From: Nitrospinae bacterium RIFCSPLOWO2_12_FULL_45_22
GTDB taxonomy: Bacteria; 2-12-FULL-45-22
Assembly (NCBI GenBank): GCA_001803565.1
Contig: MHDQ01000302.1
Coordinates: 1-33,248 of the forward strand
DNA length: 33,248 bases
Direction of reading: 5' to 3'
Shown: positions 1 to 33,248 of the stretch, piece by piece
How the letters are laid out: every line of letters starts with the position of its first letter
Position numbering within the stretch: position 1 is the stretch's first letter
Position numbers and translations under genes: made by a program
Notes under the pieces: model-generated
Told to the model about the DNA's origin: nothing
Database searches by the model: none
The model's input: only the letters and a program-made list of their open reading frames with translations

Positions 1-769
1 AGAAGGAAGATATATTTATTGCGTAATAGGGACGGATCAAGAGAGAAACTTTGGCCTTATGGGTATTGGCGGTCGGGGGGACGAGGTATATACCCTTTGT
101 TATCAAGGTCAGGCCGCGGTCATCAGTAATTCTCCTGTCACGCAATATCCTATCTCCCGGGAGAATATCCTGGCCCATCAAAGGGTCATGGAAAGGGTAA
201 TGGGGGATTATACTGTTTTGCCGGTGAGGTTTGGGACCATTGCAGAGAGTAAAGACGGGGTTTCTGCCGAGCAGAGGATCAAAGAGAAGGTTTTACGGGG
301 AAGATATAAGGAATTAGAGGGTCTACTCCAGACAATGGAGAACAAGGTAGAGCTTGGCGTAAAGGCCTTATGGGCTGATATGAGTTTGATCTTTGGGGAA
401 ATCATTCAGGAAAACAAGGAGATTAGAATACTAAAGAAAAAGATAGAAGCCAGACCCCCTCTCCAGACCCGTGATGAGAGAATTGCCCTGGGAGAGATGG
501 TGCAATCCAGATTGGAGGCAAAAAGGGAAAAGGAGGGGAAGGCTCTCTTAACTGCCCTAAAAAAGATAGCAGCCGATTACCGGACCAATAAGCCCCTTGG
601 CGACCGGATGATAATGAATGCTGCCTTCTTAGTAAATACTGATGCCATGGAAGATTTCGATAATCAAGTAAATAAATTAGCGGCTGAAGGTCAGGAGAGA
701 ATAAAGCTTAAGTATGTCGGCCCGGTACCGCCCTGCAATTTTGTGGATTTAACCGTTACCTGGGAATAA
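1..769 (+). CDS. gvpF: Gas vesicle protein GvpF/GvpL family, 5'-partial (continues upstream of the window)
   Basis: ORF 59..769 carries GvpF/L hallmarks (EVYTLCY, TVLPVRFGTI). The in-frame translation of nt 2..58 (GRYIYCVIGTDQERNFGL) aligns with the RYIYCIVESNDRLSLGRIGIGGNEVYTI core of the paralogue at 5568..6773. The true start therefore lies off-window. Confidence 0.85.
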   Translation, partial: EGRYIYCVIGTDQERNFGLMGIGGRGDEVYTLCYQGQAAVISNSPVTQYPISRENILAHQRVMERVMGDYTVLPVRFGTIAESKDGVSAEQRIKEKVLRGRYKELEGLLQTMENKVELGVKALWADMSLIFGEIIQENKEIRILKKKIEARPPLQTRDERIALGEMVQSRLEAKREKEGKALLTALKKIAADYRTNKPLGDRMIMNAAFLVNTDAMEDFDNQVNKLAAEGQERIKLKYVGPVPPCNFVDLTVTWE

Positions 770-781
770 AAGGAGGAGAAG

Positions 782-1054
782 ATGGCAAACCAAGAAGATA
801 TGGGCTTAGGTTTCCTGGACATATTATTCCCCTTTTTCATTCCTCTAAAGGGGCTGATGTGGATTGGGGGAAAGGTTAAGGAAATGGTAGAAAGGGAAAT
901 GACTGATGAACCCAAAATTCACGAAGAGCTGCTAGAACTCCAGATGCGCCTTGAGATGGATGAGATAACGGAAGAGGAATATGAAAAAAGCGAGGGCAAA
1001 CTAATGGAGAAATTAGAAGAGATCAGGAGATATAAAGAAAAGGAAGGGGGGTGA
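782..1054 (+). CDS. gvpG: Gas vesicle protein GvpG
   Basis: 90 aa; LGFLDILFPFFIPLKGLMWI plus an acidic ELLELQMRLEMDEITEEEYE motif typical of GvpG; RBS aaaggagg 6 nt upstream. Confidence 0.85.
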   Translation: MANQEDMGLGFLDILFPFFIPLKGLMWIGGKVKEMVEREMTDEPKIHEELLELQMRLEMDEITEEEYEKSEGKLMEKLEEIRRYKEKEGG

Positions 1055-1058
1055 GAAG

Positions 1059-1280
1059 ATGGAGGCAAAGATTAGACCAGCATCAAGAACAGGACCCTTT
1101 AAATGCCTCAGATGCGGGAGTATAACCGCGAGTGGGTTAAAGTATTGCACCCAATGCGGCGAGAAGCTTACTATAGAATGTCCTGGCTGTAACACTACCT
1201 GGCGTTTTTATTCCTATTATCCTTACTGCCCAGAGTGTGGGACAAAGACCAGCCAGAGATACGCTGAGGCTGCTCGCTAG
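1059..1280 (+). CDS. Small zinc-ribbon protein (two CxxC pairs)
   Basis: 73 aa; CLRCG..CTQCG and CPGC..CPECG motifs; RBS aaggaaggggg upstream; coupled to gvpG. Confidence 0.7.
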   Translation: MEAKIRPASRTGPFKCLRCGSITASGLKYCTQCGEKLTIECPGCNTTWRFYSYYPYCPECGTKTSQRYAEAAR

Positions 1281-1406
1281 CACGAGAAATAAATAAAAAA
1301 TAAAAAAATGTGGACACGAATTTTATTCGTACTATCGAGGGAGCGGATAAATCCGTGCCCTCAATATTCTCATAAGCATAAGGGAAAATAACAAGGAGGA
1401 AAGAAG

Positions 1407-1673
1407 ATGGTTTTATCTTTAGATCAATTAATTCTACGGGCCCGGGAACAACTCAACAAAATCACCGGCTTAAAATTGTCCACTACCCTGGGAGTCACCA
1501 GGCATAATGGTACCTGGGTTGTCTCTGTGGAGTTGGTGGAAAAACATTCCATCCCTGATGGAATGGATATCCTGGCAACTTATGAGGTCAATATGGATGA
1601 AGAGGGTACCCTTGTCGATTTTAAGCGTAAAAGGCTCCGGAAACGGATAGATACCGAGGACGCAGAGGCATAG
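1407..1673 (+). CDS. gvpO: Gas vesicle protein GvpO
   Basis: 88 aa; GVTRHNGTWVVSVELVEKHSIPDGMDILATYEVNMDEEG matches the conserved GvpO core (…GxWxVxVEVVExxxxPDxxDILxxYEVxLDxxG…); strong RBS aaggagg. Confidence 0.85.
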   Translation: MVLSLDQLILRAREQLNKITGLKLSTTLGVTRHNGTWVVSVELVEKHSIPDGMDILATYEVNMDEEGTLVDFKRKRLRKRIDTEDAEA

Positions 1674-1756
1674 CTGAATGTTTGCGCTCATAGAGAATAG
1701 TTATCTGCGTGAATCTGCGTCCTAAATATAATTTAAGAGATAAAGGAACGAGACTA

Positions 1757-2680
1757 ATGCCACATCAAGGGCCAGGCTTTTTAGAAAACCAGGAGCTGCA
1801 ATTGATACTCTTCGGGGGGAAAGGCGGGAGTGGCAAGACCACCTTTGCGGCAGCCACTGCAATATATCGAGCCCAATCCAGCAAAAATAAAAAAATACTG
1901 GCCGTATCTACTGACCCGGCCCATTCCCTGGGGGATAGTTTCGGGGTCTTCATTGGGGACGAGCTTATACCCGTCAACGGTATAGAAAATCTGTGGGGGC
2001 TAGAGATAAATGCCCCGAAATTGCTGGAAGATTTCAAACAGAGACACGAGAAGGCAATCAAGAAACTGGCTGATCGTGGCACTTACTTTGACCAACAGGA
2101 TATAGCCGATTTCTTCTCCCTCTCATTACCCGGACTGGATGAAGTTATGGCCATCATAGAGATTGCCAATATCCTTAAGAATGGACAGTATGATCTGATT
2201 ATACTGGATACGGCTCCTACCGGGCATACCATTAATCTATTGGCCCTGCCCGAACAGATGGAAAAGTGGATCAAGGTCTTCGATCTGATGCAGGAAAAGC
2301 ACCGCTATATGGGGACGCATTTCACCGGTAGGAGGTATGTCAAAGATGATGCCGATGAGTTTATTGAGATGATGACCAGGGATATCGGCAGGGTGAAAAA
2401 CCTTCTTATGGATAAAAAAATAACGGAGTTTGTCCCGGTTACTATTCCAGAACCAATGAGTATATATGAGACCGAACGGCTTTTGGCGGTTTTGAAAGAT
2501 TATAAGATTTCTGTTAAAAGTATTATTGCTAACCGAGTTATTATTGATGAGGGGGTAGATTGTCCTTCCTGTCTGTCCAGAATAAGAGAAAAGGAGAAGT
2601 ATATAAGAGAGATGGAGAGAAGTTCGCTCTTTATAATCTCCTTAAAATGCCTTTATTCCCTGCCGAAGTTAGGGGGATAG
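1757..2680 (+). CDS. ArsA/GET3-family P-loop ATPase (single-domain), copy 1
   Basis: Deviant Walker A LFGGKGGSGKTT, switch region DTAPTGHT, C-terminal CPSC pair. ORF opens at GTG 1709, but the ATG at 1757 has RBS aaagga and is the likelier start. Confidence 0.85.
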   Translation: MPHQGPGFLENQELQLILFGGKGGSGKTTFAAATAIYRAQSSKNKKILAVSTDPAHSLGDSFGVFIGDELIPVNGIENLWGLEINAPKLLEDFKQRHEKAIKKLADRGTYFDQQDIADFFSLSLPGLDEVMAIIEIANILKNGQYDLIILDTAPTGHTINLLALPEQMEKWIKVFDLMQEKHRYMGTHFTGRRYVKDDADEFIEMMTRDIGRVKNLLMDKKITEFVPVTIPEPMSIYETERLLAVLKDYKISVKSIIANRVIIDEGVDCPSCLSRIREKEKYIREMERSSLFIISLKCLYSLPKLGG

Positions 2681-2730
2681 GGACCCTAAAGAAATTTATT
2701 GAGATATTGCAAGGAAATGGGGAAACATTC

Positions 2731-3756
2731 ATGAGCCCTCGGCTCACAAAGGATGATGAAAATATGTGGGATAGGAATGTACCGCATATCGATAGGCGGG
2801 GTTTTCTAACCCCGCAAAAACCATTTTCAGGAAAAGCCCCCTTAAATCGTGAATTCATCCTTTTTGGGGGCAAAGGCGGGGTAGGCAAGACTTCCCTGGC
2901 TGCCGCTACGGCCTTATGGCTAGCCAGAGAGGAGCGTAGCAAAAAAGTCCTGGCCTTCTCTACCGACCCGCCCATAGGGGATAAGATTACCCCTATAGAA
3001 GAGGTAGACAATCTTTATGCCCTGGAGATAAATGCCGCTAAATTACTGGAGGATTTTAAAGAGGAATACAGAGATGATATAAATGAAATGTTTGATAGGT
3101 TCTTGGCCGGAGGAATAGATGTCAAGTTTGATCGGGAGGTAATGACTGAGCTTATTTCCCTTGCGCCTCCTGGGTTAGATGAGATCATGGCCCTGGATAA
3201 GATTATAGATCTCAGAGATGCCCGGGAATTTGATCTGTTTATCCTGGACTCGGCTGCTACTGGACATCTACTCCGCTTCCTGGAACTGCCTGATCTGATC
3301 CGGGATTGGTTAAAAACCCTCTTCAAGATAATATTGAAATACAAGGGGATGGTACGCCTAACCAAGGTGGCTGAAAATTTGCTAAAACAGTCCAAAAATA
3401 CAAGAAAGATACAGGAAGCGCTTACAGACCCCCTCAGGAGTGAGTTTGTGGCAATAACCATCCCTGAGGCCATGGGTGTGTTGGAGATGGAAAGACTTCT
3501 ATCAGGCCTTAGTAGACTGAAGATACCCTGCCACCATATCATTATCAATATGGTCATTCCCCCAACGGATTGTAGTTTTTGCTCCTTCAAACGGAATGAA
3601 CAACAAAAGTATGTTAAGGCAATAAGAGATAACTTTGCCCGGTATCTGGTTTCCGAAATTCCCTTATTCCCCCATGAAATAAAGGAGAGAGAAAGATTGA
3701 ACGATCTTGCCGCGATGATGTATGATCCGGTCGAGGAGGTAATAAAAAGCGCCTGA
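2731..3756 (+). CDS. ArsA/GET3-family P-loop ATPase (single-domain), copy 2, with N-terminal 'GFLTPQK' module
   Basis: LFGGKGGVGKTS Walker A, DSAATGHLLRF switch, CSFCS pair. ORF opens at TTG 2560 overlapping copy 1; the ATG at 2731 with ggggaaa RBS is preferred, and the start is uncertain by about ±85 nt. Confidence 0.8.
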   Translation: MSPRLTKDDENMWDRNVPHIDRRGFLTPQKPFSGKAPLNREFILFGGKGGVGKTSLAAATALWLAREERSKKVLAFSTDPPIGDKITPIEEVDNLYALEINAAKLLEDFKEEYRDDINEMFDRFLAGGIDVKFDREVMTELISLAPPGLDEIMALDKIIDLRDAREFDLFILDSAATGHLLRFLELPDLIRDWLKTLFKIILKYKGMVRLTKVAENLLKQSKNTRKIQEALTDPLRSEFVAITIPEAMGVLEMERLLSGLSRLKIPCHHIIINMVIPPTDCSFCSFKRNEQQKYVKAIRDNFARYLVSEIPLFPHEIKERERLNDLAAMMYDPVEEVIKSA

Positions 3757-3811
3757 AGATAGAGATGTTTATCTATTCAGTGAAATGACTATTCCGATGA
3801 GGTAAGCAAAG

Positions 3812-4180
3812 ATGGTCCTAGAAGCCAGCAGAAACTCCAGCAGTACCTTAGTAGATGTAATAGATAGGATACTGGATAAGGGATTGGTGATCAATGCCGA
3901 TATAACTGTTTCCCTGGCTGGAGTAGAGTTGCTGGGTATCAAGATAAGGGCGGCTCTGGCTTCTTTCGAGACCGCAGCTAGATATGGCTTAGAGTTTCCC
4001 TCGGGGACTAATTATGAAACCTCAGCCTGGCAAGAAGCCCGGATAGGTAAAGAGAATTGTCCGCAGTGTGATAAGAGGACGCCGGTAGAGGAGCTTATTA
4101 GCACCGGCTGCCCCTGGTGTGGATGGATAAGTGCCAAGGCCAAGACCCTGGCCCAAAAAGCCGCCCCATCAATGATGTGA
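3812..4180 (+). CDS. GvpA/GvpJ/GvpM-fold gas vesicle protein fused to a C-terminal zinc ribbon
   Basis: N-terminus [39 protein letters not shown] is the GvpA/J/M signature; C-terminus has CPQC…CPWCGW. Confidence 0.8.
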
Positions 4181-4222
4181 GGCAACTTAATTACTGGTCT
4201 GAGAGGTAAAGAAGGTGTCGAA

Positions 4223-4555
4223 ATGGTTTTAGAATTCTTTTCCATCCCAGGAGCCCTTTTAAATGAAATTGATAAATATGCCTGTCAGCAGAGGGAAAGA
4301 GAGGCCAGAAATACCTACTGGATAAGGTGTCCCAATTGCGGAAAGCAGGTAGTAAAAAGGGAATTGATCAAGAAGGGGTGTTATGTATGCAACTGGCAGG
4401 GGACTGAAGATAAAATTAAACCGGCCAATCAAGAAACCAGGGATAGGCCAAATCCTTATAAGACAAATTGTCCCCGCTGCGGAGCCCGGGTGATAACCGA
4501 CCAACTACAAGAAAATGGGTGTTATCTCTGTGGATGGAAAGCTCCAAAGGATTAG
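4223..4555 (+). CDS. Double zinc-ribbon protein
   Basis: 110 aa; CPNCG…CYVCNW and CPRCG…CYLCGW, two ribbon units. Confidence 0.65.
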   Translation: MVLEFFSIPGALLNEIDKYACQQREREARNTYWIRCPNCGKQVVKRELIKKGCYVCNWQGTEDKIKPANQETRDRPNPYKTNCPRCGARVITDQLQENGCYLCGWKAPKD

Positions 4556-4558
4556 AAG

Positions 4559-4630
4559 GATAAATCCAAAGTTCAAAATCCAGATGCCAAAATATTTGAG
4601 CTTTGACATTTGGGCTTTTATTTTTAAGGA
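4559..4630 (+). promoter_or_regulatory. Conserved ~70-nt upstream element, copy A (precedes the Hsp20/gvpH-like gene)
   Basis: Near-identical to 5482..5553 (about 4 mismatches over ~72 nt); contains TTGACA at 4603..4608 and a T-rich tract. Confidence 0.7.
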
Positions 4631-4638
4631 TTAGAAGG

Positions 4639-5148
4639 ATGGATGAGATGGATAGAGAAGAAGGAGAAAAAGAGATAAAAAAATCTGAAGAAGACGAGGA
4701 TCGGGAGCCTGAAGGGATAGCCGGTAATGTGCTTAAGGGATTAGGTGATATTATTCCTGGGCTGGGTGGCTTGATCAAGGGCTTGAAGAAATCGGCGGCC
4801 TTCCAGGATAGGTTGAAAGTGATAGATGCGGAGGTTGAGGCCAGGTTAAAGGGGAAAGGATTGACTGAAAAGGAAGGAGAAATCTACCGATCAAGACCGA
4901 CGGTTGCAACCCCTAAGGAGGTTCCAGTAGAGCTCTTTGATGAAGGAGATTATTGGAGGGTAATCGCGGAATTGCCCGGGATAGAAGAAAAGGATATTAA
5001 GGTTGATCTGGAGGGTGCCAGGGTATTCATATCTGTCAATAGCTCCCAGCGTAAATATCACCGGGAAATCAACCTGGCTTGTACCCCTAAAGGCGATCTC
5101 AAAAAAGTTTATAAAAATGGGATACTAGAGATCACTATAGAAAAATAA
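4639..5148 (+). CDS. gvpH: Hsp20/alpha-crystallin-family protein (GvpH-like)
   Basis: ACD motifs WRVIAELPGIEEKDIKVDL … YKNGILEITIEK; start chosen at MDEMDREEG with RBS agaagg (ORF 4603 begins inside the repeat). Confidence 0.8.
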   Translation: MDEMDREEGEKEIKKSEEDEDREPEGIAGNVLKGLGDIIPGLGGLIKGLKKSAAFQDRLKVIDAEVEARLKGKGLTEKEGEIYRSRPTVATPKEVPVELFDEGDYWRVIAELPGIEEKDIKVDLEGARVFISVNSSQRKYHREINLACTPKGDLKKVYKNGILEITIEK

Positions 5149-5156
5149 CGAAGATT

Positions 5157-5480
5157 ATGCCTATTGATATTGATCAGGATAATTTGCGACATGGGGTCTT
5201 AGGTCTAGTTCTAGCCCTGGTGGAGATAATCAGAGATGCGTTGAGGCTCCAGGCCTTCAGACGCATGGAGGGAGGCAGCTTGACCGAGAAAGAGATTGAA
5301 CGATTAGGAGAGGCCTTGTTGGACCTGGATACCGCCATTGACCAGATCAAAGAAGAGCAAGGGATTACTGAGGCGGTTCAGGGTGTGAGAGATGGCCTGG
5401 ACAGCATTGTAGATGAAGTTATAGACCAGTTTGTTAACCCAGAACGGTGGGAAGAAAAAGCCAGAGAAAAGCGGGCTTGA
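5157..5480 (+). CDS. gvpK: Gas vesicle protein GvpK
   Basis: HGVLGLVLALVEIIRDALRLQAFRRMEGGSLTEKEIERLGEAL closely matches the conserved GvpK core. Confidence 0.9.
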   Translation: MPIDIDQDNLRHGVLGLVLALVEIIRDALRLQAFRRMEGGSLTEKEIERLGEALLDLDTAIDQIKEEQGITEAVQGVRDGLDSIVDEVIDQFVNPERWEEKAREKRA

Positions 5481-5481
5481 T

Positions 5482-5553
5482 GATAAATCCAAAGTTCAAA
5501 ATCCAAATGCCAAAATATTTGAGCTTTGACATGTGGGGTTTTTATTTTTAAAG
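5482..5553 (+). promoter_or_regulatory. Conserved ~70-nt upstream element, copy B (precedes the second gvpF/L)
   Basis: Near-identical to 4559..4630. Confidence 0.7.
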
Positions 5554-5567
5554 AAGGGATATTCAGA

Positions 5568-6773
5568 ATGGAGAGGGAAGTATCGCCGCTAAAGGTGTTA
5601 ATAGAGAGAATAATCAAAGATGAGATAGAGGATATGGCTGGGGAGATCAAGTCCCTGGTAAAGCAAACTGTCAAGAGCAGTTTTGTCTCAAAAATTAGAG
5701 AATCAGTGAGAAATGCTATATCAGAGACAATAGAAGAAATATTGCCAGAGACTGGGAAGCCCGGAATTATAACTTGCAGCAATGAAACTCAGTGGGATAA
5801 AGATTTTCCCCATCCATCCTATGAATTGGTACCCGGCGATAGGCAGGGTTTTCTAACCCCGCAAAAAGAATTTGTAACCGTTCACCCACACATTGCCCAC
5901 GATGTCATTCTGAGCGAAAGCGAAGAATCTCTTTCGCCGGAGACCCTTCGCCCCGCTCAGGGTGACAGTCCCAGTGAACGGTTACAAGAATTTAATACCG
6001 GGGATGGCAATAATAGCGGGAGATATATCTATTGTATTGTGGAGAGTAATGATCGGTTAAGCCTTGGCCGGATCGGTATAGGAGGTAATGAGGTGTATAC
6101 TATCCCCTATAAAGACCTGGCTGCCCTAGTCCACAATTGCTCCACCGAACCTTACGCTTCAGAAGATAGTGAAATAGTCAAGGGATGGGTAATGACGCAT
6201 CAAGAAGTCTTGGAAAGGACAGCTCAGAGATTTAGTACCGTGATACCTTTAGGCTTTGACACTATTATCAAAGCTGTAAACGGTCAAACCCCTGAGCAAA
6301 ACCTGATAGAGTGGCTAAAAGGAGATTATGAGAATCTCAAGGTAAAGGTAGCGAGGCTGAAAGGAAAGGAGGAGTATGGGGTACAGATCCTTTGGAACCC
6401 CAAAATTATCGGGCAAAAAATTGCCCAGATCACCCCTGAAATTAAGAAATTAGATGAGGATATAAAATCGAAGCCCAGAGGAATGGCCTATATGTATAAA
6501 CAGAAGCTAGAAGATGCCTTAAAAACTGAGCTAGAAAAGGCGGCTGATCGTTATTTTAAGGAATTTTATGAACAGATTAAGCCCTGGGCAGATGATCTGC
6601 GGGTAGAAAAGACCAAGAAGGCCGAGGAGGGCAAGCATATGCTCATGAATCTCTCCTGCCTGGTGGATAAGGAAAAATATAAAAAGTTGGGTGAAGAACT
6701 GGAGAGGATTAACAATATGGATGGTTTTTTTGTACGCTTTACCGGCCCCTGGCCACCCTATAGCTTTGTCTAG
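5568..6773 (+). CDS. gvpL: GvpF/GvpL-family protein with ~150-aa N-terminal extension carrying the 'GFLTPQK' module
   Basis: C-terminal ~250 aa paralogous to feature 1 (RYIYCIVE…EVYTIPY…). N-terminal extension has WDKDFPH…GDRQGFLTPQKEF. Start taken at MEREVSPLK with RBS aagaaggg. Confidence 0.8.
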   Translation: MEREVSPLKVLIERIIKDEIEDMAGEIKSLVKQTVKSSFVSKIRESVRNAISETIEEILPETGKPGIITCSNETQWDKDFPHPSYELVPGDRQGFLTPQKEFVTVHPHIAHDVILSESEESLSPETLRPAQGDSPSERLQEFNTGDGNNSGRYIYCIVESNDRLSLGRIGIGGNEVYTIPYKDLAALVHNCSTEPYASEDSEIVKGWVMTHQEVLERTAQRFSTVIPLGFDTIIKAVNGQTPEQNLIEWLKGDYENLKVKVARLKGKEEYGVQILWNPKIIGQKIAQITPEIKKLDEDIKSKPRGMAYMYKQKLEDALKTELEKAADRYFKEFYEQIKPWADDLRVEKTKKAEEGKHMLMNLSCLVDKEKYKKLGEELERINNMDGFFVRFTGPWPPYSFV

Positions 6774-6775
6774 AA

Positions 6776-7033
6776 ATGGAACCAACCAGAAATACCCATG
6801 CAACTTTAGTAGATTTATTGGACCGCATCCTGGATAAGGGGCTGGTGATACATGCCGATATTATCGTATCAGTGGCAGGAATACCCTTAATCGGGGTTAA
6901 TTTGCGGGCTGCCCTGGCAGGAATGGAAACGATGCTAAGATACGGTGTACTGCAGGCCTGGGATGAAGGCACCAGGGCCTGGGAACGGAGACAGAGAATG
7001 AAAGGAGAAATGGGAGTTTCTTCAGCAGTTTAG
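6776..7033 (+). CDS. GvpJ/GvpM-type small gas vesicle protein
   Basis: [47 protein letters not shown]; start 3 nt after the gvpL stop (coupled). Confidence 0.85.
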   Translation: MEPTRNTHATLVDLLDRILDKGLVIHADIIVSVAGIPLIGVNLRAALAGMETMLRYGVLQAWDEGTRAWERRQRMKGEMGVSSAV

Positions 7034-7063
7034 CCAAATTAGGCTCATAAAACCATAAAGAGA

Positions 7064-7130
7064 GGTTGTAGTGGCAGAGCTTGCTCTGCTTGGGTGCTTA
7101 TCGGGATGTCGAGCAAGCTCGACCACTACA
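7064..7130. repeat. REP-like palindromic element: two inverted copies of a 23-nt unit (TTGTAGTGG + GAGCwwGCTC hairpin) flanking a 21-nt spacer
   Basis: 7064..7086 ttgtagtggcagagcttgctctg and 7108..7130 tcgagcaagctcgaccactacaa (reverse-complement orientation). The differences between arms are compensatory within each internal hairpin. Confidence 0.65.
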
Positions 7131-7139
7131 AAAGGAAAC

Positions 7140-8984
7140 ATGGGTAGAGTAGTAGGGATTGACTTAGGGACTACTAATTCAGTAGTAGCCATTATGGAGA
7201 GGGGAAAGCCTAAGGTTATACCTAATGCTGACGGTAACCCCTTGACTCCATCAGTGGTAGCCTTTACCCCGGATTGGAGACCTCTGGTAGGTCAGTTAGC
7301 TAAGAAACAGGCAACGGTAAATCCCGAAAAAGCCCTCTTTTCTATCAATAAAAGGATGGAGAGAAGTTCCTATGGGGAGAGGAATAATCCTGCTAGTTTT
7401 AACCAGATTATTACTTCTATCAAGAGACGGATGGGCTCTAACTATATAGTAAAGATTGATAACAGGGAATATACCCCCCAGGAGATCTCCAGCATGATCT
7501 TGCAAAAAATAAAGAGGGATGCAGAAGACTATCTGGGCGAAAAAATAGGGAAGGCCGTGATTACTGTGCCTGCTTATTTTAATGATAGCCAGCGCAAGGC
7601 TACTAAAGATGCTGCTACTATTGCTGATCTGGAAGTCATCAGGATTATTAATGAACCAACCGCAGCAGCCCTGGCTTATGGCTTAGACAAAGAAGATATT
7701 CATACCATTTTGGTTTGGGACCTTGGGGGTGGTACCTTTGATGTCTCTATTTTGGAATTAGGAGATGGCTTCTTTGAGGTTAAGGCAGTAAATGGCGATA
7801 CCCACCTGGGTGGGGATGACTATGACCAGCGAATTGTTAATTATTTAGCCGATGTTTGTCAAAAAGAGCAAGATATTGACCTCCGGCAAGATAGGATTAC
7901 CCTTCAGATACTGAAAGAAGTAGCCGAAAAGGCCAAGATTGAGCTCTCCTATGCCCTAACTACCAATATAAGTTTATCTTTGATTTACCAAGATGGTCTT
8001 AAGAACCCGGATATTATCCTGAGGAGGGAAGAGTTTAATGAGCTAACCGAGGATTTAAGAGAGCGAATGATACGACCAACGCAACAGGCCCTGGTTGATG
8101 CCAGGCTTTCTCCTGAGGATATTGATAGGGTGATCCTGGTAGGTGGGGCCACCAGGATGCCAGCGATACAGGAATTGGCTAAGACGCTCCTGGGCAAAGA
8201 GCCCTATAACCATATTGATCCAGACAAGATTGTAGCGCTGGGGGCCGCTATTCAGGCCGGTATTTTAACGGGGGAAGTTAGGAAAGTGACCTTGATAGAT
8301 GTTAATCCTTTATCTTTAGGCATCGAGACTATGGGCGGAGTATTTACCAGGATCATTGAAAGAAATACACCTATTCCTACCTCTCAAAGCCGGGTCTTTA
8401 CTACTGCTCGGGACAATCAAACAGAAGTAGATATCCATGTCTTCCAAGGAGAGCGGGCGATGGTCAGACATAATATGCCCCTGGACAGGTTCCGCCTTAC
8501 CGGTATCGAACCTCAACCCCGAGGCGAAGCCCGCATCGAGGTAATTTTTGATATTGATGTCAATAGTATTGTCCAGGTGTCAGCTATAGACCTTCAGACG
8601 GATAACCAGCAAAAGATAGAGATTAACTCGTTTGGGAGCCTGCTGGAAGAAGGGATAGACCAGATGGTTGAAGAAGCCAGGATATATGCTGAGCAAGATA
8701 GGAGAGAGCGAGAAAAAATAGAGGCAAGTATCCGGGCTAATAGTATGATTTGTGCGGCTGAGCACATGATTAAAGAGGTGGAGGAAAAAATTAGTAACTC
8801 CCTCCGGGAAGGGGTAATCGAGATTGAACAAGCTATACTCCTGGTTAAAGAGGCCCTGGCCAGTAGTAATTACCAGGAAGTAAAATCCCGAACACAAGAA
8901 TTAGAAAGGCTTATTCAGGCCAGGGAGAGAGAAAGGAGGAATAAAAAAAAGGAGATAAAGGAAGAGGAGGCGGTACTAACTTGA
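7140..8984 (+). CDS. dnaK: Hsp70 chaperone DnaK (divergent, stand-alone; no grpE/dnaJ adjacent)
   Basis: [45 protein letters not shown], substrate-binding domain and helical lid present. ORF opens at GTG 7071 but the conserved N-terminus begins at ATG 7140. Confidence 0.9.
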
Positions 8985-9004
8985 TATACAGAGCGACATA
9001 ATTA

Positions 9005-9100
9005 TTTGCGCATACCAACATTGCCTGTCATTCCGGGCTTGACCCGGAATCCAGCATCTTTTCTGGATTCCGGCTTTCGCCGGAATGACGACTTATGCGT
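9005..9100. repeat. Structured palindromic element (tandem hairpins attccggg-N5-cccggaat / attccgg-N6-ccggaat with outer 10-bp inverted repeat gtcattccgg/ccggaatgac and imperfect 15-bp flanking inverted repeats)
   Basis: Read directly from 9027..9089; mutually exclusive alternative pairings are possible. Confidence 0.55.
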
Positions 9101-9232
9101 ATTTAATTTGGACGCTGTGTATAGTATAGGAATTTTCATTTTAATAATGCGGTTTTTCACTCCTCGCAACGACAGTATGTATTGAAATGTTAATTTGGCA
9201 ACGATGTACTAGAGACCCAGGAGGATAAGGCA

Positions 9233-9541
9233 ATGGATTTTCTAGGAAGGAGCAAATGGGAGACGTTAGAGGAAAAAATAGTAGATATTGTTGATGGGAA
9301 GAGACGGGTGCTGGTCATTGCTGAGATGCCCGGTGTATCCGAGGAGGAGATCAATATAGATATTGCCGGTGATGTCCTTTTGCTTCTGGCTTCCCATAAG
9401 GATAAGAAGTATTCCAATGAGATATTCCTACCAGCCAGAGTAAAAAGAGAAACTATGAAATATATCTATAAAAACGGCCTCTTAGAGATCACTATAGACA
9501 AAGAACTAGCTCGGAAACCAGGTCAATTAAATTATATTTAG
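9233..9541 (+). CDS. Hsp20-family small protein, paralogue of the GvpH-like protein
   Basis: VLVIAEMPGVSEEEINIDI … YKNGLLEITIDK, C-terminus nearly identical to 4639..5148; RBS aggagg. Confidence 0.75.
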   Translation: MDFLGRSKWETLEEKIVDIVDGKRRVLVIAEMPGVSEEEINIDIAGDVLLLLASHKDKKYSNEIFLPARVKRETMKYIYKNGLLEITIDKELARKPGQLNYI

Positions 9542-9587
9542 GACGCAGATTTCCGCAGACATTTTAGTGAGGAGTAAGCAGTGAGCC

Positions 9588-9620
9588 GTGAGCAGTAACT
9601 GCTAATTCCTTACTGCTCAC
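9588..9620. terminator. Hairpin between convergent genes (11-bp stem gtgagcagtaa/ttactgctcac, 11-nt loop), followed by TTTACAAAAT
   Basis: Inverted repeat read directly; lies between the hsp20 stop (9541) and the stop of the minus-strand redoxin gene (9755). Confidence 0.5.
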
Positions 9621-9754
9621 TTTACAAAATCTGTGTTCATCTGTGTCCAAAATGAAAATCCCTATACTATCAACCTGGACTACTTTCTCCCCCCGCTAGA
9701 TAACAAGCGCCTGGCAGGGTGGGGAAAAAATATCCCGGGGGCGATGCAAGGCTT

Positions 9755-11134
9755 TTATTCCGGGATCCTGGCCAGGATATCTTTATATGCTTTAAGGGAG
9801 TTGATTATTTTGTGGGTCTCATTCAGCCCTTCCAGGAGCAGTTTAGACGACTGGGTAGCACCGGTTATCCCATCTATATCTTCTTTGAGTGTTAATGGCA
9901 GTTTTTGGTTAGCTCGCTGAGTAACCCTCTGGAGGAAGTCCGGGGCGCTTATAAGCTCTCCATATAGATTTATATTTTCGATCAAGATAATGTTTTTTAT
10001 CTCTCCAGTGAGATCAAAGGTATAGACAAAGTGGACATTGGTGCAAACATCACAGAGGACATCTTTGAATACCTCCCGGGCGAGCACCTTCGCCCCAGTC
10101 TTATCCTTACCCAGATATACTGTATCCCCGTCCAGGTTGATCCTTTCAAACTTCTTAACCCCAGGGGCAGCCATCTCGAAATATCTCATTAATATATCCT
10201 CCGGGAGCTCTTCCCGAAAATAACTCTTTACCTTAACCAATACTGAAGCTACATTAGCCAGCGATACCTGATCGCTAATATATCTTATCTTACCTCTTTT
10301 GTTTATAATAAATACCCGGGGCAAATCCTTTACCCCATATAGGCGAGCCACTTCTTTGTTTTGGTCTACCAGGATAGGAAAATTCACATAATATTTTTTC
10401 CTGAATTCATTGACTTCGGCTGGCCTATCCCCCACGGCCACTCGAATCAAATCCACATCCTCCCGCCGGTAGGTACTATAAAGGGATTTCATTATCTCAA
10501 TAATCTGGCGGAGAGTCTCATCATGGATAGAAAGAAAGGTAAGGAGGAGGGTCTTTTTATTCAGTAGGTCTTTGAAGTTAAAAGTTTCTCCCTGACTGGT
10601 CTTGAGAGAGAAATCCGGTGGCCTATTCCATAAGTCTGCCCCAACAATCTCTTTTTCTACAATTATTCTGTCCAGAATAGATTTTAGCTCTTCATAGGTA
10701 GGCAACTTACCCCGGTATCTAATAGTCCCACTCCGGTCTATAATATCCACCAGGGGCACGGTAGCAACAAAATATTTTTTATACACTTCCTTTTTCGGGT
10801 CCGGTAGCATAAAAAACTTGGCCTTAAAGGCCTCTCTAAACTCTGAGGTCTCCTTCTCATCATTACCTATGGCCACCCCAATTACCTGCAAGTCTTTGTA
10901 TTTATGATAGATTTGGTTAACTTCATTAATCAGAGGGACATCTTCCCGACAGGTATGACAATACACATTAAAATGGACCAGCATTATGGCCTTCCCCAGG
11001 TACTGAGAAAGGATAAAGGGCTTCCCGTTAAGGTCTCTTAGGGTAAAATCAGGGGCCTCTGCACCTAACATATCAGCCATTGCTAGCCGCGGAAGAAATA
11101 GGAATATAAGTAATGCCAGCCAACCCTTTTTCAT
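9755..11134 (-). CDS. Exported protein: tandem thioredoxin-fold (TlpA/AhpC-TSA-like) domains + C-terminal FMN-binding (FMN_bind) domain
   Basis: Signal peptide MKKGWLALLIFLFLPRLAMA (start taken at M33 of the ORF). Domain 1 has CHTC. Domain 2 is paralogous but lacks CxxC. C-terminus has the DGITGATQSS FMN_bind signature. Confidence 0.75.
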   Translation of the reverse strand: MKKGWLALLIFLFLPRLAMADMLGAEAPDFTLRDLNGKPFILSQYLGKAIMLVHFNVYCHTCREDVPLINEVNQIYHKYKDLQVIGVAIGNDEKETSEFREAFKAKFFMLPDPKKEVYKKYFVATVPLVDIIDRSGTIRYRGKLPTYEELKSILDRIIVEKEIVGADLWNRPPDFSLKTSQGETFNFKDLLNKKTLLLTFLSIHDETLRQIIEIMKSLYSTYRREDVDLIRVAVGDRPAEVNEFRKKYYVNFPILVDQNKEVARLYGVKDLPRVFIINKRGKIRYISDQVSLANVASVLVKVKSYFREELPEDILMRYFEMAAPGVKKFERINLDGDTVYLGKDKTGAKVLAREVFKDVLCDVCTNVHFVYTFDLTGEIKNIILIENINLYGELISAPDFLQRVTQRANQKLPLTLKEDIDGITGATQSSKLLLEGLNETHKIINSLKAYKDILARIPE

Positions 11135-11223
11135 AAGCGCTCTCCTTGTTTTAATTTTCCGTGTCCTCTGGAATCTCTGTGGCTTTAGGTATCGTTTTAT
11201 AATCTTAACTGAATAGAAATAAA

Positions 11224-11252
11224 TTGACAAGCAGATTAATCTCTGCTAGATT
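11224..11252 (+). promoter_or_regulatory. Putative sigma70-type promoter (TTGACA-17-TAGATT) with an 18-nt palindrome AGCAGAttaatcTCTGCT filling the spacer
   Basis: Read from sequence, ~60 nt upstream of the radical SAM gene's ATG. Confidence 0.45.
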
Positions 11253-11311
11253 TATTTCACAAAATTTTAATAATTAAATTTTAATATTTCTTGGATTAAG
11301 GAGGGAAGATC

Positions 11312-12778
11312 ATGAAACTCCTATTCTTGCAGCCCCAATTAGGGGCTTGGTCTACCTGGGGGAAACATCGTGCCCCAAATATCAACCATGCCCAGTTGGC
11401 CGCTTATTTACGGGAAAAGAACCCGGAGATAGAGCTGGCTGTGCTGGACTGCCGGGCCCTGGAATTAGCTGAGGAAGAGATGCTAAATCGGGTGGGGCAA
11501 ATAAAGCCCGATGTCGTGTATCTGGGTGATATCCTCCATACTACCGGCGGGGCGGCCATTATTTACCGCTACAACCAGGCCGCCAAAAAGGTCAAGGAAA
11601 ATTATCCTGCTACCACGATAATTGTTGGTGGGCTTTATTATTCTGCTTTACCAGAGCGGATTCTAACCGAAAACTCAAGTATAGATTATGTTATTTTAGG
11701 AGAAGGGGAGATAACCCTGTCAGAATTGATGAAAGAGCTAACACGAACCAAGCCAGCTTTGGAAAAAGTTAAGGGGTTGGCTTACGGGCATAACCACCAA
11801 ATCTCATTAAACGACCCCCGGCCCCTGATAGAGGATTTGGATAAGTTGCCTTGTCCGGCCTATGATCTGTTTCCTATGGATCAATATGTGGGCTATAGCT
11901 ATTTGAAACCTTATGTGGAGACCTGGAACAGCCGGGGCTGTCCGGCGGGTTGTGCCTTCTGCTACGAATGGTCCCAATTCGATACCCGGAGCAGGAACGA
12001 TTTGAGGAATTACCGGGCCCGCTCGGGAAAACTGGTAGCCCAGGAGATGGAGTTATTAGCAAAAAAATATGGCCTGAAGAACATTGTTATGATGGATGAT
12101 GCCTTCAATGTCCAACGAGATCGGGTCATAGAGTTCTGTCAAGAGATGATTGAGAAGAGATTAGGGACGGACTGGCTAATGCTGGGTCGAGCGCCCAATT
12201 ATGTCAGGGATCAGGACCTCTTTCCCCTGATGAAAGAAGCCGGGGCGGCCTGTTGCTTGGTAGGGCTCGAAGTGGCAACGGATGATGAGCTCAAGGCCCT
12301 GAAGAAGGGGATCACTACCCAACAAGTAGCCGAGACTATCGCTAAGCTCCGCAAGGCCGGTATTGCCAGTGTCCTTACCTGGATGATCGGTTTCTGGGAA
12401 GATAGCGAGGAGGTAATAAAAGAACGGTATCGTTTTGTTGATCAGATTGATCCTGATCTTATGGCCTTACAAGTCCTGAACCCTATGCCCGGCTCCCCTT
12501 TATGGGATGAAGCCTGGAAGAAAGATTTGATAGAGGTAGATGACCTCTCGCAATGGGATTTTCACCGGCCGGTAATGCCCACCAAGTATCTGAGCCGGGA
12601 GAGGTTAGCAGAGCTAGGCGCCTGGACCCTACAGGATTTTTATCAGAAAGAGGGGCGTATTGAAAGGATCTTTAAGAACCCGGACTTTGCCCCTATGGCA
12701 AAAGTCATTTTCCAATCCTATTTGGATAATGCCGCCAATTTCGAAAAGGCCATAAAAGGTGAAGCAGTCTTTGTCTAA
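11312..12778 (+). CDS. B12-binding-domain radical SAM protein (class B)
   Basis: N-terminal cobalamin-binding-like domain; CPAGCAFC (CxxxCxxC) radical SAM motif; RBS aaggaggg. Confidence 0.8.
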   Translation: MKLLFLQPQLGAWSTWGKHRAPNINHAQLAAYLREKNPEIELAVLDCRALELAEEEMLNRVGQIKPDVVYLGDILHTTGGAAIIYRYNQAAKKVKENYPATTIIVGGLYYSALPERILTENSSIDYVILGEGEITLSELMKELTRTKPALEKVKGLAYGHNHQISLNDPRPLIEDLDKLPCPAYDLFPMDQYVGYSYLKPYVETWNSRGCPAGCAFCYEWSQFDTRSRNDLRNYRARSGKLVAQEMELLAKKYGLKNIVMMDDAFNVQRDRVIEFCQEMIEKRLGTDWLMLGRAPNYVRDQDLFPLMKEAGAACCLVGLEVATDDELKALKKGITTQQVAETIAKLRKAGIASVLTWMIGFWEDSEEVIKERYRFVDQIDPDLMALQVLNPMPGSPLWDEAWKKDLIEVDDLSQWDFHRPVMPTKYLSRERLAELGAWTLQDFYQKEGRIERIFKNPDFAPMAKVIFQSYLDNAANFEKAIKGEAVFV

Positions 12779-13391
12779 CCCCCTCCCTTTTTAACTATAT
12801 CACCGCTGAGAACGCGGAGATAAGACATAAAAGTGAGCTAAAAGTGCAAAACGCAAAGTGTAAAGCTAAGTGCTCTAATCCATAATTACGGTGATGTATT
12901 TGAGAGAAAGTGCTTATGATAAGGAAACCAGGAATACAGGAGAGGTTAACCCCGCTTAGGCGGGGTTAATTTCCTGGCCTCTTGGCTTCCTAATAAAAAA
13001 GAAGGCAAAAAATAGGCATAATACGTAACTGTATTTATGAAATGAAGCACTAAGGAATAATTCCTTAATTTTGCGCTTTTCGCTTTAATCTTTACCTTTT
13101 GTCTCTGTTTTCTCTGCCTGCTCTGCGGTGAATAGTTATAAGCCCCCCTCTTCTTCAAAAAAATCCCTTGCGGATAAGGCAATACCACAGTATTATTATT
13201 GGTGCCATAGCAGAAGAATTTCGTAACTGTTTAGCCACGAAATGACACGAAGGAGAAAGTAGTTGCAGAGCCTTACTCTGCTAAAATGGCAGCGTAAGAC
13301 GCTGCTGCTACCTAGCTTAGCGTCCTTAGTGGCTGAATAGTTACCAAGACTTTAGTTGGTTAAACAGTTAGAGGATTTATCGGTTACAAAG
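12779..13391 (+). promoter_or_regulatory. Long (~600 nt) structured non-coding region: 3' region of the radical SAM gene plus a probable long 5' leader of rne
   Basis: Multiple stable hairpins (12948..12971 ttaaccccgc-ttag-gcggggttaa; gcagagccttactctgc; cagcgtaagacgctg); no credible ORF. Confidence 0.4.
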
Positions 13392-15092
13392 ATGATTAAG
13401 AAGATGCTTATTAATGCCTCTGAGCCAGAAGAGAGCCGGGTAGCGATTATAGAAGATGGTTTATTACAGGAGCTGGATACTGAGGTAGCTACCCGGGAAC
13501 AGATCAGAGGTAATATCTATAAAGGGATTATAACTCATATTCAGCCGGGTCTCCAGGCTGCATTTGTGGATTATGGAGGGAATAAGGCCGGGTTTTTACC
13601 TATGGGCGAGATCCATCCCCAGTTCTATCTTCCGGGGACTACTGCTGATAATGTAGGCCGGCGACCACGGATTCAGGAGCTTATTAAAGAGGGCCAGGAG
13701 ATTCTACTACAAGTAGTTAAGGCAGAGATGGGGAGTAAAGGAGCGGCTTTAACTACTTATGTCTCTCTGCCTGGGAGATACCTGGTACTAATGCCGGGGA
13801 GTGATACCAGTGGTATTTCCCGAAAGATTGAGGATGAAGCCCAGCGTACCAGGTTGCGGGAAATCATGCAGCAACTGAATCCCCCACCCGATATAGGGTT
13901 TATTGTCCGGACGGCTGGATTGGATCGCGCTAAGAATGAACTCTCCCGGGACTTTCATTACCTTTATCGCCTCTGGCAAAATATCTGGGCTGAGTACCAG
14001 AAACAATCTGCCCCATCCCTCATCTATCAAGAAAGGGACTTAATTACCCGGACTATCCGGGACTATTTTACCCCGGATATCCAGGAAATATTGGTAGATA
14101 ACCCAGAGGTTTATAGGCAGGTAAAGAATTTTTTACAGTTGATGATGCCGCGGTACCAAAAGAAGGTTAAGTTATATCACGAAAAACGGCCTCTATTTTC
14201 CAAATATAACCTGGAGGAGCAGATAGAGAGTATTTATCAGCGTAAGGTTCTGTTAAAATCTGGCGGGTCTATAGTTATTGATGTGACCGAAGCCCTGGTG
14301 GCTATTGATGTAAACTCTGGCCGCTACCGACCCCAGAAAGGGATAGAAGAAACGGCCTATAGGACTAACTTAGAGGCCGCTAAAGAGATTGCTCACCAGT
14401 TACGTCTCAGAGATTTAGGGGGTATTATAGTGGTAGACTTTATTGATATGAAGGACCGGGGCCATATGTTAGAAGTAGAGAGAGTATTCAGGCAGGCCGT
14501 AAAACGGGACAAGGCCCGCATCCATGTTTCTAGAATATCCAAATTTGGTCTGTTAGAACTGTCTAGACAACGGCTAAAGACCGGCATCCGAGAAATCAAT
14601 TATTCCCCTTGTAGCCAGTGCAATGGTCTAGGGGTGATAAGAACGCCGGAAGCAGCGGCCTTATCTATTCTCCGGAAAATAAAGGCTAAGGCAGTAAAAG
14701 GGGACCTTATGACCATTAAAGGGGTGCTCAGTACCGACGTGGCTTTTTATCTCCTCAATCAAAAACGGGAAGAGCTCTCTTCCTTAGAAGAGGAGTATGA
14801 CTTGCAAATCCATTTGTCAGGAGACCCTGGGGTCTCAACTCATGAGGTCAGGCTGGAATTTATTAAGCGACCTACCCCCGAAGCAGAAGTACCCTTGTTT
14901 TCCACTGAAAGAGGAGAGACTCCGGAGAGATTCACCCCTGCAGTTGAGTCAGTGCCTTCTGAAGCCCATCTTACTTCATTATCTTCCCCAGAAGAAAGAC
15001 AAGGAGAGACAATTAGTCAAGAAGATGTCACTAAAGAAGAAACCAGAGGCCCTTTGAACCGGCTTTGGTTCTGGCGGGTAAAAAAGGCATGA
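13392..15092 (+). CDS. rng: Ribonuclease E/G family (Rne/Rng)
   Basis: S1 domain GNIYKGIITHIQPGLQAAFVDYG, RNase E/G catalytic domain, Zn-link CSQCNGLG; start ambiguous (TTG 13356 / ATG 13392 / ATG 13404). Confidence 0.85.
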   Translation: MIKKMLINASEPEESRVAIIEDGLLQELDTEVATREQIRGNIYKGIITHIQPGLQAAFVDYGGNKAGFLPMGEIHPQFYLPGTTADNVGRRPRIQELIKEGQEILLQVVKAEMGSKGAALTTYVSLPGRYLVLMPGSDTSGISRKIEDEAQRTRLREIMQQLNPPPDIGFIVRTAGLDRAKNELSRDFHYLYRLWQNIWAEYQKQSAPSLIYQERDLITRTIRDYFTPDIQEILVDNPEVYRQVKNFLQLMMPRYQKKVKLYHEKRPLFSKYNLEEQIESIYQRKVLLKSGGSIVIDVTEALVAIDVNSGRYRPQKGIEETAYRTNLEAAKEIAHQLRLRDLGGIIVVDFIDMKDRGHMLEVERVFRQAVKRDKARIHVSRISKFGLLELSRQRLKTGIREINYSPCSQCNGLGVIRTPEAAALSILRKIKAKAVKGDLMTIKGVLSTDVAFYLLNQKREELSSLEEEYDLQIHLSGDPGVSTHEVRLEFIKRPTPEAEVPLFSTERGETPERFTPAVESVPSEAHLTSLSSPEERQGETISQEDVTKEETRGPLNRLWFWRVKKA

Positions 15093-15160
15093 CCATTTAC
15101 TGCTTACTGCCGTACCCAGGAGGTATGTGCGGTGCCAGCCAGTGCTGCCACTACGGCCTA

Positions 15161-15195
15161 CAATCGGATTTGTAGTGGTCGAGCTTGCTCGATCC
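15161..15195. repeat. REP-like element: hairpin ctacaa-tcggat-ttgtag followed by a copy of the 23-nt unit TTGTAGTGGtcgagcttgctcga
   Basis: Identical over 23 nt to the arms at 7064..7130; lies between convergent rne and tsaD. Confidence 0.6.
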
Positions 15196-15204
15196 TAAAG
15201 CAAA

Positions 15205-16227
15205 CTAGGCTAGAGGGAGGTCTGCTACGGCATCTAGTTCTAAATAAGCAGGCGGAGAGGGGGCTGGTATTCCTTCAAGGCCAAATAGATAATAAGCTGC
15301 ACAGGCAATCATGGCGCCATTGTCAGTACAGAGGTAAGGGCTGGGATAATAGACGCGAACATTTGCCTCCTGGCCCTGAGTGATAAATTCTTTCCGCAAT
15401 AGGCTATTACAGGCAACTCCTCCTACTAATATTATCCTATTACTCCCTGTCTGCCGGGCTGCCTCAAAGGTCTTTGCTACCAATACATCTACGACAGCTT
15501 GTTGGAAACTGGCCGCCACATGAGGGATTATCTCCTGTCCAACAGGCGGACCCTTCTTTTTAAGATAGACCGCTACCGCAGTCTTTAGGCCACTAAAGCT
15601 AAAATCCAGGGACCCTTTATTAAGATAGGGCCGGGGGAAAGGTATAGCCTGAGGGTCTCCTTCCCTGGCGCATTTATCTATAATGGGACCACCTGGATAA
15701 CCCAGGGCCAACATTTTCGCTACTTTGTCAAAGGCCTCTCCGGCAGCATCATCCAACGTGGTGCCTAACTGGCAGAAATCACCATGCCCCCTTATCTGGT
15801 ATAGTTCTGTATGTCCGCCGGAGACAACCAGGGCCAGTAGAGGAAAGGATAGTTCCGGGTATTCCAGAAAGACCGAGTAGATATGACCAGCAAGATGATT
15901 TATGCCTACCAGGGGTTTCTTATGGGCATAGGCAATGGCCTTGGCAGTAGATAGGCCAACCAACAGGGCCCCAATGAGCCCCGGCCCGCGAGTAACGGCT
16001 ATCAAGTCTATTTCTGCCAGGGATATTTCGGCGGCTGACAAGGCCTGGTCAATAACCGGGATGATATTTTCTATATGTTTCCGGCAGGCTAATTCTGGCA
16101 CAACACCGCCATATTTGCTATGCACTTCCAACTGGGAAGCAACTATATTAGATAGTATTTGCCTACCGTCTTTTATTACTGCCGCAGCCGTCTCATCACA
16201 AGAAGTCTCTATCCCTAAAATAAGCAT
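15205..16227 (-). CDS. tsaD: tRNA N6-adenosine threonylcarbamoyltransferase TsaD (Kae1/YgjD)
   Basis: MLILGIETSCDETAAAVI… and conserved His/Asp metal site regions. Confidence 0.9.
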   Translation of the reverse strand: MLILGIETSCDETAAAVIKDGRQILSNIVASQLEVHSKYGGVVPELACRKHIENIIPVIDQALSAAEISLAEIDLIAVTRGPGLIGALLVGLSTAKAIAYAHKKPLVGINHLAGHIYSVFLEYPELSFPLLALVVSGGHTELYQIRGHGDFCQLGTTLDDAAGEAFDKVAKMLALGYPGGPIIDKCAREGDPQAIPFPRPYLNKGSLDFSFSGLKTAVAVYLKKKGPPVGQEIIPHVAASFQQAVVDVLVAKTFEAARQTGSNRIILVGGVACNSLLRKEFITQGQEANVRVYYPSPYLCTDNGAMIACAAYYLFGLEGIPAPSPPAYLELDAVADLPLA

Positions 16228-16498
16228 TGCCTAAATATCTGAAGTATCGGTTAATATTTCCTGAATGTCTCATCACGGTTCAAACCCTTAAGTCAATGAC
16301 ATTGCCTTGCGGCTACCAATTCCGCCACCCCGGCCGCCATTTTTTCCCCTAAATTTATACTACTTTTGATCAATGCGGTCAAGGGTTGGTAACTGGACAG
16401 GTTGATCAAACTATTGCAACGGGCAACAAAAAATGGTATGGTGAAATATGATAGGAGGTTCACTATAAAGTAAAGGAATATAGAGAGGAGAAAGAGCG

Positions 16499-17749
16499 AT
16501 GGATACTATTAAGGCTTCCCTTTATGGCTTTCAGCAGAGATTGAAACACCGCCAGGCCCACACGGCTGATCGGAGTCAACAGATATTTTATGAGGTAATG
16601 CTAAAATACTATCAGATGGTGGATAAAGGCAGAGAAGAGGGTCGGCCTCTGGCCTGGGTGGGCCTGGCCCCTGTAGAGATAGTATATGCCATGGATATTT
16701 TGCCCTTTATGCCAGAATTCCAGTGCATGGTAGTAGCCAGTCAGGGGAATATAGCCGGCTATTTCGATGCCTCAGCGGGTTATGGGTTACCAATAGAGAT
16801 CTGCTCCGTACACCGGGCCATGACTGGTATGGATATCCTACAGGAACTACCTAAGCCAGACTTGATACTAAGCTCTGCCTGTGTGTGTGATTCTACCTTG
16901 AAATTCTATGGTACCCGGACTGAGTATCACCAGGTCCCCTCTTATATGTTAGACCTGCCCCACTGGCGTGATGAAGAGGCTATCCAATACCTTACCAAAG
17001 ACCTGGAGGGTATGGTTCATTTCCTGGAAGAGTTTACCGGCAAAAAGATGGATTATGATCGCCTGAAAGAAATTATGCGCCTGTCAAAAGAGGGTTATGA
17101 CCTGTTTTACGAGATTGGAGAGCTCAGAAAAGCCGCCCCCACACCGCTTCGGGCCCGGGAAGCCTTCAGGAATTTTTCGGTATGGGCCTTTATGTTAGGA
17201 AAGCAGGAGGCAATAGACTATTTCCGGGTCATGCGCGATGAGACCAGGCGAAGGGTAGAGAATAAAGAAGGGGCAGTAGCTGACGAAAAGTATAGGATAG
17301 TATGGCTCTATATCCCGCCCAATTATGCCCTTAGTGTCTTTGACTGGATGGAGACAGAATATGGTGCAACAATACCGATGGATGTCTTTAACTTCCTGGG
17401 AGAATTCGAATGGGATCCAGATAAGCCCCTGGAGACCCTGGCCAGAAAAGCTTATTATTCCTTACTGATACGTCAGCTTGGTGGGCCCATAGAGAATGCT
17501 ACCGATGAAGCGGTAAGGATGGTCAAGGAATATAAGGCCGATGGGGCAGTCTGGTTAACCCAAATTGGCTGTAAGCAAGGATGTGCCGTTATCCGTAGGA
17601 TGAAGGATGTCTTACAGGAAGAGCTTGGGGTACCTTTCCTCAGTATGGATGGAGATGTGATAGACCCCTCAGTCTTACCACCCGATGAGTTAAAATCCAA
17701 ATTGGAAGGGTTTTTTGAAATCCTGGAAGACCGGGTAGCGGTTCATTAA
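16499..17749 (+). CDS. 2-hydroxyacyl-CoA dehydratase family protein (HGD-D/BcrB/BadD-like)
   Basis: Length and conserved Cys/Gly-rich segments (LAPVEIVYAMDILPF, CSV, CVCDS) resemble the HGD-D family. No activator (HgdC-like) gene adjacent. Confidence 0.5.
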   Translation: MDTIKASLYGFQQRLKHRQAHTADRSQQIFYEVMLKYYQMVDKGREEGRPLAWVGLAPVEIVYAMDILPFMPEFQCMVVASQGNIAGYFDASAGYGLPIEICSVHRAMTGMDILQELPKPDLILSSACVCDSTLKFYGTRTEYHQVPSYMLDLPHWRDEEAIQYLTKDLEGMVHFLEEFTGKKMDYDRLKEIMRLSKEGYDLFYEIGELRKAAPTPLRAREAFRNFSVWAFMLGKQEAIDYFRVMRDETRRRVENKEGAVADEKYRIVWLYIPPNYALSVFDWMETEYGATIPMDVFNFLGEFEWDPDKPLETLARKAYYSLLIRQLGGPIENATDEAVRMVKEYKADGAVWLTQIGCKQGCAVIRRMKDVLQEELGVPFLSMDGDVIDPSVLPPDELKSKLEGFFEILEDRVAVH

Positions 17750-17750
17750 T

Positions 17751-18383
17751 TTGGAAGGACATCTAATAGAGATTTATCAGCGCCTACTGGATCATTTCGG
17801 ACCCCAGCACTGGTGGCCAGCGGAATCACCTTTTGAAGTATGTATTGGCGCTATATTAACCCAGAATACCGCCTGGCAAAATGTTGAGAAGGCCATAAAG
17901 AACCTGAAAAATAATGGGCTTTTAAGTCCCCAGGGCCTTAAGGATATCCCGGTAGAAGAATTGGCCAGGCTTATTATACCCGCGGGCTATTTCAATGTTA
18001 AGGCCCGGCGGCTGATGGCCTTTATAGATTTTTTGTGGGCGGAGTTTCAGGGCTCTTTAGAAATCATGTTCTCGCTGGACCTAGCCTCTTTGAGGCCCGA
18101 TCTCCTAACGGTTTCTGGCATCGGCCATGAGACGGCGGACTCTATCCTTCTCTATGCCGGTGGTTACCCCATATTTGTCATAGATGCTTATACTAAGCGG
18201 ATTTTTTCCCGCCACCACCTGGGGCCCGAAGATACTGGCTATCACGAGTGGCAACATTACTTCATGGAAAGGCTTTCCCCAGATACAAAGTTATTTAATG
18301 AATACCATGCCTTATTGGTCCGATTAGGGAAAGAGTATTGCCGGAAAGAACCCCGTTGCTCAGATTGTCCCCTCTCCCGGTGA
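17751..18383 (+). CDS. HhH-GPD superfamily DNA glycosylase (endonuclease III-like) with C-terminal Cys cluster
   Basis: HhH motif LLTVSGIGHETADSILLYA; C-terminal CRKEPRCSDCPL; TTG start immediately after the upstream stop. Confidence 0.7.
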   Translation: MEGHLIEIYQRLLDHFGPQHWWPAESPFEVCIGAILTQNTAWQNVEKAIKNLKNNGLLSPQGLKDIPVEELARLIIPAGYFNVKARRLMAFIDFLWAEFQGSLEIMFSLDLASLRPDLLTVSGIGHETADSILLYAGGYPIFVIDAYTKRIFSRHHLGPEDTGYHEWQHYFMERLSPDTKLFNEYHALLVRLGKEYCRKEPRCSDCPLSR

Positions 18384-18844
18384 TGAAATTTATTGCTGAT
18401 GCACCCTTAGGAAAATTGGTTAAATGGTTACGAATCTTAGGGTATGATACCCTCTACTTCCGAGAGAAGGGTTTAACGAGACTGATAGAGAGGGCTGAGA
18501 GAGAAGATCGTATAATACTTACCCGGAACCGCCACCTAAAAAGGTTGTCAGAAGGGAAAAAGTCCTTGTTCATTACTCAGAACCAGCCTTCTCTCCAGCT
18601 CAGAGAAGTCATCCAGGCTTATAATATAAAGAAGGGTGAAGAGGCCTTTTCGCGGTGCCTGGTCTGCAATCATCCCTTACAAGAGATAGCCAGGAAAGAA
18701 ATAGAAGGAAAAGTGCCAGAATATGTTTATGATACCCAAAATGATTTCTTTACCTGCCCCCAATGCCACCGGATATACTGGCCAGGTACTCACCTCCAGA
18801 GGATGGAGGAGAAGATTGATACTTTATGTTCAGAGGTGGAGTGA
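18383..18844 (+). CDS. Mut7-C RNase-domain protein (DUF82/PF01927-like)
   Basis: MKFIADAPLGKLVKWLRILGYDT N-terminus and C-terminal CxxC…CxxC zinc ribbon typical of Mut7-C; ATG overlaps the upstream stop (TGATG). Confidence 0.65.
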   Translation: MKFIADAPLGKLVKWLRILGYDTLYFREKGLTRLIERAEREDRIILTRNRHLKRLSEGKKSLFITQNQPSLQLREVIQAYNIKKGEEAFSRCLVCNHPLQEIARKEIEGKVPEYVYDTQNDFFTCPQCHRIYWPGTHLQRMEEKIDTLCSEVE

Positions 18845-20109
18845 TGGAATTTATTGCCGATTTTCATATCCATTCCAGATATAGTCGGGCTACCAGCCGG
18901 GAAATGCAGGTAGAAAACCTGGCTGAGACAGCCAGTAAAAAAGGTATTACCCTATTAGGTACGGGCGATTTTACTCATCCTCTCTACCTGGCCGAACTGA
19001 AGGCCAAACTGAAACCGGCTGGCAATGGTCTGTATTCCTTAAATAAAGGGGGGGATGAAACCCGCTTTATCTTGACGAGTGAGGTAAGCAATATCTTTAG
19101 CTTCCGGGGAAAGACCCGCAGGATCCATACCCTTATCTTTGCCCCTAGCCTGGAGGTAGTAGAGAAGATTAATGGGAAGCTGAGCAAATGGGGCCGGCTG
19201 GAGGCGGATGGGAGGCCGATTTTTGGCACCCCGGTAAAGGAGCTGGTAAAATTAGTCCTGGATAGCTCACCGGATTGTTTTCTGGTACCGGCCCATGCCT
19301 GGACGCCCTGGTTTTCTCTGTTTGGGTCTAATTCTGGTTTTGATTCTATAGAAGAATGTTTCCAGGAAGAGGCAAAAAATATCAAGACAATAGAGACGGG
19401 GCTCTCTTCTGACCCAGAAATGAATTGGCGTCTCTCGGCCCTGGATAAGATTATTCTAGTCTCTAACTCCGATGCCCATTCTCCCAATAAGCTTGGCCGG
19501 GAAGCTAATGTCTTTCAGGGGCAGTTGGATTATTATGAGATTATCTCCGCTATGCAGCGCCCAACTGCTAATAAGCCTACCCGCTTCCTCTATACTATAG
19601 AATTTTTCCCTGAAGAAGGTAAATACCATTATGACGGACACCGAAACTGTCAGGTGGTTTTGCCACCAACGCAGAGCCTCAAGCTGGATAATATTTGCCC
19701 TAACTGTAGTCAAAAACTCACTATCGGCGTTATGCATCGCGTAGAAGAACTGGCAGATCGGCCAGCCGGCTTTGTCCCTCCAGGGGCCATCCCCACTAAA
19801 CACCTGGTCCCTTTAGCAGAGATCATTGCCGCAGCCCTGGGGTGTGGGACAGAAACTGCCGCAGTAAAGAAAGAATACGATAGGCTAATTTCTATTGCCG
19901 GGACGGAATTCAATATCTTGTTACGGATGGAGGAGAAGGATCTGGCCCGGTTCACACCCCCCAAGATATTGAACGGGATACTTAATGTCCGACAAGGCAA
20001 GGTAGAAGTATCGCCGGGCTATGATGGCGTATATGGAAAAGTGAGTATTACCACCGAAAAAGCCTCTCCCGGAAAAGGGGAGAAGGCGCAACAGATGAGC
20101 CTGTTTTAG
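18844..20109 (+). CDS. Endonuclease Q-like PHP-domain nuclease
   Basis: MEFIADFHIHSRYSRATS PHP metal motif, further His ligands, CPNCSQ zinc-finger region; TGATG overlap with the upstream gene. Confidence 0.65.
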   Translation: MEFIADFHIHSRYSRATSREMQVENLAETASKKGITLLGTGDFTHPLYLAELKAKLKPAGNGLYSLNKGGDETRFILTSEVSNIFSFRGKTRRIHTLIFAPSLEVVEKINGKLSKWGRLEADGRPIFGTPVKELVKLVLDSSPDCFLVPAHAWTPWFSLFGSNSGFDSIEECFQEEAKNIKTIETGLSSDPEMNWRLSALDKIILVSNSDAHSPNKLGREANVFQGQLDYYEIISAMQRPTANKPTRFLYTIEFFPEEGKYHYDGHRNCQVVLPPTQSLKLDNICPNCSQKLTIGVMHRVEELADRPAGFVPPGAIPTKHLVPLAEIIAAALGCGTETAAVKKEYDRLISIAGTEFNILLRMEEKDLARFTPPKILNGILNVRQGKVEVSPGYDGVYGKVSITTEKASPGKGEKAQQMSLF

Positions 20110-20206
20110 CCATTGCAGCAGATGTAGCGGCAGCACCCAGATGGTACCCCGGTACCCTCTGGGTACTGCAAGTAGAAAAAGTCTAGCCGAGAGGCTTGTT
20201 TTCGCT

Positions 20207-21184
20207 ATGCACCAGCCGATAAGAATCCTGAAAGAAAACCGTATCGGGCAGGTATTGCAACCACCCCTTATCCCTTGCCAGCGGAACATACCAGCGGTCA
20301 ATATCGCCCGTGGATGCAGCTTTTCCTGCGTCTATTGCTATGCCCGGGGGTATAGTAATGCGCCAAGAAAGGATGAGGTATATGTTTATTCTAACCTGGC
20401 AGAAAAACTGATTCAGGAATTAGAAAACCCTCGCCGGCGTAAACCCTGGCCCCGCTATGTATCCCTAAATACCTCCACGGATTCCTTCCAGCCCTATGAA
20501 GAGGTACTAGCTATTTCCTGGCAGGTAATGCAACTTCTTCTGCAACGTAATATTGGGATATCTTTGCTTACTAAAGGAGAGATCCCGCCAGAGTTTATCA
20601 CGTTATTCCAGCGATCCAAAGAGCGGGTAGCAGTAGCTATCGGCCTGGTATCTCTGAGCGAGGCATTTAAGACCAGGTACGAACCTGGAGCTGCCTCCAT
20701 AAACGATCGGTTAGATACCATAGCCCGCTTAACCAGAGCGGGGATAAATGTCCGGGTACGACTGGACCCATTAATACCCGGTATAAATGATACCCCAGCC
20801 GAGATAAGGGATTTGTTCCAGGAATTGAGCTGCCGCGGTGTAAACACTGTGTCAGTAAGCTATCTAATGATGCGCCCCGGGATCATGGGGCAAATAAAAA
20901 GAGAATTACCCGCGGTTCATTACAAGCTTTTAGAGGGGTATTTCCAATACCGCCCCCGGAGCTTTATTGCTGCTTCGCAAAATACCCAACTTATCTCCCC
21001 GGTATTGCGGTTAAGAAGATATGAGGAAATAAAGGCCCTGGCCGCGGAACATCAGTTAAAGGTCTTGATCTGTTCCTGTAAGAACCCTGGATTAGCAGCC
21101 GACCTCTGTAGCCAACCGGAGCAAGAATTCTTATCTGCTACCCGACCCTCTAATAATACCCGGCAACTATCCCTCTTTAAATAG
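20207..21184 (+). CDS. Radical SAM protein, spore-photoproduct-lyase-like (SplB/COG1533 family)
   Basis: CSFSCVYC radical SAM motif near the N-terminus; architecture similar to DNA-repair radical SAM lyases. Confidence 0.6.
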   Translation: MHQPIRILKENRIGQVLQPPLIPCQRNIPAVNIARGCSFSCVYCYARGYSNAPRKDEVYVYSNLAEKLIQELENPRRRKPWPRYVSLNTSTDSFQPYEEVLAISWQVMQLLLQRNIGISLLTKGEIPPEFITLFQRSKERVAVAIGLVSLSEAFKTRYEPGAASINDRLDTIARLTRAGINVRVRLDPLIPGINDTPAEIRDLFQELSCRGVNTVSVSYLMMRPGIMGQIKRELPAVHYKLLEGYFQYRPRSFIAASQNTQLISPVLRLRRYEEIKALAAEHQLKVLICSCKNPGLAADLCSQPEQEFLSATRPSNNTRQLSLFK

Positions 21185-21366
21185 TAAATAATTTGTAGTG
21201 GGTTGAAAAAGGAGACACAAATTATACAAATGGGGGAAAATTTGAATCGAGGGAGACAATAGAGTGAAAAAAGACCGGATAAGAAATGTCATTGGAGAAA
21301 GGTTAAAAAATAAATATTAAGCCATGCTCGCAGGCTATAGGCAAAAATATGTTCAGGAATAAAAAC

Positions 21367-21897
21367 CTATTTCTTGGCTCCTTTATCCGGGCCTTTCCTA
21401 TGCCGGTTTTGACCAGGGGGCCAGTCCTCTGAACCCTTCTTGTGAGGGGCTTTACCGTAGGGGGAGGTAACTGATCCCTCCCATCCCTTTTTACCAATTC
21501 CCTTTATACGGTCTCTGGCATGCTTGGCCCTCTTTACCAAAGGGCCTAACTTCAGGCCATTTTCCTTAGCTATCCTGCCAAAGCCCTTCCCACTTTTGAA
21601 TTCTGCTACTATCTCCTCAAAGGTTTTACCTGTTTCTTTAGCCAGGGCATTGGCAATGAAGATTTGGCCATAGCCAAACCCGGTCTCTTCCCTTTGCCGT
21701 TGAATGTTTTCCCTGTCTATACCGAGTTCTTCTGAAACTATTATGATGATATCTTTCAGATCCTGAGGCCTGCGAGACTCTGCCTTATCCAGAATTCCTA
21801 TTACCGTGTCCAGGCCCTGCTCATGATCTTGAGCCAATATCGGAGAGATACCTAGTGATAATAACAAAAGTAGAAGGATACATGCCCTTAATACCAT
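21367..21897 (-). CDS. Secreted hypothetical protein with basic Gly/Lys-rich C-terminus
   Basis: Signal peptide MVLRACILLLLLLSLGISPILA; no recognisable domain. Confidence 0.55.
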   Translation of the reverse strand: MVLRACILLLLLLSLGISPILAQDHEQGLDTVIGILDKAESRRPQDLKDIIIIVSEELGIDRENIQRQREETGFGYGQIFIANALAKETGKTFEEIVAEFKSGKGFGRIAKENGLKLGPLVKRAKHARDRIKGIGKKGWEGSVTSPYGKAPHKKGSEDWPPGQNRHRKGPDKGAKK

Positions 21898-22224
21898 TTT
21901 CACCGTCCAGCCTCCTCCTCTCTTAAAAGACATCTTGTAACGGTTTAGCTAAGTAAAGTCTTCTTAAAAAATGGACCAAAAGAAGCGCAAAAAAATAAGA
22001 TGAACCACAAAGTCAAAGAACACAAAAAAACCGTGATCGTTCTACATGTCGGTGTCCGTTATTAACCGTTATTAATTGATGCGGACAGGGACAACGGACA
22101 CGGCATACACGTCCTTCGTGGCTTTGTGGTAAAAAATTTTATCCAAAATTTTCTTGTGCCTTTTTGCGACAAAATTGTTACAATTTACCGAATTTGGTGA
22201 TGGTTTAGCCAGATAGAGGATTCA

Positions 22225-22719
22225 TTAGGGGCTTCCTTTGAATAATCTTTTTCGAAAATTTAATATCCCGTCAGCATCCTCTGGCTTTTTTTGTTGGGAA
22301 TTGGCCTCTATGCTTGCTGCTTTCTTATTCGTTGCTAAGTCTTTTTCTTTCGGCATCTCCATTTGCTGGTTAAGGTGTGCTTTTTCCTTCTTGTCAGGAA
22401 CAAGAATATTGACTATTCCAGTTATACCATTACGGTATTCTTCCAATGCGGATAATTTTTCCATAAGATGTTGGTATCGTTCTTGGGCCTCCAGTAATCT
22501 TTCGAGTTTTTCCTTCTTTTCCTCCAGAATAATTTCCAATTCTTTGATTTTGGCCGTTAGATTTTGGATAGCAAGCATGTTTTGTCCCGCTTCTCCATCT
22601 AATTCCGCTTGCTTGGAAGTAATCAATTGAACTACATCATCTAGCTTGGTTCTAACGTCATTCACTGAGTGATAAATGGTATCAAAGATTTCATCTTTTT
22701 TATCTAATTTCTCTATCAT
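22225..22719 (-). CDS. Coiled-coil hypothetical protein
   Basis: Heptad-rich (…KIKELEIILEEKKEKLERLLEAQERYQHLMEKLSALEEY…). Confidence 0.5.
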   Translation of the reverse strand: MIEKLDKKDEIFDTIYHSVNDVRTKLDDVVQLITSKQAELDGEAGQNMLAIQNLTAKIKELEIILEEKKEKLERLLEAQERYQHLMEKLSALEEYRNGITGIVNILVPDKKEKAHLNQQMEMPKEKDLATNKKAASIEANSQQKKPEDADGILNFRKRLFKGSP

Positions 22720-23030
22720 AAAACCCTCCTAGAGTCCTATCTCAGTCCTTTCCAGGGAGAACTTTTATCCGCTGAGGCCAAAATGAGACAAAAAATGCTA
22801 CCGCCTAGAGTTATAGATATCCTTCCTTTCGCCCAAAAAGCAGTTAATACTCTTAGTCAATAAAATTATCTTACTAACTTACCGCAGAGCACACAGATAA
22901 ATGTCACCTTGAGCGAAGCGAATGAGTTAGAGAGAAAGTTACTCTATGGGCCTCTCTACTCTATTTATTTATCGGAAAATATAGCGATTAACATTAGAAA
23001 AAAAACCCCGAAGGATATCCCCTGTCCTGG

Positions 23031-24542
23031 CTAGGTCCTAGGGGTAAAAATATTTATCAGAGGTAACAGGTCTTCCCCCAGAAGCACTCTTATATGGATA
23101 TCCTTACGATTAGAGAAGGACTCTTGAAGCCCTTGCTCTCCAGGAATATCGTGGTTCATAACAACGGCCTGCTGGCCATAACCTTCTTGATAGAGGATCA
23201 TAGTATTTTTATGGCCAAAATGCTCGGCATTCGTCAACCTCGCTACCCGATACCCCCTGACTTTTAGGTATTCACTTACCCTGGAGGCCATTCTAGCAAG
23301 TCCATTTCCGTTAGATACTTCTACCCGGAATCCCTCCCCCTCTCCTGGTTGGTTAAGAGAAGCCTGCAAAATCGGTTTCTCTTCCTCTTTTTTTAATGGT
23401 TGGATATCTTCCTGAAAGAGATTGGCCAGGGGCAGTAAGTCTCTCCCCAGAAGAACTCTTATATGGATATCCTTACGGTTGGAGGAAGAGATTAAGAGTT
23501 CTTGCTCTCCCGGTATTTCATGGTTCAGAGCAATAGCTTGCTGGCCATAACCTTCTTGATAGAAGATCATAGTATTTTTATGGCCAAAATGCTCGGCATT
23601 CGTCAACCTCGCTACCCGATACCCCCTGACTTTTAGGTATTCACTTATCCTGGAGGCCATTCTAGCAAGTCCATTTCCGTTTGATACTTCCACCCGGAAT
23701 CCCTTCCCCTCTCCTGGTTGGTTAAGAGAAGCCTGCAAAATCGGTTTCTCTTCCTCCCCTGGGGTAAGAAATTCCAGGCGAGAGATATTAGGGGACTCTT
23801 CTATTAAGATGAAATCCGGTTCTTTTAGTTGAATTTCATTGATCGAGAACTCTGTAAGCATCCAGGATTCATCCTCGGCTTTTAGTAAGCCAGGGGCTAC
23901 AGAGATTTTATTTGAGAACGATCTTTCCGGACTAATGTTCCCGTCTGGTTGGGTAAAAACTTTACCCGTAGAAATAGGAGTTTTTGATTCACCTGATAGG
24001 GCATTCGGGCCTGTCCCCAGCTTGCTATAGGTAAAATCTAAATTATTACGGGTTCTTCTATTTTCTTTATCCAGGGATAAGACTTTTTTAAAGTATTTTA
24101 TTGCCTCCTCAAATCTCCCTTGTAAATAATAGGAATAACCCAGGTTATTCAGCACTGATACCCTCTTGGGATCAATATTTAAGACCAGGCGGTATTCCTC
24201 GGCAGATTCTTCGTACATCCCTTTAAGGTCATAGGTGACACCAAGACCATTGTGGGCCTCCAAGAAATCTGGCTTTAAGGCAATAGCCTGGCAAAATTGC
24301 TCCATAGCTCTATCGTATTGCTTCTGGCTGAGATAGTATTTCGCTAGCCTATAAGCAGCTAAGGGATCGTCCGGGCGAGTCCGGACTGACTCAATAAATT
24401 TTTTTACTTCTTTGTTGGTGATCCCATACTCCTGCTTTCCAAAGATATTTATTGGCAGCCAGCTAGTAAAAGTACGGGTAGCACTGCACCCCGCTATGAG
24501 TATGATTACTGTCATCCCCAAGAGATAGATTATCTTGCGCAT
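23031..24542 (-). CDS. TPR-repeat lipoprotein with two tandem LytR_C-like C-terminal modules
   Basis: Lipobox IAGC; three or more TPR units; two ~124-aa modules (GFRVEVSNGNGLARMAS…VRGYRV…IHIRVLLG.DLLPL) that are >90% identical at the nucleotide level. Confidence 0.75.
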   Translation of the reverse strand: MRKIIYLLGMTVIILIAGCSATRTFTSWLPINIFGKQEYGITNKEVKKFIESVRTRPDDPLAAYRLAKYYLSQKQYDRAMEQFCQAIALKPDFLEAHNGLGVTYDLKGMYEESAEEYRLVLNIDPKRVSVLNNLGYSYYLQGRFEEAIKYFKKVLSLDKENRRTRNNLDFTYSKLGTGPNALSGESKTPISTGKVFTQPDGNISPERSFSNKISVAPGLLKAEDESWMLTEFSINEIQLKEPDFILIEESPNISRLEFLTPGEEEKPILQASLNQPGEGKGFRVEVSNGNGLARMASRISEYLKVRGYRVARLTNAEHFGHKNTMIFYQEGYGQQAIALNHEIPGEQELLISSSNRKDIHIRVLLGRDLLPLANLFQEDIQPLKKEEEKPILQASLNQPGEGEGFRVEVSNGNGLARMASRVSEYLKVRGYRVARLTNAEHFGHKNTMILYQEGYGQQAVVMNHDIPGEQGLQESFSNRKDIHIRVLLGEDLLPLINIFTPRT

Positions 24543-24607
24543 ATTCCTCCTCCTCTTAGGATTAATTAAATAGTAATTACTGATAGTTGACGGGCCTGAA
24601 GGCCCCC

Positions 24608-24949
24608 TTAAAAGGCATACTCGGGATCAATAATAGACTCTTCACAACCCGGGAACGGGGAGGTAAAAACATCATAGACCCCGGCTGCTAAACGATAAAA
24701 CATCCATCCAGTTCCCACAAAGACTCCTGCTAAACCTTGAGCCGTCGTCCCCCAGAAAGTATCCCCATTGCGGGATAAAAGATACATCTGTTTTGGAATT
24801 TCGTAGGGAGAGGAACCAATATTGATCACCCCCCGTCCGAATTTCAGGAAAGGCTTATAGGCCCCAGGCATCTCCTCCTGGGCAAAACTCCTTGACATAA
24901 ACATAAATGGCACGATTAAAACCATGGCTATAATTAATGCCTTCTTCAT
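24608..24949 (-). CDS. Small secreted protein (possibly TIGR04073-like, exosortase-associated type; uncertain)
   Basis: Signal peptide MKKALIIAMVLIVPFMFMSRSFA; Gly/aromatic-rich mature part. Confidence 0.5.
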   Translation of the reverse strand: MKKALIIAMVLIVPFMFMSRSFAQEEMPGAYKPFLKFGRGVINIGSSPYEIPKQMYLLSRNGDTFWGTTAQGLAGVFVGTGWMFYRLAAGVYDVFTSPFPGCEESIIDPEYAF

Positions 24950-24980
24950 GATACCTCCTTTCCCCTGTTCTATTGGTTGC

Positions 24981-26546
24981 TCACCCTCTGGGGCCTGAGA
25001 AACTCCGGGTAATGGCCTGACCGTTCCTTCTTGCGAAAATAAGGGTGGTACTATCTTCATAAACCTTCTGCCAATCAGAAGACCCTAATAGCATTGTTGC
25101 CAAAGGGTCTTTGGGGGGCCAGATGACCCATTGAACTTTGTATTTTGCTAAGAGAGAACCCCATCCTGACTGAATCAAAGTTATGGATAAATAATCATCC
25201 GCTACCTTCCCAGGGTAGACTTGCGTTCGTCCATCAATAAACACCTGATAGTCAGGATAAAGATGGTAGATCAGGTATCCTCCCCAGTTAAAATGATTAA
25301 ACATATGGCCTGGCAATCCAGCAGATTTGATAAATTCAACCGCCTGAACAGGAAACTCTTTACTACTTACTAAGGTAGGAGAGTTTATCAGAAGAATTGT
25401 TTTGCTAGCGATAAAGATTAGGAGGCCAAGGATCAAGCTTACATTCAGACCAAGGAAAAATGGCCCTGGGCTTTTAAATATGCCTGCGCGGTAGGCGGCC
25501 GGGTGAATAAAACGCTGCCAGGTTGAATGATCAATATGGGCTAAGTGATATCCCAGCATAATACTTACAATAATAGTAAAATAGGTGATATCCCTGCTAT
25601 GCGATAGGGCTTGATGAAGCAGCCCAATAAAGAGGATAATAGTAACAACATTAGGCTTTTTTCTGGATAAGGTAAATGCCAGGATAGACAACATTACCAT
25701 AAACTCAAATAACCTCATAGGCCATATATGGAAATTTGGGGATTGAAGCTCTTCGATCCAGGTAGCGGTCCACCCTGAGGATGCATGGAGGCATAGATTG
25801 AAAATATGGATATAGAGATGGTAAAGGTAAGGATTGACAAGAGGGGTAAGGAGGCAGAGAATATTGATGAGCAGGATTGTCTTCCTACGCCGAAACGGTA
25901 AAGGGACTTCTCCCTTATCCTTGACCAAAAGGGTTTCAAGTGAAAAGAAGGTCAACAGTACTAGTCCTATTACAAAGTAGACATGGCAATTGGCCCATAT
26001 CATTATGAGAAGGGGAAGGAGCCATAAAAGGCTGGGGTGTTTTTTGGCTTCTACCCGGAGGAGGAAAACAAATATGGCGGCGAATAAGAAAGAAAATAGT
26101 TGGGGCCTAAGGGTCCAGGAGGGTGAGGCATAGAAGGCTAGGGTGGTCAAGATAACTGCCAGCCGTAGGCTTCGGGTTTCCCGATAAATGGTAAGGTAAG
26201 CAAAAATACAGGTCAGGGTGATTAAGAGGGCTTGAAGTAAGATTAATCCCTGGCAACCAGTATATTTATCAACCCCATAAAAGATTAATTCCGCTAGCCA
26301 ACTATAGGCCAACCAGGGGTTTTGATTGGTGGTGAAGGAAAAAGTATCGGTAGAAGGTATCCCCTTTTCCAGGATAATCTGGCCAGCCCTCAAATGCCAC
26401 CAGATATCCGGGTCTACTATTGGCTGCCTTATACCCTGATAAAAGATCATCCCTAGCATACAAATAACCAGGACAACCTGGGCGTTTAGCCCCCCCAAAT
26501 AGGGGCTAATTCCTTCTTTGTATTTATCCAGAAAAGATTTATTCAT
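24981..26546 (-). CDS. Large polytopic integral membrane protein, possible GT-C-type glycosyltransferase with C-terminal periplasmic domain
   Basis: About 12 predicted hydrophobic helices; DPDIWWHLRAG loop motif; soluble C-terminal ~150 aa. Confidence 0.55.
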   Translation of the reverse strand: MNKSFLDKYKEGISPYLGGLNAQVVLVICMLGMIFYQGIRQPIVDPDIWWHLRAGQIILEKGIPSTDTFSFTTNQNPWLAYSWLAELIFYGVDKYTGCQGLILLQALLITLTCIFAYLTIYRETRSLRLAVILTTLAFYASPSWTLRPQLFSFLFAAIFVFLLRVEAKKHPSLLWLLPLLIMIWANCHVYFVIGLVLLTFFSLETLLVKDKGEVPLPFRRRKTILLINILCLLTPLVNPYLYHLYIHIFNLCLHASSGWTATWIEELQSPNFHIWPMRLFEFMVMLSILAFTLSRKKPNVVTIILFIGLLHQALSHSRDITYFTIIVSIMLGYHLAHIDHSTWQRFIHPAAYRAGIFKSPGPFFLGLNVSLILGLLIFIASKTILLINSPTLVSSKEFPVQAVEFIKSAGLPGHMFNHFNWGGYLIYHLYPDYQVFIDGRTQVYPGKVADDYLSITLIQSGWGSLLAKYKVQWVIWPPKDPLATMLLGSSDWQKVYEDSTTLIFARRNGQAITRSFSGPRG

Positions 26547-27495
26547 TAACCCTATCCTGGGACTGTTTTTCTTCCGCTCTTTTAAGGTTCTTATGAGCAG
26601 TCACGTATAAACTAGGTCTTAATTCAAGGGCCTTATTGAAATACCTTATGGCCTCGGGGTATTTTCCCTGCAGATAATAGATGTAGCCGATATTATTATA
26701 GGCTGGAGCTTCTTCCCCCCCCTTCTTGAATTCTTTCAAGGACTCTTCATATCTCCCCATCATGCCGTAAACCAAGCCTAGATTATTGTGGGCCTGGCGA
26801 TAATTCGGATAAAGGCTTAAGGCCGTTCTCAGGGGCTGAACAGCCTGTTCATATTGACCATTTAAGTAATAAGAGTAACCCAGGTTGTTAAGAAGGGATA
26901 TATTTTCCGGATAAATCCCCAATGCTTTTTGATAGCTATCAATGGCTCGCTTATGCTGACCCTTTCGGTTGTATATTACCCCAAGGCTATTGTGAGACCT
27001 CCATAGATTAGGTTGCATAGCTATGGCCTTATTAAAATCCTCCTCTGCTTTTAATAAATCATTTTGCGCCAGCCAGGCCGACCCCCTCCCTTCATGGGCC
27101 AGGGCTTGCTTAGCGTTAAGTTTCAAGGCCTGGTTAAAGACTTCGACCGCCCCTTCAAAATTCTCTGATTTAAGACAAATAACCCCGGTCTTTAGAAGTA
27201 CCCTCTCTTGCTTGGGATCAATGGATAGGGCCTTAACATATTGGTAGAGGGCGGCGCCTAATTCCCCATTTTTGTACAGTAAGTCCCCCTTCTTTTCATA
27301 CTCCGAGGGATTCTTCTTATTTTTCTCCTGGGTAGATTCCATTTCCCAGGCTATACTTTCTCTCTTGGTCTGCAATTTAATAAGTTCTTTTATATCACGA
27401 TTATTGGGGGGGGTATTCTGGGGTGAGATGTGAATGCAAGCTGATCCTCCAATCATTAATATAAGAACCCCGGAAACCCACGATCTAAGGAACAT
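26539..27495 (-). CDS. tadD: TPR-repeat (lipo)protein, TadD-like
   Basis: N-terminal signal/lipobox-like GGSAC; six or more TPR units; lies immediately downstream of tadC on the same strand. Confidence 0.6.
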   Translation of the reverse strand: MFLRSWVSGVLILMIGGSACIHISPQNTPPNNRDIKELIKLQTKRESIAWEMESTQEKNKKNPSEYEKKGDLLYKNGELGAALYQYVKALSIDPKQERVLLKTGVICLKSENFEGAVEVFNQALKLNAKQALAHEGRGSAWLAQNDLLKAEEDFNKAIAMQPNLWRSHNSLGVIYNRKGQHKRAIDSYQKALGIYPENISLLNNLGYSYYLNGQYEQAVQPLRTALSLYPNYRQAHNNLGLVYGMMGRYEESLKEFKKGGEEAPAYNNIGYIYYLQGKYPEAIRYFNKALELRPSLYVTAHKNLKRAEEKQSQDRVNE

Positions 27496-27552
27496 CTTGT
27501 ACCCTTTCAGCCATTTTAACAGAGATACTTTGACGGTTAGGTTACTTCAGGA

Positions 27553-28533
27553 TTATGGTTGCATAAAGGTTCGAAATACTGCGATGAGAGGGGGCCCTAA
27601 AATAACAATAAATAGACTAGGAAAAATAAAAAGCGCCAGGGGAAAGATGAGCTTTACCGGAATTTTAGCGGCTTTTTCCTCTGCCCTTAGCTGCCTTTTT
27701 GTTCTAAGTACATCGGAATGCACCCTCAAAGATTGGGCAATACTGGTACCAAAGCGATCTGCCTGGATTAACATAGTTACTAATGACTCCACATCTTCCA
27801 CCCCCGTCCTCCAGGCCAGGTTTTTCATAGCATCTTCCCTAAGTTTGCCCGCGCGCAATTCAAGATTAAGTAAATAGAATTCCTCGGCTAGGGGTCTACT
27901 GGTTAATCTTATCTCCTCCCCTACCCGGAGGATGGCAGCATCTAACCCCAGCCCGGCTTCAACACAAACTACCATCAGGTCCAGGGCATCTGGAAAGGCA
28001 TTAGTGACATCCCTTTGGCGCCCTGAAGTTTTCCATTTCAAATAGATAGTTGGCAAATAATAACCCAAAGCTGCCAGAAAAAAGGCAACGAATAAAAGTT
28101 CTTCGGGAGAAATTTTTCCATAGAAGACCTTACTGAATAAAAATAGCCCCGGAAATAACAAGGTTAAGAGGGCCTTAATCCCGTAAAAGATGCCTATTGC
28201 CTCATTTCTCCTAAACCCTGCATTGACCAACCTTTTTCTGGTAATAGACCTTCTCCATTCATCCTTAGGAACGGCTAATTTCCCCAGAGGGGTGAGGATC
28301 TTTTTTACAACTACTGAATCTTCCCGGAGGAAGGCCTTGGCATATGAGGTTCTTGGAGGCGAGGAATTGCTAGAGATGCGCTTCCAGCGCTTGGTTAAAG
28401 GGTCTCTTCTTCCCAGCGTAATAATTAAGAGAAATACCCCCATAAAGCTCAGAAATATTAATATTATAATGGATAGGTAATAATAATCGGTTTCTGACAT
28501 TATACCCTGGACGAAATCTATTAAATTATCCAT
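27553..28533 (-). CDS. tadC: Tad pilus assembly inner-membrane protein TadC (T2SSF domain)
   Basis: PDALDLMVVCVEAGLGLDAAI T2SSF motif, three TM segments. Confidence 0.85.
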   Translation of the reverse strand: MDNLIDFVQGIMSETDYYYLSIIILIFLSFMGVFLLIITLGRRDPLTKRWKRISSNSSPPRTSYAKAFLREDSVVVKKILTPLGKLAVPKDEWRRSITRKRLVNAGFRRNEAIGIFYGIKALLTLLFPGLFLFSKVFYGKISPEELLFVAFFLAALGYYLPTIYLKWKTSGRQRDVTNAFPDALDLMVVCVEAGLGLDAAILRVGEEIRLTSRPLAEEFYLLNLELRAGKLREDAMKNLAWRTGVEDVESLVTMLIQADRFGTSIAQSLRVHSDVLRTKRQLRAEEKAAKIPVKLIFPLALFIFPSLFIVILGPPLIAVFRTFMQP

Positions 28534-28550
28534 CCTTGTCTCCCCAACCC

Positions 28551-29525
28551 TTAAACTTCAATCTTGATGATTCTCCACATAGAGAAAATGCCAAAGCCCA
28601 TAAGGATTAACCCGGTATATATTAAATAAGGCCCAATGGGGTCTTTGAGGAGAGGAGAGGTAAAATCAGGGAAAAGGAAGGACAGGATAGCTGCCAGAAA
28701 AAATGGCAGGAGGGTTAATATCCAACCGGTTAACTTTCCCTGGGCTGCCAGGACCCTTATTTTCCCAAATAGCTTAAACCTCTCCCGGATAACATAGCTG
28801 GTTTTTTCTAATATCTCGGCTAGATTCCCCCCACTTTCTCGCTGAATAATTACCGCAATAGTAAAATATTTCAAATGCATAGAATCCCAGCGGAAGGATA
28901 AATTCTCTAAGGCCTCTTTGACAGAAAGGCCAAAATTAATCTCATCGAAGGTAGTACCAAATTCTGACCCAATCGGGTCCGACATTTCTTCCGCTATCAT
29001 TTGCAAGGCTCGGCTGAAGGCGTGGCCAGACCTCAAGGCTCGGACTATCAAATCCAGGGCATCGGGAAGCTGGGCTTCGAAGCGATTTAACCTCCTCTTT
29101 CTTGCATATAGCAAGTATAAAAAGGGGAGGACCCCAAAACCTAACACTCCTATCCCCTTGAGGATAATCTGTCTTCGGAAAAACCACCAGCCCGCAAGGG
29201 CCCCCACTATACTGAACAGCAAGGATAATACCAGAAATTGGTGAACATTAATATTAGTCCCGGATTGGACTATTAGCCGGTCAAGCCTCCCGATCCTTGG
29301 AATCCTCAACAGTAACCGGTGGATATAAGGCATTCCACTTAAATCACGCCTCCTCAAAATATTAGTACGATTACTCCCCTTTACCCCTCCGGCGGATAGC
29401 AGCCTTAGACGTTTATTGATTTTTTGGCTCCCAGGGTCTCTCAGATTTTTCCAGCTTAGATAAAGCAGATCTATAAGCAAAAAGGCGGCCAAAAACATTA
29501 GCATGGCAATAATATACAAAAGCAT
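28551..29525 (-). CDS. tadB: Tad pilus assembly inner-membrane protein TadB (T2SSF domain)
   Basis: PDALDLIVRALRSGHAFSRAL T2SSF motif. Confidence 0.85.
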   Translation of the reverse strand: MLLYIIAMLMFLAAFLLIDLLYLSWKNLRDPGSQKINKRLRLLSAGGVKGSNRTNILRRRDLSGMPYIHRLLLRIPRIGRLDRLIVQSGTNINVHQFLVLSLLFSIVGALAGWWFFRRQIILKGIGVLGFGVLPFLYLLYARKRRLNRFEAQLPDALDLIVRALRSGHAFSRALQMIAEEMSDPIGSEFGTTFDEINFGLSVKEALENLSFRWDSMHLKYFTIAVIIQRESGGNLAEILEKTSYVIRERFKLFGKIRVLAAQGKLTGWILTLLPFFLAAILSFLFPDFTSPLLKDPIGPYLIYTGLILMGFGIFSMWRIIKIEV

Positions 29526-29640
29526 TCTATTACCCTTCCTTTATTAGTAAGCCTTCCATCGTCAGCATCCCCATCACCTAACACCCGATAGCTCTGACCC
29601 ATTTTAGCTGAAAGCTGACGTCAGATAACTGGACGCTTAC

Positions 29641-31014
29641 CTAAAATTTATGTTTATATAATTCATATCCTTCAAAAATTTCCGGATCAATCTTTATTCC
29701 ATAACTCTCCATACGCTGCAAAAATTTTGGTCTTATCCCCGTAGTCCGGAATTGTCCCTGGACAGCTCCATCCGGGGAGATTCCCGTCTGTTGGTAAGAG
29801 AATATCTCTTGCATGGTAATAATATCTCCCTCCATCCCGGTGATTTCCTGGATACTGGTTACTTTTCTATTGCCGTCACTTAGTCTGCTAGTCTGGATTA
29901 CTACCTCCAGGGCGGAGGAGATATATTGCCGTAATGTCTTGGTAGGCAGGTCAAAACCCGACATAGCAACCATGGTCTCCACTCGACTTAAGGCATCCCG
30001 GGCAGCATTAGCATGAATAGTAGTTAATGATCCATCATGCCCAGTATTCATCGCCTGCAACATATCTAATGCCTCAGCACCTCTCACTTCTCCTACAATT
30101 ATCCTATCAGGACGCATCCGGAGGCTATTTATGACCAGATCGTGTTGGGTGACCGCCCCTTTCCCTTCGATATTGGGCGGCCTTGTCTCTAAGCGCACCA
30201 CATGCTCTTGTTGGAGCTGGATCTCAGCGCTATCTTCAATTGTAACTATTCTCTCATCCGAAGGGATAAAATTTGATAGGACATTCAATAAGGTGGTTTT
30301 ACCTGATCCTGTGCCACCAGAAATAAGGATATTGAGCCGGGACCGTACCATCCCTTTCAGTAACTCGGCCATAGCCGGGGTAATACTTTTGAGCTCTATC
30401 AAGTCGTTCATTTTAAGGGGGTCCCGGGCAAACTTCCTGATAGATAGAATAGGACCGTCCAGGGCCAGAGGCGGTATGATGGCATTCACCCTGGAGCCAT
30501 CAGCTAAACGGGCATCTACCATAGGGCAGGATTCGTCCACCCGCCTGCCTATGGTTGATACAATCTTATCAATGATCTTCATCAGGTGGGAATCGTCCTT
30601 AAATCTACTATCAGTTACTTCAAGTTTGCCAAATCTCTCTACATAGACCTGATTGTAAGTATTAACCAGAATATCAGAGATAGTGGGATCTTGCAGTAAA
30701 GGTTCTAAGGGGCCCAGGCCCATTACTTCATGCTGGACTTCTCGAATGATCTTCTCCCTTTCCAGAAGACTAAGGGGGGTGGTTTCTTCCCATAAGATCC
30801 GTTCTACTAAATCCTTTATCTCTCTTAACAACTGAGCTTCATCAATGGTATCTATCAAGGATAGGTCTATCATATCAAGTAGTTTATGGTGAATCCGGGA
30901 CTTCATCTCCTGATAAGTAGAATCCGCTACCGGTTTGAGGGGTTTCTTTCTTAGCATAAGGGTATTAGATGACAAGCTGTTAATATTCCCTAAACGCTCT
31001 TTTAAGGCCACCAT
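29641..31014 (-). CDS. cpaF: CpaF/TadA secretion ATPase
   Basis: Walker [15 protein letters not shown], Asp box, His box of VirB11/CpaF family. Confidence 0.9.
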
Positions 31015-32225
31015 TATTCTCTTCCTCCTCTTTCTTTAGAATGGACAGAAAATCCTCCGAAAAGCCGCCATGTACTTTTCTTCTTTCTCTTTACCTGGGA
31101 GATTATTTCCCCAGTTGTAATAAAGCTTTTCGAGATCTCGTCTTTGGCATTACTATCAACCAGCGGGACCCCCTGGTTAATGGACAACTCTACCCGGGCA
31201 AAGTTATTAGGAATCTTATAGTCGAATTTATGATTCAAGGTCTTTTCTACCTCGTTAAGAGAAAAACCACTATCTTTCTGGTAGCGATTTAACAATAGTT
31301 TAATCTTTTCTGGGCTGTAACAGAGACGATCGAAGAGAAAAAGATATTTCTTGGTATTATGCAGGGCGGGGATAGTGAGTTGGGTTACCAGTATTATCTC
31401 ATCCGATAAATCGAGGGCTTTGATAGTTAATTCGCTCAAATATCTATCGGTATCAATTATAATATAGTCGAAACTTGTCTTACAGAGTCTTAAAATCTTT
31501 TCCACATGAGATGGCGGAATAAGCTCAGAATCCTCTACTTCTTGCGAGGTACCTAGTAGATAAAGACCAGAGGAGTGTCTCGCCAGCCCAGTCTCTAAAA
31601 ATGTCTGATCAACCCTTTCTATATCCCTAACAAAATCCCAGAGGGTGGTTATCGGGTTTAGGTCTAAGAAGAGGTGTAAATGACCAAACTGAATATTTAG
31701 GTCCAAGAGGACAATCTTTTTGTTCTCTTCCAGTAAGAGCATACTCTTGGCCAGGTTCACAGAAATAGTAGTCGAACCGGCACCTCCGGAACAGCCTATC
31801 ACAGATATAATTTTCCCCTGGGTTCCTTTGCTCTCAAGCTGGCTCTCTTTGGTCTCTCGCACCCGCTCAATAGCAGCCCTCAGCTCTTCTGCTTTAATAG
31901 GTAGGGAGAGGAAATCTTTGGCCCCGATCTTCAGGGCAGCCCGTAAGGTTTGAGGGTCTTGATTGGTGGAGATAAAAAAGAGAGAAATTCCAGGTTCTTT
32001 CTTGAGGATATTCTCAGCCATCTCCATCTCCCTCTGCATATCAACCTCACCTAAGTGCAAGAGCAAGATATCAGGAGAAAATTTTTGGATAATAGGAAGG
32101 GACCCCTGGACATGGGAGCGATGGAGGGAAAAATCTACCCCCCCTATCTCCTCCAGAAGCCATTTCGTGCTGGCTAGAAGCTCAGCATCCGGGCTTAAAA
32201 GCAGCAGCTTTAAACTCTCTCCCAT
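31014..32225 (-). CDS. cpaE: CpaE/TadZ: N-terminal receiver-like domain + MinD/ParA-type ATPase
   Basis: [18 protein letters not shown] deviant Walker A; stop/start overlap with cpaF. Confidence 0.85.
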
Positions 32226-32243
32226 TATCTCCTCCCCTTGTAG

Positions 32244-32729
32244 TTATAGCCACCCCGCGGGGACAGCCCCCAGGCTTTCCCGCGGTAGGGTAGTAGAAAA
32301 ACCAGGGAGCGGTATCTCTACCGGAATACCAAAAAAGCCGGATACTACGGATTTAAATTTATAGTTGATTATACTAACCCGAACATAACGGACATTCGCA
32401 TAGGTATTTGTACTACCATAACTACTATTCAGGTAATCAACCGCTACATTTGCTGGAGTCAGCTTGGGCTGGATCAGACTTCTATTATTAATGTTATCTA
32501 TAATATCGTCTACTGTTGCAGGCTTATAAGCGCCCCCTTCAAAGCCCGCTACTATCGCCTCCCGGGTGCCCCACCGGGTGGCCTCGACAATCGTACCCCA
32601 GGTATAAAGGGCCCGGCCGAATTCCATCACCCCCAGGACTATGGGTAAAAAGGTTAACAGCAGCACTAGAGGGAATTCTACCAGGGTTTGTCCTTCCTGC
32701 GAACACTTTCTTCTCGTCCTATTCCTCAT
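32244..32729 (-). CDS. TadE/TadG-like pseudopilin
   Basis: GQTLVEFPLVLLLTFLPIVLGVMEFGRALY TadE-like N-terminus; start taken at the internal Met with an aaggag RBS. Confidence 0.7.
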   Translation of the reverse strand: MRNRTRRKCSQEGQTLVEFPLVLLLTFLPIVLGVMEFGRALYTWGTIVEATRWGTREAIVAGFEGGAYKPATVDDIIDNINNRSLIQPKLTPANVAVDYLNSSYGSTNTYANVRYVRVSIINYKFKSVVSGFFGIPVEIPLPGFSTTLPRESLGAVPAGWL

Positions 32730-32820
32730 CGTTAGATACTCCTTTATTTTCGTTCTACGTTCTATGTTGAGAGCAAACGTAGAGAACACCAGAAGGTTCT
32801 AACCCTTTACCCTTATCTTA

Positions 32821-33237
32821 TTAAGGTGAAAATAGATAAGGCATGGTTATTTCCGGGCTTAAATTGACCGTAAAGGGAATAATGCCCGGGACCAGGGACT
32901 GGAATTGATACCCCTGGATCCTCACGGTTATATACTGAGGTATAGCACCGGTATAAACGATTGCTACCTTACCGGTCGTCAACCCGGATAGCAGGGGAGC
33001 CCCCGTTCCAGTGCTATTGCCGTAAACCACTAAATTCTTGGCATTTGCGATTTCCCCTGGCAAATTTGATTGTTTGATAATATAGCGGCCCCCATCCCGG
33101 ATGGTCTTAGCCAGGGTATTGTATTGATAGAAGGCCCGGCCAAATTCTGTAATACCAAAGACCATCAGCAGTAATACGATCAGGACGATGGCCATTTCGA
33201 TAGTGCTGACCCCGCGATTATTCTTTAGCCTTCCCAT
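32821..33237 (-). CDS. TadE-like pseudopilin
   Basis: RGVSTIEMAIVLIVLLLMVFGITEFGRAFY TadE-like N-terminus; operon continues beyond the window end. Confidence 0.7.
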   Translation of the reverse strand: MGRLKNNRGVSTIEMAIVLIVLLLMVFGITEFGRAFYQYNTLAKTIRDGGRYIIKQSNLPGEIANAKNLVVYGNSTGTGAPLLSGLTTGKVAIVYTGAIPQYITVRIQGYQFQSLVPGIIPFTVNLSPEITMPYLFSP

Positions 33238-33248
33238 ACCGCCGATGG

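Follow-up and report, generated by a model that had tools for sequence, protein, structure and literature searches.

The stretch of DNA analysed here (the window) is the entire 33,248-nt contig of a MAG, and the start of the window is an end of that contig. Positions 1-9541 hold the distal gene set of a gas-vesicle operon, with all genes on the plus strand and Pfam support for GvpF, G, O, J, K, L and M, ArsA, zinc ribbons, Hsp70 and two Hsp20s; the Gvp, ArsA, zinc-ribbon, DnaK and Hsp20 genes listed in an earlier, sequence-only reading are real. The first gene, gvpF of the GvpF/L family (1-769, ORF 2-769; PF06386, 212 bits), lacks its first three codons, and nothing more, because the contig ends there; the full 258-aa gene is found on a second contig (L001:9212-9988). 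It is followed by gvpG (782-1054; PF05120, 78.8 bits), whose product has a hydrophobic N-terminal helix, by a small double zinc-ribbon protein of 73 aa (1059-1280; PF12773 DZR, 35.8 bits), by gvpO (1407-1673; PF05800, 65.4 bits), and by a single gene for a two-domain Get3/ArsA-type ATPase (1757-3756; PF02374 in both ORFs, 1709-2680 and 2560-3756). The double zinc-ribbon protein is lineage-specific at its position, with a tblastn match in none of the 83 other loci. Next comes a GvpJ-like shell-family protein (3812-4180; PF00741, 62.6 bits; NCBIfam best match GvpJ) that ends in a zinc-ribbon module of the form CPxC...GCxxCxW, two copies of which are carried by the adjacent tandem zinc-ribbon protein (4223-4555; PF24441 DUF7560, 32.9 bits). 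Compared with 1.84 billion representatives, the tandem protein matches only 50 clusters (E<=1e-3), and it is present in the gvp loci L008, L010, L013, L016 and L029.

The order continues with a small heat-shock protein of the Hsp20 family (4639-5148 within ORF 4603-5148, with a likely start at the ATG at 4639; PF00011, 23.3 bits), which reaches 74.9 bits under the NCBIfam archaeal Hsp20 model, below that model's cutoff, and with gvpK (5157-5480; PF05121, 70.8 bits). The gvpL gene, also of the GvpF/L family (5568-6773 within ORF 5526-6773, likely start 5568; PF06386, 221.5 bits), encodes an N-terminal extension of ∼150 aa and has GvpL as its best NCBIfam match, at 181.9 bits and thus under the 200-bit cutoff. 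A gvpM-like shell-family gene (6776-7033; PF00741, 65.2 bits; NCBIfam best match GvpM) precedes the gene for a DnaK paralogue, an Hsp70 from a gvp-linked clade (7140-8984 within ORF 7071-8984, likely start at the ATG at 7140; PF00012, 699.7 bits). The spacer behind it holds a REP-like interspersed repeat (9010-9095, no strand assigned) whose sequence is shared with two other contigs: positions 8985-9124 are 100% identical to L003:2-141 and 8998-9124 to L004:1-127, and both of those copies stand upstream of a GvpF-DnaJ gene. We rejected a 59-aa ORF at 9006-9185 as a gene, as it is a translation of this repeat and has no Pfam match. The cluster closes with the second small heat-shock protein of the window (9233-9541; PF00011, 32.4 bits; weak ArsA_HSP20 match), beyond which lies a minus-strand AhpC/thioredoxin gene (9755-11230).

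The upstream part of the operon

Within positions 1-9541, the Pfam and NCBIfam searches returned no GvpN, GvpC or true GvpA, and both GvpA-family genes score below the NCBIfam GvpA cutoff. From the same stretch, the sequence-only reading had taken GvpN to be absent and its ATPase slot to be filled by ArsA, while allowing that a primary gvpA, and possibly gvpN, might lie beyond the window edge. Both do. Contig L001, which overlaps window positions 1-2615 at 99.6% identity, carries upstream a canonical gvpA (NF006874, 130 bits against a cutoff of 100) and a bona fide gvpN (TIGR02640, 341 bits against 267), and the JGI contigs L095 and L096 independently bridge from gvpA through gvpN, CDC48 and GvpF-DnaJ to the first gene of the window, again at 99.6% identity. 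Three independent assemblies therefore place gvpA and gvpN of the same population ∼5 to 7 kb upstream. Because the window comprises a MAG contig from end to end and near-identical assemblies continue into gvpN, the missing gvpN is a contig-end effect, and ArsA does not stand in for it.

On L001, the upstream part runs Hsp20, repeat protein, gvpA, repeat protein, gvpN, AbrB-like, unknown, CDC48-type AAA, GvpF-J-domain fusion (HPD motif intact, residue 288), unknown. GvpC had no Pfam match at the locus; instead, gvpA is flanked by two internally repetitive charged proteins, which sets the locus apart from the model gas-vesicle clusters. The complete operon most likely spans ∼18 kb and ∼24 genes, with positions 1-9541 as its distal part (about half to two-thirds). 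Promoter and terminator scans remained at chance level, so the operon structure is drawn from gene spacing and orientation only.

The Get3/ArsA-type ATPase and the Hsp70 paralogue

What had been read as a tandem pair of ArsA-type ATPases is one gene. The two ORFs share 121 nt, and in four near-identical contigs one more G (GGG where the window has GG, at ∼2613) joins them into a single two-domain protein of 666 to 676 aa; the gene is fused in L002 and L003. The window also lacks 30 nt at ∼2970 that are present in two contigs and code for DPAHxLSDSF, a motif invariant in the second half of the ATPase. The gene is thus split in the window by a 1-nt deletion and is, in addition, without these 30 nt. 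Frameshifted and deprived of a catalytic motif, it is either dispensable or dead in this contig, or else the break is an assembly error.

The best PDB sequence matches of the ATPase are the two-domain plastid ARSA1 and archaeal and fungal Get3 (229 to 164 bits), proteins of the Get3/TRC40 type that target tail-anchored proteins, as against 116 bits for Escherichia coli ArsA. Its structural model adopts the ArsA/Get3 pseudo-dimer fold (pTM 0.78, TM ∼0.78 to closed ArsA), with a per-domain identity of 30 to 35% to Get3 compared to 20 to 23% to ArsA. The P-loop, the switch motifs and the CxxC zinc motif, each present in both halves here, are shared with Get3 and ARSA1, as is the predicted fold; the two CxxC pairs, one per half, are the only invariant cysteines. 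The cluster ATPase has no arsenite-binding cysteines, and arsB, acr3, arsR and arsD are absent from the annotated genes of the window and L001. Unlike the Get3 and ARSA1 systems, however, the cluster has no genes for membrane receptors and no tail-anchored client, and delivery would presumably be to a protein shell rather than a lipid membrane. The analogy to Get3 is loose because a C-terminal transmembrane tail of the Get3 type is found in no cluster protein, the most hydrophobic stretches being internal or N-terminal.

The Hsp70 passes PRK00290, an NCBIfam model for DnaK, stays under the TIGR02350 cutoff, and has a noncanonical C-terminus. The canonical DnaK tail is likewise missing in 115 of its top 120 relatives, and the relatives whose surroundings were checked lie amid gvp/ArsA genes in six cases out of six, whereas a housekeeping control with the canonical tail sits in an hrcA-grpE-dnaK-dnaJ neighbourhood. 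The cluster encodes no nucleotide-exchange factor (GrpE). HscA-HscB is a dedicated Hsp70/J-protein pair of Fe-S cluster assembly, and the arrangement here resembles it in that a pathway has its own specialised Hsp70 paralogue encoded alongside it, with a J domain attached to, or partnered with, the client-binding protein of that pathway. It differs in that the window Hsp70, at 573 bits, does not reach the 709-bit cutoff of the HscA models and the J domain is fused to GvpF.

Recurrence and relation to described clusters

The co-occurrence of ArsA and gvp genes extends far beyond this contig: gvp genes stand at 50 of 80 ArsA loci sampled from species genomes, in more than 12 phyla. Among these 50 loci, we found GvpN at 27, Hsp20 at 26, CDC48 at 25, a J domain at 15 (lying within the GvpF-like match at the loci with a listed gene order), and DnaK and the tandem zinc-ribbon protein at 4 each. 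No GvpN lies within 10 kb at the other 23, many of which belong to Acidobacteriota or Myxococcota. Of the extra genes, ArsA has the broadest conservation, and the layout recurs in other phyla, with collinear clusters in Dehalococcoidia (L010 and L029) and 'Ca. Hakubella' (L013). ArsA, Hsp70, Hsp20 and the zinc-ribbon proteins are conserved members of one gvp cluster type.

With the model clusters (Halobacterium p-vac gvpACNO/DEFGHIJKLM, Anabaena, Bacillus megaterium and Serratia 39006), the operon shares the core gvpA, F, G, J, K, L, M and N (and O) and the succession of gvpA, another gene and gvpN; its Hsp20-like protein may be compared with GvpH of haloarchaea. Its gene content does differ, as had been proposed, from the haloarchaeal, cyanobacterial, Bacillus and Serratia clusters of a 2022 review, in which ArsA and Hsp proteins have zero occurrences (PMC9501494). 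ArsA within gvp clusters was published in 2010 (Castillo and Saier, PMC2963123). That article describes, in Polaribacter irgensii, Pelodictyon luteolum, Geobacter uraniireducens, Anabaena/Nostoc and an acidobacterium, a two-domain ArsA homologue of ∼640 aa among gvpN, L, F, G, J, K, M and hsp20, with no ars genes and no arsenite-binding cysteines; it treats the protein as ArsA-like rather than Get3-like. The words Hsp70 and DnaK do not occur in the article, and the sections consulted do not mention CDC48, J-domain fusions or zinc-ribbon proteins. The locus studied here has, in addition, a dedicated Hsp70, a fusion of GvpF with a J domain, a GvpJ tagged with a zinc ribbon and the tandem zinc-ribbon protein. 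In the literature we came across no gvp cluster described as containing a dedicated Hsp70, a GvpF with a J domain, CDC48 or a GvpJ with a zinc ribbon. Of the idea of a distinct assembly-system variant, what stands is that the extra chaperone genes are conserved in a gvp cluster type; GvpN is not missing, and ArsA was already described.

A putative chaperone relay for shell proteins

An alternative gas-vesicle system driven by ArsA without GvpN, or a Gvp-derived nanocompartment without gas, would suit the lack of gvpA, gvpN and gvpC inside positions 1-9541 and the nearly half of sampled ArsA-linked gvp loci without a nearby GvpN. For this locus, where the window start is a contig end, it is refuted by the upstream contigs, and we regard it as highly improbable; a nanocompartment is unlikely because the upstream GvpA is 86 to 91% identical to GvpA from many other gvp clusters. 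The chance that DnaK, the Hsp20s and ArsA simply belong to heat-shock response and arsenic resistance and lie beside gvp by accident is similarly slight. All of these are common stress genes, the Hsp70 does pass a DnaK model, and REP-/MITE-like repeats in the spacers mark a rearrangement-prone region, but the same combination recurs with conserved synteny across distant phyla, and in related genomes the extra genes stay linked to gvp even though a gvpA-gvpN module lies upstream here. The lack of ars genes among those annotated in the window and L001 and the lack of arsenite-binding cysteines also speak against this reading, as does the Hsp70, which scores under the TIGR02350 cutoff and whose clade lacks the canonical tail and stands apart from the grpE-dnaK-dnaJ operon.

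A less improbable, though still doubtful, alternative is turnover rather than assembly: the main task of Hsp70, CDC48 and the Hsp20s would be to remove collapsed or surplus shell sheets and to buffer GvpA proteotoxicity, with Get3/ArsA acting separately, perhaps in regulation or positioning like other ParA/MinD-fold ATPases. CDC48-type ATPases are unfoldases, and the ArsA gene is apparently broken in this contig with the remaining cluster intact, both of which favour turnover. So do the proteotoxicity of gas-vesicle expression in E. coli (PMC12848028) and the induction of clpB, dnaK and a dnaJ-like gene by gas-vesicle collapse in a native producer, Dolichospermum (bioRxiv 10.64898/2026.05.31.729101). 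On the other hand, the J domain is fused to GvpF, an early binder of new GvpA, which points to the assembly side, and ArsA is the extra gene with the widest conservation.

We consider it probable that the cluster encodes a chaperone relay, with roles for Hsp70, Get3/ArsA, CDC48 and the zinc ribbons suggested by gene neighbourhood and by what is known of each family. GvpA has the chaperone-like GvpF as its primary binder, and GvpJ and GvpM are binding partners of GvpL (PMC11445434; PMC9501494). The shell-family proteins GvpA, GvpJ and GvpM would be the hydrophobic, aggregation-prone clients, with GvpF and GvpL as first binders, and the J domain on the GvpF paralogue may recruit and activate Hsp70, here a dedicated cluster-encoded paralogue, at the place where a shell subunit is bound to GvpF. 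For hydrophobic segments, the two-domain Get3-like ATPase could provide ATP-gated shielding, as Get3 does for tail-anchored proteins; Castillo and Saier had proposed that the ArsA homologue energises a step of gas-vesicle biogenesis alongside GvpN (PMC2963123). The Hsp20s would serve as holdases, the CDC48-type unfoldase may pull out wrongly assembled subunits or recycle shells that have collapsed, GvpN would act in vesicle enlargement as usual, and the zinc-ribbon module, of which GvpJ has one copy and the free protein two, is probably a docking tag inside the machinery. In this predicted gas-vesicle system of an uncultured organism, such a relay would keep hydrophobic shell proteins soluble and clear failed or collapsed shells.

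Gene content and the contig edge

ORF translation and Pfam scans resolve window positions 1-9541 into a tight, co-directional block of genes on the plus strand. The block opens with a GvpF/L protein (2-769), GvpG (782-1054), a double zinc-ribbon protein of 73 aa (1059-1280) and GvpO (1407-1673); it continues with a pair of ArsA ORFs that overlap (1709-2680 and 2560-3756), a GvpA-family protein ending in a zinc ribbon (3812-4180; nearest NCBIfam, GvpJ), a tandem zinc-ribbon protein of 110 aa (4223-4555), an Hsp20 (4603-5148), GvpK (5157-5480), a GvpF/L protein with a long N-terminal extension (5526-6773; nearest NCBIfam, GvpL) and a second GvpA-family copy (6776-7033; nearest NCBIfam, GvpM); and it closes with a full Hsp70 (7071-8984) and a second Hsp20 (9233-9541). 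All of the conserved assembly genes (gvpF, gvpL, gvpG, gvpK and gvpJ/M) lie in the window and exceed their Pfam gathering scores, and by NCBIfam both GvpA-family proteins are nearer to GvpJ/GvpM than to GvpA. The gene inventory of the sequence-only reading stands, and the Pfam and NCBIfam scans found no GvpN, GvpC or true GvpA within 1-9541. Both Hsp20s of the window match Pfam PF00011 only, with no match to the GvpH family PF05455; an Hsp20 further upstream, on the sibling contig L001, reaches 18.7 bits against PF05455, under the 22-bit cutoff, and some of the cluster's Hsp20s match the Pfam "ArsA_HSP20" domain. The cluster ends near 9560, because an AhpC/thioredoxin fusion on the minus strand comes next, with housekeeping genes beyond it. 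An Rfam scan of the whole window gave no family match, and promoter and terminator scans returned the same counts as shuffled sequence and were uninformative.

The same reading had considered a distinct variant of the gas-vesicle assembly system, noting that gvpN might lie upstream. The lack of GvpN is an effect of the edge: the window is one whole contig (33,248 nt) of an uncultured MAG, and position 1, at codon 4 of gvpF, is a contig end. Six near-identical contigs matched the window GvpG. L001 overlaps window 1-2615 at 99.6% identity and carries upstream, on one strand, genes for an Hsp20, a 216-aa protein, GvpA, a 142-aa protein, GvpN, an AbrB/MazE-like protein, a 111-aa protein, a CDC48-family double AAA ATPase, a GvpF-DnaJ fusion (GvpF-J) and a 233-aa protein, followed by the window's gvpF. 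Of these genes, gvpA, 6.7 kb upstream of the window, scores 130 bits with NF006874 (cutoff 100), gvpN (L001:3333-4250) scores 341 bits with the equivalog TIGR02640 (cutoff 267), and the CDC48-family ATPase scores 977 bits with TIGR01243 (cutoff 803). Two JGI contigs retrieved with a DNA pattern from the upstream region of L001, each 99.6% identical to it, agree: L095 spans the stretch between gvpA and the 5' part of CDC48, gvpN included, and backs the placement of gvpA, and L096 picks up in the 3' part of gvpN and continues through CDC48, GvpF-J and the gene for the 233-aa protein as far as the gvpF start of the window. The proximal part of the cluster is corroborated by L002, from the same Rifle project, and by L003 to L005, and L001 plus the window is matched by collinear clusters in Dehalococcoidia (L010 and L029). 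With GvpA of many other clusters, the upstream GvpA shares 86-91% identity. The locus is an ordinary gas-vesicle shell gene set, not a GvpN-less one. More generally, where core genes appear to be missing at the edge of a MAG contig, sibling assemblies should be compared before a new system type is claimed.

No protein of the window or L001 matched Pfam GvpC at E ≤ 0.01. Flanking gvpA are the 216-aa and 142-aa proteins (L001 1546-2196 and 2708-3136), which are unannotated, charged and internally duplicated, with self-alignment scores of 129 against a shuffle mean of 29 (z ~17) and 59 against 27 (z ~6), respectively. Homologues of the 216-aa protein lie between gvpA and gvpN in the Nitrospinota locus L059, and it also matches gvp loci of Bacteroidota, Chlorobiaceae and Pirellulales. 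These two repetitive proteins could be GvpC-like outer-layer proteins or analogues of them.

Several repeats occur in the cluster. A tandem TCTG(C/T)G motif (ATCTGYG-N4-ATCTGYGTCC...) recurs in its spacers, at 1704-1736, 9527-9559 (minus strand) and 9630-9655 of the window and at 7037 (minus), 7153-7190, 9052 (minus) and 9167-9190 of L001, often as inverted pairs around 70-120 nt; these pairs look like either a MITE bounded by terminal inverted repeats or an operator present in several copies. The segment that begins with ArsA and ends with the last Hsp20 lies, as a whole, within one exact inverted pair of 24 nt. We considered a 33-nt inverted repeat around this segment as the ends of a cassette and rejected the idea, because the repeat consists of copies of the TCTG(C/T)G motif that also bracket other spacers of the cluster. 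Just 5' of the Hsp20 and gvpL start codons lie the two copies of a 67-nt direct repeat (93% identical; 4559-4625 and 5482-5548); it folds into no more structure than shuffled sequences, and candidate readings are an internal promoter, a regulatory site and an interspersed repeat. The Hsp70-Hsp20 spacer holds a REP-like element (8985-9124; translation ...VIPGLTRNP...FLDSGFRRNDD), which recurs identically at the 5' ends of L003 (2-141) and L004 (1-127), upstream of GvpF-J, is absent at that place in L001, and therefore varies between strains. Outside the cluster, two 300-nt direct repeats (23046-23714; 87% identical) correspond to the two LytR_C domains of a TPR/LytR_C gene (23031-24542). A B12-binding radical SAM gene (11312-12778) adjoins the cluster and is not counted as part of the system: one distant counterpart (30%) was found in the gvp/Hsp70 region of "Ca. 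Scalindua rubra" (L093 7896-9284) and none in the other gvp loci compared, and its position is probably a coincidence.

Chaperone genes linked with gvp genes

The strongest mechanistic clue is that one GvpF paralogue carries a fused J domain whose HPD motif is intact. GvpF-J (L001:7206-8273) matches PF06386 and, with 60 bits, PF00226, its HPD lies at residue 288, and in the loci with gene order listed the J domain lies at the end of the GvpF-like match. The cluster's Hsp70 is likewise distinctive. It lacks the canonical acidic C-terminal DnaK tail, scores 762 bits with TIGR02350, below the cutoff of 823, and 783 bits with PRK00290 (cutoff 648), and is 55-64% identical to its non-self relatives. 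Among the best 120 relatives, 115 are without the canonical tail and have a distinct lid sequence in common. All six neighbourhoods fetched for relatives of the window Hsp70 hold gvp genes, a two-domain ArsA, Hsp20 and zinc-finger proteins, often with CDC48; a control Hsp70 with the canonical tail (P0109) sits in hrcA-grpE-dnaK-dnaJ. Judged by tail, lid and gene context, the window protein belongs to a dedicated, gvp-linked Hsp70 clade and is not the housekeeping DnaK. Its nucleotide-binding domain has an insertion of ~27 aa (window 7329-7412; residues ~64-91 from the ATG at 7140) that resembles a local duplication and is common to a subset of gvp-linked Hsp70s.

A scan with an ArsA alignment over one genome per GTDB species, from which 80 loci were kept, placed this association in a broader perspective. 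Counting a locus as gvp-linked when tblastn with the cluster proteins found at least two different gvp families within 10 kb, 50 of the 80 ArsA loci were linked, in Dehalococcoidia, Anaerolineales, Patescibacteria, Actinomycetota, Acidobacteriota, Verrucomicrobiota, Planctomycetota, Gemmatimonadota, Bacteroidota, Chlorobiaceae, Cyanobacteria, Myxococcota, Spirochaetales, Nitrospinota and Methanomicrobiaceae. These 50 loci included GvpN in 27, Hsp20 in 26, CDC48 in 25, a J domain in 15 (out of 16 loci with a J domain in total), and DnaK and the tandem zinc-ribbon protein in 4 each. Together with the six Hsp70 neighbourhoods, these counts bear out the suggestion that the additional genes accompany gvp genes by more than chance juxtaposition. 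Some of the loci come from lineages in which, to our knowledge, gas vesicles are not expected (Doudnabacteria/Patescibacteria, Altiarchaeota and Dehalococcoides): a Ca. Doudnabacteria MAG (L011, Patescibacteria) has a near-complete gvp cluster with ArsA, CDC48 and GvpF-J, a second Patescibacteria MAG (L064) has a shorter one, a MAG labelled Dehalococcoides mccartyi (L010) has gvp genes, ArsA, GvpF-J and a GvpA 91% identical to that of L001, and on a short Altiarchaeota contig (L014) only GvpN and ArsA were seen.

The tandem zinc-ribbon family is very small, with 50 representative clusters among 1.84 billion in an exhaustive search and 6 matches in a word-index search. Its CPxC...GCxxCxW module is also fused to the C terminus of GvpJ in the window, and in relatives the long GvpA-family (GvpM-like) gene has a zinc-ribbon match at its end or close to it. 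On inspection, the ribbons do not fit the CxxCxGxG pattern and were rejected as DnaJ-type. A conserved protein of ~230 aa without a family match recurs in L001 (8283-8984), L091 (16471-17160) and L092 (14705-15385), in the latter two directly 3' of CDC48, with further tblastn matches in L014-L016, L041, L059, L061, L062 and L064; this protein is a possible CDC48 cofactor.

The Get3/ArsA ATPase gene

The tandem pair of ArsA-type ATPases described for the window is a single gene, which in L002 and L003 encodes one protein of 666-676 aa with two ArsA domains. The window copy lacks one G at ~2613 (GGG to GG) relative to four contigs, which accounts for the 121-nt overlap of the two ORFs, and, relative to two contigs, 30 nt at ~2970 between two GCCCAT direct repeats, a loss that removes AHALSDSFGC, part of the invariant switch-I DPAH motif of the second half. 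These indels are either assembly errors in a strain-variable linker or the mark of a real pseudogene. A 37-nt GC hairpin repeat (92% identical) lies within coding DNA at 2790-2826, in the inter-domain linker, and at 5837-5873, in the N-terminal extension of GvpL; both copies encode GFLTPQK, and a third, LLTPQK, occurs in the 216-aa protein beside gvpA (L001 ~1894). The motif is absent from all other fetched loci, and the strain variant in L002 has a different linker without the repeat.

The intact protein could be read as an arsenite pump ATPase or as a relative of Get3. It scores 491 bits with the Get3/TRC40/ArsA superfamily model TIGR00345 (cutoff 135) and 226 bits with the ArsA equivalog TIGR04291, far under the cutoff of 650. 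Both halves have a P-loop, switch I DPAH, switch II DTAPTGH and the Get3-type CxxC zinc motif. Its only cysteines are at 269, 272, 415, 602, 616 and 619; the arsenite-binding triad was not found, no cysteine lies near either switch II motif, and among 13-20 homologues the only invariant cysteines are one CxxC pair per half, the Get3 zinc motif. The annotated genes of the window and L001 include no arsB, acr3, arsD or arsR. In the PDB, its sequence is matched best by Chlamydomonas ARSA1 and by Get3 of archaea and fungi (229-164 bits), with E. coli ArsA at 116 bits, and a structure model built from a homologue 92% identical is an ArsA/Get3 pseudo-dimer (pLDDT 80, pTM 0.78). By sequence matches, family scores, invariant cysteines and modeled fold, the two-domain ATPase resembles Get3 more closely than the arsenite pump. 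None of the cluster proteins ends in a hydrophobic tail, and no Get3 membrane receptor genes were seen.

A candidate chaperone relay

GvpF is the first, chaperone-like binder of GvpA, and GvpL binds GvpJ and GvpM (PMC9501494, PMC11445434); gas-vesicle expression is proteotoxic in E. coli (PMC12848028), and in a native producer clpB, dnaK and a dnaJ-like gene are induced when gas vesicles collapse (bioRxiv 10.64898/2026.05.31.729101). We infer that the cluster most likely works as a chaperone relay, with candidate roles for its members. The J domain on the GvpF paralogue would recruit Hsp70 exactly where the shell subunit is held, and the lineage of the window goes one step beyond J-domain-tagged GvpF by encoding its own Hsp70. 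The Get3-like ATPase may shield hydrophobic segments in an ATP-gated manner, the Hsp20s may serve as holdases and CDC48 as extractor or recycler, and vesicle enlargement, its known role, would remain with GvpN. Against a relay stand the lack of GrpE in the cluster, the lack of a tail-anchored client and the apparently broken ArsA of the window contig. Extended to a large class of gvp clusters in Dehalococcoidia, Actinomycetota, Planctomycetota, Bacteroidota, Chlorobi, Nitrospinota, Patescibacteria and some archaea, the proposal that shells are built and recycled by a dedicated relay (GvpF-J to Hsp70, a Get3-like ATPase and CDC48) is tentative, and we give it somewhat less than an even chance. 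In such a class, J-tagged GvpF would feed shell subunits to Hsp70, in the subtype of the window to a private, cluster-encoded paralogue; the two-domain ATPase would escort hydrophobic segments to a protein shell rather than a membrane; and the CDC48 unfoldase would proofread or dismantle the shell.

Parts of this picture are known. Castillo & Saier 2010 (PMC2963123), the sole paper tying ArsA to gvp that a full-text search of incomplete coverage returned, places ArsA homologues in gvp clusters with hsp20 and proposes that they energise biogenesis alongside GvpN. In contrast to the window cluster, which has both, the model gvp clusters of a 2022 review (PMC9501494) come without mention of ArsA or Hsp proteins. 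In the same search, neither DnaK nor J domains, CDC48 or Get3 turned up in connection with gvp clusters. The core of the cluster is canonical and its ArsA known, and the layer of Hsp70, GvpF-J, CDC48 and zinc-ribbon proteins is widespread and, as far as we found, undescribed.

Gas vesicles serve as acoustic reporter genes, and how their shell proteins are delivered and inserted is still an open question (PMC12848028, PMC11445434). Clusters with their own Hsp70, GvpF-J, Get3-like ATPase, CDC48 and small heat-shock proteins give hints about limiting host functions, and these chaperone genes are concrete candidates for co-expression. The GvpF-J fusion makes the idea that GvpF is a chaperone for GvpA testable as a hand-over to Hsp70. 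If the relay is real, it would offer a ready-made toolkit for non-toxic heterologous gas-vesicle expression and would provide the first prokaryotic case of a Get3-family and Hsp70/J system devoted to a non-membrane organelle.

What the first reader, a model, noticed from the sequence alone, without database searches (positions are those of the whole stretch)
1757..3756. Tandem single-domain ArsA/GET3-like ATPases inside the Gvp cluster, a candidate chaperone/targeting factor for hydrophobic Gvp subunits
Both proteins have the ArsA/GET3 deviant Walker A (GKGGSGKTT / GKGGVGKTS), the switch II DTAPTGHT / DSAATGH motif, and a C-terminal Cys pair (CPSC / CSFCS). The Cys pair is at the position where GET3 dimers coordinate Zn. 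Two different paralogues in tandem suggest an obligate heterodimer, like the fused A1–A2 halves of ArsA. GET3 is a known ATP-dependent chaperone that shields and delivers very hydrophobic tail-anchored segments. GvpA/J/M are among the most hydrophobic, aggregation-prone proteins known. By inference, an ArsA/GET3 pair could substitute for, or complement, GvpN in delivering GvpA-family subunits to the growing vesicle. This is a hypothesis, not an established role.
Basis: inference. Interest (0 to 1): 0.75.

Follow-up and report, generated by a model that had tools for sequence, protein, structure and literature searches.

The report
Split gas-vesicle ArsA/GET3-type ATPase gene
The two "tandem" ATPase genes are the two halves of one double-domain ArsA/GET3-type ATPase gene, a conserved gas-vesicle cluster accessory first reported in 2010 with an untested role, split in this contig by one missing base.

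Summary
The motifs and the gas-vesicle (gvp) context are real.

**One gene, not two.**
- ORF1 (1757-2680) and ORF2 (2560-3756) overlap by 121 nt in different frames.
- The missing C-terminus of the first ArsA domain is encoded in ORF2's frame.
- Joining the frames at about 2613-2623 gives a 666-aa A1-A2 protein with two complete ArsA_ATPase domains.
- A contig 99.8% identical over 4.65 kb encodes the same allele intact (676 aa). All but one of the other 118 best homologues listed are fused proteins of 638-794 aa (that one aligns over only half the query).

**Two lesions unique to this contig.**
- One G is lost (GGG to GG).
- A 30-nt in-frame deletion removes the near-invariant switch-I segment 'AHALSDSFGC' of A2.
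- I cannot tell whether these are assembly errors or real decay.

**Family placement.** It is GET3/TRC40-like, not the arsenite pump. It passes TIGR00345 and fails the ArsA equivalog. It lacks the metalloid cysteines, and no ars genes are nearby. Both halves keep the Get3 Zn CxxC.

**Context.** Of 79 genome loci holding relatives, 71 lie in gvp clusters. The link was published by Castillo & Saier in 2010. A Get3-like chaperone role is plausible but untested. GvpN usually co-occurs.

The parts
1757..2616 (+). 5' part of the gene: A1 (first ArsA/Get3 domain) up to the frameshift, read in ORF1's frame. Contains the P-loop GGKGGSGKTT (1814-1843), switch I STDPAHS, switch II DTAPTGHT (2207-2230) and CPSC (2561-2572).
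   Evidence: Pfam ArsA_ATPase 229.9 bits, profile positions 2-273 of 305. Sequence read. Annotated in NCBI as hypothetical protein OGW12720.1.
2613..2623 (+). Frameshift site. One G is missing (GGG to GG) relative to the same allele in L083. After it, ORF1 runs into 19 aberrant codons and a stop at 2678-2680.
   Evidence: DNA alignments with L001 and L083. In L083 the text is GAGATGGGAGAGAAG, in the window GAGATGGAGAGAAG.
2623..2715 (+). C-terminal strand and helix of A1 (FALYNLLKMPLFPAEVRGIGTLKKFIEILQ), encoded in ORF2's frame.
   Evidence: Aligns to the C-terminus of Get3 homologues 2woo, 3zq6, 3ug6 and 3ibg. Joining restores Pfam profile positions 2-304.
2716..2865 (+). Inter-domain linker (low-confidence region in the model). 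Two alleles exist in the population. The window's allele contains a 37-nt repeat (2790-2826) shared with gvpL (5837-5873).
   Evidence: pLDDT is below 50 for residues 323-342 of the P0001 model.
2866..3756 (+). A2 (second ArsA/Get3 domain). Contains the P-loop GGKGGVGKTS (2866-2895), switch II DSAATGH (3247-3267) and CSFC (3571-3582). The stop codon is at 3754-3756.
   Evidence: Pfam ArsA_ATPase 216.8 bits, profile positions 2-305. NCBI OGW12721.1 (369 aa, starting at ATG 2647).
2965..2975 (+). Site of a 30-nt in-frame deletion. It removes AHALSDSFGC, the switch-I 'DPAHxLSDxF' motif of A2. It is flanked by a CCCAT microhomology.
   Evidence: The motif is near-invariant in 114 homologues. DPAH is present in 49 of 51 A2 halves from genome loci.
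1..9541 (+). The surrounding gas-vesicle cluster: GvpF (start cut; ORF 59-769), GvpG 782-1054, double zinc ribbon 1059-1280, GvpO 1407-1673, ArsA, GvpJ-like with Zn ribbon 3812-4180, Zn-ribbon protein 4223-4555, Hsp20-like 4603-5148, GvpK 5157-5480, GvpL 5526-6773, GvpM-like 6776-7033, DnaK 7071-8984, Hsp20 9233-9541.
   Evidence: Pfam and NCBIfam scans. The same gene order is seen in L001, L083, L084, L085 and L002.

Best explanation
**What it is.** Positions 1757-3756 hold one gene for a two-domain (A1-A2, pseudo-dimeric) P-loop ATPase of the TRC40/GET3/ArsA family. This family is a conserved accessory component of many bacterial gas-vesicle clusters.

**State in this contig.** The gene is broken by loss of one G at about 2613-2616. 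It also lacks 30 nt encoding the switch-I motif of A2. As assembled, the copy is probably non-functional. Whether that reflects a real strain variant or an assembly error is open.

**Most likely mechanism of the intact protein (inferred, not shown).**
- Like Get3 and Chlamydomonas ArsA1, ATP binding at the A1/A2 interface closes the two halves.
- The halves would hinge on a Zn held by the two CxxC pairs.
- The two helical subdomains would then form a binding site that holds an aggregation-prone gas-vesicle protein.
- Candidate clients are the GvpA/J/M family and GvpG, whose gene sits directly upstream in most clusters.
- Hydrolysis would reopen the clamp and release the client at the growing vesicle.
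- It would work alongside the Hsp20, DnaK, GvpF-DnaJ and Cdc48-like AAA proteins encoded in the same clusters.

**My probabilities.**
- Single fused gene: about 0.95.
- Dedicated role in gas-vesicle biogenesis: about 0.85.
- Get3-like ATP-driven holdase or delivery mechanism: about 0.35-0.4.
For: **Architecture**
- ORFs overlap in different frames, and A1's C-terminus is in ORF2's frame.
- Intact 676-aa and 666-aa versions occur on contigs that are 99-99.8% identical.
- All but one of the other 118 best homologues listed are fused, 638-794 aa.
- The split products are unique to this contig.

**Family**
- TIGR00345 scores 455.7 bits against a cut-off of 135.
- The best PDB sequence hit is Chlamydomonas ArsA1, followed by archaeal and fungal Get3. 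E. coli ArsA is the weakest of the 26 PDB sequences that matched at E <= 1e-10.
- The AF2 model of the intact orthologue has pLDDT 82.3 and pTM 0.80. It matches closed two-domain ArsA structures over its full length and Get3 per domain.
- Both P-loops, both switch II motifs and both CxxC pairs are invariant in 114 homologues.

**Gas-vesicle role**
- 71 of 79 genome loci with relatives carry Gvp genes within 10 kb, across many phyla.
- GvpG is directly upstream in 37 of 58 two-domain loci. Hsp20 is directly upstream in 17 of 21 single-domain loci.
- The association was published in PMC2963123.

**Chaperone reading**
- The cluster also holds DnaK and two Hsp20 genes.
- Relatives add a GvpF-DnaJ fusion and a Cdc48-like AAA ATPase.
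- The helical subdomain has the same length and hydrophobic fraction as in Get3 references.
Against: - There is no experimental or interaction evidence for any client.
- The helical subdomain is poor in Met (1-5% against 10-12% in three Get3 references).
- In A1 it carries an invariant polar motif (KHRY...Y.KDD.D.F). This looks more like a specific partner site than a generic groove for transmembrane helices.
- No cluster protein is obviously tail-anchored. I judged this by eye from the translations. No transmembrane prediction was run.
- From my own knowledge: the well-studied clusters that form gas vesicles heterologously (B. megaterium, Anabaena flos-aquae, Serratia, Halobacterium) have no ArsA. 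The protein is therefore not universally required.
- In this contig the gene is damaged, so nothing can be said about activity in this organism.
Confidence: 0.6

Rival explanations
1. Two separate single-domain ArsA/GET3 genes whose products form an obligate heterodimer.
For: - Two ORFs are present, and NCBI annotates them as two proteins.
- Single-domain ArsA genes do occur in other gvp clusters, for example L067 and the Chlorobiaceae and Bacteroidota loci.
Against: - ORF1 lacks the last roughly 32 profile positions, which are encoded in ORF2's frame.
- One extra G in a 99.8%-identical contig fuses the ORFs.
- The split forms are unique to this contig.
- Apart from the window's own ORF2, none of the 119 best homologues listed is a single-domain or split protein.
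- Where single-domain forms exist, there is one gene, not a tandem pair.
Confidence: 0.04
2. A real pseudogene. This strain has lost the ATPase, and perhaps gas-vesicle formation, through two independent lesions.
For: - Two lesions lie within 360 nt of one gene, on a contig that otherwise differs from L083 by only 8 SNPs in 4.65 kb.
- The 30-nt deletion is flanked by a 5-nt direct repeat (CCCAT), as expected for slipped-strand deletion.
Against: - The frameshift sits exactly where the two population alleles begin to diverge. That is a place where mixed-strain assemblies make errors.
- The other cluster genes compared are intact: 99-100% protein identity to L001.
- There is no read-level evidence.
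Confidence: 0.4
3. An arsenite-efflux ArsA (catalytic subunit of an ArsAB pump) that merely lies next to gvp genes.
For: - Two-domain A1-A2 architecture.
- The top full-length Foldseek hits are ArsA pumps.
- Some source databases name relatives 'arsenite-transporting ATPase'.
Against: - The TIGR04291 equivalog scores 198.8 bits against a cut-off of 650.
- Identity to ArsA structures is only 20-23%.
- A1 has no Cys other than CPSC. A2 has only C592 and CSFC, so the As(III)-binding Cys triad is absent.
- No arsB, acr3, arsD or arsR was found among the window ORFs scanned.
- 71 of 79 related loci are gvp clusters.
Confidence: 0.02
4. A nucleotide-dependent switch of the MinD/ParA kind. It would position, space or regulate gas vesicles or their nucleation complex rather than chaperone subunits.
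For: - ArsA/Get3 belongs to the same superfamily of dimer-forming P-loop NTPases as MinD and ParA. Weak hits to CbiA, ParA and AAA_31 were seen.
- The conserved polar motif in the A1 helical subdomain suggests a specific partner.
- The gene is tightly adjacent to GvpF and GvpG.
Against: - The match is specifically to ArsA/Get3, including the helical subdomain and the CxxC.
- No membrane-targeting helix or DNA-binding feature was noticed. No prediction was run.
- The fused pseudo-dimer cannot use monomer-dimer cycling, which is how MinD and ParA work.
Confidence: 0.15

Closest known systems
Gas-vesicle-cluster ArsA homologues (Clusters 4 and 6 of Castillo & Saier 2010, PMC2963123)
   Same: - Two-domain protein of about 640 aa.
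- Encoded inside gvp operons with gvpF/L, G, J, K, M, N, O and hsp20.
- No ars genes and no arsR.
- Proposed to energise a step in gas-vesicle biogenesis.
   Different: - The window's copy is split by a frameshift and lacks 10 residues of A2.
- That paper did not propose a Get3-type chaperone mechanism or note the CxxC pairs, in the passages I read.
- The lineage here (Nitrospinae MAG) was not in that study.
Chlamydomonas reinhardtii ArsA1 (PDB 5zme/5zmf)
   Same: - Best sequence match among solved structures (E 4e-64).
- Fused two-domain pseudo-dimer of Get3-like halves.
   Different: - About 27% identity.
- ArsA1 has no CxxC at the aligned position in either half.
- From my own knowledge, not checked here: ArsA1 is a chloroplast tail-anchored-protein targeting factor. 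That is a different cellular context from a gvp operon.
Get3/TRC40 (yeast, S. pombe) and archaeal Get3 homologues (3zq6, 3ug6)
   Same: - Deviant Walker A, switch I and switch II.
- CxxC at the identical aligned position.
- A helical subdomain of similar length.
- 30-36% identity per domain.
   Different: - Get3 is a homodimer of single-domain subunits. Here the two diverged halves are fused.
- The helical subdomain is Met-poor.
- No Get1/2-type receptor or tail-anchored client is evident.
ArsA arsenite-pump ATPase (E. coli R773, 1f48; L. ferriphilum, 9nbo)
   Same: A1-A2 fused architecture and overall fold (TM-score normalised to the query 0.63-0.67).
   Different: - 20-23% identity.
- No metalloid-binding cysteines.
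- Has CxxC pairs at the position where Get3 binds Zn.
- No ars operon.
- Fails the NCBIfam equivalog cut-off.
Get3d / NosAFP (Get3 with a C-terminal alpha-crystallin domain; PMC10248533)
   Same: - Get3-fold ATPase physically coupled to an Hsp20/alpha-crystallin module.
- Here the coupling is by gene adjacency: Hsp20 lies directly upstream of single-domain gvp ArsA in 17 of 21 loci.
   Different: - Get3d lacks the CxxC and the A-loop.
- The window protein scores 95.8 bits against a cut-off of 325 for NF050088.
- No fused alpha-crystallin domain.

Membership tests
TRC40/GET3/ArsA family (TIGR00345, Pfam PF02374) | Profile score above the curated cut-off | tested here: met
   - Reconstructed protein: TIGR00345 455.7 bits (cut-off 135) and PF02374 457.2 bits with two stretches.
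- Each raw ORF alone: 229.9 and 216.8 bits.
TRC40/GET3/ArsA family (TIGR00345, Pfam PF02374) | Deviant Walker A GKGGxGK[ST] and switch II DTAPTGH in each domain | tested here: met
   - A1: GKGGSGKT and DTAPTGHT.
- A2: GKGGVGKT and the variant DSAATGH.
- The core residues are invariant in 114 homologues.
TRC40/GET3/ArsA family (TIGR00345, Pfam PF02374) | Switch I 'TDPAHxLSD' in each domain | tested here: not met
   - Present in A1 (STDPAHSLGD).
- In the window's A2 only STDP remains, because 10 residues are deleted.
- The intact alleles P0122 and P0001 have STDPAHALSDSF.
GET3/TRC40 tail-anchored-protein targeting factors | CxxC that coordinates Zn at the dimer interface | tested here: met
   - CPSC aligns with CPQC, CEFC, CDFC and CEQC of four Get3 structures.
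- Both CxxC pairs are invariant in 114 homologues.
- Zn binding itself was not tested.
GET3/TRC40 tail-anchored-protein targeting factors | Hydrophobic, Met-rich client-binding helical subdomain (Get3 motif / TRC40 insert) | tested here: inconclusive
   - Region lengths are 63 aa (A1) and 55 aa (A2), against 69 aa in Get3 references.
- Hydrophobic fraction is 0.44-0.49 against 0.40.
- Met is 2.5-5% against 9.6%.
- A1 carries an invariant polar motif.
GET3/TRC40 tail-anchored-protein targeting factors | Homodimer of single-domain subunits | tested here: not met
   Fused A1-A2 in all intact relatives, as in Chlamydomonas ArsA1.
GET3/TRC40 tail-anchored-protein targeting factors | Binds tail-anchored clients and hands them to a membrane receptor | not testable with these tools
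   This needs biochemistry. No tail-anchored protein or receptor homologue was noticed in the cluster.
Arsenical pump-driving ArsA (TIGR04291) | Equivalog score above cut-off | tested here: not met
   - TIGR04291: 198.8 bits against 650.
- NF041417 (haloarchaeal ArsA): 272 bits against 800.
Arsenical pump-driving ArsA (TIGR04291) | Metalloid-binding cysteine triad (C113, C172 and C422 of E. coli ArsA; residue numbers from my own knowledge) | tested here: not met
   - A1 has no Cys before C269.
- A2 has only C592 and C606/C609.
- This rests on the absence of Cys in the relevant regions. No direct alignment with E. coli ArsA was made.
Arsenical pump-driving ArsA (TIGR04291) | Genomic link to arsB/acr3, arsD and arsR | tested here: not met
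   None was found among the window ORFs scanned. 71 of 79 related loci are gvp clusters.
gvp-cluster two-domain ArsA homologues (Castillo & Saier 2010) | Two ArsA domains, about 600-700 aa, inside a gvp operon with gvpF/L, G, J, K and hsp20, and no ars genes | tested here: met
   - The reconstructed product is 666 aa (676 aa without the deletion).
- The gene order GvpF-GvpG-DZR-GvpO-ArsA-GvpJ is shared with L001, L002, L083, L084 and L085.

The most novel reading that the evidence does not exclude
The gvp-linked ArsA/Get3 ATPase would be the ATP-driven core of a dedicated protein-handling module that has been overlooked. The module would also include Hsp20, DnaK, a GvpF-DnaJ fusion and a Cdc48-like AAA ATPase. 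It would keep the extremely hydrophobic GvpA/J/M (or GvpG) subunits soluble and feed them into the growing shell. This would be a Get3-type clamp re-used for a protein-shelled organelle instead of a lipid membrane. In the roughly one third of clusters with no gvpN nearby, it could take over part of GvpN's job.
Probability: 0.3. Interest if true: 0.65.

Novelty: new member of a known kind. Interest (0 to 1): 0.35.

Why it matters
**For annotation.**
- The two 'hypothetical proteins' of this metagenome-assembled genome (OGW12720.1 and OGW12721.1) are fragments of one gene.
- Similar split calls may hide the family in other genomes.

**For gas-vesicle biology.**
- The family is widespread. In the survey, 71 of 79 sampled genome loci lie in gvp clusters, across Chloroflexota, Acidobacteriota, Desulfobacterota, Planctomycetota, Bacteroidota, Chlorobiaceae, cyanobacteria and some archaea.
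- No paper in the searched library links it to Get3-type chaperoning.
- The only functional statement found is the 2010 proposal that it 'energises a biogenic step'.

**If it is an assembly chaperone.** It could matter for expressing gas-vesicle clusters from such lineages in other hosts, for example as acoustic reporter genes. It would also extend the Get3 mechanism to a non-membrane target.

**This window adds little.** The association is already published, and the local copy is damaged.

Tried and rejected
- **Programmed -1 frameshifting at the junction.** Rejected. There is no X XXY YYZ slippery heptamer at GAGAUGGAGAGAAGU, and the same allele is in frame in L083.
- **ORF2 as an independent gene starting at TTG 2560, ATG 2647 or ATG 2731.** Rejected. 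Its first roughly 50 codons encode A1's C-terminus.
- **Membership of Get3d/NosAFP, or of BagA/BagB.** Scores are far below the cut-offs (95.8 against 325, 93.8 against 521, and 58.9 against 400).
- **Literature search for experimental work.** Searches with 'gas vesicle' plus Get3, TRC40, arsenical pump or anion-transporting ATPase found nothing beyond Castillo & Saier 2010. Two other hits (the Nodularia and Chloroploca genome papers) mention ArsA in unrelated contexts.
- **Rough neighbour-joining tree of domain halves.**
  - A1 halves and A2 halves mostly fall into separate groups.
  - Single-domain gvp ArsAs group near the window-type A1 halves.
  - Get3 references fall among them.
  - No bootstrap was run and E. 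coli ArsA was not included, so I use the tree only qualitatively.
- **Composition of the helical subdomain as a test of a Get3-like groove.** Inconclusive.
- **Docking or complex prediction with Gvp proteins.** Not possible with the tools available.
Full report
**1. What is at 1757-3756**

The ORF list shows two ORFs. ORF1 runs 1709/1757-2680 and ORF2 runs 2560-3756. They overlap by 121 nt and lie in different frames.

- GGKGGSGKTT at 1814-1843
- DTAPTGHT at 2207-2230
- CPSC at 2561-2572
- GGKGGVGKTS at 2866-2895
- DSAATGH at 3247-3267
- CSFC at 3571-3582

Both ORFs hit Pfam ArsA_ATPase strongly, at 229.9 and 216.8 bits.

The match of ORF1 stops at profile position 273 of 305. The match of ORF2 begins only at its residue 98.

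The first roughly 50 codons of ORF2 read FALYNLLKMPLFPAEVRGIGTLKKFIEILQ. This is the missing C-terminal strand and helix of the first domain. It aligns residue for residue with the C-termini of S. pombe Get3, A. fumigatus Get3 and the two archaeal Get3 homologues.

Joining the frames at about 2623 gives a 666-aa protein. Its first domain now covers profile positions 2-304. It scores 455.7 bits on TIGR00345, the TRC40/GET3/ArsA family model (cut-off 135). The two halves align with each other over their full length.

**2. The split is peculiar to this contig**

A search of 5.8 billion protein clusters with the joined protein gave 120 listed hits. One of them is the window's own ORF2: P0013, 369 aa, NCBI OGW12721.1, from 'Nitrospinae bacterium RIFCSPLOWO2_12_FULL_45_22'. 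All but one of the other 118 best homologues are uninterrupted two-domain proteins of 638-794 aa; that one (P0063) aligns over only half the query.

An exact look-up shows that ORF1 (OGW12720.1, 307 aa) and ORF2 occur on this contig only.

Contig L083 comes from a different sample in ENA.
- It is 99.8% identical to the window over 4.65 kb, with 8 SNPs.
- It carries the same inter-domain linker allele.
- It encodes an intact 676-aa protein, P0122.

The window differs from L083 in two ways.
- It has lost one G (GGG to GG at about 2613-2616).
- It has a 30-nt in-frame deletion at 2970/2971, flanked by a CCCAT microhomology.

A second allele has a different linker and is 666 aa long (P0001 and four cluster-mates). 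It is intact on five further contigs, including L085, which by its record name comes from the same study series.

The 30-nt deletion removes AHALSDSFGC, the switch-I 'DPAHxLSDxF' motif of the second domain.
- This segment is near-invariant in 114 homologues.
- DPAH is present in 49 of 51 A2 halves from genome loci.

The frameshift lies exactly where the two population alleles start to diverge. That makes a mixed-strain assembly error plausible. The microhomology-flanked deletion looks more like a real mutation. I cannot decide between these without the reads.

A programmed frameshift is unlikely. There is no slippery heptamer, and the same allele is in frame elsewhere.

**3. Which family**

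By sequence, the closest solved structures are as follows:

| Structure | E-value |
|---|---|
| Chlamydomonas ArsA1 (two-domain) | 4e-64 |
| Archaeal Get3 homologues 3zq6, 3ug6 | about 1e-51 to 1e-54 |
| Fungal Get3 | about 1e-48 to 1e-52 |
| E. coli ArsA (weakest of the 26 that matched at E <= 1e-10) | 1.6e-32 |

NCBIfam's equivalog for the arsenical pump ATPase is failed, at 198.8 bits against a cut-off of 650.

A1 contains no cysteine other than CPSC. A2 has only C592 and CSFC. The arsenite-binding cysteine triad of ArsA therefore cannot be present.

No ars gene was found among the window ORFs scanned.

CPSC aligns exactly with the Zn-binding CxxC of four Get3 structures. Both CxxC pairs are invariant in 114 homologues. 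Chlamydomonas ArsA1 has no CxxC at the aligned position in either half.

An AlphaFold2 model of the intact orthologue P0001 is confident, with pLDDT 82.3 and pTM 0.80. Only the linker is disordered.
- Over its full length it matches closed two-domain ArsA structures (TM-score normalised to the query about 0.66, 20-23% identity) and ArsA1 (27%).
- Per domain it matches Get3 at 30-36% identity.

The protein is therefore a Get3-like, Zn-CxxC-bearing pseudo-dimer. It is not an arsenite pump subunit.

**4. Link to gas vesicles**

The window's cluster contains, in order:
- GvpF
- GvpG
- a double-zinc-ribbon protein
- GvpO
- ArsA
- a GvpJ-like protein with a C-terminal Zn ribbon
- a Zn-ribbon protein
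- an Hsp20-like protein
- GvpK
- GvpL
- a GvpM-like protein
- DnaK
- Hsp20

The same order is found in L001, L083, L084 and L085. It is also found in a protein relative at 58% identity on a 237-kb contig, L002.

A scan of one genome per species returned 79 loci with relatives. Searching their six-frame ORFs with the window's Gvp proteins found Gvp genes within 10 kb in 71 of the 79.
- Of the eight exceptions, three are contigs of 5.2 kb or shorter.
- The other five are five of the more distant matches (26-39% identity).

The hosts span Chloroflexota (including a Dehalococcoides MAG), Desulfobacterota, Acidobacteriota, Verrucomicrobiota, Planctomycetota, Bacteroidota, Chlorobiaceae, cyanobacteria, Gemmatimonadota, Nitrospinota and a few archaea.

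Gene adjacency:
- In two-domain loci, GvpG is the immediate upstream neighbour in 37 of 58.
- About 20 loci carry a single-domain version of about 310 aa. Hsp20 is immediately upstream in 17 of 21 of these. In the one locus I read through (L067), a Cdc48-like double-AAA ATPase and a GvpF-DnaJ fusion follow.

This association is not new. Castillo & Saier (2010, PMC2963123) reported two-domain ArsA homologues of about 637 aa inside gvp operons with hsp20. They found them in cyanobacteria, Chlorobi, Bacteroidetes, a delta-proteobacterium and an acidobacterium. [quoted passage not shown]

I found no later experimental work. No paper in the searchable library mentions both Get3 and gas vesicles.

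**5. How it most likely works**

Shown:
- The fold and the family.
- Conservation of both nucleotide sites and both CxxC pairs.
- Tight and phylogenetically broad embedding in gvp clusters.
- Co-location with other chaperone genes.

Inferred from the established Get3 cycle (features summarised in PMC10248533):
- ATP closes the two halves around a Zn hinge.
- The two helical subdomains then form a client site.
- Hydrolysis opens the clamp and releases the client.

Candidate clients are GvpA/J/M or GvpG. That choice is a guess, based on their hydrophobicity and on gene adjacency.

Points against a generic Get3-like groove:
- The helical subdomain has a Get3-like length and hydrophobic fraction but is Met-poor.
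- A1 carries an invariant polar motif.
- No cluster protein looks tail-anchored by eye. No transmembrane prediction was run.

On GvpN:
- Of 27 loci with at least 8 kb on both sides, 17 have gvpN nearby.
- The other 10 have none, even when searched with a GvpN profile built from 38 sequences. These are Acidobacteriota, Labilithrix, Rokubacteria and a 'Deltaproteobacteria' MAG.
- ArsA therefore normally accompanies GvpN. Substitution in some lineages is not excluded, because gvpN could lie elsewhere in those genomes.

**6. Verdict**

The motifs and the context are right. The gene architecture is wrong.
The protein is Get3-like rather than a pump, and the two halves do work together. The chaperone role remains a reasonable, unpublished and untested hypothesis.
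- The gvp link itself has been in the literature since 2010.
- The local copy is damaged in this assembly.
- I rate this a new member of a known kind, of modest interest.

Noticed in passing
window 1704-1736 and 9527-9559: A 33-nt inverted repeat, 94% complementary. It brackets the 7.8-kb block from just upstream of the ArsA start to the end of the last Hsp20 gene. It could mark an invertible or mobile segment, or a shared regulatory site.
   Followed up: no
window 4559-4625 and 5482-5548: A 67-nt direct repeat, 93% identical. It lies in the intergenic regions just upstream of the Hsp20-like gene and of gvpL, and it contains TTGACA. It is a candidate duplicated promoter or 5' leader. The TTG starts listed for these ORFs probably over-extend them.
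   Followed up: no
window 2790-2826 and 5837-5873: A 37-nt repeat, 92% identical, shared by the ArsA linker and the N-terminal extension of GvpL. It encodes DRxGFLTPQKxF. The population has two linker alleles: the window/L083 type and the L001 type. The window-type allele may have arisen by gene conversion with gvpL.
   Followed up: partly
window 7071-8984 and 9233-9541; L084 3-1370 and 1571-2638; L002 3537-5720 and 5992-7041; L067 5412-7586 and 7706-8860: These gvp clusters are unusually rich in chaperone genes: a full DnaK, two Hsp20 genes, a GvpL/F-DnaJ fusion and a Cdc48-like double-AAA ATPase. In relatives GvpN is present as well.
   Followed up: partly
window 7066-7086 and 7111-7131: A 21-nt hairpin stem, 90% complementary, with a 24-nt loop. 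It lies immediately upstream of the likely DnaK start (ATG at about 7140). It may be a regulatory RNA structure. It does not match the CIRCE consensus as I recall it.
   Followed up: no
window 1059-1280, 3812-4180, 4223-4555: The cluster has zinc-ribbon additions: a 73-aa double-zinc-ribbon protein, a GvpJ-like protein with a C-terminal CPQC...CPWC ribbon, and a 110-aa protein with two ribbons (DUF7560). They are conserved in L001, L083 and L002.
   Followed up: no
L051, L054, L057-L060, L062, L065, L067-L071, L074, L076, L080, L082: A second cluster type occurs in Bacteroidota, Chlorobiaceae, Pirellulales, Spirochaetales and another Nitrospinota MAG. It has a single-domain ArsA of about 310 aa with a CxxC, in the fixed order GvpN - GvpJ - Hsp20 - ArsA. 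In L067, the one locus read through, a Cdc48-like AAA follows; the others show a similar gap of about 2 kb before the next Gvp gene.
   Followed up: partly
L016, L019, L020, L022, L040, L043, L045, L055, L064, L075: Ten fully flanked gvp clusters with a two-domain ArsA have no GvpN within 8-10 kb on either side, even when searched with a GvpN profile HMM. The hosts are Acidobacteriota, Labilithrix, Rokubacteria and a 'Deltaproteobacteria' MAG.
   Followed up: partly
L002 20541-22034: A second two-domain ArsA gene lies 8.5 kb downstream of the first on the same 237-kb contig, after a run of small unannotated ORFs.
   Followed up: no

Follow-up and report, generated by a model that had tools for sequence, protein, structure and literature searches.

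The window, i.e. the whole stretch of 33,248 nucleotides that was analysed, carries a gas-vesicle (gvp) gene cluster in which gvp genes are interspersed with genes for an ArsA/Get3-like ATPase, Hsp20 and DnaK, and with three open reading frames (ORFs 3812-4180, 4223-4555 and 1059-1280) that encode zinc ribbons, all three of which are present on the forward strand at the coordinates first given for them (table 1).

Table 1. Features of the gvp cluster and of its zinc-ribbon proteins (residue numbers refer to the respective product)
Feature	Position (nt)	Strand	Basis
gvpF/L	59..769	+	PF06386, E 1.8e-57
gvpG	782..1054	+	PF05120, E 3.5e-22
DZR-type double zinc-ribbon ORF, 73 aa	1059..1280	+	PF12773
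gvpO	1407..1673	+	PF05800, E 4.7e-18
Two-domain ArsA/Get3-like ATPase	1757..3756	+	PF02374 on both halves
gvpJ-ZR, GvpJ-type gas-vesicle protein with C-terminal zinc ribbon, 122 aa	3812..4180	+	PF00741, NCBIfam, homologues
GvpA-fold core, residues 3-59	3818..3988	+	alignment to 8gbs, 7r1c
Conserved linker, residues 60-82	3989..4057	+	invariant residues; AF2
Cys4 zinc-ribbon module, residues 83-105, CPQC-13 residues-CPWCGW	4058..4126	+	invariant Cys; AF2
Basic tail ISAKAKT...	4127..4177	+	about 6 residues conserved, rest variable
dZR, free-standing double zinc-ribbon protein, 110 aa	4223..4555	+	module HMM, DUF7560, AF2
dZR ribbon 1, residues 36-58 (C36/39/53/56)	4328-4396	+	
dZR ribbon 2, residues 83-105 (C83/86/100/103)	4469-4537	+	
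hsp20	4648..5148	+	PF00011; NCBIfam archaeal Hsp20, E 8.4e-21
gvpK	5157..5480	+	PF05121, E 1e-19
gvpF/L with N-terminal extension	5568..6773	+	PF06386, E 2.3e-65
gvpM-like, short form without ribbon, 85 aa	6776..7033	+	halo_gas_GvpM, 100.6 bits (cut-off 109)
dnaK	7071..8984	+	PF00012, E 3.4e-210
Second hsp20, cluster end	9233..9541	+	PF00011, E 1e-7

In the window, a deletion of 1 nt near 2614-2616 (GG versus GGG in locus L087) splits the arsA frame, which in contigs of the same species is intact and encodes 666-676 aa; a single CxxC is found in each ArsA half in 19 of 21 relatives. The start of the first hsp20 was moved from 4603 to 4648 on the basis of a comparison with locus L085 and of a 67-nt repeat, that of the second gvpF/L was moved from 5526 to 5568 (the L085 gene model has 401 aa), and the conserved start of dnaK is probably at 7140. 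About six zinc sites are predicted in the cluster of the window, and related clusters also encode DnaK and stand-alone DnaJ-type CxxCxGxG zinc-finger proteins. A scan of the whole window against Rfam returned no element, and scans for promoter and terminator consensus sequences gave counts no higher than those in shuffled sequence. The window also holds 33-nt inverted repeats. Downstream of the cluster there are, antisense overlaps excluded, 22 ORFs with a length of 120 aa or more; 20 of these were scanned, and none was found to encode a recombinase that could explain the repeats.

Residues 12-50 of the 3812 product match the Pfam family Gas_vesicle (PF00741; 62.6 bits, cut-off 25), a match shared by 28 of 28 aligned members of the gvpJ-ZR family, and residues 3-59 align to the structures of GvpA (8gbs, E 1.6e-14) and GvpB (7r1c, E 1.4e-12). 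The top NCBIfam model is halo_gas_GvpJ (96.6 bits, the cut-off of this haloarchaeal model being 125), the GvpA and GvpM models score below it, and the annotated feature matched by tblastn in Halobacterium salinarum is gvpJ. From these comparisons the ORF is predicted to encode an orthologue of GvpJ, a minor protein of the gas-vesicle shell.

The GvpJ-type segment is shown to be trailed by some 45 conserved residues that make up a domain with a short predicted helix, a putative zinc ribbon of the Cys4 type and, at its end, a basic tail. The first 10 or so linker residues (60 to about 69) are common to canonical GvpJ; F62, P63, S64, G65 and W73 of the linker are invariant among 76 sequences, and AF2 places a helix at residues 71-77. 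In the same 76 sequences the four cysteines of the ribbon (C83/C86/C100/C103, in the motif CPxC-13 residues-CPWCGW) are invariant along with W102 and W105, while in the tail S107 and A108 show little or no variation and K109, A110 and K111 are each kept in 90% of sequences or more. AF2 models the fused ribbon with a strand-strand-helix topology (pLDDT 76-81), and the monomer prediction renders the GvpA-like core as helices with low confidence. With the Pfam model of DUF7560 the fused ribbon scores 16.8 bits (E 0.0055), below the gathering threshold of 27 bits; 24 of 28 family members match this model at E <= 0.05, the best only at 3.3e-4. A natural variant of GvpJ is also found in which the linker-plus-ribbon unit is tandemly duplicated (homologue P0010).

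As the arsA gene of the same window carries a real 1-nt indel, sequence quality is a fair concern, ORF 3812 being itself unaffected, and the fusion of a GvpA/J-fold core to a zinc ribbon, proposed in a preliminary description of this DNA, might be thought to result from a frameshift or assembly error at about 3990 or from cysteines encoded by chance. Such an origin can hardly be credited, and an artefact at about 3990 was rejected, because both CxxC pairs are present in every one of the 120 best homologues (identity 72-99%; length 113-129 aa, with one of 172 aa) and the fused ribbon in 80 of 80 checked genome loci (the best 80 of at least 568 GvpJ-related stretches), with the 13-residue spacer kept without exception, and because at least 23 contigs, each assembled independently, encode a protein identical to that of the window. 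Across the 80 loci, each of the four cysteine codons is a mixture of TGT and TGC, i.e. the variation is synonymous, and RefSeq records of cultured organisms encode the same fusion. In all, the GvpJ-ribbon architecture is confirmed for no fewer than 80 species genomes, which belong to more than 15 phyla of both bacteria and archaea, and it also occurs on plasmids of the cultured aerobes Natronococcus occultus SP4, Natrinema zhouii and a Streptomyces.

The median identity across the 80 loci is 71% for the C-terminal domain versus 81% for the J core. Comparable values are found for GvpK (69%) and the M core (72%), and much lower ones for GvpF/L (37-41%), GvpG and GvpO (45% each), DnaK (52%), ArsA (50%) and Hsp20 (34-39%). 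To judge from these comparisons, the C-terminal ribbon domain of GvpJ is real, under selection and evolving slowly.

An HMM of the fused ribbon matches both ribbons of the 4223 product (i-E 1.5e-6 and 1.7e-8). In the 80 loci it detects, besides GvpJ, 27 GvpM proteins of a long form, 22 free proteins and no others, and its search against 1.84e9 (1.84 billion) representative proteins gave 47 matches, 42 of which are GvpJ-, GvpM- or dZR-type proteins or fragments thereof, the remaining 5 being spurious repeats. Neither in the 80 loci nor among these representatives was the module found fused to a nucleic-acid-binding domain. The putative ribbon module is thus shown to be confined to gas-vesicle clusters, where it comes in three architectures: (i) GvpJ-ribbon; (ii) GvpM-PH-like-ribbon, found in 27 of the 80 loci as long GvpM proteins of 240-400 aa, orthologous to the short gvpM-like product of the window, in which Gas_vesicle is followed by one or more GRAM/PH-like domains and then by the GvpJ-type ribbon; and (iii) the free helix-ribbon-ribbon protein, dZR. 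The AF2 models of the 3812 and 4223 products are of moderate confidence (mean pLDDT 65 and 70); a single strand-strand-helix-knuckle unit is common to the fused ribbon and the two free ones (pLDDT 76-90), and a fold search with both models against the PDB gave no match at E <= 0.001, with only generic zinc ribbons being retrieved. By the HMM matches, the ribbon fused to GvpJ is a paralogous module of both those in the 4223 product.

In dZR an N-terminal helix is followed by the first ribbon, a flexible linker that is disordered in the AF2 model, and the second ribbon; none of its eight cysteines varies among 110 sequences. With the DUF7560 model the 4223 product scores 32.9 bits, above the gathering threshold of 27, and matches to this family (PF24441) are precomputed for most members of the dZR family. 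The latter comprises about 130 clusters and is sited just downstream of gvpJ, at no more than 150 nt from gvpJ-ZR for 18 of 25 ORFs; separate look-ups of the genomic context of its members also land in gvp clusters. Since the free protein is present in only 23 of the 80 loci and evolves fast (median identity 39%), it is dispensable in many lineages. In one contig of the same species, unrelated sequence takes the place of its second ribbon. The tendency of dZR to occur together with GvpM proteins that carry a ribbon (odds ratio 3.7, p 0.028, in a statistic that ignores phylogeny) does not support the idea that dZR stands in for a ribbon missing from GvpM. Likewise, its N-terminal helix could not be related to a GvpG-like segment, the hhalign comparison being not significant (probability 0.25%, E 0.24).

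The third ribbon ORF is of a different kind. Residues 16-61 of the 1059 product match the Pfam family DZR (PF12773; 35.8 bits, cut-off 27.3), and its cysteines, at positions 16, 19, 30, 33, 41, 44, 57 and 60, form four CxxC pairs (nt 1104-1238). Its strong Shine-Dalgarno sequence AAGGGGGGTGA overlaps the stop codon of gvpG, to which the ORF is predicted to be translationally coupled. Homologues are found in 13 of the 80 loci, after gvpG or gvpO, and also in contigs of the same species. A single family of three ribbon ORFs was rejected, the module HMM matching the 4223 product twice and the 1059 product never; by profile the latter is of the DZR type and unrelated to the GvpJ/dZR ribbon module. 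Thus the earlier count of three zinc ribbons in one cluster holds insofar as all three ORFs carry them, but they are not of one kind; the profile searches called for at that time returned DZR for the 1059 product and DUF7560 for the 4223 product, and the survey of related clusters, in all of which such ORFs might have been lacking, found them to recur at matching positions.

The gvpK gene lies downstream of gvpJ-ZR in 62 of the 65 loci holding enough DNA, and the order gvpJ-ZR, K, F/L, M is kept in 46 of 65 loci and is found also in minimal plasmid blocks. The genes gvpJ-ZR, (dZR/hsp20), gvpK, gvpF/L and gvpM are thereby shown to form a conserved unit.

As to the function of the module, the reading that we prefer, and to which we would give about an even chance of being right, is that the ribbon is a zinc-stabilized, cytoplasm-facing, protein-binding knob on the nucleation proteins GvpJ and GvpM, the free protein being a bivalent adaptor. 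Each ribbon would bind one Zn2+ through its four cysteines and fold independently of the hydrophobic core. It would be found on the cytoplasmic face of the vesicle, given that the structures of the GvpA wall have the C-terminus at the outer surface. GvpJ and GvpM have been reported as present in the bicones and absent from the cylinder (PMC10903477), so that the ribbon would most likely act as a rigid knob at the nucleus or cone. There it would form a conserved contact to another slowly evolving component of the assembly, candidates being GvpK, the GvpA/J/M cores or another ribbon, while dZR, with two ribbons on a flexible linker, could serve as bivalent adaptor, as cross-linker or as competitor for the binding site of the ribbon. 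The setting would be that of a chaperone-rich assembly line (Hsp20, DnaK, ArsA/Get3-like).

A bolder version, which we consider doubtful, has the ribbon as a dedicated domain for binding the gas-vesicle wall or nucleus, with the GvpJ and GvpM copies and dZR joining at the cone apex, possibly via GvpK, into a clamp or lattice that depends on zinc. If so, zinc would be obligatory for gas-vesicle initiation in a large and unstudied share of the prokaryotes that encode gas vesicles, and the ribbon would provide a natural, surface-exposed and engineerable handle at the vesicle tip.

Conservation of the ribbon domain at the level of the core, the reported location of GvpJ and GvpM in bicones rather than the cylinder (PMC10903477) and the abundance of holdase-type chaperones in the cluster would also be expected if the ribbon had no partner and were a passive structural tag, i.e. 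a folded hydrophilic cap that solubilizes the very hydrophobic GvpJ and GvpM ahead of assembly or sterically bars them from the tightly packed cylinder ribs and so directs them to the cone tips; unrelated bulky C-termini are indeed found on other GvpJ proteins (e.g. the repeats of Anabaena flos-aquae GvpJ, PMC10903477). Such a cap, which seems rather unlikely, leaves unexplained both the retention of the module as a free bivalent protein beside gvpJ and the invariance of non-cysteine surface positions (K88, L95, W102, W105, S107-K111).

Cys4 sites may also be labile, as in Hsp33 and DnaJ-type fingers, which are the precedents for switches that release zinc. The ribbons might in this way lose Zn on oxidation or upon zinc limitation, gating assembly by oxygen or metal status, and the prevalence of anaerobes among the hosts (sulfate reducers, Dehalococcoidia, methanogens, Bathyarchaeia), the DnaJ-type proteins and DnaK of related clusters and the several zinc sites predicted in that of the window would be in keeping with this. 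However, an anaerobe-only distribution is contradicted by the fusions in Natronococcus, Natrinema and Streptomyces, the cluster encodes no redox partner or sensor, and sequence alone does not tell a labile from a structural site, so that a redox or zinc switch is held to be improbable.

The preliminary description had left the choice between protein-protein and nucleic-acid contacts open, naming nucleation or capping of the vesicle as examples. The zinc ribbon of AccD is a precedent for the binding of mRNA or DNA, and by analogy the ribbons could bind gvp mRNA or DNA and couple the supply of shell proteins to expression, the free ribbon proteins being small regulators. A weak likeness to AccD (Pfam Zn_ribbon_ACC, 2e-6, for the 4223 product; 2f9i_B, rmsd 2.1 over 35 residues), another to ribosomal eL43 (E 0.0066), the basic tail and source annotations reading 'RNA-binding Zn-ribbon', which are automatic labels only, all point this way. 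Yet the similarities to AccD and eL43 fall short of significance and are of a kind common to zinc ribbons in general, and the module is covalently attached to wall-forming proteins, at whose slow pace it evolves; furthermore, it is not found fused to nucleic-acid-binding domains and the window is without Rfam elements. Regulation by nucleic-acid binding therefore appears very improbable, and the evidence favours, without proving, a structural or protein-contact role.

Work on gas vesicles rests on a few model clusters, namely those of Halobacterium, Anabaena, Bacillus megaterium and Serratia, none of which, to our knowledge, carries the ribbon feature. The ribbons are therefore unusual, as was first thought, relative to these models, but the architecture is a common one in view of its spread across phyla. 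A search of the literature found no description of a zinc ribbon on GvpJ, and only the already known association of ArsA and Hsp20 with gas vesicles (PMC2963123) and a motif in GvpC (PMC9501494) were retrieved; the module seems, therefore, to be undescribed so far. A conserved and apparently undescribed ribbon on GvpJ thus offers a new handle on gas-vesicle initiation and bears on nucleation and on the roles of the GvpA paralogues GvpJ and GvpM. In particular, its four cysteines are a defined, mutable element for probing the function of these proteins, and it is a folded epitope for locating them on vesicles. It is also a sequence marker of a widespread, chaperone-rich type of gvp cluster, which may matter for the transfer of such clusters to heterologous hosts as acoustic reporters. 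Should the ribbon be an inert decoration, the finding would shrink to a refinement of annotation.

Among the closest known systems is the GvpJ of H. salinarum, a model accessory gas-vesicle protein, which shares 60.7% identity over residues 9-69 of the window's protein (the GvpA-fold core and GvpJ-type segment) and has gvpK, gvpL and gvpM as neighbours, but bears no cysteine ribbon, the alignment ending at residue 69 and the tail being unrelated. The major shell proteins GvpA and GvpB, which build the cylinder, have about 70-88 aa and a short tail; the aligned region of the 3812 product resembles them (E 1e-12 to 1e-14), whereas the product as a whole is a J-type paralogue with a folded, putatively metal-binding appendage. 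The Pfam families DUF7560, a small zinc-ribbon family, and DZR, whose thresholds are passed by the 4223 and 1059 products, respectively, have, as far as we know, neither a known function nor a described link to gas vesicles, and the fused ribbon differs in scoring under the DUF7560 cut-off. Chaperone-type zinc sites such as the CxxCxGxG domain of DnaJ and the CXXC zinc bridge of Get3/ArsA are also present in such clusters, but they have other motifs and folds, and the module HMM gives no connection between them and the GvpJ ribbon. The preliminary statement that canonical GvpA/J/M proteins are devoid of metal-binding domains holds for H. salinarum GvpJ, but among Gvp proteins at large metal motifs are not without precedent, as haloarchaeal GvpC has a zinc-finger motif in its C-terminal domain (PMC9501494); the likeness lies in a putative zinc-binding motif on a protein of the outer vesicle surface, although GvpC, which consists of alpha-helical repeats and strengthens the cylinder, is unrelated. 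Finally, in Anabaena flos-aquae, GvpJ carries six C-terminal 21-aa repeats and GvpK a GvpA-like domain (PMC10903477); although this is a repeat array rather than a zinc ribbon, and is found in cyanobacteria only, it provides a precedent for lineage-specific additions to the C-terminus of GvpJ and for a physical coupling between J-type proteins and GvpK.

The product of the 122-aa ORF gvpJ-ZR (the 3812 product) was described in advance as a gas vesicle core followed by a zinc ribbon, and this description is accurate: Pfam Gas_vesicle matches residues 12-50 (62.6 bits), residues 3-59 align with the solved shell proteins GvpA (8gbs, E 1.6e-14) and GvpB (7r1c), and the ribbon comprises CPQC (83-86), a 13-residue spacer and CPWC (100-103), followed by GW. 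Haloarchaeal GvpJ is the top NCBIfam match (96.6 bits, under the model cut-off of 125), and the 60.7% identity with Halobacterium salinarum gvpJ is limited to residues 9-69 of the window protein. The family match and the end of this alignment at residue 69 mark the protein, at the level of sequence, as a probable GvpJ orthologue with a tail unlike that of the model (H. salinarum) protein.

Sequence quality was worth checking because a 1-nt deletion near 2614-2616 (GG; GGG in a near-identical contig) splits the ArsA/Get3-like gene of the window into two overlapping ORFs; the gene is intact (666-676 aa) in same-species contigs, and the split reflects an assembly error or else a pseudogene particular to this strain. 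A frameshift or sequencing error, which the preliminary description had raised as an alternative for the fusion itself, is dismissed. Both CxxC pairs are found in all of the best 120 of 3,809 database matches of the 3812 product (72-99% identity; 113-129 aa in all but one), the ribbon is present in all of the best 80 of at least 568 related stretches found by scanning a single genome for each GTDB species (66-84% identity), and the exact 122-aa protein is found on at least 23 contigs from independent assemblies, so that the fusion is genuine and an artefact extremely improbable. Furthermore, the spacer between the Cys pairs is 13 residues long in 80/80 loci and TGT and TGC are used about equally at each ribbon Cys position, which indicates selection at the protein level. 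Besides the cysteines, invariant positions include F62-G65, W73, K88, L95, W102, W105, S107 and A108. In one database homologue (P0010, 172 aa, ENA metagenome) the whole linker and ribbon unit is tandemly duplicated (ELPSGTN...CPLC...CPWC, twice), indicating that the two jointly form a duplicable domain.

A module HMM built from 105 distinct fused ribbons matches both ribbons of the free 4223 product, dZR (i-E 1.5e-6 and 1.7e-8), and gives no match with the 1059 product. Over all ORFs of the 80 loci it retrieves GvpJ-ZR, 27 long GvpM-like proteins and 22 free homologues of the 4223 product, and no class beyond these. When the last 63 residues of the GvpJ-ZR protein were searched against 1.84 billion representative proteins (E <= 0.001), 42 of the 47 matches were GvpJ-, GvpM- or dZR-type proteins or their fragments, the other five being spurious cysteine-rich repeats; at the sensitivity of that search, the ribbon module is specific to gvp clusters. 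The long GvpM proteins (240-400 aa; L024, L008, L022, L069 and others, and L089 9467-10378) consist of a Gas_vesicle core, then one or two GRAM/PH-like domains (Vps36-GLUE, GRAM and PH matches), and usually end in the same ribbon as GvpJ-ZR; PH-like domains on a gas-vesicle shell paralogue seem to be undescribed. The window carries the short form, the 6776 product being GvpM-like at 100.6 bits (NCBIfam cut-off 109).

The free dZR family counts about 130 clusters at 90% identity; four CxxC motifs occur in 116 of 120 members among those listed, and the eight ribbon cysteines are invariant across 110 aligned sequences. Where the source gives a name, it is 'hypothetical protein' at NCBI, and 'hypothetical protein' or an automatic ribosomal-protein, RNA-polymerase or Zn-ribbon label at JGI. 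Two distant members whose context was inspected both lie in gvp clusters, directly after a Gas_vesicle gene of 118-125 aa. In contig L085, otherwise a base-for-base match to the window, an AT-rich, nearly palindromic stretch of about 75 nt stands in place of the second dZR ribbon (7985-8070 versus window 4430-4535), leaving a 77-aa one-ribbon ORF, and L086 has a run of N at the same site, which is strain-variable or difficult to assemble.

The 1059 product exceeds the Pfam DZR threshold (35.8 versus 27.3 bits), its ORF has a strong Shine-Dalgarno sequence overlapping the gvpG stop, and homologues with a conserved CP.CG..WR[YF] motif are placed after gvpG or gvpO in 13/80 loci and also found on same-species contigs. 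The survey of related clusters thus bears out all three zinc-ribbon ORFs as real and cluster-associated; they are not three of a kind, as the 1059 ribbon is, by the module HMM, without kinship to that of GvpJ and dZR. A third zinc family, absent from the window, is that of free DnaJ-type CxxCxGxG proteins (PF00684, 44.7-50.9 bits; 28/80 loci), and at least one zinc protein besides GvpJ-ZR is found in at least 52/80 loci, a lower bound because many loci are incomplete.

Contigs with the identical 122-aa protein carry further cluster genes upstream of the window start, namely a CDC48-like AAA+ ATPase, a J-domain-fused GvpF/L and an unknown 227-aa protein; therefore, the window starts inside the cluster. 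The gvpA gene lies further upstream still, as does a GvpN-like AAA_5 ATPase in related clusters. Beyond the cluster, the window carries ordinary bacterial chromosomal genes, among them RNase E/G, TsaD, radical-SAM enzymes and a Tad-type pilus locus.

Genes and repeats of the gvp cluster in the window
Feature	Position	Strand
Distal part of gvp cluster	59-9541	+
gvpF/L	59-769	+
gvpG	782-1054	+
73-aa ORF with four CxxC motifs (DZR)	1059-1280	+
gvpO	1407-1673	+
Two-domain ArsA/Get3-like ATPase	1757-3756	+
gvpJ-ZR, 122-aa ORF	3812-4180	+
dZR, 110-aa ORF, four conserved CxxC motifs	4223-4555	+
hsp20	4648-5148	+
gvpK	5157-5480	+
gvpF/L (second)	5568-6773	+
gvpM-like gene, short	6776-7033	+
dnaK	7071-8984	+
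hsp20 (second)	9233-9541	+
33-nt inverted repeat, 94% complementary	1704-1736 / 9527-9559	
37-nt repeat, 92% identical	2790-2826 / 5837-5873	
67-nt direct repeat, 93% identical	4559-4625 / 5482-5548	
21-nt inverted repeat, 90% complementary, 24-nt loop	7066-7131	

J-domain GvpF/L fusions (L083/L084 1-930; L085 1571-2638) are found in related clusters and, shortly before the window start, in the same species; with the CxxCxGxG proteins and the cluster DnaK, these fusions look like an Hsp70 system dedicated to the assembly of gas vesicles. The CDC48-like and GvpN-like ATPases likewise occur in such clusters. Exactly one CxxC per half, at equivalent positions, is present in 19/21 two-domain ArsA-like proteins of related gvp clusters (L003-L072), those of the window being CPSC (around 2561-2572) and, in the second half, CSFC. 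In Get3 dimers, a CXXC pair bridges a zinc ion; by analogy, the ArsA pair suggests a further zinc site, and the protein may perhaps be a Get3-like chaperone for hydrophobic Gvp proteins.

The 33-nt inverted repeat (0 matches expected by chance) brackets a 7.8-kb block from arsA to hsp20, its arms lying in the gvpO/arsA gap and across the last hsp20 stop codon; the window ORFs that were scanned yielded no recombinase, and possible meanings include a repeat element, an operator shared by the two ends and the boundary of an invertible segment or cassette. The intergenic 67-nt repeat, directly after the dZR and gvpK stops, contains a TTGACA box as well as the longest-ORF TTG starts of hsp20 (4603) and gvpF/L (5526), so that the true starts are 4648 and 5568. 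The 37-nt repeat, with an internal hairpin (GCGGGGTT/AACCCCGC), lies in frame both in the linker between the ArsA domains and in the GvpF/L N-terminal extension, where it encodes DR(R/Q)GFLTPQK(P/E)F, a motif that no ORF in the 80 related loci contains; the repeat may be a palindromic mini-insertion into coding DNA that is specific to this lineage. The 21-nt inverted repeat, located after the gvpM stop and ahead of the conserved start of DnaK (7140), could form a stem-loop controlling dnaK expression, and does not match the CIRCE consensus.

Across the 80 loci, median identity to the window counterpart is 81% for the GvpJ core, 72% for the GvpM core, 71% for the GvpJ C-terminal domain (60-112), 69% for GvpK, 52% for DnaK, 50% for ArsA, 47% for DZR (1059), 45% for both GvpG and GvpO, 37-41% for GvpF/L, 39% for free dZR and 34-39% for Hsp20. 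By these values the fused ribbon evolves as the wall-forming cores do, unlike an accessory or regulatory add-on. Where enough DNA is available, GvpK lies downstream of gvpJ-ZR in 62/65 loci and the order gvpJ-ZR, gvpK, gvpF/L, gvpM is kept in 46/65. The block gvpJ-ZR, (hypothetical protein), gvpK, gvpL, gvpM-like also stands alone on plasmid 2 of Natronococcus occultus SP4 (L088 9001-11568), as does the same J-ZR/K/L/M block on a plasmid of Streptomyces sp. SGAir0924 (L089 9001-11594), with no gvpA, gvpN, gvpF or gvpG within 9 kb, which suggests a separable module; gas-vesicle formation is, to our knowledge, not known in either organism. The fusion is found on RefSeq plasmids of these two aerobes and of a third, Natrinema zhouii, labelled only 'gas vesicle protein', and such aerobic carriers weaken the already improbable view of the ribbon as a redox or zinc switch.

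AF2 models of GvpJ-ZR and free dZR are of moderate confidence (mean pLDDT 65 and 70) and show the same strand-strand-helix-knuckle unit in each ribbon (pLDDT 76-81 in GvpJ, 80-90 in the free protein), the latter having an N-terminal helix and two ribbons with a disordered linker between. Fold searches with these models returned generic zinc ribbons only, none significant. Nucleic-acid binding, which we consider slightly less probable still than the switch, has as its sole basis a resemblance to the ribbons of AccD and eL43 that stays below threshold.

The reading that we prefer is that of a zinc knob on GvpJ and GvpM contacting an assembly partner. Each ribbon probably binds one Zn2+ and would give GvpJ and long GvpM a rigid, hydrophilic terminal knob. 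In the wall structures solved for GvpA, it is the outer surface that carries the C-terminus. GvpJ, GvpM and GvpS are reported from bicones, not the cylinder (PMC10903477), which together with that topology would place the knob on the side of the nucleus or cone that faces the cytoplasm. The slow evolution of the ribbon suggests a conserved contact with a component that likewise changes slowly, for which GvpK would be the top candidate on synteny, the alternatives being the GvpA/J/M cores or a further ribbon; Anabaena is described as having a natural fusion of a GvpA-like protein with GvpK (PMC10903477). The free two-ribbon protein may be a bivalent adaptor, cross-linker or competitor. We regard the whole reading, bivalent dZR included, as having an even chance of being right; its descriptive part is nearly certain and its mechanistic part tentative, a little short of even. 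That the ribbon is instead an inert solubility or steric tag seems unlikely. The ribbon offers concrete mutational and localisation handles on the question of nucleation, which it does not alone resolve.

The zinc ribbons, held at the outset to be unusual, are indeed real, conserved and integral to the cluster; the GvpJ fusion is common rather than exceptional, occurring in all 80 best loci and in many lineages: Desulfobacterota, Chloroflexota, Bacillota, Actinomycetota, Nitrospirota, Bacteroidota, Omnitrophota, Atribacterota, Verrucomicrobiota, Planctomycetota and Acidobacteriota among bacteria, and Methanophagales, Methanoregula, Methanotrichaceae, Thermoplasmata and Bathyarchaeia among archaea. 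The fusion is also present in cultured organisms, among them Desulfoluna spongiiphila, D. butyratoxydans and Candidatus Formimonas warabiya. A literature search with subscription journals outside its coverage gave no mention of a GvpJ/GvpM zinc ribbon, of free ribbon proteins of gvp clusters or of DUF7560. The finding would probably come as a moderate surprise to a specialist in gas vesicles. It concerns a GvpJ subfamily that is widespread and unnamed and has companion families, and does not amount to a new system. The occurrence of ArsA homologues and Hsp20 in gvp clusters was noted in 2010 (PMC2963123), a zinc-finger motif is on record for the C-terminal domain of haloarchaeal GvpC (PMC9501494) and Anabaena GvpJ has an atypical repeat tail (PMC10903477). 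Methanothrix is a gas-vacuolate genus, and expression of a gvpG-gvpA-gvpM-gvpK-gvpLF cluster is reported for M. thermoacetophila (PMC10470525); the gene arrangement of this cluster resembles that of the ribbon-bearing Methanotrichaceae/Methanothrix contigs (L070, L081, L082).

Follow-up and report, generated by a model that had tools for sequence, protein, structure and literature searches.

We found that the inverted repeat pair in front of dnaK and a related hairpin unit between rne and tsaD are most probably copies of one family of GTAG-tagged REP elements, present as a REPIN-like doublet at the gvpA-dnaK junction and as a singlet at the rne/tsaD junction. Both lie in a 33,248-nt stretch of Nitrospinae bacterium RIFCSPLOWO2_12_FULL_45_22, which was analysed over its full length and is called the window below. 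The 24-nt unit is a new member of the GTAG-tagged REP/REPIN class, which is itself known. Since the repeat is also present in dozens of uncultivated bacteria that belong to many phyla, the element is very likely no dedicated regulator of dnaK or of rne/tsaD. Candidate phyla, in which REP/RAYT systems are hardly described, thereby gain a GTAG-REP family that is well defined in its consensus, arm types and doublets. For the annotation of the contig, the result does away with a regulatory account of dnaK that was tempting but lacked support.

Repeat units at two gene junctions of the window

The 24-nt unit consists of TTGTAGTG followed by G-NN-GAGC-TT-GCTC-NN-C, that is, an unpaired head containing GTAG and then a hairpin of 6-7 bp with a fixed central TT. 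By direct reading of the sequence, TTGTAGTGGCAGAGCTTGCTCTG was located at 7066-7088 on the plus strand, its inverted partner TCGAGCAAGCTCGACCACTACAA at 7109-7131, and TTGTAGTGGTCGAGCTTGCTCGA at 15170-15192 on the plus strand, preceded by CTACAA-tcggat-TTGTAG at 15158-15175. A further string, TTTGTAGTGG, was found at 21192-21201, directly 3' of a radical-SAM open reading frame (ORF) that ends at 21184. An earlier sequence-only reading of this DNA had described an inverted pair just upstream of dnaK and a copy, with its own hairpin before it, between the convergent rne and tsaD genes. These repeats were present as described, with coordinates that differed from ours by 1-4 nt. That reading had also seen the 10-mer recur at 21189..21199; the string does exist near there, at 21192-21201, and is a bare head with no hairpin. 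The features of the window are as follows.

7066..7089, plus strand: REP unit of the 'CAG' type, TTGTAGTG head and hairpin GCAGAGC-TT-GCTCTGC (from the sequence, pattern matches and logo boundaries)
7090..7107, no strand: doublet spacer of 18 nt, ttgggtgcttatcgggat, forming the loop of the long hairpin into which the doublet can fold
7108..7131, minus strand: REP unit of the 'TCG' type, inverted; the minus strand reads TTGTAGTG-GTCGAGC-TT-GCTCGAC
7066..7131, no strand: whole heterotypic REP doublet with heads outward, REPIN-like, 66 nt, 8 nt before the dnaK ATG
15136..15163, minus strand: possible decayed partner of uncertain membership, GTAGTGG and CAGC-ACTG-GCTG on the minus strand at 15136-15154
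15157-15163, plus strand: second head remnant CCTACAA, part of the possible decayed partner
15170..15193, plus strand: single REP unit of the 'TCG' type, with closing base T where C is usual, between the convergent rne/rng and tsaD
21193..21201, plus strand: isolated head TTGTAGTGG without a hairpin after it, intergenic, after the radical-SAM gene

The 9-mer head occurs four times in the window against 0.17 occurrences expected, and none of 100 shuffles reached four; the 21-nt degenerate unit occurs three times against 0.03 expected. The window thus holds three units in its 33 kb, and all copies are intergenic. The copies at 7109-7132 and 15169-15192 are complementary at 24 of 24 positions. 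The two arm types differ as CA..TG and TC..GA, so the differences between copies are compensatory inside the hairpin, as had been claimed from the sequence alone. In Di Nocera's terms, the doublet at 7066-7131 is also an 'HH dimer'.

The possible decayed partner at 15136-15163 faces the 15170 unit head-to-head, and in the RNA fold its CCACUAC stretch pairs with the head of that unit; it could be a chance match, because its stem has only 4 bp. At the 21193 site no structure was predicted (0 kcal/mol), and the head alone may be either a relic or a chance occurrence, which are indistinguishable here.

The doublet lies within the 106-nt gap between a GvpA-like gene (6776-7033) and dnaK, whose true ATG is at 7140, and this junction is co-directional. 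The gene dnaK stands at the end of a gas-vesicle gene cluster, which also includes genes for an ArsA-like ATPase and Hsp20. The singlet lies at a convergent junction, between an RNase E/G gene (rne/rng, 13356-15092) and the TsaD gene (15205-16227). A tRNA/tmRNA search found none. In a homologue search, the DnaK of the window fell in a 99% identical cluster that includes OGW12728.1 of Nitrospinae bacterium RIFCSPLOWO2_12_FULL_45_22, and the next DnaK relative had only 64% identity.

Among conspecific metagenome contigs, the dnaK doublet was kept at the same place in four of the four that were readable, with one substitution in its TCG-type unit (GAGCAAGCTC to GAGCAAACTC), and the rne/tsaD unit was unchanged in ten of ten, a conservation that is uninformative because these contigs are about 99% identical throughout. 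No empty site or insertion polymorphism was seen among them (four contigs at dnaK and ten at rne/tsaD). Since all conspecifics carry the elements and the next DnaK relative is 64% identical, these comparisons offered no informative orthologous empty site.

Structure, covariation and arrangement of the unit

A logo of 118 non-redundant copies gave a 24-nt unit T-TGTAGTG-[G NN GAGC TT GCTC NN C], with flanks that are A/T-rich but non-specific. The TGTAG of the head was invariant in 63 of 63 distinct units. In the same 63 units the 7-bp stem was 98% paired, with changes on both sides at six of the seven pairs and at most 46% pairing in slid controls; this percentage is inflated, because the input had been pre-filtered for at least 5/6 pairs and many of the units had been collected with a pattern in which the inner stem is fixed. 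Double-change cells numbered 104, whereas shuffles gave 31 and none of 500 attained the observed number; the covariation score was 0.654, against 0.235 in shuffles. The fair evidence for covariation is provided by the unconstrained columns 10/23 and 11/22 and by units found by their head alone, which show the stems CAGAGTTTACTCTG, CAAAGCTTGCTTTG, CAAAGTTTACTTTG, TCGAGTTTACTCGA, TCAAGCTCGCTTGA and others. A minority of the stems contains G-T pairs.

Folded as single-stranded DNA, the unit has a stem of 6 bp and a CTTG loop, its head staying unpaired, and the 15170 unit likewise folds as a hairpin with the head unpaired. The DNA of the doublet at 7066-7131 folds as one hairpin (z = -3.9). The sequence-only reading had taken the compensatory differences as a sign of selection for structure. 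The compensatory stem bears this out; for what recognizes the structure, a RAYT enzyme acting on the folded single-stranded DNA hairpin is a better explanation than a gene-specific RNA switch.

In nearly all doublets, the two arms are of different types, one TCG/CCG and the other CAG/CAA, and the heads point outward; the spacers vary in length and sequence between loci, typically at about 7-35 nt. Singlets, head-to-head and tail-to-tail pairs, tandems and clusters were also seen. Around 41 doublets, there was no excess of target-site duplications at any offset, and direct repeats of at least 3 nt were as frequent as in the shuffled control.

These arrangements bear on a second explanation, according to which the 66-nt doublet is a classical MITE with terminal inverted repeats (TIRs), a deletion derivative of a DDE insertion sequence with the TIRs TTGTAGTGG...CCACTACAA that is mobilised in trans. 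The element is small and its termini are perfect 9-nt inverted repeats, as such a derivative would have; moreover, in the metagenome-assembled genome (MAG) Yes70-08 the doublet is nested in an element of about 140 nt with longer outer inverted repeats, GGCCTTGTTCATCGTTTSGGCCA, in dozens of copies. Against this stand the lack of a target-site duplication excess around the 41 doublets and the behaviour of the arms, which are common as singles that keep the full head-plus-hairpin unit and also occur head-to-head, tail-to-tail and in tandem. Furthermore, no DDE transposase recurs in the flanks, the GTAG head is a tag typically found on substrates of RAYTs, and RAYT genes have sister REPs on their flanks. 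We therefore consider a MITE origin highly improbable and a REP family the better description of the doublet.

Assessment of a regulatory role at dnaK

The sequence-only reading had suggested that the element could act as an attenuator or thermosensor in the dnaK leader and had raised the question of whether it sequesters the ribosome-binding site and ATG. The doublet would then be a dedicated cis-regulatory RNA, with its other copies either acting as regulators of a like kind or occurring by coincidence. Several observations speak for such a role: the doublet abuts the AAGGA ribosome-binding site, with its end 8 nt before the dnaK ATG, every readable conspecific contig retains it, and its neighbourhood is rich in chaperone genes, including those for Hsp20 and DnaK. 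It is also very stable as RNA. When 7034-7165 was folded, the doublet formed one long hairpin over 7066-7131 (-42.6 kcal/mol, z = -3.7) that holds continuous helices of 9 bp and 10 bp.

Known RNA thermometers have weak, meltable stems, unlike this long continuous hairpin. In both the MFE and the centroid folds, the AAGGA Shine-Dalgarno sequence (7132-7136) was unpaired, so that the doublet does not sequester it, and the dnaK AUG formed no more than weak pairs, with nucleotides further upstream that are not part of the element. A scan for a hairpin with a T-tract found no intrinsic terminator at 6700-7400, and the sole match within 14900-15400 lay elsewhere, at 15048-15060 on the minus strand. 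Thus these hairpins are not canonical intrinsic terminators, in agreement with what had been read from the sequence, and the dnaK leader has no attenuator-like alternative structure. No sigma-70-like promoter was found at either junction. With Rfam, the whole window gave no matches at gathering thresholds, and a permissive scan of 6950-7250 returned only noise (E > 1). A CIRCE/HrcA operator, with the consensus TTAGCACTC-N9-GAGTGCTAA, had no match in the window with up to three mismatches.

The identical unit adjoins unrelated genes in at least 34 other MAGs and is also found at the convergent 3' junction of the window itself. Because the element leaves the ribosome-binding site free and has no tie to any gene, a dnaK attenuator or thermosensor is unsupported, and we regard a dedicated regulatory RNA as extremely improbable.

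Distribution of the unit among bacterial genomes

When the pattern TTGTAGTGGNNGAGCWWGCTC was scanned over one genome per bacterial species, at least 110 loci matched, with about 17 matches expected by chance in about 1.2e12 searched positions according to our own calculation. The pattern does not demand complementary NN..NN positions, which would arise by chance in 1 of 16 cases, and they were complementary in 106 of the 117 matches listed; the stem-closing C followed in 111 of these 117. Nearly all listed matches are therefore true members of the family. They span 37 MAGs, 18 of which hold two or more copies, and per MAG up to at least 36 and at least 10 copies were counted among the matches listed. 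Three single matches were judged to be chance, and at least 34 other MAGs carry the unit. Two matches on viral contigs were rejected as chance: both lie in a homologous coding region and lack a complementary stem. They therefore point to no vector.

By their labels, the MAGs with the unit belong to a dozen or more phylum-level groups, a count that could be inflated by mis-binning. The labels include Nitrospinae, Brocadiales/Planctomycetes, WOR-3, Desantisbacteria, Elusimicrobia, Stahlbacteria, Ratteibacteria, Firestonebacteria, Zixibacteria, Bacillota, Ignavibacteria/Chlorobiota, Deltaproteobacteria and others. No protein family was shared by the flanks of the 110 listed loci, in which the protein clusters were generic (TPR, response regulators, XerD and ABC transporters).

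The units showed a clear extragenic bias: 79 of 104 lay outside long open frames, though such frames cover 86% of the bases. In-frame copies were found inside TrpE, TrpG and HypD-like ORFs of Desantisbacteria MAGs. The description of the repeats as a REP-like palindromic family, which the sequence-only reading had offered, is thus borne out by an unpaired GTAG head with a short hairpin, inverted doublets, extragenic location and many members elsewhere.

The placement of the units could also be understood if the element were a structure selected by the host, with its primary role at the RNA or DNA level and a transposase link that is secondary or lost. It might stabilise mRNA 3' ends or act as a processing barrier, aid Rho-dependent or bidirectional termination, or form a site for nucleoid proteins or gyrase. 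The units favour positions 3' of genes, at co-directional or convergent junctions, as has been reported for REPs, and the rne/tsaD unit stands where two transcripts converge. The G-T pairs in a minority of stems are compatible with RNA folding, and REPs have been credited with such roles (PMC3733652). A generic stabiliser, however, needs no strict unpaired 8-nt head, no orientation-specific TT loop and no paired arm types, whereas such features would be expected if a protein recognizes single-stranded DNA. Independent host selection could hardly account for the same 24-mer across phyla, and the in-frame genic copies in Desantisbacteria resemble insertions rather than regulatory sites. Host selection as the primary role appears very unlikely to us, and is compatible with a REP family as a secondary effect.

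RAYT genes beside related repeats

To find RAYT ORFs among the loci, an E. coli RAYT sequence was used as the query. Two ORFs at family loci matched the NCBIfam model NF047646, "REP-associated tyrosine transposase" (E = 3.5e-20 and 1.8e-15), with scores that both fall below the curated cut-off because of inserts, and the same two ORFs also matched Pfam Y1_Tnp. At locus L106 (Elusimicrobia), the RAYT gene (2844-3389) is preceded by GTAGCGG-headed REPs and followed at 3414-3529 by a four-unit array of the family of the dnaK doublet, in which one unit is an exact TTGTAGTGG-CAGAGCTTGCTCTG-C copy.

Of 80 metagenomic loci that encode relatives of these RAYTs, nearly all are flanked by GTAG-headed hairpins and contain an in-frame hairpin between the HUH and Tyr motifs. 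At locus L124, both flanks of the RAYT gene (57-566) and its in-frame interruption are GTAGGGG-CAGAGCTTGCTCTG-CCCCTAC; the hairpin of this REP is that of the CAG unit of the window, and its head is one base different. The closest relatives of the L106 RAYT, at L117/L118 and L208-L211 (Elusimicrobia), are flanked by single-foot REPs with TGTAGCGG or TGTAGTTG and a hairpin, alike in architecture and again in two arm types, and one of L208-L211 comes from a MAG that also has the exact family. This L106-like clade is mostly without inserts.

No RAYT gene was found within the 33-kb window, and no RAYT among those found had exact TTGTAGTGG units on both sides, the closest heads being GTAGGGG, TGTAGCGG and TGTAGTTG. 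A hybrid probe with the peptides VVAELAL and RASSATT revealed, among its best 120 matches, no RAYT with an in-frame exact GTAGTGG unit; the RAYT relatives found instead carry GTAGGGG versions (VGAELAL and RASSAPT).

Relation to known repeat families

GTAG-tagged REPs have been described with an unpaired GTAG end, stems of 6-9 bp, very short 'TY' loops and subfamilies with complementary stems; they form HH and TT dimers, lie between unidirectional and convergent genes with occasional in-gene copies, and flank RAYT genes (PMC3733652). Every anatomical feature of these elements is found in the family of the window. More broadly, the published GTAG REPs and REPINs (Nunvar 2010, PMC2817692; Bertels & Rainey 2011, PMC3116915; Di Nocera 2013, PMC3733652; Quentin 2018, PMC6006769) share with it a unit of 20-40 nt, the GTAG head, a 6-9 bp stem and a T-rich loop. 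They also share complementary-stem subfamilies, doublets that form long hairpins, singlets, clusters, a lack of target duplications, and an extragenic position between unidirectional or convergent genes; in related loci, sister REPs flank RAYT genes (REPtrons). The inverted doublet, or REPIN, has been described as the replicative unit (Bertels & Rainey 2011, PMC3116915).

The differences concern hosts and spread. The hosts of the present family are a Nitrospinae MAG and members of other candidate phyla rather than Proteobacteria. Most descriptions of REPIN/RAYT systems present them as lineage-specific and vertical, whereas essentially the same 24-mer is seen here across many phyla. Known REPs and REPINs typically reach at least 100 copies per genome; the window, a 33-kb part of its genome, contains three units, and a scaffold gap over the dnaK doublet in one conspecific assembly hints at a multi-copy repeat. 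In a full-text literature search, the unit sequence returned only unrelated primer or shRNA papers, and GTAGTGG is absent from the main text of the GTAG-REP survey (PMC3733652).

The BIMEs of E. coli, with their Y and Z units, resemble the family in pairing two unit types in opposite orientation with short spacers, and BIME-like mosaic clusters occur at some of its loci, such as L022, L051 and L101. E. coli REPs are bulged and differ in sequence, in contrast to the short and perfect stems of the present family.

RAYTs of subclass 2.4 are associated with 'double-foot' REPs that have a GGG/CCC stem base, carry in-frame REPs in the RAYT gene and show a patchy, HGT-like taxonomic distribution (Quentin 2018, PMC6006769), a description that loci L116-L195 match. 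The likeness extends to the inner hairpin at L124, which is identical to that of the CAG unit, and to the patchy distribution. Compared with double-foot REPs (GT[AG]G ... C[TC]AC), the units of the window are single-foot, have the head GTAGTGG and not GTAGGGG, and show head complementarity only in doublets.

The in-frame copies of Desantisbacteria are similar to Rickettsia palindromic elements (RPEs) and to the in-gene REPs of Di Nocera 2013; RPEs are longer (about 100-150 bp) and have a different terminal tag, and the copies in the window are all intergenic. PATEs derived from IS200/IS605 are also alike in that HUH/Y1 enzymes recognise single-stranded DNA hairpins and leave no target duplications. 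They are larger and keep the asymmetric left and right ends of the insertion sequence, in contrast to the 24-nt head-plus-hairpin unit described here, and the enzymes linked to the present family match the RAYT model NF047646 and not IS200 TnpA.

Proposed spread of the family

TnpA-REP processes folded single-stranded REPs in vitro (Corneloup et al., PMC8266576), and this requires the conserved motif that precedes the palindrome, GTAG being the motif analysed for other REPtrons (PMC8266576). By analogy with REP/RAYT systems, the unit of the window would fold within single-stranded DNA, such as the lagging-strand template, and a RAYT/TnpA-REP enzyme (HUH/Y1) encoded elsewhere in the genome may bind the hairpin together with the GTAG 'foot'. 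By cutting and rejoining the strand, the enzyme would let copies spread through extragenic regions and leave no target-site duplications. The two types of arm, TCGAGC and CAGAGC, would correspond to the paired unit types of REP dimers and BIMEs. For the source genome, the cognate RAYT and the copy number are inferred in this way, as is mobility, because no readable conspecific contig lacks the element at either junction.

Any effect on the neighbouring genes would probably be a by-product. If transcribed, the hairpin could protect the 3' end of the gvpA-like mRNA or modestly affect the initiation of dnaK translation, and a barrier between convergent transcripts at rne/tsaD would be another possible passive effect.

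If the cross-phylum occurrence is no binning error, a tentative suggestion, and to our mind a somewhat doubtful one, is that horizontal transfer carries the REP along with its RAYT between very distant uncultivated bacteria, in each of which they are re-amplified. Such spread, if true, would contradict the picture of REPINs and RAYTs as vertically inherited, lineage-specific 'domesticated' partners, and the cross-phylum identity of the 24-nt unit makes it a clean test case for horizontal REP/RAYT spread.

The repeat also matters for annotation and assembly. The GTG at 7071, which is listed as the start of the dnaK ORF and is used by some gene callers, is internal to the doublet, and the annotation should be corrected to the ATG at 7140. 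The 614-aa DnaK had no exact counterpart among recorded proteins, because gene callers had taken the upstream GTG. In a fifth conspecific scaffold, the place of the dnaK doublet is taken exactly by a run of N, which is what a multi-copy repeat would cause by breaking the assembly and is relevant to MAG quality.

The dnaK doublet and other REP families

In the conspecific scaffold L112, the exact place of the REP doublet that precedes dnaK in the window is occupied by a gap of 100 Ns (5862-5961). The start of dnaK was put at a GTG within the repeat by some gene callers, which gives a protein of 637 aa vs 614 aa. The MAGs bearing this REP family were also found to hold other GTAG-headed families, such as GTAGGGGCGACCCGCCGGGTCGCCCCTAC, GTAGCGTCCGATCTCCGTATCGGACGC and GTAGGGGCTCAAAATTTTGAGCCCCTAC (loci L020, L057, L075, L094 and L014:3140-3170, among others), and therefore several REP families coexist per genome.

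Larger elements that contain the doublet

In the MAG "bacterium Yes70-08", the REP doublet is enclosed by an element of ~140 nt (L003, L004, L011, L013, L016, L021, L046 and other loci), whose outer inverted repeats are GGCCTTGTTCATCGTTTSGGCCA ... TGGCCGAAACGATGAACAAGGCC, and which is present in dozens of copies on contigs of high coverage, often short. Given that the element has outer inverted repeats of its own around the doublet and that its copies run to dozens, it is a composite MITE with a REPIN (two inverted REP units with their heads outward) at its core. A second, larger repeat of the same MAG (left flank ...CAGTCTGTCGGAGAGAAAATCTATCTGTGCGCAATT) likewise terminates in the REP doublet.

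REP units within coding genes

In Desantisbacteria CG1_02_38_46, REP-family units and a related tandem, GTAGTGG-CACGATTCATCGCAC in four copies, were found in-frame within biosynthetic genes that are otherwise ordinary:

L034:1009-1056, in the TrpE ORF (344-1903)
L034:2433-2458, in the TrpG ORF (1900-2544)
L018:4803-4905, in a HypD-like ORF (3874-5082)

The peptides added by the in-frame copies include SRASSTTTSSGRVYSA and (IHRTCSG)x4. In their position inside genes, these units resemble the Rickettsia RPEs and the in-gene REPs (Di Nocera 2013, PMC3733652).

Genes for the REP-associated tyrosine transposase (RAYT) in the clade of L116-L195 (proteins P0129-P0248) carry their own REP, as a copy or a doublet, in-frame between the HUH and Tyr motifs (e.g., L124:347-372, L160:4244 and L169:4265). 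The encoded peptides are of the type VGAELALP...GRASSAPT or VGAGLALP...GAASSAPT, and the hairpin of the internal REP matches those of the REPs on the gene flanks. Such an in-frame REP is already known for RAYT subclass 2.4 (Quentin et al. 2018, PMC6006769).

The gas-vesicle cluster and its repeats

In this Nitrospinae MAG, the region 1407-9541 of the window holds a gvp cluster rich in chaperone genes, with genes for GvpO, an ArsA-like ATPase, two GvpA-like proteins, GvpK and GvpL/F, two Hsp20-family genes, and dnaK at its end. Further repeats were found in and around it:

1704-1736 and 9527-9559, 33-nt inverted repeat TCTGCGTGAATCTGCGTCCTAAATATAATTTAA, 94% complementary
9629-9648, ATCTGTGTTCATCTGTGTCC, similar to the 33-nt repeat
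4559-4625 and 5482-5548, 67-nt direct repeat, 93% identical
2790-2826 and 5837-5873, 37-nt repeat with hairpin GCGGGGTTTTCTAACCCCGC, 92% identical
9121-9142 and 9649-9670, 22-nt inverted repeat, 95% complementary

The 33-nt repeat encloses most of the gvp-dnaK-hsp20 cluster and may represent a shared regulatory site or cassette ends. The Hsp20-like (4603-5148) and GvpL/F (5526-6773) ORFs each begin within or shortly after a copy of the 67-nt repeat, which is possibly a promoter or leader present in duplicate. The 37-nt copies fall in two different ORFs, ArsA-like (2560-3756) and GvpL/F, and may reflect a segment common to both proteins or a further small palindromic element. The 22-nt repeat encloses the small Hsp20 gene at 9233-9541.

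Follow-up and report, generated by a model that had tools for sequence, protein, structure and literature searches.

Where an Hsp70 gene stands immediately behind a gas-vesicle (gvp) gene cluster, its product could be the housekeeping DnaK of the host or a chaperone that belongs to the cluster. We addressed this question for the window studied here, a whole single contig of 33,248 nt from a Nitrospinae MAG, for which an original prediction had proposed a dedicated gvp chaperone module rather than a housekeeping dnaK operon. Judging from sequence comparisons, we consider it probable (about 0.7) that the Hsp70 belongs to a gvp cluster of a chaperone-rich type and is not the housekeeping DnaK, and that it represents a distinct branch travelling with gvp genes across phyla.

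The Hsp70 gene and its surroundings

The gvp cluster occupies positions 59-7033 on the forward strand, the same strand as the Hsp70 gene (7140-8984) and a terminal Hsp20 gene (9233-9541). By Pfam, the genes upstream of Hsp70 encode, in order, a GvpF/L protein (59-769; GvpL_GvpF, 1.8e-57), GvpG (782-1054), a double zinc-ribbon protein (1059-1280), GvpO (1407-1673), a two-domain ArsA/Get3-type ATPase (1757-3756; two ArsA_ATPase matches), a GvpA-family protein with a C-terminal zinc ribbon (3812-4180; Gas_vesicle, 3.8e-17, and zinc-ribbon families), a further double zinc-ribbon protein (4223-4555; zinc-ribbon families), an Hsp20 (4648-5148), GvpK (5157-5480), a second GvpF/L (probable start 5568, end 6773), and an 85-aa GvpA-family protein (6776-7033), all on the forward strand. 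The first GvpF/L gene is cut at its 5′ end by the contig start and is partial in the NCBI record; its product has 258 aa in sister contigs (L013-L016). Near 2615, a 1-nt deletion splits the ArsA gene, and at 2970 a further 30 nt are missing; either this cluster may be decaying or the assembly may be imperfect. Since ArsA is one 666-aa ORF in three sister contigs (L012, L014, and L015), the frameshift may be an assembly error.

Pfam searches of all large ORFs together with tblastn found no GrpE, DnaJ, or HrcA in the 33,248 bases, tblastn found no J-domain inside the window, and the cluster encodes no nucleotide-exchange factor. The description of the Hsp70 as stand-alone thus holds for the window with regard to grpE, dnaJ, and hrcA but not for the cluster, which includes a fusion of GvpF/L with a J-domain just past the 5′ end of the contig (see below). 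Rfam and tRNA scans of the window gave no matches, and a promoter and terminator scan around the genes performed no better than on shuffled sequence.

The Hsp70 gene begins 106 nt downstream of the 85-aa GvpA-family gene and is co-directional with the gvp genes, as had been proposed. It is also complete: the ORF 7071-8984 matches Pfam PF00012 over profile positions 1-592 of 599 (E = 3e-210, 699.9 bits, cutoff 20.6), with the nucleotide-binding domain, linker, substrate-binding domain, and helical lid all intact. The ATG at 7140, giving 614 aa, is the likely start. Homologues share an N-terminal motif starting M-x- that fits this position, an AAGGA lies 5-9 nt upstream, and the alternative GTG at 7071 falls within a hairpin with a 21-bp stem. 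This hairpin (7066-7131, forward strand; inverted repeat I4, 21-nt arms) lies in the 106-nt spacer directly before the ribosome-binding site of Hsp70. It is predicted to be stable (-40.9 kcal/mol, z = -4.3; none of 200 shuffled sequences reached this stability) and is unchanged in contig L014.

Like canonical DnaKs, the protein has the two-domain Hsp70 architecture, and it is ~60% identical to those of Firmicutes; PDB searches return DnaK structures, the closest being that of Geobacillus (2V7Y, E = 1e-181), and an AlphaFold2 model has a pTM of 0.78. Against E. coli DnaK (2KHO), the ATPase and J-domain-contact residues checked are conserved (D8, R151, R167, N170, E171, T173, D194, T199, and D201), as are those of the substrate pocket (I401, T403, M404, F426, A429, Q433, V436, and I438). 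The interdomain linker reads VTLID, vs. VLLLD in E. coli DnaK. Two NCBIfam models give different verdicts: the protein scores 783.7 bits on NF001413 ("molecular chaperone DnaK"), above the cutoff of 648, and 762.4 bits on TIGR02350, below the equivalog cutoff of 822.55; a canonical control (P0102) reaches 1025 and 990 bits on the same two models. When we scanned a genome collection, which lacks the source genome, with this Hsp70, the only match was an unrelated Armatimonadota DnaK.

The divergence previously noted in an N-terminal loop of the nucleotide-binding domain can be traced to an insertion of ~25 aa at about residues 64-91 (7329-7412, forward strand), seen as a gap against Geobacillus and Mycobacterium tuberculosis DnaK and without counterpart in Gram-positive-type DnaK. 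In the 614-aa numbering its residues are 64-90, and ~87-113 if counted from the GTG at 7071. The inserted residues form a first copy, degenerate in sequence, of the SIKRRMG motif located after them, SIKRxMG being typical of the branch described below; many members of that clade have FSIKRxMGR...I.QIKRRMGSDY at this site, with an equal spacing of 135 residues vs. 110 in others. The insertion, which is extra relative to canonical DnaKs, lies beside the catalytic-lysine motif, and the equivalent of K70 is ambiguous between the two SIKR copies. AlphaFold2 confidence is low at residues 67-91 (pLDDT < 50).

A gvp-linked branch of Hsp70s

We collected 120 metagenome loci by a shared 11-residue DnaK motif. 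This motif had been picked as branch-specific and proved to be present in many canonical DnaKs as well (85 of the 120 loci), which thus provided a control set. Loci were classed by bit-score ratio, except that three short N-terminal fragments (L093, L109, and L113) were assigned by motifs. The gvp-linked branch accounts for 35 loci: 22 have Gvp matches among their neighbours, seven have only ArsA or Hsp20, and for the other six the flanks are shorter than 1 kb or contain no gene that could be recognised. None of the 35 has GrpE, HrcA, or DnaJ. Among the 85 canonical loci, 49 have GrpE, HrcA, or DnaJ and none has a Gvp match. Where upstream sequence of 1 kb or more is available (21 branch loci), it contains a gvp gene in 19 cases.

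In a neighbour-joining tree of 105 Hsp70s, a sample partly selected by the shared motif, a single clade with 44 tips takes in all 22 gvp-linked sequences whose context was verified (bootstrap 100/100). The clade includes the Hsp70 of the window and none of the 43 canonical sequences, that is, those linked to GrpE, HrcA, or DnaJ or named DnaK. The phylogenetic placement and the co-occurrence with gvp genes that had been suggested as checks both agree with the proposed module.

The branch is recognised by a signature, LVW...EVKAV(N/S)G(N/D)T(W)LGGDD(Y/W)D, together with short non-acidic C-termini; the canonical neighbours have LVF or LVY...EVKATSGNNRLGGDDFD and acidic tails. The window Hsp70 carries LVW and a stretch of the EVKAV.G.T.LGGDD(Y/W)D type, and it follows GvpK, GvpF/L, and a GvpA-family gene. 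Its C-terminus is short and basic and, unlike that of canonical DnaK, lacks an acidic tail. At 80% conservation, only four positions are branch-specific, and they give no hint of an altered substrate pocket.

We observe the order GvpK, GvpF/L, GvpA-family, Hsp70 also in L003/L004 (P0006), in L006/L007 (P0039, a 232-kb contig), and in L010/L011 (Ca. Hakubella thermalkaliphila); in L008/L009 (P0099) the order is the same with a few short genes interposed before Hsp70. Hakubella, a member of the Actinomycetota, repeats nearly the whole order of the window (GvpF/L-GvpG-Zn ribbon-GvpO-ArsA-...-GvpA-family-Hsp20-GvpK-GvpF/L-GvpA-family-Hsp70-...-Hsp20). Further members of the Hsp70 clade are named as Thermodesulfobacteriota and Dehalococcoidia, and others come from metagenomic contigs. 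The conserved synteny in unrelated phyla, the well-supported clade, and the mutually exclusive gvp and grpE/hrcA/dnaJ neighbourhoods together argue for a chaperone module dedicated to gvp.

The sister contigs L012 and L014 belong to the same population (98.7%-100% identical to the window) and place on one contig with Hsp70 a 355-aa fusion of GvpF/L and a DnaJ domain. It lies ~9 kb upstream of Hsp70, just past the 5′ end of the present contig. The Pfam DnaJ domain is found in the 355-aa protein of L012-L016, with an HPD motif that reads YHPDK; TopJ and HscB models match this J-domain weakly. The fusion also occurs in Hakubella, L114, and L126, and its best 120 homologues all carry PF06386 and PF00226. 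With the sister contigs included, the cluster also encodes a CDC48-family AAA ATPase, and its Hsp20-domain genes number three in all. L138, a gvp cluster closely related to this one, encodes the J-domain GvpF/L, CDC48, and Hsp20s but neither Hsp70 nor ArsA. Hsp70 is thus dispensable for this type of cluster, and the J-domain is presumably able to use the housekeeping DnaK.

The Hsp20 genes

The predicted second Hsp20 behind Hsp70 is real. The gene (9233-9541, forward strand) encodes 102 aa comprising only an alpha-crystallin domain, and its Pfam match is clear (PF00011 HSP20, 1e-7; 32.4 bits, cutoff 20.8), although on the NCBIfam Hsp20 model it scores 87 bits, below the cutoff of 140. It has its own AGGAGG ribosome-binding site and lies between the arms of a 22-nt inverted repeat (9121-9142 and 9649-9670). 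The 248-nt spacer between it and Hsp70 (8985-9232, forward strand) contains inverted repeats I3 and I8 and a nested palindrome (9027-9089; GTCATTCCGG...CCGGAATGAC) that resembles repetitive extragenic elements.

The Hsp20 between the GvpA-family genes and gvpK has 166 aa when read from the ATG at 4648 (the mechanical ORF begins at TTG 4603), and it is 44%-49% identical over its full length to the Hsp20 in the same position in Hakubella and L006. The C-termini of the two window Hsp20s (YKNGLLEITIDK and YKNGILEITIEK) have 10 of 12 residues in common, which bears out the near identity that had been pointed to; this motif, however, is common to every Hsp20 of these gvp clusters and not special to the pair, so the similarity is not a sign of recent duplication. 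Overall the two proteins share only 36% identity over 88 aa. The terminal Hsp20 is nearest to a different group, of 170-246 aa, with whose C-terminal domain it is 45%-49% identical in an alignment beginning at residue 10, and a full-length copy of this group lies upstream of the contig. Its N-terminal arm is absent, with no remnant upstream in any frame. We also considered whether it might be a shortened version of the Hsp20-domain protein of ~300 aa encoded after Hsp70 in other clusters, and rejected this, since it is closer to another group and the spacer holds no remnant. The terminal Hsp20 is an extra paralogue that may be accessory or decaying.

Possible roles of the chaperones in the cluster

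The combination of this Hsp70 branch and the GvpF/L-J fusion in gvp clusters suggests a dedicated chaperone system for building the shells. Specialised systems of this kind are known: in HscA-HscB, which serves Fe-S cluster assembly, and in TopJ of the Mycoplasma terminal organelle, a specialised Hsp70 and/or a J-domain on a targeting domain is encoded with the pathway served. The gvp cluster would, by analogy, follow the logic of a pathway-dedicated Hsp70 and J-protein. It differs from HscA in that its Hsp70 is nearer to DnaK (784 vs. 573 bits), and from these systems in its client pathway, gas-vesicle formation. It differs from the canonical DnaK-DnaJ-GrpE system in its putative J-partner, a GvpF/L fusion and not a DnaJ with zinc-finger and C-terminal domains. 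Our literature search, which covered papers outside subscription-only journals, returned no paper describing an Hsp70 or J-domain within a gvp cluster and no Hsp70 link to gas-vesicle formation.

We infer the clients, and the partnership of Hsp70 and J-domain, along the following lines. The GvpF/L domain of the fusion would bind the small, very hydrophobic GvpA-family proteins or the nascent vesicle, and its J-domain would trigger ATP hydrolysis in the cluster Hsp70, which may then clamp exposed hydrophobic segments in its fully canonical substrate pocket. The Hsp20s may hold aggregation-prone clients, with the ArsA/Get3-like and CDC48-like ATPases acting alongside, and nucleotide exchange could be provided by the host GrpE or occur spontaneously. 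The outcome would be that shell subunits are kept soluble and delivered for assembly. GvpA-type proteins expressed without assembly factors do cause proteotoxic stress (PMC12848028). The accessory Gvps of model systems (GvpN, GvpF/L, GvpH, and others) have a like presumed task, preventing the aggregation of hydrophobic GvpA-family proteins during assembly (PMC12848028); those are Gvp-specific proteins, whereas here general-purpose chaperone families appear to be recruited into the cluster.

Other explanations have to be weighed against this one. The Hsp70 might be the housekeeping DnaK, placed beside the gvp cluster by chance and separated from grpE and dnaJ genes at other sites of the genome; both the NF001413 score and the canonical state of all checked catalytic and substrate-binding residues would fit. 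We regard this as very unlikely, because the gene recurs at the same position inside gvp clusters of several phyla, its clade is separated from GrpE-linked DnaKs with full bootstrap support, GrpE and gvp neighbourhoods never overlap in the sampled branch and canonical loci, the TIGR02350 score falls below the equivalog cutoff, and the protein has Gram-positive-type sequence features although its host is a Nitrospinae MAG. It is similarly improbable that the Hsp70 and terminal Hsp20 of this contig are decaying, non-functional remnants. Such decay could be read from the ArsA frameshift and 30-nt deletion, from the degenerate first SIKR copy, and from the armless terminal Hsp20 behind a repeat-rich spacer with inverted repeats on both sides; yet the Hsp70 ORF is unbroken and retains every key residue, no frameshift separates it from the sister-contig copies, which differ at only four codons and about five synonymous positions (not enough variation for selection to be measured), the sister ArsA ORFs are intact, and the terminal Hsp20 retains a strong ribosome-binding site.

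A further alternative is clearance rather than assembly: Hsp70, the small heat-shock proteins, and the CDC48-like unfoldase might disaggregate and recycle collapsed shells or misassembled Gvp aggregates. Disaggregation systems built from sHsps, Hsp70, and AAA+ proteins are known, and the combination in the cluster (Hsp70, three Hsp20-domain genes, and a CDC48-family ATPase) resembles them; the dispensability of Hsp70 in related clusters would also be in keeping with such a role. Against this, the chaperone genes are co-directional with the structural genes, and the J-domain is fused to GvpF/L, a family to which the literature assigns a role in assembly or nucleation (PMC2963123). Although the present data do not separate the two directions of action, we infer assembly and consider clearance unlikely.

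ArsA and Hsp20 have been noted in gvp clusters before: Castillo and Saier (2010) described clusters with gvpF/L, G, J, K, M, O, and N, a two-domain ArsA homologue, and Hsp20 (PMC2963123), known from Chlorobi, Bacteroidetes, Geobacter, and Acidobacteria (PMC2963123). The window belongs to the same type. Unlike that paper, which makes no mention of Hsp70, J-domain, or CDC48 (PMC2963123), the present clusters add Hsp70, the GvpF/L-J fusion, a CDC48-family ATPase, and up to three Hsp20-domain genes. Returning to assembly as the preferred role, we tentatively propose, at somewhat less than even odds, a widespread and undescribed type of gvp cluster with its own proteostasis set (Hsp70, a GvpF/L-J adaptor, sHsps, and ArsA/Get3-like and CDC48-like ATPases), in which shell assembly would be Hsp70-driven and ATP-dependent, GvpF/L handing GvpA-family subunits to Hsp70.

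How gas vesicles nucleate and grow from the very hydrophobic GvpA is still an unresolved question in the field, and a J-domain fused to GvpF/L would give GvpF/L a concrete role as an Hsp70 client adaptor. Heterologous expression of vesicles for ultrasound reporters is limited by proteotoxic stress (PMC12848028); the cluster-encoded Hsp70 is a candidate co-expression part to improve vesicle formation in foreign hosts. Among MAG proteins, many that now bear the name "molecular chaperone DnaK" probably do not represent the housekeeping chaperone. If the proposed role is true, this Hsp70 would join the few bacterial Hsp70s that serve a single assembly pathway.

Organization of the gas-vesicle cluster

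The 33,248-base window comprises a whole contig of the metagenome-assembled genome, and it encodes several proteins identical to NCBI records OGW127xx. By Pfam, a gas-vesicle (gvp) cluster occupies 59-7033 on the forward strand, encoding in order GvpF/L (cut by the contig start), GvpG, a double zinc-ribbon protein, GvpO, a two-domain ArsA-type ATPase, a GvpA-family protein with a zinc-ribbon tail, another double zinc-ribbon protein, Hsp20, GvpK, a second GvpF/L, and an 85-aa GvpA-family protein. On the same strand follow a 614-aa Hsp70 (7140-8984; Pfam E 3e-210), preceded by a 106-nt spacer, and, 248 nt after it, a terminal Hsp20 of 102 aa (9233-9541). Because the next gene (9755-11230) lies on the opposite strand, we place the end of the cluster before 9755; the rest of the window encodes an AhpC/TSA-type redoxin, radical-SAM proteins, RNase G, TsaD, and Tad-pilus components. 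Neither Pfam nor tblastn detected grpE, dnaJ, or hrcA anywhere in the 33,248-base window, so the original prediction of an Hsp70 and an Hsp20 at 7140-9541 lacking grpE and dnaJ is borne out.

The cluster does encode a J-domain partner just off the contig, and "stand-alone", as the Hsp70 had been described, therefore holds for the window and not for the cluster. Sister contigs of the same population (L012-L016), 98.7-100% identical to the window in the overlap, extend upstream to the missing part: two-component regulators, a 170-aa Hsp20, GvpA (71 aa), GvpN, a CDC48-family AAA ATPase (TIGR01243, 977 bits), a 355-aa fusion of a GvpF/L domain to a J-domain whose HPD motif is intact (YHPDK; hereafter GvpF/L-J), a conserved 227-aa protein, and the GvpF/L gene found at the start of the window. 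GvpF/L-J and the Hsp70 share one contig in L012 and L014, and the fusion is also present in Candidatus Hakubella thermalkaliphila (Pfam DnaJ 3.8e-14) and at L114 and L126, two other loci that carry an Hsp70. All 120 best database homologues have both domains; their sources include Dehalococcoidia, Desulfobacterales, Syntrophales, and even one Methanosarcinaceae genome, where they are named only "GvpL/GvpF family". After the GvpF/L-J gene there is always a conserved protein of ~220 aa (L013 9090-9773; related clusters L138 and L139), which matches no Pfam or NCBIfam model and is a possible additional partner in the chaperone system.

Zinc-ribbon modules are abundant in the cluster (1059-1280, 3812-4180, and 4223-4555), one being fused to a GvpA-family protein, and proteins with DnaJ-type CXXCXGXG zinc fingers occur in related clusters L001, L006, L008, L138, and L139. 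The ArsA gene (1757-3756), one intact 666-aa ORF in three sister contigs, is broken in the window by a 1-nt deletion near 2615 and by a 30-nt gap at 2970 that takes AHALSDSFGC out of the second-half motif STDPAHALSD; rearrangement also affects the linker region (2726-2840). This reflects either assembly error or real decay.

Several repeats are found within the cluster. A 19-nt motif, TCTGYGKNNATCTGYGTCC, with two ATCTGYG half-sites 11 bp apart, has five intergenic copies where none is expected by chance: 1704-1722 (+), 9541-9559 (-), and 9630-9648 (+) in the window, and 7808-7826 (-) and 7952-7970 (+) in L013. They precede the GvpF/L-J gene and arsA and follow the terminal Hsp20, and two of them make a 33-nt inverted repeat bracketing arsA through the terminal Hsp20. 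Since regulators are located upstream in L013, the motif could be a response-regulator binding site. A 67-nt direct repeat (4559-4625 and 5482-5548; 93% identical) occupies the intergenic regions immediately preceding the genes for the in-cluster Hsp20 and the second GvpF/L, and is the cause of spurious TTG-extended ORF starts there. A 37-nt repeat (2790-2826 and 5837-5873; 92% identical), with a GGGGTTTTCTAACCCC hairpin within it, falls within coding sequence and is translated as RRGFLTPQKPF (ArsA linker) and RQGFLTPQKEF (N-terminal extension of GvpF/L); it resembles the in-frame insertion of a small element.

A gvp-linked branch of Hsp70

The same population yields a 99% identical copy of the window Hsp70; beyond it, the nearest database relatives reach only ~64% identity. 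Their common signature is LVW...EVKAV(N/S)G(N/D)T(W)LGGDD(Y/W)D, and their C-termini are short and non-acidic. In the best-matching canonical DnaKs of that list, which are from Firmicutes, the corresponding sequence is LVF/LVY...EVKATSGNNRLGGDDFD and the tail is acidic. Among six relatives whose gene neighborhoods we examined, four lie directly within gvp clusters: P0006 (L003/L004), P0039 (L006/L007, a 232-kb contig), P0099 (L008/L009, 217 kb), and that of the actinomycetote Hakubella (L010/L011), in which nearly the full gene order of the window recurs. A fifth, P0005 (L001, named Thermodesulfobacteriota), is found among ArsA and Hsp20 genes. The sixth, P0003, is without the signature and belongs to a classical hrcA-grpE-dnaK operon; this canonical 778-aa DnaK (L002 2417-4753) contains an exact internal duplication of ~170 residues, probably an assembly artefact.

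Scanning public metagenome contigs for DNA coding an 11-residue DnaK motif returned 120 loci, which we annotated by tblastn, using as queries the Gvp proteins of the window plus GrpE, HrcA, and DnaJ from a canonical locus. The 35 loci of the gvp-linked branch comprise 22 with Gvp hits, seven with ArsA or Hsp20 neighbors only, and six with <1 kb of flank or no recognizable neighbors; none has GrpE, HrcA, or DnaJ. The 85 canonical loci, in which ArsA/Hsp20-only neighborhoods were not scored, gave no Gvp hits and 49 with GrpE, HrcA, or DnaJ. Twenty-one branch loci extend 1 kb or more upstream; 19 have a gvp gene in that stretch, and the other two have ArsA or Hsp20. In a neighbor-joining tree of 105 sequences, all 22 context-verified gvp-linked Hsp70s fall in one 44-tip clade (bootstrap 100/100) that includes none of the 43 canonical-labelled sequences. 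The phylogenetic placement and the co-occurrence with gvp genes in other genomes, both proposed as checks on the original prediction, set the window Hsp70 apart from canonical DnaK. The branch lacks a model in NCBIfam; the window protein scores 784 against DnaK model NF001413 (cutoff 648) and 762, below the cutoff of 822.55, against the stricter equivalog TIGR02350, compared with 990-1025 for a canonical control.

Features of the Hsp70 and Hsp20 proteins

The Hsp70 likely starts at ATG 7140, since homologues begin there and AAGGA lies 5-9 nt upstream; the alternative GTG 7071 falls within a strong hairpin. This very stable RNA hairpin (7066-7131; -40.9 kcal/mol, z -4.3) stops 8 nt short of the start codon and is not conserved in other lineages, whose spacer is ~20-70 nt; it may adjust how much Hsp70 is made relative to the product of the GvpA-family gene upstream. 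Aligned to Escherichia coli DnaK, the protein keeps ATPase residues D8, E171, D194, T199, and D201, interdomain residue R151, the J-domain contact region (R167, N170, and T173), and substrate-pocket residues I401, T403, M404, F426, A429, Q433, V436, and I438, with a VTLID linker versus VLLLD. An AlphaFold2 model (48 sequences) has a pTM of 0.78 and the expected secondary structure, and, relative to the window, the sister contigs show changes in just four codons plus about five synonymous sites. From its residues and predicted fold, it looks like a working Hsp70.

The divergent nucleotide-binding-domain loop noted earlier at residues ~70-110 is real, and corresponds to an insertion at ~64-91 relative to Gram-positive-type DnaK. 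Many branch members have here FSIKRxMGR, 15-25 residues, and I.QIKRRMGSDY, a partial tandem repeat of the catalytic-lysine motif; the spacing is constant at 135 residues with the repeat versus 110 in members without it. In the window protein the first copy is degenerate and the second canonical, and pLDDT is <50 for residues 67-91. We read the insertion as a tolerated loop, not as evidence of an altered mechanism.

Hsp20-domain proteins in these gvp clusters form three groups: one between the GvpA-family genes and gvpK (window copy 4648-5148); one of 170-246 aa with a conserved N-terminal region, encoded upstream of the contig in this population; and one of ~300 aa, absent from the window, whose gene overlaps the Hsp70 stop codon in other lineages. 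The third (L010 11758-12669; L006 11820-12794) is 51% identical between phyla, with an Hsp20-like C-terminal domain and an N-terminal region without a match among known families, which in L138 is joined to a GvpA-family protein. The terminal Hsp20 is an alpha-crystallin domain alone, closest to the second group (45-49% identity); no trace of that group's N-terminal region was found upstream of it. The spacer before it contains a nested palindrome, and the gene is bracketed by a 22-nt inverted repeat. The similar C-termini of the two window Hsp20s are real, but the string (YKNGILEI..., YRNGILEV...) is common to all three groups and is no sign of recent duplication; the proteins are 36% identical.

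A proposed dedicated chaperone system for gas vesicles

A separate clade, gvp synteny, and exclusive neighborhoods make a dedicated gvp chaperone module, as originally predicted, the best-supported reading. Judging from gene content, conservation, and general knowledge of J-domains and Hsp70s, GvpF/L-J would recruit the cluster Hsp70 either to the nascent vesicle or to GvpA-family clients, which are hydrophobic; the Hsp20s would serve as holdases, and the ArsA/Get3-like and CDC48-like ATPases would act alongside them. Such a system could either aid assembly or clear collapsed or misassembled shells. Related cluster L138 has GvpF/L-J, CDC48, and Hsp20s without Hsp70 or ArsA, which makes Hsp70 an optional component; the host DnaK can presumably serve the J-domain. 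The cluster encodes no nucleotide-exchange factor. Three considerations lead us to infer a second dnaK in the same genome: the structure of the clade, the Gram-positive-type features of an Hsp70 encoded by a Nitrospinae genome, and the fact that dnaK-grpE is nearly universal among bacteria.

Dedicated Hsp70/J pairs are an established idea, as in HscA/HscB and in J-proteins fused to targeting domains, and the window Hsp70 with GvpF/L-J would be a variant of it. ArsA and Hsp20 have been described in gvp clusters (Castillo and Saier 2010; PMC2963123), with no mention of Hsp70, J-domains, or CDC48, whereas clusters of the window type have all three. We found no report of an Hsp70 or J-domain in gvp clusters in the full-text literature outside subscription journals. 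Although the protein families themselves are ordinary, the link between Hsp70 and gas-vesicle formation is clear, well supported, and apparently undescribed, and it gives GvpF/L a testable role.
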